Source of the DNA: Dipteris shenzhenensis
Taxonomy: Eukaryota
Length of the DNA: 64,000 nucleotides
Assembly: GCA_047967505.1 (NCBI GenBank)
Contig: CM106538.1
Direction: 5' to 3' (one strand)
Shown here: positions 1 to 64,000 of the stretch, one piece after another
How positions within the stretch are numbered: position 1 is the first letter of the stretch
Layout of the letters: each line of letters begins with the position of its first letter
Translations under genes and position numbers: made by a program
The notes under the pieces: model-generated
Databases searched by the model: none
Told to the model about the DNA's origin: nothing
Seen by the model: the letters and a program-made list of their open reading frames with translations, nothing else

Positions 1-2
1 GA

Positions 3-596
3 CCATCTCCGGTGTTTCACAGAGATGATGCAGAAATGCCTGCTAGAGCTCCATGGGTCCCTCAGCATGTATTTGATATTTTAAGTGCACTAGTTCTCAC
101 TATTCATTACATGCACTAACACAATGTCCCGCATAATGATTTGCATGCGCAAAACATTATGCTACACTTCTTGGAGTCATTTGAGGAGGTGTATTTGGGC
201 ATTTGTGATTGGGGAATGATGACCCCATGCAGCACTAAAAAGCACTATCCCGCATTACTCAGTGACAGCCCCAACACTATGCGAAGCTCCATTGCTAGGT
301 TTCATCATGTTGCTCCAGAGTGCCTTTGCACCAATCCCCCACCTTTCGATGTTGCATAGGATGTGTATGCCATGTCTCATCACATCTTGAAAATCTTGGA
401 CATTTGTGCACCATCGCCAAGTACGGGGCCCGCAGAAGCTCTAATCGGGCATGTACGATGATTTGCAATTCAAGGAAAGTCAATCGAACCGAATAGATGT
501 CCGAGTACTGCAGATTTTTATGGGATTTTTGACATTGCTCCAAGATGTGGTATACAGCTCAGTCCAAACCAAGGACTTAGAGCAGCCAATGACTGA
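3..596 (+). pseudogene. Protein kinase catalytic domain, C-terminal lobe; pseudogene with in-frame stops, 5' part outside the window
   Basis: One frame reads ...IHYMH*HNVPHNDLHAQNIMLHF...LGICDWG...HVAPECL...DVA*DVYAMS...EPNRCPS. This gives the HxDxxxxN catalytic loop, a DFG-equivalent (DWG), APE, and subdomain IX and XI-like motifs in the correct order. Stops include 117-119 and 357-359. Confidence 0.8.
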
Positions 597-699
597 GTCT
601 TTCTTGGACGCCAAGATGTAACATGAGTCAATCATGGAACTTGTAACATTTTTAGTTTTATATATCATCCACTCTATTGTTCAAACAGTTTGTATATTT

Positions 700-970
700 A
701 CAATGACATGATAAATGATGCGATAAGTAATATTTAAATATTGTTTGTATAAGTAAATGATGCAATAAAAATGATGATCCAATTGTCAAATATGATAAAT
801 GGTGCAATAATTAATGTTTAAATATTATTTGTATAACTGAATGTTGTGATAAAAATGATGGTCCAATTTTAAAATATGATAAATGATGCGACAATAAATA
901 TCTAGGTATTATTTGTATAGGTTTAATATTATTTAATTGTTTAATATTGTTTAAATATTTAATATTATTT
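700..970. repeat. AT-rich degenerate tandem repeat
   Basis: Recurrent atgataaatgatgc...aatattgtttgtata blocks near 708, 793 and 876. Confidence 0.6.
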
Positions 971-1529
971 GTGGTTACAAATTGATTTTATCTTGTTGTC
1001 ATTTTTTAGGCTAAGTATGAGCATGGAGGGAGATAACTTAGAGAACATTCTCTCACAAGATCCTCCCTAACCAGAGCAACCTCCAGTCCAAGAGGGCCCA
1101 CAAGGTGTTTTTGTGCCTCAAGAGGCTGATTTAGCAGACCAACTAAATCACGCTGATGCTCAGGCTATCTTACAAGTGCAAAGAGAGATGCTGGGCAAAG
1201 AGGGACTAGGTATTTTTGCTGCTGGTCCAGTGGATGACGATACCATGCAAGGCGACAACACATATGCTTTGAAAAACACGTTCAAGCATGCAATATATTA
1301 ATTATCATTCAATCACGCTCTTTTAAAATAATTCACATTCTATTGAAAGAATATTAAATATTCATTCAAAAGAAAGTGTAAGAGTGAGTCAACTCTTCTA
1401 ATAACTTTTAAACTTTCAATTCCTACACTTTAAAACTATGTATTCTTTCACATTCTATTGAAAGAATATTACATATTCATTCAAAGAAAGTGTGAGAATA
1501 CAAACACAATAAAATCATATTTCTCACAT

Positions 1530-2872
1530 GAGGTCTAGGGAGCTCAACGAGAAGATCCTAAAACTCTCACATATAAAAATTCCCACAAAAGATCTAAGGA
1601 ACTCAACAAGGAGATCTTAGAACTTCCACAAACTAATTTAATAATTTCATAGACATGAAAACAAGCCCATTTCTCACAAGAAATCTAAGGAACTCAATAA
1701 GGAGATCCTAAACTCCCACATACAAAAATCTATTCACATGAAATCTAAGAAACTCAACAAGGAGATCCTATAACTCCCACAAAAAAATTTCATAGACACA
1801 AAAACAAGCCCATTTATCATAAGAGATCTAAGGAGCTCACCAAAGAGATCCTAGAACTCCCATGTACAAAATCTATTCACATGAGATCTAAGAAACTCAA
1901 TAAGGAGATCTTAGAACTCCCACAAACAAATTTCATAGACACAAAAACAAGCCCCTTTATCACAAGAGATCTAAGGAACTCACCAAAGAGATCCTAGACC
2001 TCCCACATACAAAAATCTATTCACATGAGATCTAAGAAACTCAACAAGGAGATCTTAGAACTCCCACAAACAATTTAATAGACACAAAAACAAGCCAATT
2101 TATCACAAGAGATCTAACGAACTCACCAAAGAGATCCTAGAACTCCCACGTACAAAAATCTATTCACATGAGATCTAAGAAACTCAGAACTCCCACAAAC
2201 AAATTTTCATAGACACAAAAACAAGCTCATTTATCACAAGAGATTTAAGGAACTCACCAAAGAGATCCTACAACTCCCACGTACAAAAATCTATTCACAT
2301 GAGATGTAAGAAACTCAACAAGGAGATCTTAGAACTCCCACAAACAAATTTCATAGACACAAAAACAAGCTCATTTATCACAAGAGATCTAAGGAACTCA
2401 CCAAAGAGATCCTAGAACTCCCACGTACAAAAATCTATTCACATGAGATCTAAGAAACTTAACAAGGAGATCTTAGAACTTCCACAAAAAAATTTCATAA
2501 ACATAAAAACAAACATATTTCTCACAAGAGATCTAAGGAACTCAACAAGGAGATCCTCAAACTCTCACAAAAAAATTTATCTCACAAGAGCTCTAAGGAA
2601 CTCAACAAGGAGATCCTAGAACTTCCACAAACAAATTTCAACACATCAATATCTAAATTATTTTTATCACAAGAGATTGAAGGAACTCAATAAAGAGAAC
2701 CTACAATCCCACAAACAAATTTCAAACACATAAATCTAAAATATTTTTATCACAAGAGATCAAAGGTACTCAATAAAGAGAACCTAGAACTCCAACAAAC
2801 AAAAGAAAAGACCAAAACCAAAATCCAAACAAGAGATCTTAGGAACTCAGAATGAGATCCTAAAGCTCCCTA
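1530..2872. repeat. Higher-order tandem array of ~19 imperfect-palindrome units (GAGATCTAAGRAACTC-N6-GAGATCYTAGAACTC) with two alternating A-rich linkers
   Basis: Unit starts near 1530, 1590, 1680, 1740, 1823, 1883, 1966, 2027, 2109, 2170 (internally deleted), 2240, 2301, 2384, 2445, 2528, 2588, 2673, 2756 and 2833. Spacing mostly alternates ~60/~83 bp, giving a ~143 bp dimer. Confidence 0.9.
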
Positions 2873-3029
2873 ACAAAAATCTATCTTATTTCAGACCTTT
2901 TAGATTGCTTTCACTACCTTAAAGATTGTTCTCCTTCTTATCCTTTTTAGATCTCTTATGCTCGGCTGAGGAACCAAGCGTGAGATAAGAAAAATTGGTA
3001 GACAATGAGATTATATGCAAAATCGAAGG

Positions 3030-3230
3030 AATGTATTCGTCCTAATACAAGTTTATTTGTACGAATACTTTATTCGTACGAATGATTATTCATACGAATA
3101 TGTTGTGATGACATGTTGATTTATATAAAAAACGTGACATGTCACCGTTTTTTAAATTGATTTTTTCTTCCATTTGAATCATTTGAGCGATTTTCTCAAA
3201 TTTTTTGAATCATGAATTTGAATTTTTCTA
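3030..3230. repeat. Cluster of short inverted motifs (TATTCGTA/TACGAATA) and a palindrome; possible DNA-transposon subterminal region
   Basis: Repeated tattcgt/acgaata at 3034-3100; near-palindrome aaaaaacgtgacatgtcaccgtttttt at ~3127-3153. Confidence 0.4.
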
Positions 3231-3289
3231 CTTAGGCAGGCATGGCCCCTAAGCGATTTGTGACACCTGCTTGGAAAAGTACACGACAA

Positions 3290-6200
3290 CTCCCAGCTGC
3301 AAAGAAGATTGTCGACATACCCAATCCGTGAATCCAATGATGAGCCTCCTCTCCCACCATAGAAAAAACTAATGCTCACAACAAGCTTTGCTAATTTTAA
3401 GGTGTCCTTGGACTTGACAAAGCATCAGAAGTGGTTGAAAAGATTGGCCTATTGCAGTATGCAAGTCTACCCTAGGCATCCTAGAAAGCTTCCCCACAGT
3501 CTCTCGCATAGTATGAAAGCTTCCAAAATAGAGTGAAGGTATGCTAACTAGCAATCTCATGCTTTCCCTGGAGATTATAGCACAAGTTTTTTAGCTCCCA
3601 ATTATAAATGAGGAGGTGGTCTACAAAAAAGATGTGGACTCTGACATGCCAAAGGAGTTCGGCCCTCGGAAAATGCAGAAAAACTACTTCATCAACAACG
3701 TCCAAGATTTGAGGAGATGCCAACAATTCGTGTGGTATCTTGAGCGGATACAACTGCTTGTCAAGACCAACACTATGAGCCGAGACTCCTATGCCACACT
3801 CAATGTAGCTGAGAAGGGGACTAAGATTTTGTGGGCTCATCTCCTACACTCTCGACTGATGAGTGAAATCGCCAAGAAAGACTTAAGTGCCTCCAACTCG
3901 CATTCAAAGATTGGGCCTTTCATTGCAGCCCTATTCGAATTTGCCAATCAAATGGAGGCAAAGGGCCCAGAGATAGTTCAACAATCCAGTGTAGAGCACA
4001 ACAAAGGAAAGCAAGCGCAAACACCCCAGGAGAACAAGGGAAAGAAAGACATGATGAAAGACCTGCAAGACGCCCATTACTCATCAAAACAAGCATCTAT
4101 GGCAGTCTATGGCCAATCCTTGGTGGAGCAACTCTAGGATACACCCCTTGTAGGGGAAGAGTTTCTAGCCTCACCATTCGATCAAGCTCAATCTTCAGTC
4201 TAAGTCTATGCTTCCAAATCCTGAGAGCTGGAGCAAACTGGAGGACAGCATTGCTAGGATTCTACTAAAAACACCTCCCAGGAGATGTTTCAAACAATTT
4301 TCCCCTATTCACAGCATGGATGACCTGTTGACATCACCAACACAAAAGCAAAAGGTTCTACCTACAAAAGGAGTACAGGATAGCAGAGACCAGAGCATGC
4401 ACTGAAAGTTTTACAGCACTATGTTGATGAACAGAGGACAATTCAGGTGCAGCTGAGATAGAGAGTACAAGAATTAACTGAAGATAAGAGAGCTAGCCAT
4501 GAGTACATGCTAAAGCAGGCCAACCTGCAAAAGAAGCTACATGCTACACAGTTAGATCTCGAGGAGGTCAAAAGAGAGTATGCACATTACAGAATGGATG
4601 CGTCAATTTTACGAGCAAAAACCTAAGAGCAGGTTTATACGAGCGTGTTTTTCAAGAGATTTTAAAAATAGTATTTCTTTAGAAAACATGGTTTTTACAC
4701 TTTTATCTTTATTAGAACTAGATCCCTTTATCATAAAATTATACAGACTAGTCACTCATTCATTTCTACATAACATAAATCTTCTTATTCATAGACATCC
4801 GTTTGTACCCTTGTTATTACCTTAAAAAAGTATTGAAAAATAATTCATTTAAGAAACGTCCCTCATAATCACTCTCAATATCATAATATTATACATAAAT
4901 AATTACTTATTAAACACATTTATATCATATGTCAATATCTTTCAAGTGTTTTTATAGTATTAATAACAAGATATTTATGGACATGTTTCTACCGAAGTTT
5001 AAATTACTATAAATAAGTATTAACTTGGGCTTATATATCACTCTCATAAAATACATGTAATATTTAATACTATATATGCAAGGTTTTCCAAAATATAACC
5101 CCATAGATGTGCTCAAATGGGGTTTTTCGATCAATTTGAGTGGCTGAATGACTATATTTGGACATTGGATGTGAAAGTTATGTCACTTTTAAAAGTGCTG
5201 TCCAAGGTAGTTTCGCCAGCGAAACTACCTTGAAAGACCTTGTTCAAAGGGGTTTCGCTGGCAAAACTACTTTGATGGCTTGCTTCAATGAGTTTACTTT
5301 GGAGAAACCCTTTCATGAAGATAGGTTGAGAGAGGTTTTTCAATGTCACCCCCTATTAAGTAAAAAGTTGTAAGAAGGATCATAAGGGAATTTTCATAGA
5401 GAAGTCTACTCTACATGTGGGTTTCTTCAAAAGCCATCCCATTATGTTCTCACCATTCCAAAAGATTCACATAAATATTCGTGTATAAAATAGGCATTCC
5501 TATAATACTTTTCATATTTCTAAGTGAAACTATGTTTTCTTATGATCCATTTTTGTCATATTTTTGCATAGTTGGAAGCTTTTTTTTTCCTTCGCTCGGA
5601 CGCTCGCAAGATTTCGCTCGAAAAATGCTCGTCCCCATTACAGAACCATGCAGGAGAAAAATGTCTCCAAGCTCACTGCACAAGTGTGAGTCCAAAAAGA
5701 ATGCTTACCTACTATCACGAATTGGCTAGAAGAAATGAAGGCAAAGTTTTTCCTATAGTTGGATTGAATGGGTGCTGCCCATTCTGATTTAAACATTGAA
5801 GATCTGTTACTCAAAGAACGGATTAATGCTTTAGAAGGAGTTGACCAAAAACTCAGGGAAATGGTAGAGGAGGTTGATAGTATTTTCTTAAGCTCCTTTG
5901 ATCTGACCAAATTGAAGACGCAGCTAGTCCAAGTGCCTCAAGAACTGTGGTTAAATCTTAAGAACCGCTTGTTTGTCATTGCACAGTGAACATATGAGGA
6001 ATTTGCCTCTGCTGCCTATGCCTATCAAATTATGGCCCAAGAATTGGAAGCCCTTAGAGATGCAGCTCAGAATGCTAAACACAATCAGATGCAAGTGGAT
6101 GGTGACATATATATTTTTGAGTATAGAGCCTAGGAAACCAGATGAAACAGCAAGGCCAGTATACACAATTGTTTGTTGAACATGCTCCTTTGAAAGATAA

Positions 6201-6545
6201 CAAATGTCAAGATACAGAGTTCATTGCTCTCCCGAACCAGGCCTTAGCCCCTACTGCAGATTTTGGAGAAGCAAAGACCAAAATGCAAGAGGAACCAGAG
6301 CTGCATGATAGCTACAAGGAAGACACAGAGGAAGCAGATCCCATTGTTGCCAAGGCAGTAGTCATTGATCTAAACTCAACACGTACTATCGAGGTCTGCC
6401 TGATGAACTATTTCCACCAGTAAGGGTTCATGTCTTCCACTTTTTGGCAAAAGTTTTACCACTGGGAGTGCCAGGTGTTGAGGGTGACCTCTCCACCCAT
6501 GTGTGCTTCACCCAAGAAGGGTTAGTACACCCATACTAAAGGGAA
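3290..6545 (+). mobile_element. Decayed 3' additional-ORF region of an LTR retrotransposon (probably Gypsy), interrupted by an AT-rich insert at ~4630-5790
   Basis: Fragmented ORFs (3616-4137, and coiled-coil-like pieces at 4400-4620 and 5790-5990). They share motifs with the ORF downstream of the integrase at 28700-29300. Confidence 0.5.
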
Positions 6546-7033
6546 GTTATAGTAGGGAGTAGTGGATAGTTTTGTAACTATAGGGACAATTATAACTATC
6601 CCTAACAGCCGGTAGTAGTGGCCTTATCTACTACCACATCATGTTTTGGACTATTTGATGTTTTTGACTATTACCTGATTAGAGTCAACGGATGATGTTA
6701 TAAGCTCATCTTCACCTCTTGTATGGGTGGTGTTGTTGTGATCTGCTGGAATACAAACTACTAGTAACATTTCTATTGTATACACAGCAATCTCAGTTCT
6801 TTTGATGTTTTGCATTATCTTTGCATCTTTTCGATGTTAGTCAAACGTAAGTCTGACTTGGCACTACTATTGCTAGGTGTGGATATGTGTGGATGTTTTT
6901 CAGCTTTTTGGAGACATCATTAGCAATGACCCACAACTTAAGATGAGGAAATGCACATTTATGTACAAGATCATAAGTTGTACTCTTTGTAAGCTCCCGC
7001 TACATAGTCATTGTGCTCATACATGCACATACT

Positions 7034-9691
7034 TGACAAAACATGTGTGCCTCAGGATCTATGGAGCACTCTAAGGTGGATGGAACCTATGTGGAAACAT
7101 GATGAAGAGATGCTCATGACATGTATCTCAAGTCAATTAGGTTCCAAGATAGATTAGCTTGGACTCATAAAGAGAATCTTGAGATAGTGCAAAGTGCTTG
7201 ATTGATATTCCTTCAAATGAACCTCCCTTTTATAGGTGAGGGTACTTACATCCATTTGCTTGCTCACATGTGGGATATCTCCTCCATGCCATGTGGCAAC
7301 TTTTCCTTTACTCATACCTTTGCTCTACAAGTGCTCATGGCACCATATCTCAACACCTCCCCTTGGTGCCATAATCCTTTGGCTACTGCAAGGTGGTCAG
7401 ATGTGAGTTACATTCCATCACCTCCCCTTAGTGCATGCATTGCTACTTAAGGTGGTCAAGTGTGGCTTTTACATGTCAATACCTCCCCTAGGTGCTTTCA
7501 TAGCTACTCTCAGGTGGTCAGGTTTGATTACAAAACATAGGCAAGGTTGGCAAGGTTTTGGTTTCTCAATACATTCCATTCATGTCACCTTTTGGCTCAT
7601 GGCTTGATGATGATGGTGTTTGCTTCTTTGCTTGACGTAGCTTCATGCATGATGCTTTGTTCTTCCATGTGCCTTGATGCTTTGTGTGTGGATGCCATGT
7701 TTTCTGCTATGGTCATTTCATGCACTTGTGCTTTTGGCATGCTTTCTACATTCATGCGTTGCTTTTTCATTTGTTGCAAAGGTCTTACCAATTGATTTCT
7801 TTCAATATTGGCAGTGTCTAATTGCTAACAATGATTCTAACATGACAGGCGCATAGAGCTCGAAAAGACGATCACTTTTCCTTTTTGGAGCGTGTCCAAA
7901 TTCTTCCTGGATTGAAGTTACGCCTTGTTGAAGGCTTTGTGAAGAGGAGGAGGCCTTGATGATATGGCATAGGCAATTCATATGCTGCTTGCAGAACTGT
8001 GCTTGGCAAGGGGCCCTATGCCATGTGGTAGGAACTTAACCTAACGCCAATAACCTAACCATAGTAACTTTACTCTAGCCAGTAACTTAATCCAAGGCCA
8101 TACTTAACCAAGGTCCAAGTCAGTTAACCATGGTTAGTTCCTATCTTTCCACGTGTCTTTTCTGAGACTTTGAAGAAGAGATGGCTCCGTCCGTCGATCT
8201 AATGGCATCGCGTGAGGAGAGGCGCTGGCGCTGTGAGGGATCCGAGAATCGCCGCAACACAAGCTATTGATGTTTTCGTTGATAGAGGCACTGCCCACGT
8301 CGAGTCAATTACCAAGGTGCTGGAACTACTCGTTCAGCTGAGGCGTTGAACTGTGTGGAGGTTGGCTTTGTCATTGGGGAGTTGCTGCTCTCCAGAGTGG
8401 CTTTGTTGATGAAGGCAGTTGAAGTACATTTCTCTTTCCATCGATAGAAGGCTAGGGAGCTTGGAGTGACCGGCTGACCATGCTATTAAGGCGTATCCGC
8501 AATTGTACAGCCTGTAGAGAGTCGTAGATGCTGCTTCAGATTTGCTGCTCATGTAGCTCGTGGCATCGCTAGCTGCACTGCACTATGGCGGTGGACTGTG
8601 TTGAAGCTTTGGAGCTTATTAGCGCTGTAGAATCTCTTGCATCTGCATAGGAGGTGAGTGCACTTAGTCAGTCGGTGGAGAGGCTTGGGCAGCCGATGGA
8701 GAGGTTATGGCACAGTGCTTTCATGGCTTTGAGGGTGCTGCTCATCAGTCGCGTTGGAGATAGGTTGCTAGGTCTTGTTGAGCCATAGGTTATTCATGAA
8801 GTTCATAGAGGTAGGCTACTACAGTCTGGGCGATGCTAAGTTGTTTGGAAGTAGCTTAGGAGCTCGCTCGCGTTAGAGCGCATTGGTGATGGAAGTCACG
8901 TGGGCGTTAGAGATCGCCTCAAGTCATTTGTAGACTGGCTATTTGTGGAGGCACCTTGAGATCTAGCCGTCATTTGGTGAGGCTGCTTGCTGGAGTCTGC
9001 GTTGGCTTTTGATGTTGGATGGCTTGCTTGAGGCTAGATGCAAGCTCTAATCTCTCAAGACTTGTAGATGGTCCTTTCTCTTTTTCTCTCAATGAACTCT
9101 CCCTATATCTGAGCTTTGAAAGTTCTCTCACTCTTCTCTCAATAATGAAAACAATCAAAATCTATCTCACTCTCACATGGATGGAAATCTCACAGTGGCG
9201 GAAACTTTATCTCAAAGTCTCTCAAGGACGGAATTCCCTCAATGCAATGGAAGGAATCAATGGATGGAATTTTCTCAATCTAAAACTAAAACTAACCTAG
9301 GAGAAAACATGTGCTCCTATGGTAAGCCTACAACTAATCTAGGAAACTAGACCTAAGCTCTGATACCATGACAAAACATGTGTGCCTCAGGATCTATGGA
9401 GCACTCTAAGGTGGATGGAACCTGTGTGGAAACATGATGAAGAGAGTGCTCATGACATGTATCTCAAGTCAATTAGGTTCCAAGATAGATTAGCTTGGAC
9501 TCATAAAGAGAATCTTGAGATAGTGCAAAGTGCTTGATTGATATTCCTTCAAATGAACCTCCCTTTTATAGGTGAGGGTACTTACATCCATTTGCTTGCT
9601 CACATGTGGGATATCTCCTCCATGCCATGTGGCAACTTTTCCTTTACTCATACCTTTGCTCTACAAGTGCTCATGGCACCATATCTCAACA
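7034..9691 (-). mobile_element. Young non-autonomous LTR retrotransposon (~2.66 kb)
   Basis: Near-identical LTRs at 7034-7355 and 9369-9691 (TG...CA; one substitution and one indel seen). 5-bp TSD ATACT at 7029-7033 and 9692-9696. PBS TGGTATCAGAGC (tRNA-iMet) on minus at 9357-9368, PPT on minus at ~7356-7366. No recognisable gag or pol inside. Confidence 0.93.
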
Positions 9692-9946
9692 ATACTACTC
9701 TAATTCTTTCTAGTTTTCTTTTTTAGTTTTTGATGCTATCATCTGCACCAAATGAAACACAAAAATGTCTTATACATGGACCGTCTACTTACCTAGTACA
9801 ATTTAAGAGGGGATTTTGAGGATGGTGTAAATTGCACCATACCTCTAGGGCATTAGGGGCAAACCCTAAACCTAAGGGGTTCATGTGTATATATTCATGT
9901 TTATGTTCAATGGAACATAGTGTACAGGTAGCTATTATCATGTGCA

Positions 9947-9949
<3 letters not shown>

Positions 9950-10016
<67 letters not shown>
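9950..10016. repeat. (CT)n microsatellite
   Basis: Directly visible. Confidence 0.95.
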
Positions 10017-10018
<2 letters not shown>

Positions 10019-10034
10019 CCCCTCTCTCGCTTCT

Positions 10035-10449
10035 ACTATCATCAACATACCATCCACAAGTAGATGGATAGGCAGAAAGTTTTAACAAACTTATGAAGCA
10101 GATTCCAAAGTTAACAATTTTGGAAAACAGAATGGATTGGGACATAAAAACTAGATTTGACATTGTGGGCATTCCAAATAACATTCAAATTAAGCATTGG
10201 AATGACACCTTTCGACTAGTTTATGAAGTTGAGGTGGTAATGCCTAGGGAATTTGTGACCAGTAGTTAACGAGTCTTAGTAGAAAAGCTAAGTCTGGAGA
10301 CTCAGTGGAATTCAGACGACAATAATTAAATCAATTGGAAGAAGATCGACTTGAAAGTTAGCATACTGCACAAGTCATCCAAGACTACAAAAAAGATTGG
10401 GTTGATAGAGATATCAAATTTAGATTGCTAAGAAAAGGAGATTGGGTAC
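10035..10449 (+). pseudogene. Gypsy integrase core/C-terminal remnant (host element B, part 1)
   Basis: STYHPQVDG*AESFNK...WD..LD..LWAF...GMTPFRLVY..EVVMP.EF...KGDWVL. The reading resumes after a nested insertion at ~19017. Confidence 0.75.
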
Positions 10450-13400
10450 TGTAATGCCAAAAACTGATAATTTTTTATTTGGCATTGGTATTGTTTTTCT
10501 CTATGTTTGATAAGAGTTTGAATTTCAAGTGATAGCCTAGCGGCTCTCACTTATTTCTATTTTCTAAGATATTGTATGGAATTGAGAGCATGAGTGGAAT
10601 GGATCATTGTAAATACCATGTGTATGAATTATAAATACCTTGGTATGGGGTGAGAGTTATTTGTGTATGGGATATTATCAGGTTTTTTAGAAAATAGGAA
10701 GAGTGGGTCATATAAAGATGTCCATGTGTTCCAATGATATAAGAGAGATCACATGCCAAGCATGTGGAGGAGTGTGGAGTCAAGAGGAATCATATCTTCA
10801 TGTGTTGCGAAATATTACTTCTACTTCATAGATGCTGGAGAGAGCACAAACCATATGTGGTTCTTTCCATTCTCCCATAAGAACTTTAAAATGAATCAAA
10901 GTGGAGATAATTTTAGAGTCTGGAAAGCTTGTTGAATTCAAGGGAGCCTTTCATGCAAAGACCTCTTAGTTGATGACACAATGTGGGATAAGCCACAACT
11001 CTTCTTTATCAATGAAACATCAAGTGCTGATGTTTGTCACCTCATTGATAGAATATTATGTACCACCATTGGTAAAGCATGATTATGTAATAGTGACTTT
11101 GGAAGGAGAAGACGACATGGCTTGAGTACCATGAGTCACTCCATTATTACTTCTCTTTGGCACAAACCGGCTTGCTCAGATTATGGCCTCTGTTGATCTT
11201 TTCCTTCTCCCTATGCTTGAGTACAACATCACTTGCAATGTTACCATCTTCATTCTCATCTAAGGGAGGAAAGTATGGTGTGGTATCTTGGCATAAAAGC
11301 TTCTTTTTAATGTCCCTTTCTCAATGATAAATATCTTTGTCACTCAGTTCAAAAGCAGTGGGAAGTAAAGAGGTGCATGAAGTTTATTACCCCCAACTTC
11401 ATGTCACATCAAACGTTTGGTATTGGATTCATCCCACCTTACTAAATGGTCTCATGTGTACTTTATTGCATGTTATGTCTAGTATAGGCATGTGTTTTCT
11501 GATGTGATAAAGAAGATGCTTGGAAAAACTCTGTTAGAAGAGATTGCAACCTGTTTAAGAGAACTAGAAGATTATGAAGGTAATGCTCAAGCTATTCGCA
11601 CGGTCATCATGATCATATCCTTTATGTTTGCACTCTTGAATATGTTGGCAAATCAACAATGCCATCAGCACGCACAATGATAGATTGGGGATTATTTTAT
11701 GCACTGACAGCTTGGTGTGAAGAAGAGTTGAGTCTTTGGGTAGATTTTGACGATAGCAGTGGAGTGGTGATTATCAATGCTTTCAACTTCTTTTGCTATG
11801 AAAATGATGAAGAGTACAATATCTTGAAGCTATTATGTGCACTACCAAGTGTGAGAAGGGTGATTCTTAAATGGATGTATACACAATGTTTTCATGGTGC
11901 TGGTTGGTCACTTTTTTTTGAAGATTTTATTGAGGATCACATTGTGGTGTGTTTTCAACAAGTGGTTCTGCATAATAAGTTGGTCTTGGTATACTAAGGC
12001 TCTGTGGGATCTTGTTTGGATCTTGTTTGGGATATTATTTGGATCTTGGTGTTTCCTTTTTGTGTTTCGTCATGGTAAAGATTCCAGTGTTTTGAGGGAC
12101 CCAAGGGGAAGACCTGGAGTCTTATCTTTGGGATTTTGTTCAAGGATGTCAGCTTTTTGGATGGTCCATGAAGGATCGAGCAGAGATTTTGCCTAATTTT
12201 CTTGAAGGTGTAGCCTTGAGTTGGCATGAGGCCTTGTCGGACTCTACCGAGGAGGACTGGGACCAAGTGGTGGCTGCAATGAAGTAGAGATTTGGGGCAG
12301 TGGAGTCACCAAATTCTTTGATGTTACAGTTGGACCGGTTCTATCAAGGAGAGGGTGAGATGGTCTCTATGTTGGCAATCTGATATGAAACTCTATGGAC
12401 AAAGTATGAAAGGGCAACTTTGCGAGCTATGGCATATGCATCATCGGCCCCTCAAAGTCTTATAGGGATGGAGCACTTAAAGATGAGCGAATTTGTTATA
12501 GCTTTGGAGCCTCATCTTCGCTCAAAAGTAATGAGTAACGATCCAACAACATACATGGAGGCACTTCACATTGCGACCAAGAAAGAAGCTTCTCTAAAGA
12601 TCGAATCCTCTTTTGTGTCTTCAACAGCTTCAACTTCTAAGGGGAGGTAATGGGCACTCCTCAAGTACCAAAGTCCTCTGAGTTGATCATAATATCTCCC
12701 AATTGATGGCAGAGTTTATTGCATTTGGTTAATGCATGACAACCTAGAGCACCAAAGAGTGAGGATAGGCCTCGAGATAACAGTGGGGTCACTTGCTATG
12801 AATGTAATGAAAAAGGTCATTATCGCCCTGACTGTCCTAGATTGAGAAAGAAAGAAGAAAAACAAGTATCCTTGTTAGAAGCTTCTTTAGGGGATGAGGA
12901 AAGAGAGGTAATGATGGCTAAACGGGGGCGTGGTAAAGCAAAAGAAGAAGAAGAAAGCAAGGAAGAAGTAGATGAGGAACATCAGGAAGAGGAATGCCAT
13001 AGTAAGAAAAAGAAGGCATCTAGAAGGAGAATTAGCCAATCAAATTTTCCTTTAGGCCAAGGCATTGGAAGCTATGACTTGTTGTCTGACCTTAAAGAAA
13101 AGGAAGCTCATATCACCTTTGGTCAATTACTTGCTTTGTCTCCAAAACTACGGAAAGAATGGGGAAAGCTAGCAAGCACAAGAGTGTCAAAGAAGAAAAG
13201 TGCCATTCCTATTGTTCAAAATGTAGATATAGAGGTTCATGATGATGTACCTGTGGTTGATGTGATCATTGATGGTCAAGTGATTTCTAATCTTTACATT
13301 GATGGAGGTGCATCGATTAATGTCATGAGTGAGAAGACCATGATAGATGCTGATTTAAAATACTCTAGTACTACCTCTCCCTATCGCATCAAATTGGCTA

Positions 13401-16400
13401 ACAACACTAGGGTAAAGACCTTGGGAGTTGTGAAGAATCTAGAAGTAGATGTATGTGGAATTTCTGTGTCGATCGACTACTTTTCAAGTGATCCCTACCA
13501 AGCCCGATGCATGTTCCTATCTTTTGATTTTGGGAAGGCCTTGGCTATGCAAGGTCAAGGCTATTCAAAAGTGGGATACTGGAGAATTGATTTTATAGGG
13601 AAATGTTGATAAGAAGGTGCACTACAACATCAAAAGTCACAAAAAGAAAGTTGTCAAGTTGGAGTCTTCAACATCAGAGAGTTCGAGAGCTCTGACTTAA
13701 CTGATGAAGAAGAAGAGACAGGGTGTAGCTCCGAGAAGTCCAGCTCAGAGGGTGAGGTGGAAGGAGTGGCCTTTGGTCTTTGTCTTGCAGGATGAGTTAG
13801 GAGGGAACAAGTTGGTGGTACAAGAAGATCTTGTAGAACACTTCATGTGGAGGATGTGGAGCACACTAAATGACACCAATGCAATGAATAGCTACTTGGT
13901 GATTCTCTATTAGGTAGTGAGAAGCTCTAGTACTTGGATATGTTAGATGATTTTCCATATCTCTTTGCAACAAGCTAGCTTATTCACAGGTTCAACCAGT
14001 CTCTCTTGTGGAGCACAAGATTGAGTTGAAGCTAGAAAGCAAGCCAGTTGTGCAATTCTTAAGGTGATTGGGAGTGATCCAAGATGAGGCACTAAAGAAA
14101 GAGGTAACACAACTATTTGAGGCAAGATTCTCATCTTTCTTGTTGATGATTCAGAATGGATATCTCCTGTAGTTGTCACACCAAAGAAAGGAAATAAGTG
14201 ACAGGTATGTGTGGACTCTTTTCTTTGAATGCATGCACTAAGAGGAATCATTTTCCTTTGCCATTCCAAGATGAAATACTAGACCAAGTAGTAGGGCATG
14301 AGATGTATTCTGTATGTGATGGGTATTCTGAGTACTTTCAAATTCGCATTCAGGAGGAAGATCAAAAGAAGACATCATTTGTCACACCTTGGGGAGTTTT
14401 TGCTTATAGAGTCATGCCTTTCAACTTAACCAATGCACCAGCTACATTTCAAAGGTTCATGATTCAAGTCCTTAAGCCTTACTTGGGAAAGTTCATAAGG
14501 GTTTTTTTGGATGATTTTTGCATTTATTCTCAATGCATAGATCACATGGAGAAGTTAAAGATGGCCTTAGCTAGGATTGATGAAGCAAAAGGGTGTCTAA
14601 ATCCTAGCAACTATCATTTGGCTCAAACAAAAGTAGCCTTGTTGGGGCATATTGTGTTTGAAGAAGGCATGCAAATGGATCCTGACAAGGTTTAAGCAAT
14701 CATGGCATTGCCAAGTCCTGAGAGTGTCACTGGTGTTCACAGAATTCTAGGAAAGAGCAAGTATTATCAACATTTTTGTGATGATTTCATAGAGATAGTG
14801 CATCCCATGAATTTCTTTCCAATGGGGTGTGGAGCAACAAAGTCTATTCTAGGAAAGAGCAAGTATTATCAACATTTTTGTTGGCAAGAAAAGGAATTTC
14901 TTTCCAATGGGGTGTGGAGCAACAAAGTCTATTCAGCAACTTAAGGAGGCCATGAGTAAGGGCCCAATATTGAAGCCCCCTAATTGGTCTCAAGACTTTT
15001 ATATAAATCTAAGTGTGTCTTTGCATTCAGCTCATGCTATGTTGCTACAAAAAGGAGAGGTAGGTAGAATGCAACCCATCTATTATGCCAACTGATAGCG
15101 TACAGAGGTGGAAACAAGGTATGAAGAAATGGAGCAGCAAGCTCTCTCTTTGGTGTTTTCAGTTAGAAAGTTTCGCTCCTATTTATTACCTCGACCATTT
15201 TTCTTCCTTACCTCTCAATCTATATTAGCATATCTAGTTTGCAAGCCTAATCCTGGGGGGAGATTTACAAAATGGTTATCAAAGCCTCAAGATTTCTCTT
15301 TCTCTTTTATCACTAAAAATACCACTAGGTCCACTATGGCAGATTTGCTCACAGGGGACGAGAGGATGTAGGAGAAGAAAAGAAATGTAAGGAGAGCATT
15401 AAAGATGAAAGGGATACACCACCAACAGCTTTTGTTTTGTATTTTGATGGGCCTTTTAGTCCTTCATGCCAACAAGGAGCCACGAGGATAGTCTTGATGA
15501 ATTCTGAAGGTCAAGAGGTGTGGGCAAGAGGACAAAAGCTTCCAGGTATCACAACTAATAATGCAGATGAGTATAATGCTTTGATTCTTGGTTTAGAGGG
15601 TTATCTTCAAAGTCAAGTTAAAGAATTGGAAGTAAGAGGACATTCTCAGCTTATTATAAAGAAAATGCAAGGGCATTAAAAGACAAGAAGTCCTCATTTG
15701 AAGGAGCTTAATCAAAAGGCTATGGCATTATGTGGTCATTTTGCAAGTTTGTTCATATAAACAGAAAAGAAAATCAAAGGGCAGATGAGTTAGCTACTCA
15801 AGACATTGTAGTACAAGACAAGGAGGTGGTTTCTTTGGTAGACACTGGATCGCCAGAATTGCAAGATGTTCAACAATATGTGGAAGAAGGCATGTTTCCT
15901 CGAGGGTTAATTCCACAACAGAAGTAGAGATTGGTAAGGAAGGCTTGTCCCTATACTATTGTTGATGACATTCTTTATAAATTGGGAAAAGATAGGGTGC
16001 TCAGTCAGGTGGTCCATCCCATGGAGACTAGAAGAATCCTAGAAATGTATCATGAATGCTCTGGTCATTTTGCTTAAGCAAGCACAACTAGGAGAATTCT
16101 TAATGCAGGTTACTTTTGGCCATGCCTCCATAAGGATGTACATGAATGGTGTTGAAGTTATAAAGTGTGCCAAAAGTTTGGAACCTGATTCGTGGGCCCT
16201 TGAAGCCTATTCAAGCATATGGACCATTTGAGAGGTCGGTGGGACCACTCCGTCGCTCATCTCAGAGCAAACATTATTTATTGGTGGCCACAAATTATGC
16301 AACTCGATGGGCAGAGGCCAAGGCCATAGTCAATAGCAAGGCAAGCACGATTGCAAAATTTCACTTTGATCAAATTTGTTCATGCTTTGGTTGTCCTTTG

Positions 16401-19012
16401 GAAATTCTCACTGATGGAGAAACCTCTTTTAGAAATGAACTAATTGAAGATGTGGTGCATAAGCTAAAGATAAATCATAGCATGTCCACGCCATACTATC
16501 CCCAATGTAATGGCTTGGCTAAGAGAACAAATGGATTGTTGTGCAATTCAATGGCAAAGCTTGTAGACACCAAGAAAAGGCATTGGGATACGCACTTGGC
16601 AGAAGTCTTCTGGGTTTACAGAACCACATACAAGCTAGCTATTGGGTTTACACCATTCCAACTAGTGCATGGAATAGAAGCCATTTTGCCCATTGAATTG
16701 GAGATACATAGTCTTTGCACTATTGTTGCAAGAAAAGGACAGGAGGATGCCTATGCTCAATGCTTGGTACAGCTAGAAGCCTTGGATGAATGCAGATTAT
16801 AGGCCTTATAAATCTTGGAAGCTTCTCAAAAAAGGTGCAAGACCCGTTTTGCCACCAAATTATGCAAGAAGAAAGATATTGCAGAAGGAGATTTGGTCAT
16901 GAGATTTGATAGCTGTTTGGACAAGTTACTAGACAAAAAGTTTATCAGCCAATGGGAGGGACCATATCGAGTCAAGAAGAAGTTCACCAATGGAACCTAT
17001 CAGCTTGAGGATGTTGATGGCATGGTGATACCCGGATGCATCAATGAGTATTGCCTTAAATTCTTCTCTGCTTAACCACCTTGAGGGCCAGCAAAACTCT
17101 CGGCAACTAGAGAGGATCTGCTGGGGGGGAAAGATGTGACGCCAAAATTTGATATTTTTTAATTTAGCATTGGTATTGTTTTTCTCTATGTTTGATAAGA
17201 GTTTGAATTTCAAGTGATAGCCTAGTGGCTCTTACTTATTTCTATTTTCTAAGATATTGTATGGGATTGAGAGGATGAGTGGAATGGATCATTGTAAATA
17301 CCATGTGTATGAATGATGAATACCTTAGTATGGGATGAGAGTTATTTGTGTATGGGATATTATGGGATTTTGTAGAAAAAAGGAAGAGAGTCATATAAAG
17401 AAGTGGGCTCATGTCCATGTGTTCCAATGATATAAGAGAGATCACATGCCAAGCATGTGGAAGGCATATGGAGGAGTGTGGACTAAAGAAGAATCCTTCT
17501 AGAATTCCTATGTGGAATAAGGAGGATGTGGACATATGGAAAAGAGAGGGTCCCTATGGGCTCCATGTGGGGAGACTCTTGAATTTCTCAATATTTTAAG
17601 AGTCTTGAGCATATTTTGATGGGACACATGGCAAGAGTAGCCAAAAAGGACATGGATGGTGACATATGGGCTTATGTGATTGATGGGGAAAGGAATCTAC
17701 AGGCAGCAATTGTAAATGGGTGGAGGGTGACTAAATCTCTATAAAAGGAGCCCTCCTCTCCCTTGCTCAACATCTCTTCCACCATTAGGCCTCATGTTGC
17801 TGTAGCTCTAGTCTCCTCAAATCTCTTCCATGAGCCTTCTCTCCCTCTTGTAGATATTCTCTAATGTAGACTCTTGAGTCGATCTCTCTCTAGTTCATTC
17901 TCTCTCTATGAGTAGTCTTGGAGCTTCCGCTCCCTCTTGTATGTATGAAACCTCTTCTTCTCCCTTGTGGTTGTAGTATTTTGAGTTGCATTGGATGGAC
18001 CCCCACTCTATTGGCAATGAAGATCACTTCGTATTCGCTCTCCTGAGTCTCTCTTCCCTTTTCTTTGTTTCAAAGCCTTAAAAGTTCTTTCTATTCAGCT
18101 GCTCATTGTTGCAAACACATGGTCCATCCATTTCACAAGCCACCAAGGGAGTTACTTACCCTCTTCTAGGTGAAATCTATGAGTGGTGGATCGTTGATGA
18201 AGGTGGAGTCTTGAGGGAGCATCTTGCTCATGCGAAATTAGCATGGGTGGAGGGCAGTTTTTATGACAGTTTGACCCCCTATTAGTGTTTTGCTCATAAC
18301 TTTCTGCTCAGTAGTCCAATTTTGATGAAACTTATATCAACTCTAAGCTCTCTTCAAGACACATGGCTCTATGTGATTAGATAATACTACTGCAAACAGT
18401 TATGAGTCTCTGTGTCTGACAGTCTGTTTTCATGACAATTTTTACCTGCATCTAGTAAACTGCCCAAAACTTTTTGGCCACTTATTTTTTTCTTACGAAA
18501 CATATACAGCATGAAGCCCGCATCTCTATATGTGTTTGAATCTTTAATATCACGTCTTTATTGAAAATTATAGGCCTCTGTGTCTAATACAATTTGTAGA
18601 GTGTTTTAAGCTAATTGTAAAGGTATCTATGAAGGAGGTGCAATGTTTCCCTAGAACCTGCCCATCCGACCCAATCAGCCCCTTGAAACTCCTCGATATA
18701 TATCAGTTCATGTCATGTTGAGCCGCAAGATCTTCTTTCAATAACATATTGCTCTTCTCTTTGGCACAGACCGGCTTGCTGAGATTATGGCCTCTGCTGA
18801 TCCTTTCCTTCTCCCTATGCTTGAGTACAACATCACTTGGGATGTTACCATCTTCATTCTCATCTAAGGGAGGAAAGTATGGTGTGGTATCTTGGCATAA
18901 AAGCTTCTTTTTAATTTCCCTTTCTCAATCATAAATATCTTTGTCACTCAATTCAAAAGCAGTAGGAAGTGAAGAGGTGCGTGAAGTTTATTACCTCCAA
19001 CTTCATGTCACA
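10450..19012 (+). mobile_element. Full-length but decayed Ty3/Gypsy element of non-chromoviral OTA/Tat type, with an additional RNase H
   Basis: 5' LTR 10450-11408 and 3' LTR 17135-19012 (TGTGAC...GTCACA termini), PPT ggggggaaaga at ~17123-17134. It splits host integrase B between ..GDWV and LMFN.. Confidence 0.88.
12140..17075 (+). pseudogene. gag-pol: capsid, CCHC knuckle, protease, RT, RNase H, additional archaeal-type RNase H, integrase; many stops and frameshifts
   Basis: CYECNEKGHYRPDC (~12795); IDGGASINVM protease; CDGYSEYFQI and FLDDF in RT; additional RNase H YFDG...TNNADEYNALILGL...LEVRGHSQLII (15437-15679); integrase STPYYPQCNG and WEGPY. Confidence 0.9.
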
Positions 19013-19016
19013 ATAT

Positions 19017-19254
19017 TGATGTTTAATATAAAATTAGGAAAGTTTCTCGATAAATTAAAGTTGAGATATGATGGTTCATTCAAAATTGTGAAGGAACTAG
19101 GCCAAGGCACATTCCGACTAGCTGACGTGCATGTTTATATATCAATGAAAGCAATCAATGGGTTCTGATTGAAGCAGTCATCTTTATATATCGATGAAAG
19201 CAGTCAATGGGTTCTGAGACTGAAGCCATTTGTCATATTGAAGAAAAATTATAA
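19017..19254 (+). pseudogene. Gypsy integrase C-terminus, GPY/F region (host element B, part 2)
   Basis: LMFNIKLGKFLDKLKLRYDGSFKIVKELGQGTFRLAD...INGF*LK; continues the remnant that ends at 10449. Confidence 0.7.
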
Positions 19255-19256
19255 TA

Positions 19257-19283
19257 CGGGAGAATTGGGGTCTCCAAAGGGCC
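19257..19283 (+). repeat. Left terminal inverted repeat
   Basis: Matches the reverse complement of 28128-28154 with 2 mismatches. Confidence 0.88.
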
Positions 19284-20027
19284 CCCAATTAGTGTTTCCT
19301 AATTTCAATGGATAAGTGAGGTATTTGAGGTGTACCAATGGGAGTGCTCCTGCAAGTGGAGGGTGGATAGACCTGCAAATAGCCCCTATTGGCTACTCCT
19401 CTTACACTGGGGACCACTCAAACCATCCCCCCCCCCACTCAACCCATGCTTGACACTTTTCCCATATGCACCTCTCCCAAACAACCCTGTAAGTCATTCA
19501 ACATGCGGTGGGCCCTTCTGGGTGAATTTTTTCCCCTCTTAGCTTGTTACAAGCCTGGCCCCTCCTCTTCTCTGGTCCAGCTTCATTCTCCCTCCATTTT
19601 TCAAACATGGGAACTCACTTGGCAGCTTCTCTGCCCCCTCCTGCTCTGGTCCACTATCTTTCTCCCTCTCCAACACCTCCTATAGCAGCTGCTCATTCTC
19701 TCTCCATTCCTAGCTACATCACCTGCTACAGCAATAGCCCCTCTGCTTTTTCTCCCTCCAATCCTAGCTATAGTACCTCCTATAGTGGCTGCTCATCCCC
19801 CTCTGCTCTTTCTCCGTCCATTCCTGGCTACAACACCTCCTTGAGTAGCTGCTCCCCCTCTGCTCTTTCTCCCTCCATTCTAGCTATAGCACCACCTCTT
19901 AGAGCTTCTCTCAAACTTCAGTTGCACCCTCTATACCTTCTCCCTCTCTCTCCCTCTATCAGAGCTGCTCTCTCCCTTCAAGCTACAATTTCTAGTCCAC
20001 TATTGCTGTTGTGACCTCTATACAAGC

Positions 20028-21141
20028 ATGGTGAGGAGACCATACATGTATTATGTGTCCCATAGGAGCAAAAATGCACTGGGTGAATGGGTGCCTTGCA
20101 CCTATAGCTTGAATGATTGGATAGTCATGAGAGGATCGATCAAGGGTCCACACAAGCTTCCCAAGCGCAAAAGAGGTGATCTTTTGCATGAATGGAAGGG
20201 CTGCATCATGAAGTTCAAGCTTGGGAAGAAAGGATGGCTTGCAAAGGTGCAACACATCTACACGCGGAATGACATGCGCATTCCTCAGTCAAGCAATCAA
20301 TCAACAATACCATCACATTGTAATTATGCATTTTGTGTAAGATTTCGAAGTGTAATGAGTCAGTTTGAAATTATATTTTGAAATAGCACCAGTGTAATGA
20401 GTCAATTTGAAATTGTATTTTGAAATAGCACTTGTATATAGAAAATGTATTTCCTTCAGACTTTGAGGAGTGGTAACCAGTCGAGTGCTTCTTAGGTAAG
20501 TTTACTGCCATTCATGAGGATTTAGGAAGGCAAATGCTAGAGAGAAGTCCTCTGCTTTGAAACAGAGAAATATATATTGGTATAATGCCAAGTACATTAC
20601 TCCAAGGATGGCATCAGGCTATGGCCATCTTCAATGCATTGCAACACCACAACTTGAAGACATGGATTGCAGCATGGTGGACACAAGAACAGTGCAATCA
20701 TACAAGGAAAAGATTGCAAAGGACGTGGACATGGCCATGAAGTTTACATTTGGCTCTAAATGGGTAAGGTTGTCTTGGTTTATGCCTCTGCACATTTTTG
20801 CTTCTTGTTTTCAGAATATCCAAATGCACAGAACAAAAACCATGTGGTCATGCAAGTGCCTACATGAGAATGCCCTTGAGGAATTACTTGGGGTGAATTG
20901 GGAAAGCAGGTCAGGTGAACAAAAGGGTGATCTATTTCAATGCCATGTATGTAAGGACAATGTGGTTCTCAAGTACCACATCTCCCGCCAAATGTTATAT
21001 TTTGCTTTCCAATATAGGCGCTGGAAGAAAACATGTGGCAATTGGCTCCCTCTTAACTCTAACAATGATGATAATATAGAGGTAAATTTATGTATTGGTT
21101 CTCATTTAGGAGATGTCAAGAATGTGACTATCACATCATAG
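20028..21141 (+). pseudogene. BAH (bromo-adjacent homology) domain protein with an uncharacterised C-terminal domain; disrupted
   Basis: TYSLNDWIVM...EWKGCIMKF...LAKVQHIYTRND...NY[~120 bp interruption]VFPSDFEEW*PVECFLGKFTAIH...NIYWYNAKY follows the BAH pattern (Y.vgD.v.v; yvarI; vrvqwfyrp; Elflsd..d.vp...i.gkc.V; ffc...Y). One stop and one frameshift near 20475-20555. Confidence 0.65.
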
Positions 21142-21209
21142 GTTATAAAGTTACTTTAGTTTCAAAGTTTCACTATCATAGCCATAGTTCTCCTAGCTAC
21201 CAAACTACC

Positions 21210-22719
21210 ATGGATTCTACTAGATCTGCTGCGTTCCACAATTTCATCTCCCGTACTCCATTAGTTGATAGAGAGGAGGAGTTATTTCCAGTCTTTGATA
21301 AGAGCATAGATGTCCTAGGCACCCACTTGGGAGCCCGAGATGATTTCGAAGACCTCATCAAGTACATGCAAGACCACGTCACGAGTTTTGCATATCAACT
21401 TGATGAGTCTACAAAAAGATGGGTCCTAATTGATTATTTGAAGTACTTGTTCAACTAAGAACCCAGGTTCGAGAACCTAGGTTTGTGAAGCGTTTAGATC
21501 GCTTTCGAGCCTAGCTCTCACACTCCTAGGGTTTAGGGAGGTGGACACTGATGACCTCCTAGCATGCAGAGTCATTGAAAACACAGGAAATAGGTTCCTA
21601 TCCTAGGAAATGACCTTTATTTTCCTTCTCCAGAGGGACAAATGGAAGAGGAGGTCTCGACCTCAAGCCCTGCCCCTGCCCCTGCCCCTGCCCTTTTGGA
21701 TCCTCTTATTTCTGTAGATGAGCCCAACATCTACAATGAAGAGCCCATAGATAAAGAAGCTAAGGAGCAAGAAGATGCATTGGCCTTAGAAGTGCTCCAG
21801 CGACCTCCTGAACCCCATTCTACTTCTCAAATTCCATCCACCTTGGGCACCACCTCTGTTGACTCTGCAATAGTGATATGGTTTCTTGCTCCCCTTCTTG
21901 TCGATGGAGAACAATACCTCTTTCTCCATGACATCGAGGTTATGTTTGGTCTCCGAGAGAATGAAGCTCTTGGTGTCCTGTGTGGATACCAGGTGGACAT
22001 GACTATGCAAGAACCTGGGTTTTTGGGAGCAGATGATTAAATAGAAGAGATTCTTGCTTTAACACTGGCCAAAATCAAAGATGCAGAGACATCAATCTAC
22101 TCCAACCTACCTGATGTTCCAAAAGAAGCCTCCACATCTCACTCTGGATGTAGGAGGCCTTTGGATCCATCCTCATTGACAAAGAGGAAGGGATTGAGCA
22201 TGATGACTCCATAGTGGTAAGAAACTATGAGCTTTGAATTTCTTCTCTCTTGGTATAATTTTGCTGTAACGGAATTCTAATGTAATGTTGGACTATTGCA
22301 GGATGCATTTGAGGTCGACCTATTCTCATCTCAGCAACACCTTGTTCGCAGTAGCTTCGGCCGAGATCACTCACTTGCACATTACCTTGGCCAAGCAAAA
22401 GGGTGCTTTGTGGTTATCCACAAAAAGTGTTCTCCACATGGCACTGATGACCTTCTGAAGTGCAAGGCTTGTCACGAGTGATTGGTCATGATGACATCAA
22501 TCGCAATGCTACAACGTCATTTTGGTGAACTGCATGGCTGCCCTCAATGCTTTTGGAACCAATTTTCAAGGTATGGCATTGACGGTAGCAGCCATGTCCC
22601 TGGCCAGCAATAACGACAATAGCATTGACTCTCTATCAACTAGGTTTAGAGCTAGGATTGTATTTAGGAATTCAAAGCCCGATGTTCTCAGTGCTTTAGA
22701 AAAGAGAGAAAGGCTTTGA
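21210..22719 (+). pseudogene. Spliced gene of unknown function inside the TIR element
   Basis: ATG at 21210; coding-like segments at 21210-21600, 21634-22216 and 22302-22719; GT..AG intron at 22217-22301; AT-rich 3' region after 22720; several stops. Confidence 0.45.
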
Positions 22720-23281
22720 AGCCTTATTGTATATAATTTTTATTTTATATGAATATAGATATACTTTTTATACAGTGTCCCATTTTGTGTTCTTTTACAA
22801 AATTTATTTTATACTGTCATTGTATTTTGTAACTTTAATTATTGCTGGCATTAATATTTTCATTCACTATTCTATTCAAAAGCATGTTACTAGATAAATT
22901 TTTGTGCTATAATGGTCATTTCTGAGCAATCCAGTAAGAATCTCACCGTGGCGCAAAAGGCAAATGGGTTCAACATCATGCGGGGAGCTTAGAAATGTCA
23001 AAACCCGATCAAATAGGCTCCATATATGCCATACTAGGTTTTGACATTTTTGAGCTCCCCACACGATGCCAAACACATTTGCCTTCTGCGCCATGGCAAA
23101 AAAACATCATTTGACCACTCTAATTCACATTGAACTTGCATAAACTAATGGAAAGCATCACGTAACATGTATAATAACATGGGAATAGTAATAGAACATA
23201 AAAATATATTTTACTCATTGGCCTCAAAGGGTAGAGATTTACAAAATGATTCAGGTTACACCAAATGAACTTAAACAACAT

Positions 23282-24375
23282 CTAGGGCCCAAGGGAGGAA
23301 TCGGAGTAGATGCACTTGGCAAGTGCAAGGTCCTTGTCCATCACTATTACTCTTTTGGCATGGATAGCACATAAGTTCTCATCTTCAAAAAGACCTACTG
23401 TCATCTACTCCGTTACCTCTTGAATTGCTCCATAGCACCTGAAGTGAAGCGCACATCATCCTTGTAATGTTGTGCTATTTCACGTACAACATGTTGGAAG
23501 GGTGCATGAGAAATGAGATTGTCCACAATGGTTTGGAACTTGCGGATCTCTTGAAGTGCCTTGACGCTTGATTTTTTGCACCTCTTAATCTTTGGGGGAC
23601 CCTGCACTGGCCTCTGGACATGGCTGCTTGTCTGCTTTGAACTTTTTTTGCCTCTCCTCCCTTGCAACCGCCTCTTCATACTCCTCTTCTTGTGTCTGGT
23701 GGGTCCTTCAAGGTGGCTTGTTGTGCTTAGGGGTCTTCTTTGTCCTTGGTCCCTTTTCCTTTTGATGAGGCTGTGAGATAGTAGGCTAAGGCTCTTGCTC
23801 AGCTTGTACTAGAGGCTCCTCATATATGACAATCTCGAGGCGCAGAGGGTTGATGGTGCTCTTCCATGCAGTCTGCTTGGTTGGAGGATTGGGGCCAATA
23901 TAATCTGTGAGCCTGCCAAATACTTCCTCTTATTGTGGCCCCTTTAATCTCTCCATCTCCTCTCCTTGCCTTTCTTGCTCCCCTTGTTGGTCTAGATGTT
24001 CCATGCTAGGACCCCACGAAGGAGGGAGGGGCAGTTGATCACGATTGATTGGACTATTTTGTCCCTCTTGGGAGACCTCTCTACTTCCACAATTAGTTGT
24101 GTGGAAGGACTAAGAGGACCCCTGATCGTGCTTGGATGCTTCATCGTGCTGAGATTCCTCATGGTGCTGAGATCCCTCGGATCCCCCATGAGAGTCGGAT
24201 GGTGGGGACTTGCGTTGCTCAAACTCCTAATGATGAGAACCAACTTCAGATCCCTATTGATCATTGCCCTCTTGGCCACTGGGGCTTGCACTGTGTTTGG
24301 AGGCCATGGAGTTGTGAGGAGGAGAGTGGGTAAATGGCGTCCAGTGGGTCTAGTAGTTTGTTTAACTCATGCCAT
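23282..24375 (-). pseudogene. Histone H3-like gene with a greatly extended N-terminal tail (stops and frameshifts)
   Basis: Starts MA*VKQTTRPTG (cf. MARTKQTARKSTG). Histone fold reads [10 protein letters not shown]...[66 protein letters not shown] at 23300-23570. Confidence 0.9.
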
Positions 24376-24671
24376 AGAAATGAGGGATTTTAGGGTTTTG
24401 AAGTGCTTTATATAGTCTTTTTTAAAGCACTTTAGGGTTTTTCTTTTAAATTAGGGTTTTTTGAGTGCACCCCCTCCCCCCAGTCTTTTGTCGGCCAGTT
24501 TGGTAATACTTAATCTTCGCCACCCTCCCTCCCAACCCCCTCACCCCTTTGCCCTGCCATGTCGCACATGCAATTCTGCAATTTCCAAGCAAATTTGCGA
24601 ATTTTGGAATCTATAATTGACTCCAAACATTGTTAACTTTATTCATTAAACATTTTACACTTGGGGTACTC

Positions 24672-27442
24672 TTAGGACCCAACGCCTCCCCTATCTGACT
24701 CTATGTTGCAACCAAAGTGCAACCCCTTGGCTCTTGTTGAGGACTTCCAAGTAGCACATCTCCTTGTCTTCTTGACATGTTGAACTGCTTTTGCAAGACT
24801 TGAGACCCCAACCTTATTGTTCTTGAGAGTCTTGGCCTCTAGACATGTATAAAACTAGTTAAAAATTTCATGTAGTGCATTGCTTCATGCGATACCACCC
24901 CCATGCCTTATATTCTTAAAGTATGCTGGCTTTGCTTTGTAGTGCAATTTCTCCATTCCTTGAGTATTCCAAATGGATAGAGGGCCCCATTGCTCCACAA
25001 ACCATGGTGCATGTGTGTAAAGAATATGCTTTAAAGAAAAACATCGTATTAGAAACAAAAACTGACTCAAGTTTAAAGCATAAAATTTCAACCTAAGGAG
25101 GATTACCACATAATGTGTAATATGTGACTCCCCCCATGCTTCTACCATCAATGATATGAATTCTCCCAATGCTGTCCTGAATCTCTCATAATAAAACTCA
25201 TCTATTTAACCTTGTCTAAGCAACTTAATAAATGCATCAAGCTTTGTCCACAGTTTAACTCTCAAAGTAGCAATTTGTGGATATGAAGCTTGATTTGTAG
25301 TGCACTCACACAAATCTTTCTAGTACTCCCAATCTAGGGTGCTTTGAGCCAATGTATGTTTTTCTTTATTAGCATTGTGGTTGGACATGTACCTCCTTGC
25401 CTTTCCTCCACCCATGGACACTTTAGCAGGAAGATTTTGTGTCTTTCCTGATTGTTTCTTATCCTGCTTGAGCTTCACATTGCGTTTGTGAAGTCCCATC
25501 AATGAGAGTAGTTATTTAGCCTTTGCAATGCATTGTGCAGATACTTCTTATGGCCTCAAATTCCAAGCATAAACTAGATGGAGATAGAGTAACTTATCAA
25601 GTATACACAGTTCAACATGCAAAATACACATGTGTACCCACTCCAATGGAATTGGTAGAAGGGGGTCCCACTTAGGATCCTTTTTTTGACGATTAGGGGC
25701 TACACTTTGGTTGCAAGAAAGGATGCTAGTATCACAACCATACAAGCACTTGAGGGTCTTTAAATCACTAGCCAGATGCCATTCAACTTGATACGTTCCA
25801 TGCCCATCCACTATTAATGTGTGCCCTACCTCTTGTCTTTGAATAATCGACGGGATGCCGGTTCTCTTCAAAACCCACTTCAATGTCTCATGGCACTCCT
25901 TTGTGGTCTCAAAGGCTGCAAGCCACCATATGTCCTTACCCTGCTCAACTTCCTCATCCCCTTGAGCAAAACGCAAGGCATCGTTCATAATCCAAATGCT
26001 CACCCTCTCTATCTTGTGCTCTTTTACCAACTGAGCTTCATCCATTTTTATAACAAATACTAGCTTGCCATCTATACAATGGAAGAGAAATATAGTAAGG
26101 ATATAGAAATGAGAAGAAATAAAGTTGAATGTGAAGAGGGAATTTCTCTTACCTTCTTCTCTCATCCCATAGAATTTGACCATGGCTCTCTACAAATTCT
26201 CTGCATCTGCATAAACATTATTCAAAGCATTCATCTCAAACATTTGGATGCCAGATTTTCTTTTACTCTTCCAAGTCATTGTGCCACTTACACAATGGTA
26301 TCCTCCAAGACTTTCTCTAGCACATTGGTTTGTTTCTTGATGTGCAAGCCTTACAGACCATGGTGTTGGCAATGGCATTGTAGATATCTTATACTTTTCC
26401 TCCATAGCAGACTTGAAAATTTTAAAAGTAGAGTTGTAAGCTTCACGACTTACACCAGCAACATCACAAGCTCCAAGCACCTCCTTTGCTTGCACGAGGC
26501 CCTTGAAGTCCTTCATTACCTCTCTAGCAACTTGTTCACATAGCCCTTTTTGTCTAGGGTCCTTTAAAACTTCAATGACATCACTTGGCTTTATTAAACT
26601 TCTTAGATCATATGAAGGATCACTATCATCCATTTCCATTATTCCCATCACATCCTCCATGAAATTCCTAAAGTAGAGTATAAATGAGTCTTAGTGGAAA
26701 CAATGCAACACCACAAATATTTTGAAGTAAAAAATTTCATTGAAAATTTGGGGAACTAACCTTGCAGCCCATATTCTCCTCTTTTGGGCACCACTATTGG
26801 TTGACAATGCATCCATAGATTGCAATTGTCTTTTCCTCTCCTTCAATTTCAAAGGTGTTCCCTTCAACTTTGTACTCGTTCTATCGACTTCTCTTGTTCC
26901 TTCTCCATAGCACGTTGAACTTGGCCATAGATAGACCTTTCCAAATCTTGTTTGCTTTCAGCGAGCTTCTGGATTGATTCTTCCAATTCCTGTCGCTCTA
27001 AGTCTAGTGCACGTGTTTTGTCACTGAGTTCTTTGTTTTGCAATTGGAGATCCTGCATACTATTATGCATTGCCACAATAGTAATATTTCCCAAATGTGC
27101 AAGTTCTTCTACTTGGGCTCTCTACACCTCGCTTGCTTGCATAGCCAATGTCTGAGAATGGTTCAATCAATTTCAATAACTAAGCAATCCAGCATGTCCA
27201 TTGCCAACAAACTAAACAACATCATGCACTGTATGAAAAGGAGGATTCTTTAGGGTGGCAGGGTCTAAAGGATACAAGTTTCCATCCACCCAAAGGTCAA
27301 GATGCTTCTTCCCTTGCAATCAAAGGCTATGGAGCACACTTTGAGGCATTCCACTATATCCCAAATGGTGTGTGCTTGCATATTCTACCTCTAGTTGTAG
27401 GTTCACATGGTACTTGTTGGATATGTCCTCCAATGGTGCCAT
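24672..27442 (-). pseudogene. RAG1/Transib-like DDE transposase, spliced (about 3 introns), with stops and frameshifts
   Basis: In order: SREAYNS...LPTPWSVRLA; FVIKMD (D at 26040-26042); KECHETLKWVL; HLASDLK (D at 25764-25766); CILHVEL; SMGGGKARRYM; ITHYV|HILYTHAPWFVEQWGPLSIWNTQGMEKLH (E at 24951-24953). Introns at about 26670-26760, 26072-26151 and 25029-25106. Confidence 0.75.
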
Positions 27443-27499
27443 GAGTACTCAAAGAGAGGTATCAGTGATGCAAGCTAAAATGTAGGGGAGAGCTAGCAA

Positions 27500-27955
27500 A
27501 GATGGAGCAGTGAGAGGGAGAGAGTAGCAAGGAAGAGGGAGGAGGAGAAGCAGATCAAGGCAAGAGGAAGAGGAGAAGGAGAGTAGGGTGATGGTGTAGA
27601 AGGGAGGGAAGGAGCTACTGCAAAAGGGAGGAGGAGGGGAGAGATGCTGCAGGAGGGAGGAGGAGGGGAGAGATTTCGCAAGAGGGAGGAGCAGAGGAGA
27701 GGGAGCTTGGGCAGCTAGAGAAGGAGGGGAGAGGAAGGAGGGAGGAGGAGCCAGAAGGAGGAGGAGGAGGGGAGGGGGAGGAGGGAGGAAGAGGAGCAAG
27801 ATGGAGGAGGGGAGAGGAGGAGGGAGGGGGAGGGAGAGGGAGAGGGAGAGGGAGGAGGAGGGAGGGGGGTGGAGGGAGGGAGGGAGGGAGGGAGGGAGGA
27901 GGGGGAGGGAGAGAGAGAGAGGGAGGGAGAGAGAGAGAGAGGGAGGGAGGGAGAT
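27500..27955. repeat. GA-rich low-complexity tract
   Basis: Runs of GGA/GAG/GGGA. Confidence 0.9.
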
Positions 27956-28127
27956 TCAAAATTTGAAATTCAAATTTCAAAAAGTGTCCCCCTCCCCTCA
28001 TTGATGGGGGGAGAGGTGGGCTCAAATGTGGGCTTAACCCATGTAGGTTGGGCTAGTTAGGCCTCTTTGGGACCCTCCAAGCCCCTTGCATAAGCCCACT
28101 AAGCACTCCCTAATCCATTCCTTATGA

Positions 28128-28154
28128 GGCCCTTTTGAGACCCCAATTCTCCCC
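28128..28154 (-). repeat. Right terminal inverted repeat
   Basis: ggcccttttgagaccccaattctcccc followed by TA. Confidence 0.88.
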
Positions 28155-28389
28155 TAATGGATCTAACTTCGGACCATTTGGTCGGACATCGGACTTTTGG
28201 AGATCCAATGTTTGGGTACATTGGGCTTTAAAAGAAGAAATCATGCAAGAAAGTTATGACAGTGACACTTCCCACATGCAAGCATTCTATCACATGTAGA
28301 AATCAGCATTTCACTTTGCTCACAATAGTCATTCTAAATTCCTCATCGTCCTTCATGTGTTTCATCTCTACTATCCCCATTGGTTTCTC

Positions 28390-30600
28390 AACATGCAGAC
28401 CACTCTCAAACCTGTAGCTAAAGAGCACACATTATGGGAAGGCACTGCCAGTAGTTCATCTAGCCTACAAGTAATGGTAACTTTCTGCAACTCATTAGCA
28501 TGCAAAAGGAAACGACCCCAAGCATCATGGTGGTCATTGCGCAATCAGGTGAGTGCAAACATAGATGATAAAGCAGTGGAGTCACCTTGACCTGCAAAGA
28601 AAAGGTCTAAAGATAGCAGCTAGCTATGATTTTTAGGATTTTAAACATGATTTGAATACAACCAATCCCTAAAATGTTGCTAGATGTGATTTTTAGGATT
28701 TTAAACATGATTTGAATACAACCCATCCCCAAAATGTCACATGGCTACATAAAATGGGATTGCATGAATACTATCATTTGCCATGGTGGGAGTGGTGGGA
28801 GTGGGCTATGAATATGGAGGCCCACAATAAGTTTGATCATTTGAGGAATATGAAAGGCTTGCTTACACCAAAATTACCACCGATGATAGTGGAATTAGTA
28901 TCCCATGTTTTCAATTTGCCATTGATTCCTGAGGCCCCAACTAAATCTTCGAGCAGATATCTAGACGAAGTCATGGTCAAAGAGTTCGGGCAGTAGGTTT
29001 ATTCCAAGGCATATTTTATGTAAAAAATTCTTTGAAGGGTCAGCAGTGCAGAGACTAGTGCAAGTGGTTTCTAAAGTGAGTGTTGTAATATGATTATATT
29101 TCTAAGGAAAATTATTCATGAATGCATTTTGCTAAATTGGGAAATCCTATAAATTGGGTTGCTTTTATGCATTAGAGAATAATGGGAGAGATTAGTGGTA
29201 AGGAGAAGCGTATAAGTACTACACATAGCAAGCTATGACGATCGATTCTGTATGCCCTATTTATCCAAATTTAGGAGGGTTCAAAACCACATCAATGTTG
29301 ACCATTTTCAGATGGTGAAAGAGAACCAGTTAATGAGCATATTAGGGAGGAAATTCCAAAAGAGGAAACAATTAAGTTGTTGAAGGAGGCTGGATATGAC
29401 CAAGTACAAATTGATGTAGTAGTGGGAGGGCAAAATCACCACTAAAAATTACTCAATAACAAAGTAAGCTAGAATCAATAAAAAATACCAAGTTGAAAAT
29501 CAGATGCATGATCACACTGAGGAGACCAAGTAATATAGCTAAATAGGAGCATAACAAACTTTATCAATGCAGATGAAGCTATTGCACTCCTACAAAGATT
29601 TCAAGCACAACAGAGGGAATAGTACAGGGGAATGCAAAATGTCTATTTGGAATGGCAAAAACTAAAAGAATACAATGACATTTTAATGGAATAGAACCAC
29701 TATTTAAAACAAGATCTATAGTATAAAGTGGAGGAGCAAAAACTGTTAGTAGAACTGTTTGAAAAAGAAAAAATGAAATTATAGCAAGATGATAGGATGA
29801 AGATCAACTGAAATCCAAATTAATGACAGTCAACAAACTACAGAAGCATTAAGAAAATGGTCAGTCCAGATTCAATAGGGACTATTTAGAGAATTGGGGA
29901 AGTTGACAGAGAAGAATAGCAAGTTATTTTTTGAGAAATTATTGTTGAAATAAAAGATCATAGCACTTGCTTAGGTGGAAGATCAACTTAAACATATGTA
30001 GGATGAAGAAGAAATAGAAATTGCAAGAACATTCATGCCTCCCACTACATAATTTGAAATACAAGACAAATTAACATAATATATGGTTTAGTTGTGGGCA
30101 CAAGTGGGAAACAGATGTATGGTTGAGTTGTGGGCATAGGTGGGAAACACATTACTTCATTTACAGACCCAACCAGTTTAGCAGTGGGATGATCACATCT
30201 AAAATTTGCCTATATTTCTATTGAATAAGGAAGTGCAAGAATTGAAAAAGGAAGTTTATGCATTAAGGATTAAGTTGGCAAAGACAAAGGAATCTAAGAC
30301 AATAGGCTCTTTATCTCAAGAGGAGTCAAAACATATGATTAGAAAGGAACCTGAAACTTCCTCTACACAATCTTTCTCCTTTTAAGTCTTTTCTTGCTTT
30401 TACAACCCTTGATTTGGAAGAAAGAATGATTGTAGAAAAAAAATATACAATATTAGATTCTTTGACAAAAAAGGAGGCAGCAAATACCCTTTTGATGACA
30501 TAAACATAGAAAACTAGATATATGAATGTGGAAATCCATGAGATTGATGATGATGATTGTTGGCTCTTTCCCATGGCTTCCACATTAGAAGAGTAGGGTT
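28390..30600 (+). pseudogene. Decayed additional ORF 3' of the integrase of host Gypsy B (conserved domain followed by a long coiled-coil-like region)
   Basis: WLHKMGLHEY..LPW, GLLTPKL..IVELVSHVFNLP, MVKEFG and NPINWVAFMH*RIMGEI resemble 3400-3950. E/K/Q-rich fragments follow downstream. Confidence 0.5.
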
Positions 30601-30868
30601 TTCTCAATATGCAGGGTTTCAAGGCTTTTTGTCACCTACATATATATAGGGGTTGTTGTTTGTAGAATACATGTAGCTTAGGACCTCAAGTCGTATTCCG
30701 GTGAGAGACGTAGGCTTAAGTGTGGTAAGCAAACATAGTGCATGCATGTGTAAAAGGAACATGTATCATCATGGTTGAGGTAATGAAGGCTTTCGCCTTC
30801 ATTAGAGGTTGAGGGGTTTAGGAGGAGTTTAAGGGTTAGAGGGAAGTTCAAGGTTTAGAAGGAGGTCC

Positions 30869-33194
30869 TATTGGAACATGGGGAGAGAGGAGAGCTTCAT
30901 CATGGAGGTGAGTGAGAACACATGAGATATAGCAATGGGTGTTCTATTCATTGTGAGAAGGAAGTCCCTCTTTTATAGAAATGGAGAGAGGGTGGCCTAA
31001 ATCAATGGCATCTCTCCTACATCAAAGGAGGTAGCTTCTAAATCATAGGAACTCCACAATCATAGGCACCACCCCATTTGGGGGCCTTTGTATTACATCA
31101 TCACATGTGTCATGGTCTATGGCACTAAGTGTGCCTCTTCTACACACACCCAACCATATGACTGCTAGTGGATGCACACATGCACTTAGCAAGCCCTTGA
31201 TCACACATATCCCAACATCCCCCCCTCAAGGGTTTGCCTCTTACAATGTCAAGGATATATCTAGTCTCATCGTTTCTCATGCCATCTCATGGTGGTCAAG
31301 GATAAATCTATGTCTAGGATCTCATGCTAGCAAAGGTGCCCAAGGGTCAAGGTTTACAAAATTGGGATAGACCCCCCCAAATGGTTATATCTCTTGCATG
31401 TACAAGGATTAATCATAGGCCTTTGTGTGGACCTAGTTTCTCATTTCTGTAAGAGGTACCATGGGAGCAAACACACATCACATGGCCTACATCATATGGT
31501 GATTAGAGGTGATTTACAAAGACTATATGGACTAAAGCAAAACCATAACATTCTTTTTGGAGTACTAATCCAGGTAGAGAACCTCAAAATTGACTACATG
31601 ACAAAAAGATGATAACTAAATTCAAAAGACAAAGTGCTCGAAAGGCATAGTCCTTGTCTTCTACCACAAAATTTGATTCTTCATTTATTGATGGAGTCTT
31701 TCCTTTAGCAAGATTTTCTTTGTTGTTGATGCAACTCTTCTTCACATGAAATGCTTCATTCTCTTGGGAGTCATTCCTCTCCTCTTCTTGGGCTTGTCTC
31801 TTGGAGAGCAGCTGTAGAGAAAACCTTTTTAGATGGCAATACTCCATAGTATGATTGGGTACTCCACAGAAGGCACATATCTTTTTCTTGGTGTTCACCT
31901 TGATGAAATATTCACCATTACAGAGCTTTACTCTCATTCTAGGCTTCTTTTGGAATGCTTTCCTCTTAGATACATAATCAATGTTAGAGGAACAATATGA
32001 TGAAGGCATATTGGGAAGGTCTTACCACTAATGTGGTAGTGTCTAGTCCCTTACAAATAAGTCTCCTTCTCCACAAAGTATAATTGGTTGGAGAGATAGT
32101 TAGATACCCCAAACTCTTAACATAAAGGAAATACAATGTTTATTGCTTCAAAAAATAGCATTCAAGCATATTCAAAACATAAATGCATTATGAGCATTTA
32201 CCAAAACTGTTAAATTGAGGATAGTGCTCCAAAGAGAAGACTGAAAAATGCCTTAGATCACTTCCAATGGTCAAACATCCAAAAGACCAAAGATAACTGA
32301 CATAATAATGAAACTTTCTAGCACTTAACGATATTCAATGGTTCATCTTAGAAGCATGTTACTGTCACCCCCAAATCGAGAAGTCTAAAATTGGAGGGTG
32401 CAATTGAAGCTAAAGAGAAAAGCTTTGAGAGGGCATTTAAAGGCAAATGGAAGCTCTTATTACTGACTACTTCCAGGAGAGAGGAATGGCAAAATTGCGT
32501 GTTTTATCATCGTGGAAACATGCGCTTATTTTGACTGGCTTTTTGCTTTTTTTTTGCAAGCATTTGAGCTTAAATTTCATGAGCAGCAAGTTCATAGTGT
32601 CACCCACCTCCTATGGCTAAGAGGAATTGGCAAAATATTGCATTAGTAGGCAAAATTGCTTGAAAGTTTGTCGAGTAGAGATCGTGTCAGCACGGGTTGT
32701 AGAGGGCATCTCTCCCTAATTACTTGGTGTCAAAGGTGCACCCTAAGTAGAGCAAACTTCAGCTCAGAGGGCTCTAGGAATGGTCGCTTATTGGAGGAGA
32801 ATGGGGAGCTAAGCAAAATCTGGAGAGAAAGAGGGTAGAAATGAAGAAGAAGATGGAGGGTGGAGAAGAAGATGATGAGGTGGCATATTGAAGCTACAAT
32901 GGGCTAGGGACTCAAGGAGGCTTTGATACCAAATGTTGGAACTTGGGGAGAGAGGACAGCTTCATCATGGAGGTGAGTGAGAACACATGAGATATAGCAA
33001 TGGGTGTTCTATTCATTGTGAGAGGGAAGTTCCTCTTTTATAGAAATGGAGAGAGGGTGGCCTAAATCAATGGCACCTCTCCTACATCAAAGGAGGTAGC
33101 TCCTAAATCATAGTAACTCCACAATCATAGGTACCACCCCGTTTGGGGGCCTTTGTATTACATCATCACCTGTGTCATCGTCTATGGCACTAAG
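30869..33194 (-). mobile_element. Decayed, internally deleted LTR element (probably Copia-derived)
   Basis: LTR at 30869-31217 and a truncated LTR at 32934-33194. PBS TGGTATCAAAGC on minus at ~32920-32931, PPT at 31218-31228, and a knuckle CAFCGVPNHTMEYC in ORF 31584-32009. Confidence 0.8.
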
Positions 33195-33499
33195 AGCATG
33201 GGGGAAAGAAGAGAGAGGAGGGAGGAAGAGGGAGGAGGAGGAGGAGGAGGGAGAAGGAGAAGGGAAGAGAAGGGAGGAGGAGGAGGGAGGAGGAGAGGGA
33301 GAGGATGGGTTGCAAGGTTGGAGGAGAGGAGAGGAGGAGTTGCAAGGTTAGGACATGCTTTTGGACGTGGAGTGCAAGGAAGCATGGACACTTGAGAAAA
33401 TTGCTTGGAATACCAAAGCAGAACTCAACACAATGTCCCAAAGAGTCTCGGCTTCATTCCATTATGGGGTATTTATACAAGTTGGAGAGCTTCTCTCTC

Positions 33500-33725
33500 T
33501 GCATGTAGGAATTGTAAGACATTCTCTCTCTACATGTAGAACTTGCATATAGAAGTTGCATGTAGGAGTTGCATGTAGAACTCGCATGTTGCATGTTGCA
33601 TGTAGGAGTTGCATGTAGAACTCGCATGTAGGACATGCATGTAGGAATTGCATGTAGGACTTGCATGCAAGAGTTGCATGTAGAAGTTGCATGCATGTAG
33701 GAATCACAAGTAGAATTTGCATGTT
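33500..33725. repeat. ~13-bp minisatellite (TTGCATGTAGGAG-like)
   Basis: Directly visible repeated gcatgtag core. Confidence 0.85.
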
Positions 33726-33899
33726 GAGGATTCCTAAGAGAGATTATTCCTAGCTTTATGCAAGTACAAGCAAAGCTTTGCCACACTGCTCTACACACAC
33801 ATTCTCTACTACCTAAGTCCATGTTAACACAGAGACAACATACTCCTAGATCCATTTTATTACCCGTCCTCGGGTTATGGCTTATTGCAAGCATGTAGC

Positions 33900-36800
33900 T
33901 GAATTGCCATGCCTTTAGTCCAATGGTTGTGGAACTTGTGTCATGCTAGTCGCGACGATCCTACTGTAAAGCCTTGGCACCATACAATGTTTGCTCACTT
34001 TCCAAGTAGCCTGTATCCACCATTTGTTCGAACAGAGATATGTGGCAGGCAAATGGGTATCGAGGTAACATGGGACCTCCAGAATGAATTCCAATGTTTT
34101 GCAGAAGATAGCACTTAGGCAAAGGAAGCGATCAATGTTGCCGCGCATTATTTGCTGATGCTGCTGAAGTGCTTGGATCATTGTGCCTTGGATATTCCAT
34201 TCTACACTAGAGTATGGCTCGATCATTGGCCAATTGATGGTGCAATCTTCATCCAAGGTGTGTATGTTGGCTTCCCATTTTTTATATCGTGGAACTGCAT
34301 AGAAGTTGGGATGGGTTCTGAGACATGGAGGTGCACGTAGGTACCCTTTCAAGAAGATTACATCAAAGAGCTTGGGATGGCACCAATCAGGTTGTGGATT
34401 CAACTTGCTCATCCAACCTTCACTAATTTGACACTGACGAAGGTTGGTAGGAAAGTTGTCCAGGGTCCATCCACCTCAAGTTTTCATATCAGGATATTTG
34501 CTCCAAATTTCCTCGATGGGGTTACTGGGAAGTGGTATCTCATCAAAATCATACCCATCATTGGAACTTGGCATGGGAGTATGAATTGGATTATTCGGAT
34601 CCTGATATTCAAAATCAAATACTGTGTCATTTTCTACTGATGGAAGGACAAGTAGTGTTGGAGGTGATGACAGGGTAGGGAGAGAATCTGGGGACATGGG
34701 GGAGAAATATGGAAGAGTGTTAGTTGTGGAAGGGGGAGTAGAGGGGAGGGGGGAAGAATTGGGCAAATGGTTTGATCAGCTTGGTAATCCTCAAGGGTAG
34801 GATTAGCAAGGGAAGGGAAGAGGCTAGGTGTGAGGAGCTCATAAGTTTGTGACTATTGGGTTAGTTGAAAATGGTGATAGGCATGAGCAAAGAGACGATG
34901 GAGGAAATAGATGTTAGGATGGAGGGAATAGATGTTAGGATGGAGCTCGGGGAGGGTTAAGAGGGTGGTAGCAACAAGGGTAAGTGAGGTTATGAGGTTG
35001 TCAAAGAGAGTGGTTAGATATGGAAAGAGAGTGTTAGTTGTGGAAGGGGGAGTAGAGGGGAGGGGGGAAGAATTGGGCAAATGGTTTGATCAGCTTGGTA
35101 ATCCTCAAGGGTAGGATTAGCAAGGGAAGGGAAGAGGCTAGGTGTGAGGAGCTCATAAGTTTGTGACTATTGGGTTAGTTGAAAATGGTGATAGGCATGA
35201 GCAAAGAGACGATGGAGGAAATAGATGTTAGGATGGAGGGAATAGATGTTAGGATGGAGCTCGGGGAGGGTTAAGAGGGTGGTAGCAACAAGGGTAAGTG
35301 AGGTTATGAGGTTGTCAAAGAGAGTGGTTAGATATGGAAAGTTGGATGTGAGATAGGCCCTGTCATCTTCCGACACTTCTTTTGCTGGTAAAATGGGATC
35401 ATCAGCAGCTGCATGGGTGGGATGTCGGTTATGTCATGCCTTGCAAATAATAGTGATGGCCTTTGTGGCAATGGCAACAAACTAGCAATAACCCTGAGGG
35501 GAGGACTACCCATGAGGCATACATATGCAATGAAAGCATCCGTCCTGAGTGCTATAAACCTGGCATGTGTAGATAGGCAGAAGATATTTTTCTCATCTTT
35601 GGACAAGTGTTGGCAAATTATGCGCAGAGTTTTGGTCCTTATGGAACATTTCCATTTGATTGTTGGATGAGCAGATATGATCTTGATTTGGAGTTGCTTC
35701 CATTGGATAAGCACACGTGTGTTGAGGTGATCTTCCACTTGTAGAGCAGCCACAAGCTCTTGGTACACCACCGTTGTGCATTATAGTGGGGCTTCATTGG
35801 TGTTGTCTTCCATTGCCTCATTGTTGTGCACTAGCAATTGGAGTTCAAGCTTAGAGATGATTATCTTTTGGGAGTGGATCTCATTCCATTTTTCTTTGTA
35901 TTTCTGGTAGATGGTTGTACATGCCTCCTTAAGCTTTCTCATTTGCAAGGTGACCTTTGCCTATTGAGGAATGTCTTCAGTGGTATTGGACCATTGGTCC
36001 AAGACTTGTGCTTGTGAAGTGCTGGCCTCTTTAGCGGTAGCAAGTTGGTCCTTTACGATTCTGCATTCCCTTGTAAGCTCATCAATGCTAAAGGCACGTA
36101 CTGCGCCAAAGATTGTTTCATGTCTTCAAGCTTTGTCTTTGTAATCCTGGAGCTCTTCTTCTTTGTGAATTAGAGTGAGTCGAGCTTGTGCCACTACCTC
36201 CATCTACTGAGCATGTGTGGAGGTCAAGGAGTTATAGTAGGTCTGTAGGAGTAGGTCTGTAGGTTTGCCATTGCTTGTACTGCTGTTGTTAGCTTTGTTT
36301 GACTTTGGTGGAGGTTGGAGGTCATGTCCCTCACTGCCTTCTCTTGAGATTGGAGAGCTTGGTTCATGCGCACTTCTTCTACCTCCTTCTCATCTATCTG
36401 TGCCCGAAGTGCCTTGACCTCTATAGCAATTGCCTGGAATTGGTCTTTGATTTCTATTGCAGTCTGTCTATCCAATTCTCTTGCATATTCTTCCTTGGCC
36501 AAGCTAGTGAATAGTTTTGACATTTGGATCATTTGGCTAGCTTGATGTTGGAGAATGACAGACGGTGATGAGGACTGGCGATATTGCTGATACAAGTGGT
36601 GCCCATGTAGCCACCCTGATGATTTTGTAGTACTTATAGGAGGTTGTTCCAATGGTATTTCAGTCACTTATGTACAATAGTCATACTGTTGATCTGGCAC
36701 TAGCTCCCCTTGTGGCTCATCGACTAGCATGGCGTCAATGGGCGGTTCTAGTGTTGATGTAGCCTCAGGCTCTGGTGCCAATTTTTCCTCGGGCTCTAGT

Positions 36801-39495
36801 GCCAATCTTGCCTCAGGCTCTGGTTACTGTTATTGTTGGAGATATATTGGTTGCAGTTGTGCACCAAGCTGTAGCATCTTGTGGGGCAATTCCTCAATTT
36901 CGACCTCCAGAATAGGTATTTCTTCTAAGGCATCTGCACTTGCCAATGTGATAGTAGGAGAAGCTCCCATACTAGTGAGAAGGGTATATCCAACTCCTCT
37001 ATTGGTTTTGGTGATTGGGGCAGAGTCATTTCTCATTCTTGTAGCTCTTTTTTTATGATTATAGCCAATAAGTGTGAATTTTACATTTTTGGCCTAATGA
37101 ACCATCTAGTTTTTTTGTAAACAAGATGACTAAGTGCTGAATCTAATCTTTCTTTAGCTTCCTACTCAGCAAAACAAATGTGTGAAGTGGAAGGGATCGA
37201 TTCTTACCGCACTTAACCCTAGGATTGTGGATAGGAATTGTGCTACTTCCTTCAGGTGAGGTTTAAGGATGGTGTGAAGTAATATGTCGTCCCTATGGAA
37301 CAGTGTGCCCTTGGTGAGGAGAGGCTGTACTTCAAGAAATTTTGCATCGGTAGGCCGTGTAGGGTATTTGGCACCTTGTGTTGGGAGTGAGAAATCCCTT
37401 TGAATGACTATACTATCGAGGATAATGTTGAGTGGGCTCTGTTGTACAGTGATGGTACTATACTTGTTGCCAACCTGTGCATTGCTAAAGTGGTAAGAAT
37501 GGAGAAAGTCCTTGATGTATGTGGTCATTGTAGGACTATCCTCCAAGGATTTTAGGCTCTCATGCAAACTTCCTAGACCCCTTTGCTCTAAGTAAGATGT
37601 TGCTTCTTGGGAAAGAGCATAAGTCGATGTAGGTGGTCAAACAAGTTCCAGTGACTGGGCCCTGTGGGTGGCATTTGTTCTTCTTGGTCATGCACTGAAT
37701 GCTCCTTGGAGCTATCACTCTGGACCATAAATGCCTATGGTCATCGCCGTGGTTGAGAGGATGTAAATGGCTATGAACTCTGGAGGGGGTCTCATGCTGG
37801 TTGAGGTGGTGGGCTCTTTCTGCACATCCTCTTTAGTGGCAGCATTTTTTTTGAACCTGCATCCATGTGCATGTGGTGTACCATTGATCATTAGATTAGT
37901 TGGCATGTAGGTATGATCTTTGTGTGTGTTTGTGAGAGATCTTATTTTTATACATGCTTTGAGAGTGTGGAATGAAAGTGTGTGGCACAATTATTCATGC
38001 AATCATCTATGTGTCTAAGCAAAAGTGTGTGAGTGCATGTGACCTAGTAGCTAGGTAGGGACTAACTATATGCTTTTTTTTTTTTTTTTAACTGGGATTT
38101 CATAGGGCAGCTAGAACTCAGGCATCACTTCTGAGCCCTAGGTTAAAATCGATTGATGCTACCTATATGTGCGAAGACATACATATGCAAGTGAGTGCTC
38201 GTGATACAATCTAATCCTAACTAAGGAAGACTTGGTTTCCTAAATCTTCATTTTTGTTGGGGATGGCTTACATGTTGAAGTAGTAGCGCTTCAGTCGGCT
38301 CCCATTTATTATTGTGTTGAATTGGACTCCATCCAATGTTTCTAGTAGCATAGCTTCGATGGGATTCATCTTTCTTACTTGGTAGGGTCCTTGACCTAGA
38401 TACTTCAATTTCCCCTTGTGTACTTTGGCATTGTATAACAAGACCAAGTCACCTTCCTTGATGTCTTTAGTTTTAAGATTTTTGTCAAACATGCCTTTCT
38501 TCTATGTTTTTTTGTTGTCATGGCATGGTAGGTGACTAGTCTTGTCTCTATATGCTTCTCCAACTGATAGAGTCTTTCTTTCAAGGATTCATGGTCTCCC
38601 ATGGGTTCCTGTACTACTATGTGTAGGCTTGGTATTGCAAATTCTAGTGGCACCACAACTTCAAGGCCGTACACCAATTGAAAAGGTGTGTTCCCTGTAC
38701 TGACCTTGAGTGTGGTTCTATATGCCCATAAGGATGCATTCAAATTCTCTGCCCAATCAGAATGATGTGGTTCTACTACCTTGGTGAGGATGATGCATAA
38801 TATTTTGTTGGTGGATTCGACTTGTCCATTCCCTTGGGGGTAGTAGGGTGTGCTTTTTATATGGATTACCACATAAAGCTAGACAAGAGTTCTTGGATTA
38901 CCTCATTGACAAAATGTGTGCCTCTATCTGACACAATTTCAATGGGGCATCCGAATCAGGTGATCACATTTTCGTATAAGAATCTTGCTATGCTTCTGGC
39001 ATCTGCCTTTCTGATTGCTTTAGCTTCAGCCCATTTTATAAAGTAATCAGTGGCCACAATGATGTAGCATGCCTGTGTTCCTTTTGCTGCTAGATGGATG
39101 GGACCCACATAGTCAATCCCCCATTTTTCAAATGGTTTTTGTGCAATAACTGTTGTTAGGGGATTGAAGTCTTTGTGTTGTGGTTTTAGTAGTCCATTGG
39201 CATACATCACAGCCTTTTACATATTCATAGGCATCTGCCCACAGTGTTGGCCACCAGTAGCGTGCAAGGAGGACTTTTCTTGCTATGGCTTCCCCTTGGA
39301 AGTGTCCTCCTACGATGCCTTCATGGACTTCACTCAGGATTGGCATGATCTCATGAGGCATTACACATTTTCTTAATACCTAGTCCTTGCCCATCTTGTA
39401 TAGTTGTCCTACAATGAGTTGATAGGGTGTAGCCTTTAGAATTAGTTTTCTGGCATCTACTGCTTTCATTTCAAGGGGTGGTCTTCCTACCACTA
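33900..39495 (-). mobile_element. 3' part of a non-chromoviral Gypsy: integrase plus ~4 kb of additional ORFs
   Basis: Integrase at 38268-39490 (EVHEG..GGH..YWWPTL..C..CQ; PFEKWGIDYVGP; STPYYPQGNGQVES; GPY). Same-strand ORF fragments follow at 33915-37800. Confidence 0.8.
34708..35340. repeat. Near-perfect tandem duplication with a 314-bp unit
   Basis: Identical text offset by 314 bp (e.g. 34761 vs 35075); duplicated peptides in ORFs 34853-35080 and 35167-35376. Confidence 0.9.
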
Positions 39496-39508
39496 TTGTG
39501 CCACAGAT

Positions 39509-42500
39509 ATGGCATCTACAGCTGGTAGTGCCCTCTTTGATATTGAGAGGTTGGATGGATCAAACTTTCAGTATTGGAAAGAGCAGATTTATGATGTATT
39601 AGTGTAGGAAAGGCAGCATAAGCCCATTCAATGCAAAGGTGTCAAGCCTAGTAGCATTAAACAGAGTGATTGGGATGACATGGATGAGCAAGCATGCTCT
39701 ATCATTCAGTCATCACTCTCGAAGTCAGTCTACTTGCAAGTACAGGATGGTGTACAAGGTGTAGACTACCATGAATATGAGTTCTATACTCATATATGCC
39801 GGATGTATGACCATGATAGTGTTACGTTACAGCATGATGGGTTGAAATGCCCTGATGTGCTGAAATACAGCCTTGATATGCACTCCAGAGGTAGATCTAT
39901 TGGTAGAAACAGGTCATGTTCAAGGGGGAATTCCAAGAGCAAGTCTAGCTCTCGGACTTGTGTCAGATGTTTCTATTGTGGAAAGTATGGCCACATGAAA
40001 AAGTACTGCTGAAAATGGCTGAGAAAATACAAGAAGAAGAGCAAGGTTAAGAATGACAGGAAGAAGGAGAAGAAGCATGTTGAGCTTCAAGGTGTGGATG
40101 CCAGGGTTTCCACTGACAGTAGCAGTGATGAAGGCATTCTTTTGTCTATGTCTGACACCTCCTTCTTGGCCATTGATGTACCCATTCTTGGTGATTGGAT
40201 GTTAGATCCATGTGCTTCATGTCATATGACCCCTCATAGGTCATGGTTCAGTGCATATCAGGAATGCATTGTGGAGAGTGGTTTGATGGGCATTGATCAT
40301 TCTATGGATGTCTATGGTTATGGGGATATCCACGTTGTTATGCCTAGTGGCTCTATTCTTGTTCTACATAGGGTTAGACATATACCAGGACTTGCTACGA
40401 GCAAGATCAGTACTGGACAGTTGGTTGAGGCAGGTTATCATGTCTCTTTGGGTGATCATGCATGGAAGATTGCTAGAGGCAATCTCTTTCTCTTATGCAT
40501 TGCATGTATCAGGTGTCCAAGATAAGATGCTTATGATTAGTAAGTAGCCATCAGTTAGTTTATGCTATGCCAGACTTGGATATATTTCTACTACTGGTAT
40601 GGAAGCCCTTACAACATTGAGATACATTCTTGTCATGGATGTCTCTCAAATTTTGTGTCATGATTGTGATGATGGTCAACAGTCAGGATCCTCTTTTGTG
40701 AGGAAGACAGTCAGTGAGAGGTATGTTGAGCCATTGCAGTTGGTTCATAGTGCAGTTTGTGGGCCTATGCCTACCGTTTCACTGGGTGGCGCCTCTTACT
40801 TTGTGACATTTATTGATGCTGCTACAAAGTACATATGGGTATATCCGATTCGGCAGAAGCATGATGTATATGATACATTTCAGCGCTTCTTGGGTAATGC
40901 TGAAAATCAGTCAGGAAAGAAGCTATTGAGCTTGATGACTGATGGTGATGCAGCGTTTACCTCTTCTAGATTTCAGCATCTATGTGATACACTTAGTATC
41001 AAGAGGGTGTTGACCATTCCTCATCTTTCTGCTCACGATGCCTTGGCAGAAGGCATAAATCGGATTCTATTGGACAGGATTGGTAGCATGCTACGATATG
41101 CAGGTTTTACCGAATGCTATTGGGCTGAGGCATGTAAGACAGCTACATACTTGCTTAACAGGTCACCCAGGAGATCTCTGAATGGTAGAGTGCCATTTGA
41201 CTTCTTGACAGGTAGGGCACCATGTTATGAGCATTTACTTTGGCTGCGAGGCTTATGCTCATGGTTCCCGATCGAGGAGGTGTATCTTCCTTCGATACAG
41301 TGAGTCCAGTAGGGACTACAGGTTATGGGATTCTTCAACTAGAGAGTTGATACGCAGCCATAATGTCTATTTCAGAGAGGATGCTATGTTTAGACAGCCC
41401 AAGACTATGGATAGTAGGAGAGTGGTGTTCCAAGAGGGTGTAAGTGCACTGATACCTCCGAATTCTTTGCAAGGGCAGCCCATATCCCTTGGAGTGGGAG
41501 GTTTTTCCCACGGTGAGCACGTTATAAAGTTGGGACAGCCACGATTACTTCCTGATTTTGGTCAAAGACGGTCAGATATCTCGAGTATTCCACAAGTTTA
41601 TACTCCTATGGAGATTGTTGATGCATCTTCTATGGACAGTTACAATTTACTCTCAGGATGCGGAGTGCGTCTTGCAGATGAGGATGAGGCTATGCATGGT
41701 GAGGAGGATACCTTGGCTAATGATGCCCGGTATGATCTGGCTGGTTATGCCAGGACAGATGTGGTTTCTGCAGTTATTGACTCAGGTCATATTGCGCATG
41801 GGCAGGAATCATTGATATGTTTGCTTCGTAAGTGCCTCCATGGCCAGAAGCAATCCCCTCGAGCTTGGCTTCATAGGTTTGATACCGTTATGAGAGCTCA
41901 GGATGTGATGCGCAGTGAGACAGGTTATGGTCTCAGTATTCAAGAGGTTGCTATCCTTCTGAGGTTACTTGCCATATGGTTCCTTATGGACAGGGATGCT
42001 TTGCAGTGGAAGCTGCATGGTCTTGATGATGTTTGTCCAATACTTGGTTGTTTCAGTATGGAGAGGGGGAAGTTACTGAGTACTCCATTGCCTGTATTGG
42101 CTCCATACTTGAAACACAGTAGGTTTGACGATCACAGATCAGTTAAGCAGCAAGTTATGGTTGATATGGTAGCCATAGTACTTCATGCATCCATGACTGT
42201 GTTGAGACTTGGTTCTCACATGTTTGCTATTAGGGCTACACTTCCGGTTCTTGCTTCCGTTGCAATGGGAGTTGGTAGCATGATTATGGCAGATTTTGGC
42301 AATAGGGAAGCGGTTGTGGACATCAGGTCCTTATGCTTCCAAGAGCAGCATGCAGGTGATGCAGGTTGGGTAGACCAGCAGAGGTCTATTGTAGGACATG
42401 TGCTTGGTCACATGCGGTACAGAGACATTTTCTTTGCATAGTGGCAGTTCGGGTGCTATGGACTTAGCACAGGAGCACATAGTGGTGAGAGTTCACTCTC

Positions 42501-42874
42501 CCAGTGAGATCTGGCATGAGATCTTGGTTGACAGGCATCTACAGCTTGTCATTTTCTATCCTGCAAACCTGATGTCTGCTAGTAGTTTATCCTCTATGCA
42601 CTTTGTACATTGTAAAGTGCCGATGGGTATAGGATGACGGTCTAGTCATCTTGTTTTTCAGCCTATGGCTGATTGTATTATATGTGTACTATACTCCCTT
42701 AAAGGCACACTGCCTTTAAGTGGGAGGTTGTTGGGATAAAGGGCAGTGTGCCCACCCACTTGTACAGTGCCCATGTATACTCATATATATATGATAGAGG
42801 AATAAGCTGGAGTAGCTTTTGCTCCACCACTTTTGGTGTCTCCTTATCCCTTTGTGTGTGCTCTCCTCTCCCAC
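39509..42874 (+). mobile_element. Ty1/Copia element with degenerate gag-pol, a heavily eroded RT and a short 3' LTR; 5' LTR absent
   Basis: IERLDGSNFQYWK gag start; CFYCGKYGHMKKYC; WMLDPCASCHMT protease; LQLVHSAVCGP...FIDA integrase; LRKCLHGQKQSPRAW RT remnant; PPT aagtgggagg at ~42718; LTR TG..CA at 42729-42874. Confidence 0.85.
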
Positions 42875-45800
42875 AGCATCATTAATAAAAGTAGCAAAGT
42901 AAGAAGCACCACCCAATGAGACAGTAGGCATAGGTCCACACACATCACTGTGAACCAACTCCAATGGTTCAAGCCTCTTCTTGCCCAAAGATCTTTTATG
43001 TGAAGACCGTGTTTGCTTTCCATACATGCAATGCTTACACATGCTAAAATTTGAAAAATTAAACATGGGAACATACTGCAAACCAAAAAGTATCTCCATT
43101 CATGTCATGCTCATGTGTCCCAATTGACGATGCCACAAAGAGACGGATGACTGCTCGGTCACGTTGATTACATTATCTCTTATGCCTGACACATGCATTG
43201 AGTACAACGTTCCATGCTTGGAACCTCTAGCAATCACAAGTGACTCTTTGCTAATTTTCCATGTATTGTTGGCAAAAAGCACATGATAGCCATCATCATC
43301 AAGCTGTCTCGTACTTATTAAGCTCTTTTTCAGATTTGGAACATGCCTAACATTCTTGAGTACAAATGAGAACTATTAGGAAGAGACAAGTGGATATCTC
43401 CCACTCCAACAATGTCACATGGATAATCATTTCCAAGTCTCACGGTTTCTTTCCTTCCTGCATCATAAATGGTAAACCACTCCCTATGTGGAGTGACATG
43501 AAAAGATGCTCCTGAGTCTAGTATCCAATTCTGTGACAATGCATCATCACTAGTCACAAGAAAAGCATGCTCAAACATAGAGGCATAAAGAATGTCACCC
43601 TCATCACTATTGTTACTTATGGCATTCACTTCCTCTATATTGACCGTGGCTTTCTCTTCCTTCTTGGGCTGCACATTAGCTTTGCCTTTGCCTTTATCGT
43701 TCTTCCATTTGTAGCAATCCTTTTTGAAATGGCCTTTCTTCCCACAATAGAAGCATTCCAAATCCTTTTTGGCATGGGATTTTCCTCTAGATTTGCTTCT
43801 AGACTTGCTTGTATTTTTGTCGTGGTATTTCCCCCTTGAATATGACCTCCCTCTCACATTGAGAGCACTTGAACTTTTAGTTCGTTCTATTTACCTCCTC
43901 AGTGAGAAGACTACTCTCAACATCACTGCTTGTCAGGCCTCCTGCACGGGCTGAATTGCTTCTAGCAGTCCTAAAAGTGTCCCAACTTTCAGGAAGGGTG
44001 ACCAATAAGAACATTGCTTTAACTGAGTCATCAAAGGCAATTTTATGAGCTAAAAGTTGACTGAAAATTGTGTTGAACTCATTTAAATGGCTAGACATTG
44101 AAGTCCTTCTTCCATGCGAAGATATATGAGTTTCTTCAGCCAATACACTTGACAAGCAGCACTCTGCTTCTCATAAAGATCATGCAACTTTGTCCACACA
44201 CCATAGGCAACACCTGCAGAAATATACCGATTTTGAAAGTGTGAGCATGATCGTGGAGTGTGCAAGCTCATCCAATTCCTTCCACTCCATCATCTTCCTA
44301 ATCCTTTGGCTTTATGCCTTTGCATTTTATAGGCTTTACTTTCTTCTACACCAGAACATTGTAATAGAAGTTTGTGCCATCCAACTTCTCAGTGTTAAAC
44401 AGTGCATTCTCTGATGCTGAAGCCATCACAATGGATGACAGAATAACCAGGATACACTGCACCAATGTACCAAACTCAAGCAAAAAATATCAACTGCAAT
44501 GACAGCAGTCACACTGTCACTGTCACAAATACATGTTCTGCTGTAAGTGATTGCACGGTAGCTCGGATGCAAAAAATATAAACAGAAGAAATGTAGCTTG
44601 TAGAAAACTCTACAACTTCTCAGTTTACAGCAAGTCCAAAATCCTTACAGATTTCCTTATATCTGCTGTTAGAAACCACCACCTGCAAACTTTTACTACT
44701 GTAATAATAGTCTGTAACAGTTTTGGCCTGTTTTGAACTGTCAATATCTTCCCAACCGTAACTCGGTTGCCTTTGCTGTAAACACCAAAGTTATAGACAA
44801 CCAATAGATCTACAAACTTCTAGTTTACTACAAGTCCAAATTCATCATGGCATTTTTGATATTCACTGCTGAAAGTGGGCTCCTGCTCACTTTTTCTAGC
44901 TGTTGTCATAAACTGTCAAAACTGTAAATCATGGGCATACCGGGCATCATAACTTTTTCTCTAAATCTCGAATTGAAACGCTTTTAAAAACAAGATTGTA
45001 GATTGTTCAAAAAACTAAAACTTCTTAGTTCAACTCAGAAAACAATTCCTCGTGAATTCTCTGATATTCACTTCTGAAAACAACCACTTGCTCACCTTTT
45101 ACTGCTGTCATAAGACTGCAAACTGCCAATCACCAACTTTTCCTGAAGCATTTGAGGCATAAACTCCAATGAAATAGCCCAACAATTCTGAAAATTTATT
45201 ATCCAAAAAATTCCCTTAGTGGGAAGAGTATTGTACTCACACAAAATAATCCCTTCTTGGGATACAAGACAGCTTCAGAAAAACACTGCTCACTCGCTTA
45301 ACAAAGGCTCAAAATGCATCAATTGTAAGCAATCACTTTCAGCCAACCTTTGGCTTGATATGCATAAACTTGAAGGCATAAACCCAACTGAAATCTGAAT
45401 GTACCAGCCGCCTTTGATCAACTGGAGTCCGCCACAAGCAAAAGACGGTTTTGCTTTCGGGCCTCAAAAAAGCAACTTCCAGTGGCTGGAATTGCAGAGC
45501 AGCAGGTCGTTTTTTACCATAGATGGATAATATTCCTTCTCCCCTTCCCAAACAAGGTAATAGATTGCTGGAACAGTCGAGGCAACCTGATATATATGGC
45601 TGAAACAGTAAAAACGAGCTAGTATATGTCAAAATACAGCTCCCAAGGGTAGCCCATAGGTAGTAGGAGACTCCACGCAACAAGTTCAAACTCTTGGCAC
45701 AGCAACACCGCAATGCTACAGTCTCCTTGTTGGCTTCGCTCAACCAAGCTCTGATACCAGTTGATGGAGAGGAGGTCTTATCGGAGAGCAACAAATAAAG

Positions 45801-46541
45801 GAAGAACACCGAAATTGTGGGTGCTAACTCACCCAGATCAAGGTAAGCTCTTATTATGTATGTATGGTACAAAGGGGTATATACTAGGCCATTGGCCTTT
45901 ACCCCAACAGCTCAGGTAGCTTGGGGAGGCTTAGGGCTAGGCACGCTTGATTCTCGGGTTGAGTGGCAAGGGTACGAACCAGATAGAGATCTCTGCTATT
46001 TTTGGCGAATTGGGCTCGAGTCTATAAAATGGGCCCAGAGATTCAATCTTCATAGAGCCGATGGGAGCAAGTCTAGTTCCCTAGTGCTAGGTCCTGATCC
46101 TAGATTGAGTCATGGACGCGCACCTGCATCTTAGCGTAGCCCAGACCCAATAGCAGATCCGAGGCCTATAGGCGCCACAAGGTGGTATGGGACACCAGGT
46201 TGGTCAAGATTTGGTTGGCAGTTTGTGCCAGTAGCTCAGCTCGTGGCCTTGCCTCCTTAATAATACACCTAAGTGTGAGGAGGTGATCCATGGTCCCATG
46301 ATCATGTCAAAATCCAGCCTATCCATCTGCTCCAAGTCCCTGCATCTCTGCGGACTAACCTCAAAATCAAGCACTGACGCATAAATCTTGGACGTGACAC
46401 GTCCGATCATAATGGAGAGAGAGAGAGAGAGAGATCTGAGGATGATCATTGATGTCTGGACACTAGAGGTGGTCACATGTGTATTAGACTTTAGTATGTC
46501 AGATTTTATATCGGCTCATTCCCGTGGGGGCCCGTCTGGCA

Positions 46542-46545
<4 letters not shown>
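42875..46545 (-). mobile_element. 5' part of a second Ty1/Copia element (LTR, PBS, leader, gag, protease, start of integrase), truncated at the neighbouring Copia
   Basis: LTR ~45762-46545 (TGAT...ATCA); PBS TGGTATCAGAGC at 45748-45759; gag from ATG 44426; CFYCGKKGHFKKDC, WILDSGASFHVT, LWHRQLGH, LELVHSDVCGP. Confidence 0.85.
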
Positions 46546-46572
<27 letters not shown>

Positions 46573-46575
<3 letters not shown>

Positions 46576-48145
46576 CAACTTCGAAGATTTCCTCTTTTAT
46601 ATGAAAAATGGGACGTATCTTCCTAGCACCTTTCACTATTTCAAAAGGTGCTTTACCTGTGGATGTGTGTACCGTATTATTGTAAGCATATTCCAGCAAA
46701 GGCAAATAATGCTCCCATTTGCTTTTGTGGTCTAAGACATAGCATTTAAACATATCCAAGATGGTAGAGTTTTCCTGCTCCAATTGTCCATCAGACTGAG
46801 GGTGAAAAGATGACGAAAAATTCAGCGTAGTGCCCATATTTTCAAACAGTCCTCTCCAAAAGAGGCTGGTCATTCTCAGATCTCTATCACTAATTATGGA
46901 TTCAAGCATCCCATGATACTTGAAGACATGCTGCAGAAACAATTTGGCCATTTGATCTGCTGTAATTTTCTTTCTTACTGGCACAAAGTGAGCTTGTTTG
47001 CTAAACCTGCAAATTATTGTCCACAAACCATCATGTCCAGTAGGGGTACGTGGAAGATCAAACACAAAATCCATAGCTATGCTTTGCCATGGTCTATCCA
47101 GAATTGGCAAAGGGTGTAACAACCCAGGTGCCTTCTGCCTGTCAAACTTTACTTTCTGACAAACCGTGCATGTTCTCACATATTCTTCTACATCTTTCCT
47201 CAAAGATGGCCAATAAAAGTATTGCTCCACTGCTGTAATTGTTGCTATAATTCCGCTATGTCTTGCATATGGAGGAGCATGACTTTCCATTATGACTTTC
47301 TGTCACATCTGATCAGTGACACAGAGTCGTCCATGCATCAAAATGAAACCCTCTTTCAACATATAGTGATCATGCCTTTGACCATCAAAAAGCTGATCAT
47401 AAATAGTTAAAAAATCAGCATTATTAACATATTGATCTTTCATCACATCTAACATATTGTTGTAAGCAATGCTCACTGCTAAAACACTGGGTTTCTTGGA
47501 GACTGCTTCAGGTTGTGGTTTCCTGAAAAGTGCATCAACCATGATATTTTTGTTACCCGACACATGTACAATTTGAAAATGAAACATTGAGAGGAAGTTA
47601 GCCCATCTCATATGCTTTTCACATAATTTTCTCTGCGTGAGAAAATATCTAAGTGACTGATGATCTGTCTGCACATAAAAATCAGCTCCAAGAAGGTAAT
47701 GTTTCCATGTGGTCAAAGCATGTATCACTGCTAACATTTTCTTCTCGTATGTCTGCAAGTACAATTCAACATCTTTAAGAACTCTACTCTCATATGCAAC
47801 CACTTTGTCATCCTAAATCAAAGTGCCTCCTATGCTGTTTCCACATGCATCATAAGTTACAGCAAAGGGTTTTGCAAGATCTGGCAAGATAATAACAGGT
47901 TCAGAACACAACTTTTGCTTCAGCTCTTCAAAAGCTGCATTTTCCTTTGGTCCCCACCGAAACGGTACAGCTTTCTTTTGTAAAGCATGCAAGGGAGAAG
48001 CAATTTCTACAAAGTACTTTATAAACCTCCGATGGTATGAAGACAACCCAAGAAAGCTTCTGACTTCATGCAGATTTTTCAAAATTTGCCAACTCCTTAC
48101 GGCCTCTAACTTTTGCAGGATCCATCTTGACTCCATCCTTCGACG
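46573..48145 (-). mobile_element. Chromovirus-like Gypsy pol fragment (RT end, RNase H, integrase)
   Basis: VRSFLGL; DAC..IG..L; VAYESR; QTDHQSL; H..PY..H.G..T; IAMDFV..LP; SSFHPQSDGQ. Confidence 0.85.
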
Positions 48146-49049
48146 TATATATATATATATATATATATTATACGCATTTCTAGACAAACTCTGCTAAGAT
48201 TTTCGAAACGTTTCTAAAAGAAACCTCGAAACCTGTTTCTATTGACTCGGAATGGTTTGTGTGCTACCAGTCATTGTTGCCTTGAGATGTCGAGTCACTA
48301 ACACTACCCTCAAGTTTGCAACATTGAAGCTGTTGCATGTCAATAATGAGTTGTTATTGTGTTGCTTCGATCCCTTGATTTGGTCATATTTCAACTGTTG
48401 CACGGCATCTACCATCACTTGGATATGGTTAGTCAACCCTCTAGAGTAACCTTTTGGGAAGCCGCTTAGAATGGGAGGCAAGGGGTGTATGACAAGATGA
48501 AAGAGAGAAAAAGAGATAGAGAGAGAGAGAGAGTTCCTGAAACAACAGTTGTCGCAATTAGAAACTTGGAATTCTAGGAACAAAAGAAACAACACCAAAG
48601 ACCATAATAAGGGCTATGAGACAACATGAATACAATCGTAGATAGTACCAAAATGGGAGACCCTAAGTGCTTCTCCCACACATAAGAACGAATGATGCTT
48701 CAAGCCACAATTCAAAGTTGGGATCGAATTCCTCAACATTCTATGAGCCGAACGAATGACAAAGAAAAGGTCCACTCCTCCAAAAATAGACATCCTTCGG
48801 AAGGAAGAGCAAGACCTTGGTCAAGCGTCCCTTGTCATCTTGCTAACGTCAACTAACCTTTGGTGTCAATTTGTCTCGCTGAAAAAATCGTGACATCACA
48901 TGCAAGTCAATCTCCCCATCAAGGAACCATTGCTTGTGGGGAAGTTGGTGCTGTAACTTTATGTATGGTCCACCGCTGGCCAACCAGATGAAGTCTCCCT
49001 TGCTCAAGGAGAGAATCTCTGAAGGGCCATGACTGCACAGCCATGATGG

Positions 49050-49420
49050 TCCACAGTGTGAATGAAGCATAACAGAGAGCCACGGGCCTATCAAAAGAAG
49101 TGGTAGTGACAACTTTAATTGCATAGTATGCTAAGCATCTTAAAATGAAATGCATGTCTGACTCCTCTCATGTAACTGTCTACAAAACAGGTGATCCTTA
49201 GGAACCATAAACCTGTGATGTCAGCTTGTCTAGTTATAGAGCTGAATCCAGATAGAGGAAACTCGGAACTTCCCCGAAGCAGTATGTGAGGTGTGACCAT
49301 GGGCAGACGGCTCGATCTCCAATAAGATTTTGTGTGATCAGGCAGTTAATCTTTTTGCTTAGGGATCCTGACACAACTAAGGTTGTCTCAAGAAAGGACT
49401 AGAGAGAGCAGACGGTTCAA
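49050..49420 (-). mobile_element. Possible LINE 3' remnant (C-terminal zinc-binding region)
   Basis: EESDMHFILRCLAYYAI resembles the E.E.HF...C..Y..IR motif at the end of plant LINE ORF2; otherwise very decayed. Confidence 0.3.
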
Positions 49421-49820
49421 GGCTGCAGAGAGCAAGAGTGACGTGCTGGACTGGGTACTGGAGGTGTAAATGAGCTTTGCACAGCAGGCTGCATTCTGGC
49501 TTGAGCATCTCTACCTGCCCAAGATGTGACCAAGATTCCACCCTACTCCCTGATTGTGTGAGGCATGACCCCCCAATTGCAAAAATGAAGGCTAACTGGT
49601 CCATCCTGTCCCAAGGTCACTGATACTATTTACAAGAGCATCCAATCCTTTTAAGTGATGCATACATTGTATCTGTAACAATGATTCACCTTCCAAGGTT
49701 AGAAAACCTGTGTGGCATACTGACTATACACACACCAACGATTCTCCGAAAGCTGGAGTAATGCCCAGATATCTAGAAGTCTGTCCAAAGATCTGGTCGA
49801 CTTGTTGCAGCGTCCATATT

Positions 49821-63209: not shown

Positions 63210-64000
63210 TAGAGGAGACCAAGTCTAATAAGAAAGTGGGCAAAAGGGCATTAGAGATTCGACTAGCACTCTCTTAAATAAATTTGAAGTCTGAAATTTT
63301 AGATAGACTTTCACATTGTCATGTTGACCATCAAAAACCAAGGAAATGTTCATATTTTTTTGGTGTGAAACCTTGAGTATGTATGACATGAAAGCTACAA
63401 AGAAAACAAGGGAATGGCCATCTGAGCTTTGCCACCTTACGAAATAATTTTGACTTCTAATTATTAGGAAGCCTTCCATTCAGCCGTTTGGACCATTGAA
63501 CCAAAGAAAATTTTCATATGTTTACTTTCTACAAGTGCAAATGATAAAACGCTATATGGTTTACAGGTTTGCCACGAACACCAAAACCCAAGTAGCTAGA
63601 GAAGGGACGTCGGCCATAATGCTAAGGATGAGGAATGAATCCTCCTCCTCCTCCTTCATGACATCCATGGACAACCCCAATGAGAGGGAGGGTGAAGGGG
63701 TGGTAGACACGTTGGGGGTCGGCCAAGGAGGCAAGGTGCGATAAGGGATGATGATGGTTGAAAAGATGATGATGATGATGAAACATAATAATCATAAGAA
63801 AGAGAGAAAAATGAGGGTTAGTTAAGGCATTGCAATGTTCATTGTGATGAAGAATTCCACCTCTCATTCTACTCCTTACCATATGGTGAGGCTTGTTATG
63901 GTGAGTGACATCCTTATGGTGAGGCTCCTTACCATATACATTGATGTGATGTCGCACACTCGAGCTTTGATCTCTGGGTGCCTGCAGTCAATTATCTTCC

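Follow-up and report, generated by a model that had tools for sequence, protein, structure and literature searches.

Besides transposases, transposons are known to bring along DNA-binding helpers and, in some cases, anti-silencing factors. To our knowledge, the one known case of transposons with a histone of their own is that of hAT elements in a few fungi, which captured it recently, and this capture of histone H3 is the closest precedent for the locus that we consider here. In the Dothideomycete fungi Pyrenophora tritici-repentis and Pseudocercospora fijiensis, an H3-like gene (H3L) has been transduplicated by hAT transposons (PMC3538342, PMC6710886). As far as those reports describe them, the fungal elements and the one analysed here share an H3-fold gene that lies inside the inverted repeats of an autonomous DNA transposon, beside a transposase and a further ORF, and that has been amplified with the element into copies that are partly intact and partly inactivated. 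The two systems differ in their transposases, predicted to be of RAG1/Transib-like fold here and of hAT type there, and in their hosts, which are fungi there and are represented here by a plant sequence, a transposase relative in Klebsormidium and metagenome contigs. They also differ in age and divergence: the gene described here stands at about 55-62% against canonical H3 in the fold, bears in place of the H3 tail one of up to 180-270 residues and is kept across transposases that are 34-60% identical, whereas the fungal captures are described as recent near-copies of host genes.

Transib and RAG-like elements provide a second point of comparison. There are reports of 39 Transib-like proteins in plants (PMC9435367), and RAG-like transposons can contain a second gene convergent on the transposase gene (PMC7204232), an arrangement also seen here. 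The predicted fold of the transposase in the present element matches those of RAG1, BbRAGL and HzTransib. In the literature that we searched, we found no description of a histone gene in Transib/RAG-like elements.

CENH3 is a single or low-copy host gene whose product is found at centromeric nucleosomes. Like CENH3/CENP-A, H3L combines an H3 fold with a long, fast-evolving N-terminal tail without K27/K36 contexts; members of its family in ENA contigs have IP..AF and RW at positions matching those of angiosperm CENH3, and two metagenome relatives (L001 and L002) share with CENH3 a lengthened loop 1. Unlike CENH3, H3L is multi-copy (15 clusters, and contigs that carry the region as a repeat) and carried by an element, keeps the H3 N-terminal motif, has a loop 1 of canonical length in the copy studied here and in the ENA family (one member is a single residue longer), and belongs to a family whose clade is separate from that of angiosperm CENH3. 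Plant 'H3-like' variants also resemble it, in tail lysines that deviate from H3.1/H3.3 and in degenerate N-terminal parts, but are presented as host genes, and the word stem 'transpos' is absent from the main text of that report (PMC4357034).

A decayed histone H3-like gene

The H3L locus in the 64,000-nucleotide stretch of Dipteris shenzhenensis DNA that we analysed (the window) is probably a dead copy of an accessory histone H3-like gene of a cut-and-paste DNA transposon, a reading that covers both its identity and its anatomy (Table 1). When the window was searched by tblastn with the 15 family proteins, this locus was the sole place of match, and the ATG (24375-24373) and TAG stop codon (23284-23282) fall exactly at the ends of the minus-strand interval given in a preliminary description of the region. 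Membership in the histone H3 family is indicated by a core histone profile match running from alpha-N to alpha-3. The fold spans about 23565-23291 on the minus strand and is matched by PF00125 in two minus-strand ORFs, 23413-23808 (E 4.4e-7, 30.6 bits, cut-off 26.4) and 23291-23398 (E 1.3e-5, 25.8 bits, slightly under the cut-off). All of the H3 strings quoted in the preliminary description, namely the H3-H3 interface, PFQ, RF and loop 1, are present in the translation, and loop 1, compared with REIAQDFKTDLRF of P0002, has the canonical H3 length. The fold had been called complete and is not: it is divided by a frameshift at about 23431, and helix 2 is broken by a TAG at 23407.

Between the ATG and the fold lies a tail of about 810 nt (270 codons), in agreement with the roughly 800 bp of acidic, Ser- and Gln-rich sequence reported before; its bulk, 248 codons in one frame from 24328 to 23584, contains 17% D+E, 16% S+T and 10% Q. 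It opens with MA*VKQTTR as quoted, the TGA being at 24369. That codon had been taken for the single stop of the tail, where we count seven (TGA 24369; TAG 24256, 24229 and 24112; TAA 23932; TAG 23788; TGA 23710); the frame also has to shift at least twice more, at about 24330 and about 23600. With eight in-frame stops and at least three frameshifts overall, one of these inside the histone fold, the window copy has no intact ORF able to give a protein; it therefore cannot make protein and does nothing now. A second motif resembling an H3 N-terminus, PPTKQTAWKST (KQTA.KS), occurs in mid-tail at about 23890. Because the ENA family member P0153 aligns to the window tail, including this KQTA.KS motif, with an E of 1e-8, the tail is part of the family gene. 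The absence of a clear K27 or K36 context had also been noted, and we found no ARKS-type or K36-type context beside the fold in the window copy. Much of the first 50 residues of ORF 23413-23808 is out of the H3L frame, and no longer relatives of this ORF were found.

Table 1. Features of the candidate element, with positions in the window, strand and supporting evidence
Feature	Position	Strand	Evidence or remark
Left candidate terminal inverted repeat	19255..19283	+	27/29 complementary to 28128-28156
Left subterminal CT-rich repeats	19400..20000	+	mirror the AG-rich block of the right end
ORF2 remnant (second element gene)	21594..22716	+	tblastn and profile matches; convergent on H3L/transposase
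Inverted repeat, 60 nt, 83% complementary, 31-nt loop	22946..23096	.	separates ORF2 from H3L at their 3' ends
H3L pseudogene	23282..24375	-	PF00125; tblastn of 15 family proteins; stop mapping
Transposase pseudogene	~27430-24885	-	24 homologues, alignment, structure model and fold search
Right subterminal AG-rich repeats	27450..27955	+	inverted-repeat pairing with the left block
Right candidate terminal inverted repeat	28128..28156	-	29 nt, pairs with the left repeat

A transposase with a predicted RAG1-type fold

The neighbouring transposase pseudogene is read mostly in one frame, 26720-24885, with six internal stops; its N-terminal part (HLDLWVDGNLYPLDP, followed by a coiled coil) lies upstream in another frame, and the segment that bears the conserved CxxC motif of the family is missing from the window copy. 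It has 24 homologues (best E 4.2e-106), one of which is a Klebsormidium nitens hypothetical protein, and no Pfam domain was found in any of them. The family alignment has conserved acidic, CxxC and HxCxxH motifs, and in it the conserved motifs come in the order KLDE, GDLK, PCIYC, VHxCTLH and QGMERSH, a putative counterpart of the order of acidic and zinc motifs in RAG1.

An AlphaFold2 (AF2) model of the full-length relative P0282 (pLDDT 70.6, pTM 0.60) gave 49 Foldseek matches against the PDB at E <= 1e-3, of which the best 37 were all RAG1, amphioxus RAG-like or Helicoverpa Transib chains. The top matches were 6dbo_A (2e-11; TM, target, 0.60), 6b40_A (1.6e-8) and 6pqr_A (1.4e-5), and the next fold in the search was that of the P element transposase, at 2.3e-2. 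We thus predict, from a model of middling confidence, that the transposase family has a fold of the RAG1/RAG-like/Transib type. At the level of sequence, the RAG1 Pfam models gave no match at E <= 1 among 21 family members. A profile search of PDB sequences retrieved no RAG1 chain, only chance or coiled-coil matches, as did phmmer; a language-model search returned RAG1 clusters at 0.94 and a Tnp2 cluster at 0.92, which we treat as leads only. Neither Transposase_21 and related CMC (CACTA/Mirage/Chapaev) Pfam models nor any hAT Pfam domain matched the family. We know of no solved CMC structure, so that the fold search leaves room for CMC kinship.

The candidate element

H3L lies within a candidate DNA transposon of about 8.9 kb, at about 19255-28156, in the order left inverted repeat, ORF2 (plus strand), H3L (minus), transposase (minus) and right inverted repeat. 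The 26-nt core of the inverted repeat has two matches in the window against none expected from 100 shuffles. Three colinear profile matches, the top ones of the whole window, mark the ORF2 remnant (21594-22037, E 4.4e-5; 22281-22478, E 0.0078; 22495-22716, E 0.047), and tblastn with the ORF2 of a metagenome relative (L026) matches 21831-21980 at E 7.8e-5. The gene may begin further upstream, where there are open frames from 20518. ORF2 had no Pfam match and no usable Atlas match, its AF2 model was poor (pLDDT 52.2), and a wide structural search with that model gave a best Z of 4.8 and no clear fold. Since the prediction is mostly helical and without a fold match, nothing marks ORF2 as RAG2-like.

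Inverted repeats of Transib/RAG-like elements start with a CAC-type heptamer. Those of the window start with TAC/TAG-GGGAG and not with CAC, in contrast to the CACACCC element quoted for Transib-like ends (PMC9435367), and no CACTA-type ends were found at the element boundaries. A reading of the TAG/TAC-GGG termini as hAT-like was rejected, there being neither an 8-bp duplication nor a hAT domain. We found no clean target-site duplication at the repeats, which are short (29 nt); the best, TAATA/TAATG, agrees at 4/5 positions with the ends placed at 19257/28154, so that a 5-bp duplication such as that reported for RAG-like elements (PMC9435367) is possible. The inverted-repeat core of the window is absent from all 33 related metagenome loci described below, and seven long ones among these yielded no terminal repeats that convince.

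Related loci and the H3L family

Among the 33 related metagenome loci, 14 were testable for linkage, having at least 500 bp beyond the transposase match. H3L follows the transposase on the same strand in four of these (L001, L002, L014 and L023), and in a further locus (L031) it is reached at the contig end, which makes five with the order transposase then H3L. The other ten testable loci have no H3L, and in eight of them ORF2 comes directly after the transposase. In a transposase tree the carriers fall in two clades (SH-aLRT 100 each), within which H3L is present in 3/3 and 2/2 testable members, and the linkage spans transposases 34-60% identical. This recurrent order, the flanking element genes and the inverted repeats support the preliminary description of the H3L gene as transposon-borne.

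In the intact relatives H3L shares the strand of the transposase and follows it after about 100-300 bp. H3L has kept the first ~10 residues of H3, which include the contexts of K4 and K9. Next comes a variable spacer of 50-180 residues, acidic and rich in Ser and Pro, in place of the K27 and K36 contexts; beyond it, basic residues form a patch ahead of a complete H3 fold, in which the H3-H3 interface string and the majority of the arginines conserved in H3 are still present. PF00125 matches L001 at 7e-34, L002 at 6e-26 and L014 at 3e-18. The gene of L001 is an open frame and that of L002 has an in-frame stop. In L014, MARTKQTAKK, a 181-residue tail and the fold lie in one open frame of 268 codons; the contiguity of a long tail with the fold, claimed for the window copy, is thereby supported, at 181 residues and not at 270, and the tails of L001 and L002 are only ~50 residues long. 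These two also have a loop 1 ~14-15 residues longer and a C-terminal extension, and L014 and L023 have D at position 10, where H3 has S.

The preliminary description had also asked whether the fold evolves neutrally. Over 176 codons, the H3L genes of L001 and L002 differ with dN 0.29 and dS 1.27 (dN/dS about 0.23), and their identity at the three codon positions is 0.72/0.80/0.50; the corresponding transposases, with dN 0.27 and dS 3.9, behave much like the H3L pair. This is the codon pattern of purifying selection, observed in one pair with dS near saturation and on the assumption of a common ancestor gene within the element.

The H3L family itself consists of 15 protein clusters, all from ENA, on contigs of 540-1253 bp and with 76-96% identity to P0016. 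Two of its members, P0013 and P0265, are among those with shifted C-termini. An exhaustive phmmer search placed mis-predicted H3 concatenates on top and returned only P0013 and P0016 as true family members, both of which are nameless singletons in a cluster look-up. In the histone tree, the window copy is nested within the ENA family (100/100), its terminal branch being long (0.87), and the clade of the two is separate from the angiosperm CENH3 clade, both with 100/100 support; the CENH3 set comprised seven rows, all from angiosperms (six named CENH3 and one Persea CENH3-like). L001 and L002 group weakly with plant CENH3 (SH-aLRT 80), and an AU test did not reject a tree in which all element histones are joined with CENH3 (p 0.49). 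The trees are thus compatible both with the preliminary description of the gene as not CENH3 and with a kinship to CENH3. The best tree has the element histones in three lineages, yet the AU test with all of them as one clade gives p 0.36 and rejects neither arrangement; repeated capture is thus as possible as a single old capture.

Discussion

The central observation is an H3-like gene at a fixed place beside a transposase predicted to be RAG1/Transib-like, across transposases 34-60% identical, and the window copy is a mere fossil of this H3L-transposon system. If the observation is upheld in whole genomes, it would present a mobile element that directly shapes nucleosome composition, a natural H3 variant without K27/K36 contexts for chromatin experiments, and a poorly known streptophyte branch of RAG1-like transposons with a second gene.

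We tentatively suggest that one line of RAG1/Transib-like transposons within the green lineage may long have carried a selected H3 variant with an H3 N-terminus, a replaced tail and a full fold, so that the element would supply some of its chromatin itself; by this variant it would escape K27/K36 marking or guide integration, and one sub-lineage of the variant may be CENH3-like. In active elements H3L would pair with H4 and be built into nucleosomes of the element or of its landing site; the resulting nucleosomes would lack the K27/K36 marking sites, which would help to keep the element expressed. For each of these two proposals we judge the chances to lie somewhat against it. Of the chromatin resistant to repressive marking that the preliminary description proposed, the relatives show a single fitting trait, the loss of the K27/K36 contexts, since their K4/K9 context is kept.

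We consider it unlikely that H3L travels as a passenger, derived from a host H3 captured once or repeatedly by transduplication, of no benefit to the element and now decaying everywhere. The fungal precedents are indeed captures, and in one of them all copies are reported as inactivated (PMC6710886). The dead window copy, the in-frame stop of the L002 gene and several ENA members that are truncated or frame-shifted speak for such decay, against which stand the open frame of L001 and the 268 open codons of L014. Likewise, 10 of the 14 testable relatives do without H3L, but in the two deep transposase clades that have it every testable member has it, in identical position and strand. The failure of the element histones to form one clade in the best tree would suit repeated capture; within lineages, derived traits are held in common (the N-terminal motif, and the loop-1 insert and C-terminal extension of L001/L002), and third codon positions far more altered than second, with the low dN/dS of the L001/L002 pair, count against a gene without benefit.

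Rather than a shield in chromatin, H3L might be a working partner of the transposase, either a tether or guide to nucleosomes or a histone-tail mimic directed at a host reader or writer. A link exists between RAG2 and the histone H3 tail, which offers a loose parallel, and the tight, conserved pairing of H3L with the transposase across spacers of ~100-300 bp, the retention of the first ~10 H3 residues in a tail otherwise replaced, and the D in place of S at position 10 of L014 and L023 all fit such a role. On a variant of this proposal, L001 and L002, with a loop 1 longer by ~14-15 residues and their weak CENH3 grouping (SH-aLRT 80), could act as CENH3 mimics that steer the element to centromeres. 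We regard a partnership of this kind as doubtful: elements of the same family occur without H3L, from which it follows that the transposase can as a rule do without it, and a full fold in which the H3-H3 interface string is kept points to assembly into ordinary nucleosomes.

Very improbable, finally, is a host H3 or CENH3 pseudogene that came to lie in transposon debris by chance. The window region is a patchwork of repeats and the tree is compatible with CENH3 kinship (AU p 0.49), both of which such an origin would accommodate; it would not account for the same neighbour in the same orientation in five independent related loci, for a position between two genes of one element, for a multi-copy family, or for contigs of another genome that hold the region as a repeat. 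Two sequencing runs, of other genomes, are listed for the window, with small shares (0.06 and 0.05), and no RNA run is listed. Their contigs cover 27/30 and 24/30 bins of 19200-28200 at 80-99% identity; one run is contig-free over 23414-24617, with the flanks covered, in keeping with a linkage of H3L that is not universal, and the other over 22210-23112.

A decayed histone H3 gene inside a DNA transposon

A three-frame reading of the reverse complement (23201-24420) places the H3-like gene, H3L, on the minus strand. The gene begins with ATG at 24375, followed by A, a TGA codon and VKQTTR, continues through a long run enriched in acidic residues, Ser, Gln and His, and ends in an H3 fold (last 36 residues not shown) that closes at a stop codon at 23284-23282. 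The preliminary description had read this as a complete histone fold with a single early stop. Its MA*VKQTTR start and acidic, Ser/Gln-rich stretch are present, as are the H3 fold itself, the strings APFQ and DVRF, and a loop 1 as long as that of the canonical H3 in P0002. The fold is not complete, however: a frameshift near 23431 divides it and a TAG interrupts it at 23407. The tail has decayed far more than was described, with seven stops (TGA at 24369; TAG at 24256, 24229 and 24112; TAA at 23932; TAG at 23788; TGA at 23710) and at least two further changes of frame. Pfam PF00125 matches the first half of the fold above its cut-off (4.4e-7, 30.6 bits) and the second half slightly below it (1.3e-5, 25.8 bits). 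The window H3L is a fossil, a dead copy.

The tail also contains PPTKQTAWKST near 23890, a second motif resembling an H3 N-terminus in addition to MA*VKQTTR (24366). The long tail of a related metagenome locus (L014:3633-4436) likewise has two such motifs, MARTKQTAKK and MGRVKGKAQR, and the long tail may be the product of two histone gene starts that were fused or partly duplicated.

H3L lies between a pair of inverted repeats whose 26-nt core occurs at only these two sites in the window, where chance would give none. The subterminal repeats are mirrored, CT-rich inside the left end and AG-rich inside the right. A possible 5-bp duplication, TAATA/TAATG, matches at 4/5 positions and depends on where the element ends are placed. 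Remnants of the element's second gene, ORF2, are the top profile matches of the six-frame window (21594-22037, E 4.4e-5; 22281-22478; 22495-22716); they are colinear and converge on H3L. The window element therefore has all three genes, with H3L in the middle. The 3' ends of H3L and ORF2 are separated by a 60-nt inverted repeat, 83% complementary (22946-23096), that lies precisely between them.

Two other sequencing runs have contigs over most of 19200-28200 (27/30 and 24/30 bins, 80-99% identity), so that the whole stretch is a repeat in other genomes too. The histone tail region has no contig in one of these runs, and 22210-23112, spanning the 60-nt inverted repeat, has none in the other. 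In run X2, one contig aligns to just 53 bases at the right inverted repeat (28111-28163), with unrelated sequence on both sides, which suggests that the repeat end occurs in other contexts too, for example in short non-autonomous elements.

Features of the element, its relatives and the surrounding window
Feature	Sequence	Position	Strand	Remarks
Inverted-repeat pair, 29 nt	window	19255-19283 / 28128-28156		27/29 complementary
Transposase pseudogene frame	window	26720-24885	minus	between inverted repeats, upstream of H3L; six stops
ORF2, decayed counterpart	window	21594-22716	plus
ORF2	L006	3261-4884	minus	converges on transposase gene
ORF2	L007	3045-4962	minus	converges on transposase gene
ORF2	L011	3290-5120	minus	converges on transposase gene
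ORF2	L013	3105-4572	minus	converges on transposase gene
ORF2	L020	2807-4832	minus	converges on transposase gene
ORF2	L026	3467-5347	minus	converges on transposase gene
LTR retrotransposon	window	11150-19012		259-nt LTRs 11150-11408 and 18754-19012, 95% identical
Other retrotransposon remains	window	40013-42441	plus	integrase and gag-like frames, with the next three rows
Other retrotransposon remains	window	43330-43890	minus
Other retrotransposon remains	window	46499-47812	minus
Other retrotransposon remains	window	38405-38878	minus
PPR gene	window	49821-52082	minus	open, uninterrupted, 753 residues; PPR_2 E 6.6e-84
Low-complexity TG/TA-rich array	window	58099-58908		long; open in several frames, CMYV-type repeats

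The transposase and ORF2

The N-terminal part of the transposase lies in a different frame, reaching about 27430. When the main frame was read through its stops with X, it found 24 homologous proteins (E down to 4.2e-106), one of them a hypothetical protein of the charophyte Klebsormidium nitens; Pfam detected no domain in the 24. Their alignment has the conserved motif order KLDE, WHLAGDLKTLK, PCIYC, VHxCTLH, QGMERSH, and the window copy lacks the segment that holds the CxxC motif. Sequence searches (phmmer, a PDB-sequence profile and Pfam) did not classify the family, but an AlphaFold model of a 900-residue family member, P0282 (pLDDT 70.6, pTM 0.60), did. Foldseek gave 49 matches in the PDB at E <= 1e-3, and each of the 37 listed is RAG1, the RAG-like protein of amphioxus or the Transib transposase of Helicoverpa. 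The top match has E 2e-11 and a TM-score of 0.60 on the target, followed by 6b40_A (1.6e-8) and 6pqr_A (1.4e-5); the first fold outside this group, that of the P element transposase, comes at 2.3e-2. A protein-language search pointed in the same RAG1-like direction, as a lead only. On the strength of the model we file the transposase as RAG1/Transib-like in fold. We do not file it as Transib, because no curated sequence model matches it, the element ends are not of the CAC type, and the possible 5-bp duplication is imperfect and end-dependent. Thirty-nine Transib-like proteins have been reported from plants (PMC9435367).

ORF2 is conserved in this transposon family; its longest version has 627 residues (L026), and it is predicted to be mostly helical. 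Pfam gave no match to it, the Atlas no usable one and a structural search no clear one (model pLDDT 52, best Z 4.8). Its convergence on the transposase gene is a layout shared with RAG1-like/RAG2-like pairs.

Recurrent linkage of H3L and transposase

Scanning metagenome contigs with the transposase alignment yielded 33 loci. By tblastn with six H3-type queries, four of them (L001, L002, L014, L031) contain an H3 fold, each time just downstream of the transposase and on the same strand. The L001 gene is an open frame of 184 codons that encodes a complete fold; L002 has the same gene with one stop. In L014 a single open frame runs from MARTKQTAKK through a 181-residue tail into the fold, within which the contig ends; a further locus, L023, has MARTKQTARKD... 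downstream of the transposase before its contig ends. Pfam supports the fold in L001 (7e-34), L002 (6e-26) and L014 (3e-18). Among the 14 testable loci, those with at least 500 bp beyond the transposase match, the transposase is followed by H3L in 4, directly by convergent ORF2 in 8 and by neither in 2.

A transposase-core tree (54 rows, after four were dropped for short coverage) has the H3L carriers in two fully supported clades. One comprises L014, L019, L023 and L031, with H3L in 3/3 testable members; the other comprises L001, L002, L003 and three proteins, with H3L in 2/2. The window transposase stands apart from both on a long branch. The proposal that this H3 is transposon-borne is supported: H3L lies amid transposase and ORF2 within the inverted repeats, and the linkage recurs in related loci. 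Contiguity of the long tail with the fold is supported as well, by the open frame of L014.

About 350 bp after H3L, L001 (2587-2856, plus) and L002 (3059-3238, plus) have a third frame, at which both contigs end. The two start alike (MVRVKKTPTR... and MVRRKITPRR...), then become Ser/Pro-rich, and may represent a second histone-like gene.

Relatives and origin of the histone

An exhaustive phmmer search for relatives of the window histone returned 1874 proteins at E <= 0.001. Mis-predicted H3 concatenates took up the top ranks, and two short proteins, P0013 and P0016, carry the window H3L's own motifs. Searching with P0016 gave an H3L family of 15 clusters, all from ENA, on contigs of 540-1253 bp and without names, at 76-96% identity to P0016. 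All 15 match one single place in the window (tblastn). Two of the 15 have shifted C-termini, as decaying copies would be expected to have. One family protein, P0153, aligns over the window tail too, including its KQTA.KS motif (E 1e-8), and the tail therefore belongs to the family gene and is not an accident of the window copy.

A tree built from 56 H3-fold proteins unites the ENA family and the window copy in a single long-stemmed clade (100/100), and the window H3L has the long end branch (0.87) expected of a dead copy. Another clade (100/100) takes in the seven angiosperm CENH3-type rows, of which six are named CENH3 and one is a Persea CENH3-like sequence, and the tree settles kinship of the family with neither angiosperm CENH3 nor canonical H3. 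The best tree divides the element histones among three lineages: one of the window copy and the ENA family, one of L001 and L002, and one of L014. The L001/L002 histones, whose loop 1 is about 14-15 residues longer, adjoin plant CENH3 weakly (SH-aLRT 80). AU tests rejected neither the grouping of all element histones in a single clade (p 0.36) nor a clade that joins them with CENH3 (p 0.49). One old capture, several captures, an H3 source and a CENH3 source are all compatible with these tests.

Selection and possible role

Over 176 codons, the L001 and L002 H3L genes differ with dN 0.29 and dS 1.27, and their identities at codon positions 1, 2 and 3 are 0.72, 0.80 and 0.50; the transposases of the same loci give nearby figures (dN 0.27, dS 3.9). 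This is the pattern of purifying selection, read from one pair with dS near saturation and assuming descent within the element.

In their sequences, intact relatives retain the N-terminal ~10 residues of H3 and with them the contexts of K4 and K9; L014 and L023 have D at the S10 position. The remainder of the tail, K27 and K36 contexts included, gives way to a variable spacer, and the H3-H3 interface string and most H3-conserved arginines are retained. We tentatively suggest, as a possibility we hold at rather less than even, that the H3L protein would pair with H4 and enter nucleosomes, and that the resulting chromatin could not be marked at K27 or K36, to the benefit of the element. It is unlikely, in our estimation, that H3L instead serves as a partner or guide of the transposase, and we would similarly not expect it to be a mere passenger.

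Precedents and surroundings

None of the papers listed by our literature searches reports a histone gene carried by a Transib-like or RAG-like element, or by a DNA transposon of a plant, and transposons go unmentioned in the main text of a survey of plant H3 variants (PMC4357034). What comes nearest is histone H3 captured by fungal hAT transposons, with 10 long and 16 short copies and an expressed gene reported in Pyrenophora (PMC3538342), and hundreds of copies, all inactivated, in Pseudocercospora and relatives (PMC6710886). A DNA transposon carrying histone H3 is therefore already known; a green-lineage element of RAG1/Transib-like type that has an H3 variant of its own is a new form, and the interest lies in this family.

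The window is plant nuclear DNA, in which the PPR gene is the only clearly intact host gene noticed. The LTR retrotransposon has broken frames for gag/protease, reverse transcriptase and integrase, and 243 bp separate its end from the DNA transposon's left inverted repeat.

Follow-up and report, generated by a model that had tools for sequence, protein, structure and literature searches.

The minus strand of the 64-kb window, by which we mean the whole stretch of DNA analyzed, carries a decayed, intronless histone H3 variant gene (23282 to 24375), and upstream of its histone fold lies a stretch of H3 tail text, P-TKQTAWKST (23855 to 23884, minus strand), that corresponds to H3 residues 3 to 11 with R8 replaced by W (codon TGG). 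The reading that we favor, with a probability of roughly 0.55, is that this motif is a vestigial H3 cassette in a pseudogenized H3 variant gene and that it was ancestrally internal to a tail of ~265 residues.

Identity of the H3 tail motif

Direct reading of the minus strand from 23884 to 23855 gives CCA ACC AAG CAG ACT GCA TGG AAG AGC ACC, which is exactly the text reported by the first-pass annotation. The motif is contained in a 47-aa stop-to-stop open reading frame (ORF) on the minus strand (23786 to 23929). Compared with canonical H3, for which the first 136 residues of P0005 served as the reference, eight of the nine residues at positions 3 to 11 are identical, a span that includes K4, K9, S10, and T11. 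The BLOSUM score of the motif is not significant by itself (tblastn, E = 5.1, 18.1 bits). When identity was used as the measure, there was one match of at least 8/9 to any 9-mer of H3(1-136) in the window outside the histone fold, and none of 300 dinucleotide-preserving shuffles contained one. A single C>T step at a CpG separates the W codon, TGG, from CGG. The earlier proposal that an R>W change arose through CGG>TGG is plausible, as it calls for a single CpG transition in a region with a CpG observed/expected ratio (o/e) of 0.26. On these sequence grounds, we conclude that the motif is a real H3(3-11)-derived cassette and a relic of a histone H3 tail.

Structure and decay of the H3 variant gene

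The extent of the gene was defined by three-frame translation, matches to the Pfam Histone family, and tblastn searches with P0015, P0018, and H3. It runs from an ATG at 24375 to a stop codon at 23282 to 23284, or ~364 codons if the lesions are read through, and has no intron between the proximal tail and the stop codon. The H3-like start (24334 to 24375, minus strand) reads MA*VKQTTRPTGRH and aligns locally with H3 residues 1 to 23 at a raw score of 34, MA*VKQTTR-PTG being the counterpart of H3 1 to 13. The TGA at codon 3 (24367 to 24369) is one CpG transition away from CGA. The first-pass annotation had placed the motif ~500 bp downstream of MA*VKQTTR, and this offset holds, with the ATG at 24375 lying 491 nt upstream of the motif. 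Ahead of the start codon, a promoter-like stretch (24390 to 24459, minus strand) contains three AAACCCTAA boxes (24451 to 24459, 24432 to 24440, and 24390 to 24398), which we take to be plant telo-boxes, and one TATATAAAG (24406 to 24414), presumably a TATA box.

The histone fold is preserved in two pieces. The first half, from alphaN to the start of alpha2 (23431 to 23601, minus strand), lies in the ORF at 23413 to 23808 and matches Pfam PF00125 with 30.6 bits against a cut-off of 26.4; its best matches among solved structures are all H3, including H3.2 (PDB 5ong_A, E = 2.2e-10). The second half (23285 to 23428, minus strand) lies past a 1-nt frameshift, largely in the piece at 23282 to 23404, and is interrupted by a TAG (23405 to 23407). 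It matches PF00125 with 28.4 bits against the same cut-off of 26.4 and is 65% identical to H3 residues 92 to 131 by tblastn. A PF00125 fold above the cut-off, combined with an H3-type N-terminal tail text, places the gene in the histone H3 family.

At least eight stops and at least two frameshifts break the gene. The stops in the reading path are the TGA at codon 3, the TAGs at 24256, 24229, 24112, and 23788, the TAA at 23932, the TGA at 23710, and the TAG in the second half of the fold. A single C>T step from CAG, CAA, or CGA would account for every one of them, including all seven in the motif frame. Two frameshifts are well supported, at ~23594 to 23598 and ~23429 to 23431, and a further one probably lies near the start. 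The first of these falls in a run of C (23594 to 23598, minus strand), where the path leaves the motif frame and continues in that of a 22-residue text that matches the relatives described below, which points to an indel. The CpG o/e of the gene is 0.26, with an excess of TpG and CpA, similar to the window as a whole (0.28). Methylated CpG decays by deamination of 5-methylcytosine, and the low CpG o/e, the TpG and CpA excess, and the C>T-type stops together suggest that this is a methylated, silenced sequence. No uninterrupted frame connects the start codon to the stop codon. The gene is a pseudogene, and because it is decayed and nonfunctional, the motif within it is without function here.

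A processed CENH3 retrocopy was considered as an origin for the gene and dropped, as there is no poly(A) tract after the stop codon, promoter-like boxes lie upstream, and the longer loop 1 that marks CenH3 is absent. A 151-bp MITE-like foldback (22946 to 23096), with 60-nt arms that are 83% complementary and a 31-nt loop, is found ~190 bp 3' of the histone stop codon.

Nearest relatives and the frame of the motif

The start-codon-frame read-through was used as the query in a HMMER scan of 1.84 billion representative proteins, which returned 1,407 H3-like proteins at an E value of ≤0.001. The top matches were multi-H3 fusion artifacts, and the only specific relatives were P0015 (117 aa, from a 759-bp contig) and P0018 (132 aa, from a 577-bp contig), both unnamed singleton ORFs from ENA. 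These two are the nearest relatives of the window gene, with which they have in common a 14-residue proximal tail block (23621 to 23662, minus strand, located by tblastn in the motif frame) and the alphaN text. The fold of P0015 also contains a frameshift, close to the position of that in the window gene. Both proteins differ from the window gene in starting with Met 13 to 23 residues before the shared KKF; they have no long tail and do not reach the motif region.

The frame of the motif is the frame of this proximal block, which lies ~150 nt downstream; no frameshift is needed to join them, and two stops stand between. The 22-residue text downstream of the block is read one frame over, according to tblastn with P0015 and P0018. 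By this comparison, we consider the motif to share the reading frame of the proximal tail, as established by the relatives. The window fold grouped as sister to P0018 (SH-aLRT, 95) when 102 distinct folds were placed in a quick tree. The two folds are identical at 56 of 93 positions; the corresponding counts are 49/84 for canonical H3 and 50/86 for P0154, a long-tailed protein that is discussed below. Homologous proteins were found neither for the 131-aa ORF, among proteins of greater length, nor for the read-through tail. A related-locus search of genome contigs and viral contigs returned pattern matches and zero relatives, and no second copy of the gene was found in the 64-kb window.

Evidence for and against a long ancestral tail

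The distal part of the tail, which separates the start from the motif (23885 to 24333, minus strand), was probably once coding in the motif frame, as judged by base periodicity. A three-base periodicity of constant phase, A rich and T poor at the second codon position of the motif frame, extends from ~24360 to ~23520, and the flanks on either side lack it (P = 0.35 and 0.45). In the segment from 24333 to 23885, the periodicity is significant (chi2 = 34.1, P = 6e-6) and persists at P = 0.0036 after removal of an 18-nt tandem repeat of 3.2 units, whose period is a multiple of 3 (24121 to 24178, minus strand; Tandem Repeats Finder). Without the repeat, the subsegment from 24215 to 23893 is not significantly periodic (P = 0.27). 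Upstream of the motif, the motif frame has stops at 6 of 163 codons, a density not lower than that in shuffled sequences (7.7 ± 2.6), and the start-codon frame has 3 stops over the same 163 codons. A tail of ~265 aa was most likely coding in the past, a view that periodicity favors and that neither stop density nor the relatives back.

If the tail was coding, the motif would have stood ~163 codons past the H3-like start codon and ~104 codons before the alphaN helix, and the ancestral protein would have had a hydrophilic tail of ~265 residues with the H3 cassette in its interior. In a living ancestor, the cassette could have acted as an H3-like substrate or reader site, for example in K9 methylation and S10 phosphorylation, on a variant nucleosome. 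In this reading, silencing and C>T decay turned R8 into W, codon 3 into TGA, and Gln and Arg codons into stops; indels also disrupted the frame.

The alternative that survives best, which we consider unlikely and nonetheless take seriously, is that two H3 variant fragments are juxtaposed here and that the motif is the original N terminus of the downstream copy, with its first codons lost. The upstream ATG, MA*VKQTTR, and a C-terminus-like text would in that case form an internally deleted tandem copy, and the tail would be partly intergenic. The C-terminus-like text is AKRAMINRDLKLVLIIRS (24223 to 24276, minus strand), which occurs in the start-codon frame 19 codons after MA*VKQTTRPTGRH and is similar to the helix at the C terminus of P0018 (raw score, 41; tblastn, E = 1.8). 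Either an internally deleted gene copy left this text behind or the resemblance is due to chance. Two juxtaposed fragments would also fit the lack of a long tail in P0015 and P0018, the weak periodicity between 24215 and 23893, and a stop density there that does not favor the motif frame. However, neither an ATG nor Ala-Arg codons precede the motif, where the three codons just 5' encode N-P-P. The start-codon frame stays open for ~75 codons beyond the supposed C terminus, and the phase of the periodicity is unchanged across the supposed junction. Furthermore, the two halves share no DNA similarity, their best score being reached by 14 of 200 shuffles, and self-comparison of the gene halves at the DNA and protein levels detected no duplication linking the two H3-like N-terminal texts. 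A single decayed gene with the cassette inside its former tail remains our preferred reading.

A possible transposon around the gene

A repeat search identified a pair of 29-nt inverted repeats with a left arm at 19255 to 19283 (plus strand) and a right arm at 28128 to 28156 (minus strand). The arms are 93% complementary, lie 8,844 nt apart, and bracket ~8.9 kb around the gene. Two occurrences of the 26-nt core of the repeat were counted in the window, and none of 100 shuffles contained it. Immediately outside both arms, only TA is shared, and no duplication of 3, 8, or 9 nt was seen. The bracketed 8.9 kb contains the histone gene, a chain of decayed ORFs located 5' of it on its own strand (24888 to 26690, minus strand), and further unassigned ORFs at 20.5 to 22.0 kb. 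The ESM Atlas gives a lead on the nature of the chain, as one decayed ORF had feature scores of 0.92 to 0.95 to clusters of RAG1 RNase-H and Transposase_21. Pfam (E ≤ 10) and PDB sequence searches with the transposase-like ORFs returned nothing beyond chance matches, and the AlphaFold model of the read-through ORF at 25551 to 26690 was unusable (mean pLDDT, 36.2). The decayed ORFs at 24888 to 26690 may be the remnant of a transposase family for which there is no Pfam model. Given the inverted-repeat pair around the gene, a transposon-borne histone gene is possible but unproven.

Several other features of the region were recorded. Weaker similarity between the two arms extends ~100 nt inward. 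A GA-rich low-complexity tract of ~500 bp composed of GGGAG and GAGG units (27450 to 27960) lies just inside the right arm, and similar GA-rich tracts occur at ~33.2, 52.6, and 57.3 to 57.7 kb. The window as a whole resembles land plant nuclear DNA, with decayed pieces of copia- and gypsy-type retrotransposons, DUF4283, and a PPR ORF. A Gypsy-type LTR retrotransposon with protease, RT, RNase H, and integrase (10450 to 19012, plus strand) has direct repeats at 10450 to 11408 and 17135 to 19012 that are 87 to 95% identical, and it ends 240 bp before the left arm. The sole long open gene in the window is a PLS-type PPR ORF of 753 aa (49824 to 52082, minus strand), which is intact and has an E motif.

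We regard as improbable the larger claim that the window holds a dead copy of an 8.9-kb inverted-repeat DNA transposon from a land plant, one that encodes an H3 variant of its own with two N-terminal cassettes, the start text and the internal TKQTARKST. If it were true, living copies would load a self-encoded nucleosome variant on the chromatin of the element or would divert K9/S10 enzymes from that chromatin.

Also improbable is a chimeric capture, in which a mobile element joined a promoter and first codons, a tail fragment, and a variant fold, making the motif a captured piece of canonical H3 that was never functional. DNA transposons such as Pack-MULEs capture genes or gene fragments, and the gene here is placed between 29-nt inverted repeats 8.9 kb apart and adjoins decayed ORFs for which the Atlas gave a transposase-like lead. 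Synonymous differences between the two H3-like N-terminal texts also indicate that they are not recent copies of each other. A captured fragment is harder to reconcile with H3 similarity that spans just ~27 to 40 nt, with the conservation of proximal tail and fold shared with P0018, which implies a long functional history, and with searches that found neither a target site duplication nor a Pfam transposase.

The first-pass annotation had suggested that a transposon encodes a histone mimic or decoy with duplicated K4/K9 epitopes that would titrate H3K9 writers and readers or dock the BAH protein of the element itself. We judge this to be very improbable. The inverted-repeat pair that brackets the gene, the presence of two H3 N-terminal-like texts in one reading path, and the apparent selection on an embedded TARKST in an analogous CenH3-like family (see below) are all in keeping with it. 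The window copy is dead, however, and with at least eight in-path stops and at least two frameshifts, it cannot be a decoy or mimic; an intact or expressed copy is not known. Docking to a BAH protein of the element did not find support either. The bracketed 8.9 kb contains no BAH domain, and Pfam detected none in 150 of the 152 ORFs of at least 80 aa in the window. The sole BAH trace is an EBS/SHL-type fragment (56841 to 57200, minus strand) that was missed by Pfam and recovered by phmmer against PDB 5z8n_A, "Chromatin remodeling protein EBS" (E = 3.6e-6). This EBS-like fragment lies 33 kb away from the histone gene and outside the inverted repeats, with retrotransposon pieces and the PPR gene in between. 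The ORF that contains the fragment has one exon-like piece present twice, beside an (ER)n repeat.

A chance resemblance within noncoding DNA is barely credible: the nine-residue match reaches only E = 5.1 in tblastn and further chance matches to H3 of 17 to 18 bits were found elsewhere in the window, but 8/9 identity arose in 0 of 300 shuffles and the motif shares its strand and frame with the H3-like fold that it just precedes.

Significance of a probable internal H3 cassette

The literature was searched for transposon-encoded H3 of plants, for transposons with H3 variants that have a long N-terminal tail, and for the CENH3 tails of bryophytes, ferns, and gymnosperms. In the searchable portion of this literature, which lies mostly outside subscription journals, an H3 variant with an internal H3 tail cassette is not described, which is not proof of novelty. 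Among the matches listed there, QTARKS was paired with CENH3 only in apicomplexan histones, and the alphaN text had no match. The alphaN and TARKST texts likewise had no match in the text retrieved from two supplement files of PMC11687628.

If intact paralogues exist, they would represent an H3 variant of plants whose tail is very long and keeps a K4/K9/S10 cassette internally. An animal-type family of CenH3-like proteins has the same design, with TARKST as its single invariant tail element. By analogy, this suggests that variant nucleosomes could stay visible to enzymes that act on the H3 tail while the remaining tail evolves freely. If a transposon does carry the gene, this would be an unusual example of a histone on a mobile element.

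Comparison with known systems

Non-histone proteins that mimic histone tails carry a short ARKS/T-like H3 epitope outside the normal H3 N terminus. The epitope in the window differs in that it occurs in a true H3 family gene and derives from the H3 tail, and the copy is dead. Captures of the Pack-MULE type resemble the window in the placement of a gene between short inverted repeats and next to decayed ORFs, whereas the window shows no target site duplication beyond TA, no recognized transposase domain, and no second copy.

In canonical H3, the cassette lies ~41 codons before alphaN. In the window gene, the distance is ~104 codons, and N-P-P and ~163 codons precede the cassette. R8 of canonical H3 is W in the window, Met-Ala-Arg is absent before the motif, and the window gene is broken. 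A longer loop 1 than that of H3 is a criterion for CenH3/CENP-A. Loop 1 of the window fold is of H3 length, with a gapless alignment to H3 residues 5 to 90, so that the CenH3 type of loop is lacking. P0018 is one residue longer. A divergent, long N-terminal tail is a further CenH3 trait, one that the putative ~265-codon tail of the window gene may share.

Intact long-tailed proteins were encountered in a profile scan of JGI metagenome contigs, which found two loci. One of these, L001, carries an intact ORF (99 to 1151, plus strand) for P0154, which is 310 aa from its Met and consists, in order, of a short H3-like start, an acidic Ser-rich extension of ~160 aa, ARQTARKST, a basic linker, and the fold. 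The ESM Atlas placed P0154 in generic histone clusters only. A search with the P0154 tail returned 34 proteins (P0154 to P0187), an unnamed family of intact long-tailed CenH3-like proteins. TARKST lies 45 to 61 residues ahead of alphaN in all 14 of the members that span the region. In an alignment of the family, T-A-R-K-S-T and one Pro were the only columns of the whole tail without variation; identity of the members to the first sequence ranged from 43 to 91%. P0177 and P0179 have two ARKST motifs each, and many members begin with X-P-K-K. The transcriptome assembly accession of two members is that of the copepod Neocalanus flemingeri in the data availability statement of PMC6105596, which indicates that the family is of animal type and not of plant type.

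TARKST is the sole invariant stretch of these tails, which suggests that selection can preserve an internal cassette even as the tail around it diverges. By analogy with this family, an internal H3 cassette in a long-tailed H3 variant can be maintained in the same way. The motif ORF ranked first of 2,748 ORF pieces when searched with an HMM of the family tail block, yet its E value was 0.074, and hhalign aligned the window motif with the TARKST block of the family over 12 columns at E = 0.034 and a probability of 1.5%. No tail homology to the family was found beyond the TARKST cassette. Because the similarity is confined to the cassette, we treat the family as an analogy and not as demonstrated kin of the window gene. 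In the fold, the family is no closer to the window gene (50/86) than canonical H3 is (49/84), and the tree gave no supported joining of the two. They have an 11-residue fold-start text in common. The family and, on the long-tail reading, the window gene also share an H3-like start of short length, an extended hydrophilic region, an embedded (K/R)QTARKST, and a basic linker.

Follow-up and report, generated by a model that had tools for sequence, protein, structure and literature searches.

A dead transposase gene in Dipteris shenzhenensis from a CMCT family that appears nearer to RAG1/Transib than to CACTA

The 64,000-nucleotide stretch of Dipteris shenzhenensis DNA analysed here (the window; contig CM106538.1 of assembly GCA_047967505.1) contains, on the minus strand at 24664–27421, a dead transposase gene that probably came from a cut-and-paste transposon of a CMCT family lying closer to RAG1/Transib than to CACTA. 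RAG1/Transib is the textbook case of a transposase turned immune enzyme, with RAG1 cutting antibody genes, and its relatives outside animals are, to our knowledge, sparse. As an outgroup, the family would help to trace how the core of RAG1 and its partner subunit came about. By every comparison run the family was nearer to RAG1/Transib than to CACTA, and its place fits the published CMCT clade, for which PMC12730594 lists CACTA, Mirage, Chapaev, Transib, Plavaka and ESTA, plus Lanisha, with D, D, CxxC, H, HxxxxH and E in common. Because these residues are common to the whole clade, motifs alone do not single out Transib. The first-pass annotation had read the gene as following the RAG1/Transib core motif by motif; the core type was borne out by the analyses below and membership of Transib proper was not.

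We delimited the pseudogene by tblastn with full-length relatives, among which P0157 matched 27421–24849 (E 5e-120, 35% identity over 721 columns), P0001 matched with E 1e-82 and the P0004 match extended to 24664. The transposase strings quoted earlier (SREAYNS, FVIKMD, KECHETLKWVL, LASDLK, LYGCDTS, CILHVEL, SMGGGKARRYM, ITHYV and HILYTHAPWFVEQWGPLSIWNTQGME) all occur on the minus strand at 24885–26690, a joint presence that is far above chance. The gene had also been called spliced, and we indeed read three GT-AG introns in it, all on the minus strand: intron A (26668–26760, 93 nt), after ...KRRIWAAR, is a segment missing from relatives; intron B (26072–26152, 81 nt) lies at the YGMREE/DGKLVFVIKMDE junction, where relatives are contiguous; and intron C (25029–25106, 78 nt), at the ITHYV/HILYTH junction, joins ITHYV to HILYTHAPWFVEQWGPLSIWNTQGME and keeps its position in the family. 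The intron C break, ITHY[MI]/HI, is present in all four genomic contigs inspected (L006, L008, L010 and L012), and the gene models P0157 and P0079 read through it.

The first proposed catalytic Asp is encoded at 26040–26042 (FVIKMD, equivalent to D404 of P0001), the second at 25764–25766 (LASDLK, D501) and the proposed catalytic Glu at 24951–24953 (TQGME, E779, aligned to position 962 of full-length mouse RAG1), all on the minus strand. The CMCT motif set is present in this copy except for the CxxC, whose absence had been put down to an internal deletion. Comparison with relatives agrees: between LYGC and DTS they have about 25 extra residues, including a PC..C motif with the zinc ligands C521 and C524, which were lost from the window copy by an in-frame deletion at 25725–25745 (minus strand). 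There are, moreover, 12 in-frame stops in the stretches aligned to P0157 (one intronic stop excluded), and one frame change near 26890–26960. With the CxxC gone and 12 stops in frame, this copy cannot act; it is a dead relic with no functional consequence of its own, a point that the first-pass annotation had not stressed.

The family is represented by 1282 clusters at E ≤ 1e-3 and 539 at 1e-10 (clustered at 50% identity), and the central ORF of the window has 44% identity to its 900-aa members. Its only named members are from the streptophyte alga Klebsormidium nitens and the fern Adiantum nelumboides, to which the window adds a land-plant copy. A Pfam search of the window ORFs and four relatives returned no transposase domain, and for annotation purposes this is a family that has no Pfam model and is missing from nearly all plant protein sets. 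Intact members, of about 900 aa, start with a conserved box, and a long coiled coil separates this from the core, consistent with the coiled-coil-like N-terminus described earlier, for which Pfam gave weak coiled-coil matches only and the predicted structure of P0001 a single long helix (residues 65–133). Conserved positions are D404, D501, C521, C524, H580, C582, H585, H755/H760 and E779, among which D404, D501, C521xxC524, H585 (with H580), H755xxxxH760 and E779 make up the CMCT set. The D404 column has D in 54/72 aligned members and the E779 column E in 27/39, D501 is invariant in the 25 long members, and the two cysteines are found in 57/67 (C521) and 55/66 (C524). The CxxC lies some 20 residues beyond the second Asp, a likeness to RAG1.

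Near-identical intact proteins of 898–900 aa form clusters of 62 and 25 members drawn from many data sets, which, with the conserved introns, could suggest that the 900-aa relatives are domesticated host genes and the window copy a decayed paralogue. We consider this very improbable: the family is large and diverse, as its 1282 representatives at 50% identity attest, one assembly holds several copies whose DNA is just 64–76% identical and whose frames are broken, the catalytic residues are conserved, and the window copy, itself dead, has inverted repeats on either side.

At the level of primary sequence, support for the likeness to RAG1 comes from two C-terminal motif pairs only. In a phmmer search of the PDB with the family member P0035, all 15 matches were RAG1 chains (best E 0.0041), and in an alignment spanning RAG1 928–965 its HxxxxH and E fell on positions 937, 942 and 962 (full-length mouse numbering). 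With a C-terminal family profile (A5), eight of nine matches were to RAG1, the best at E 0.1, and the register held between the NG..AR.L motif and the catalytic E. Two RAG1 strings cited in the earlier reading could be traced in these alignments, the ITNY...EGNE stretch agreeing with the mouse RAG1 chain and the NG..AR.LM string being seen in its zebrafish version. Among 150 family members searched against Pfam, RAG1 (PF12940) was the sole transposase family matched, by two members at E ≤ 1 (best E 0.0032, 16.1 bits against a gathering cut-off of 25). As judged from these alignments, similarity to RAG1 is marginal (E 0.003–0.1 over 38–110 residues) and confined to the HxxxxH...E region. PDB searches with whole-protein profiles (A1 and A2) or a profile of the RNase H and CxxC segments (A6) found no RAG1 at E ≤ 10, nor did PDB searches with the central ORF or the last exon of the window find RAG1.

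The same searches bear on whether the element is instead a divergent CACTA/EnSpm-type transposon whose RAG1 likeness is only the general CMCT signature. PMC12730594 has D, D, C(2)C, H(3-4)H and E common to all CMCT lineages and describes Lanisha as EnSpm-like, both in keeping with such an origin. However, at E ≤ 1 none of the 150 members matched a CACTA family of Pfam such as Transposase_21 or DUF4218, in searches whose HMMER filters may drop matches above about E 0.1. Language-model look-alikes, which we treat as leads only, were headed by RAG1 clusters (similarity 0.95, 191–195 shared features), whereas Transposase_21 clusters reached 0.87/0.86 with 130–131 shared features; once RAG1 families were left aside, the leads were DUF1280 (0.95/0.94), Transposase_21 and Plavaka (0.85). 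CACTA is the clade's common plant member, and the window element shares with CACTA/EnSpm elements its subterminal repeat tracts, the presence of more than one gene and possibly a 3-nt AAT duplication, but its candidate termini do not start with CACTA. CACTA genes are, as far as is known, co-directional, whereas those of the present family are convergent. Taking both sides together, we hold a CACTA/EnSpm-type origin to be improbable and prefer a CMCT family nearer to RAG1/Transib.

The predicted fold points the same way. We modelled the intact relative P0001 (900 aa), rather than the window copy, with AlphaFold from the 150-sequence alignment (mean pLDDT 78, with blocks 360–800 mostly above 90). 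With this model, made by a predictor whose training included RAG1 structures, all 49 Foldseek matches in the PDB at E ≤ 1e-3 were RAG1, BbRAGL or HzTransib (best 2.8e-12), the next match being the P element transposase at 1.1e-2. VIA-align likewise placed RAG1 (30), BbRAGL (1) and HzTransib (4) in the top 35 entries. Its best match, to RAG1 (Z 21.4, rmsd 4.8, 444 residues), spans 235–837 of the P0001 model and 498–1029 of RAG1 in that entry's numbering, or 479–1008 in mouse entries; HzTransib, of whose 480 residues 392 aligned, gave Z 19.3 and the next family, the P element transposase, Z 10.8. No other superfamily supplied the best structural hits in either search. The match of the predicted fold to the RAG1 core is not limited to the RNase H domain but takes in further modules, and past the nonamer-binding domain every domain of the RAG1 core appears to be present in the family core, in the same order: D, D and E lie in an RNase H-like domain into which a zinc module of CxxC and HxxxxH is inserted, a DDE and zinc-module arrangement that it would share with HzTransib. 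In the model D404 lies on strand 396–409 and D501 at the end of strand 490–500, ahead of helix 502–508, which would place both Asp residues on or just after strands expected of an RNase H fold. We know of no solved structure for CACTA, Mirage, Chapaev or Plavaka, and the fold search therefore cannot tell those from Transib. The family also differs from RAG1 in having no significant whole-length sequence similarity to it and in having a conserved box and coiled coil instead of a RING or Chapa N-terminus.

A strict Transib superfamily member would have a single gene, 5-bp duplications and RSS-like CAC termini. Such an assignment could draw on RAG1 and HzTransib being the best structural matches, on Pfam RAG1 being the only transposase family matched and on RAG1 clusters topping the language-model look-alikes. 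Against it, the Pfam RAG1 match is below threshold (in two of 150 members), no 5-bp duplication or CAC...GTG termini were found around the window transposase, where the candidate ends are themselves uncertain, and there are two genes. Transib elements are described in PMC1131882 as 3–4 kb long, their single gene coding for about 700 aa and their target duplications being of 5 bp, whereas the present family has transposases of about 900 aa with an N-terminal coiled coil, two genes, one of them a conserved second gene, introns and, in the window, a probable length of 8.9 kb with no 5-bp duplication seen. We therefore regard membership of Transib proper as unlikely, and retain a separate CMCT family with a RAG1/Transib-type core.

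The element probably spans 19255–28156 (8.9 kb). Its tentative ends are a 29-nt arm at 19255–19283 (plus strand) and its partner at 28128–28156 (minus strand), which are 93% complementary, and the window holds precisely two instances of the 26-nt core of the repeat, where 100 shuffles give an expectation of 0. The arms start A(C/G)GGGAG and are flanked on the outside, on both sides, by AAT or TA, a possible 2–3-nt target duplication that could be chance in what is one inverted repeat of one copy. Inside them lie a CT-rich subterminal low-complexity tract at 19500–20010 (plus strand) and its mirror image, CT-rich on the minus strand, at 27449–28060 upstream of the transposase gene, and blastn of the left against the right end gave many inverted CT/GA-rich matches between 19555–19980 and 27481–27954. 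Similarity between the candidate ends is weak beyond about 30 nt. A search of 16000–24850 against 27400–36000 yielded no convincing inverted pair starting with CA, the one weak pair matching at 21 of 30 positions. The flanks of L006, L008, L010 and L012 are not joined by inverted repeats, and the repeat motif of the window is missing from the 17 loci searched. Copies within one assembly, at 64–76% identity in coding DNA only, are too diverged to set ends by comparison. Decay of the ends is possible in a copy as old as that in the window.

New in this analysis is a conserved convergent second gene, of which the window keeps remnants. This gene, ORF2, lies beside the transposase gene and convergent with it in all five contigs that extend far enough past the transposase gene (L006, L008, L010, L011 and L012), with 23–45% identity. 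We built an ORF2 HMM from four metagenome contigs, leaving the window out, and ran it on all six-frame window ORFs. Its best match was at 21594–22037 on the plus strand (E 2.9e-4, HMM positions 247–287) and its second, colinear with the first and on the same strand, at 22495–22716 (E 0.62, HMM 433–490), so that the putative remnants, convergent with the transposase gene, extend over 21594–22716. The match is weak at these E-values. In tblastn, ORF2 of L012 also matched the window at 21831–21980 (E 1.4e-4), and the motif Y.LL.DI..LF.LRE is common to that protein and the window remnant. ORF2 itself had no Pfam match at E ≤ 0.01, with no RAG2, Kelch or PHD signature. A model of it from eight sequences, mostly helical and of low confidence (mean pLDDT 46), had no Foldseek match at E ≤ 1e-3; winged-helix rows for this model had probabilities of at most 0.25 and were not taken as evidence.

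The intact element would thus comprise terminal inverted repeats of 29 nt, CT-rich subterminal tracts, the transposase gene and a convergent second gene, now in remains in the window. On the pattern of RAG1 and HzTransib, the intact transposase would bind both ends as a dimer and nick each of them; the freed 3'-OH would attack the opposite strand, leaving hairpins on the flanking DNA, and the excised element would then be inserted through strand transfer. A convergent transposase and second gene are also told for ProtoRAG (PMC9435367), and the likeness to RAG1 and BbRAGL extends to the predicted fold and to the aligned HxxxxH and E; RAG-like elements differ in that ORF2 of the present family has no RAG2, Kelch or PHD signature and that no RSS-like ends were found. 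One could go further and propose that a deep lineage of RAG-like transposons with two genes is peculiar to streptophytes, with a full RAG1 core and a conserved, convergent partner that looks unrelated to RAG2 but has a RAG2-like accessory role. We think this improbable. If true, it would mean that the pairing of a RAG1-like gene with a partner, seen in animals and in the pelagophyte Aureococcus, reaches into the green lineage as well.

This kind of element has probably been described already. The claim that a land-plant member is notable is weakened by the 39 Transib-like proteins reported in plant assemblies (PMC9435367) and by Lanisha, already named from moss. As PMC12730594 and PMC8245031 describe it, Lanisha is a cut-and-paste lineage of the CMCT clade from the moss Ceratodon purpureus with 2C/3H/DDE motifs; by that description the present family is likewise a cut-and-paste CMCT lineage with the same set, present in land plants. 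The family may be Lanisha itself (Repbase Reports 2020; GenBank MT647524), a guess to which we give even odds. Literature searches, to which Repbase Reports and paper supplements were external, found nothing on the family's fold or second gene, and neither PMC13547354 nor PMC12130436 had any bearing on it.

Between the two genes, at 23282–23808 on the minus strand, lies a histone H3-like pseudogene, both pieces of which match Pfam Histone (PF00125; E 4.4e-7 and 2.1e-6) and which matches H3 in the PDB (phmmer, E 5e-11). An equation with the histone-like segment of P0170, a chimera from Adiantum, was rejected, the similarity being just generic (33% over 39 residues), and tblastn of P0170 against the window did not match the pseudogene. 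It may be a passenger or a later insertion, and it carries one frameshift and one in-frame stop.

Every peptide string quoted in the first-pass annotation, which had proposed a RAG1/Transib-like transposase, was found in minus-strand stop-to-stop ORFs within 24885-27121. Three GT-AG introns, read from the reverse complement, occur in this minus-strand gene, at 26668-26760 (93 nt), 26072-26152 (81 nt) and 25029-25106 (78 nt), and the third bears out the ITHYV-HILYTH join that had been assumed; 4/4 genomic contigs have an intron at the identical position, separating ITHY from HI. The central ORF matched proteins of ~900 aa with 42-44% identity, and two relatives aligned to the window with E values of 5e-120 (P0157; 27421-24849, 35% identity, 721 columns) and 1e-82 (P0001, an intact 900-aa member whose residue numbering is used below). 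Since alignments to relatives revealed 12 in-frame stops outside introns, a frame change near 26890-26960 and the absence of ~25 residues, the window copy is, judged from its sequence, a dead relic. The missing residues coincide with the CxxC of the relatives, in line with the earlier proposal that this motif had been lost, and still readable are both Asp residues, the HxCxxH and HxxxxH motifs and the Glu.

No Pfam model matched the window transposase ORFs or full-length relatives. Searching 1.84 billion proteins with a profile of four relatives yielded, mostly as fragments, 1282 cluster representatives at E ≤ 1e-3, of which 539 passed 1e-10 and 90 passed 1e-30; the only named members were from Klebsormidium nitens (GAQ83906.1) and, as chimeric gene models, from the fern Adiantum nelumboides, the rest being ENA, Logan and JGI contigs. 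Conserved among 150 aligned members were D404, D501, C521, C524, H580, C582, H585, H755/H760 and E779, with H497, D501, H580 and H585 invariant in 25 long members. The clusters of P0001 and of a second relative, P0003, have 62 and 25 members respectively, with intact proteins of 898-900 aa and at least 90% identity from many independent data sets, on contigs of 3-5 kb. This recurrence of intact proteins across data sets suggests expression or recent activity of some members.

For structural comparison, P0001 was modelled with AlphaFold2 from a 150-sequence alignment (mean pLDDT 78; most blocks in 360-800 above 90), the model being that of a relative rather than of the broken window copy, and from a predictor that had already seen RAG1. 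In the model, D404 lies on strand 396-409, D501 ends strand 490-500 and is followed by a helix, and E779 is on helix 776-792, a predicted order that is the one expected for an RNase H-like transposase. All 49 Foldseek matches in PDB at E ≤ 1e-3 were RAG1, BbRAGL or HzTransib (best, 6oeo_C, 2.8e-12), with the P element transposase at rank 50 (1.1e-2). VIA-align gave Z scores of 21.4 for RAG1 (rmsd 4.8, 444 residues), 19.6 for BbRAGL and 19.3 for HzTransib (392/480 residues aligned), then 10.8 for P element, 8.4 for ISCth4, 8.0 for Hermes and about 7 for retroviral integrase cores. Given that the RAG1 alignment spans model residues 235-837 and RAG1 residues 498-1029 (numbering of the top entry; 479-1008 in mouse entries), the modelled fold match takes in those modules of the RAG1 core that follow the nonamer-binding domain, beyond the RNase H fold alone. 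The best structure matches of the P0001 model are thus RAG1, BbRAGL and HzTransib, and not another superfamily, as the RAG1/Transib-like core first annotated would have it.

Sequence similarity to RAG1 was marginal and spanned a shorter stretch. When 150 family members were scanned one at a time, RAG1 (PF12940) was the sole transposase family matched in Pfam, by two of them (best E 0.0032, 16.1 bits where the cut-off is 25, profile positions 553-593), and none matched a CACTA family. In a phmmer search of all PDB sequences at E ≤ 10 with the relative P0035, 15/15 matching chains were RAG1 (best 0.0041), two histidines and a Glu aligning with positions 937, 942 and 962 in the mouse RAG1 chain (1040 residues), which we take to be zinc ligands (937, 942) and the catalytic Glu (962). 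Moreover, 8/9 PDB matches of a profile of the C-terminal third were RAG1 chains (best E 0.1), in register from the NG..AR.L motif through the Glu. Two C-terminal motif pairs of the seven first proposed are thereby supported by sequence alignment; the other five rest on structural alignment only, because RAG1 was not found in PDB at E ≤ 10 by two whole-protein profiles, by a profile of the RNase H and CxxC part or by the last exon of the window copy alone. Language-model look-alikes, which serve as leads and not as tests, included RAG1 clusters (0.95, 191-195 shared features) and, with RAG1 families excluded, DUF1280 (0.95/0.94), Transposase_21 (0.87/0.86) and Plavaka (0.85).

PMC12730594 groups CACTA, Mirage, Chapaev, Transib, Plavaka and ESTA, together with Lanisha, in a CMCT clade that shares a D, D, C(2)C, H(3-4)H, E pattern and has mostly CA..TG termini and duplications of 2-5 bp, and Lanisha itself was put forward as a superfamily of cut-and-paste elements from the moss Ceratodon purpureus (PMC8245031; Repbase Reports 2020; GenBank MT647524). 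From this grouping and Lanisha, the motif pattern first noticed is a signature of the whole clade, for which a land-plant lineage has already been named. The window copy is a relic of a CMCT clade member and, while its core is RAG1/Transib-like, the element is not established as a Transib; for Lanisha as the identity of its family we put the chances at about even. Transib itself is described in PMC1131882 as 3-4 kb long, encoding a transposase of ~700 aa and having RSS-like ends and duplications of 5 bp, the 2005 search of that paper reporting none in plants. In PMC9435367, 39 Transib-like proteins are reported from plant assemblies, including Juglans, Capsicum, Hordeum and Silene, with horizontal transfer given as their source. 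With these and Lanisha already reported, the novelty first claimed for a land-plant member was overstated; what merits follow-up is the whole-core fold match together with a conserved convergent partner gene.

This gene, ORF2, emerged from 17 loci found by scanning metagenome contigs with the family alignment: in 5/5 contigs with enough sequence beyond the transposase gene (L006, L008, L010, L011, L012), it is encoded on the other strand in a tail-to-tail arrangement with that gene. The L012 copy (619 aa; L012:3467-5323:-) is intact, the copies share 23-45% identity, and ORF2 had no match in Pfam. With an HMM built without the window, the two best matches among all six-frame window ORFs were plus-strand remnants at 21594-22037 (E 2.9e-4) and 22495-22716 (E 0.62), both decayed, colinear and convergent with the transposase gene, within 21594-22716. 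The arrangement is reminiscent of ProtoRAG, whose RAG1L and RAG2L genes are convergent too. A model of ORF2 from only eight sequences was mostly helical and too poor (pLDDT 46) to speak for or against a RAG2-like propeller, and a structural search with it gave no significant match. Beyond the ORF2 start, L006:5009-5257 and L008:5051-5291 contain clustered short palindromic or repeated units of ~22-38 nt, which may be subterminal repeats bound by the transposase.

The sole strong inverted repeat around the window genes pairs 19255-19283 with 28128-28156 (29 nt, 93% complementary), its 26-nt core occurring twice in the window against 0 expected. CT-rich tracts in mirrored orientation lie just within both candidate ends, and AAT or TA flanks both on the outer side; no CA..TG pair was found around these genes. 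We tentatively propose an 8.9-kb element with ends at 19255 and 28156, provisional in that they derive from one decayed copy, in the order left repeat, ORF2 (+), foldback, histone H3-like pseudogene (-), transposase (-) and right repeat. The 151-nt foldback (22946-23096; arms of 60 nt each with 83% complementarity and a 31-nt spacer) may be a miniature inverted-repeat element that inserted itself between ORF2 and the pseudogene. The latter (23282-23808, minus strand), between ORF2 and the transposase gene, carries one in-frame stop and one frameshift, and its basic N-terminal tail is divergent. In P0170, a gene model from Adiantum, a fragment of the family transposase is fused to a divergent histone-fold piece, which shows only generic likeness to the window pseudogene.

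Elsewhere, an uninterrupted 753-aa pentatricopeptide-repeat ORF (49824-52082, minus strand; PPR_2 E 6.6e-84), the sole apparently intact host gene among window ORFs of at least 100 aa, fits a land-plant origin. The window is repeat-rich. Broken LTR-retrotransposon coding remnants at 12740-16799 (+), 40013-42438 (+), 43333-43890 (-) and 46502-48193 (-) contain aspartyl protease, RVT_1, RNase H and integrase; Pol_BBD, rve and SH3_retrovirus; zf-CCHC; and Integrase_H2C2 and RT_RNaseH domains. An ORF at 59610-60014 (-) matches DUF4283 (E 1e-16), a domain common in plant retrotransposon-derived genes.
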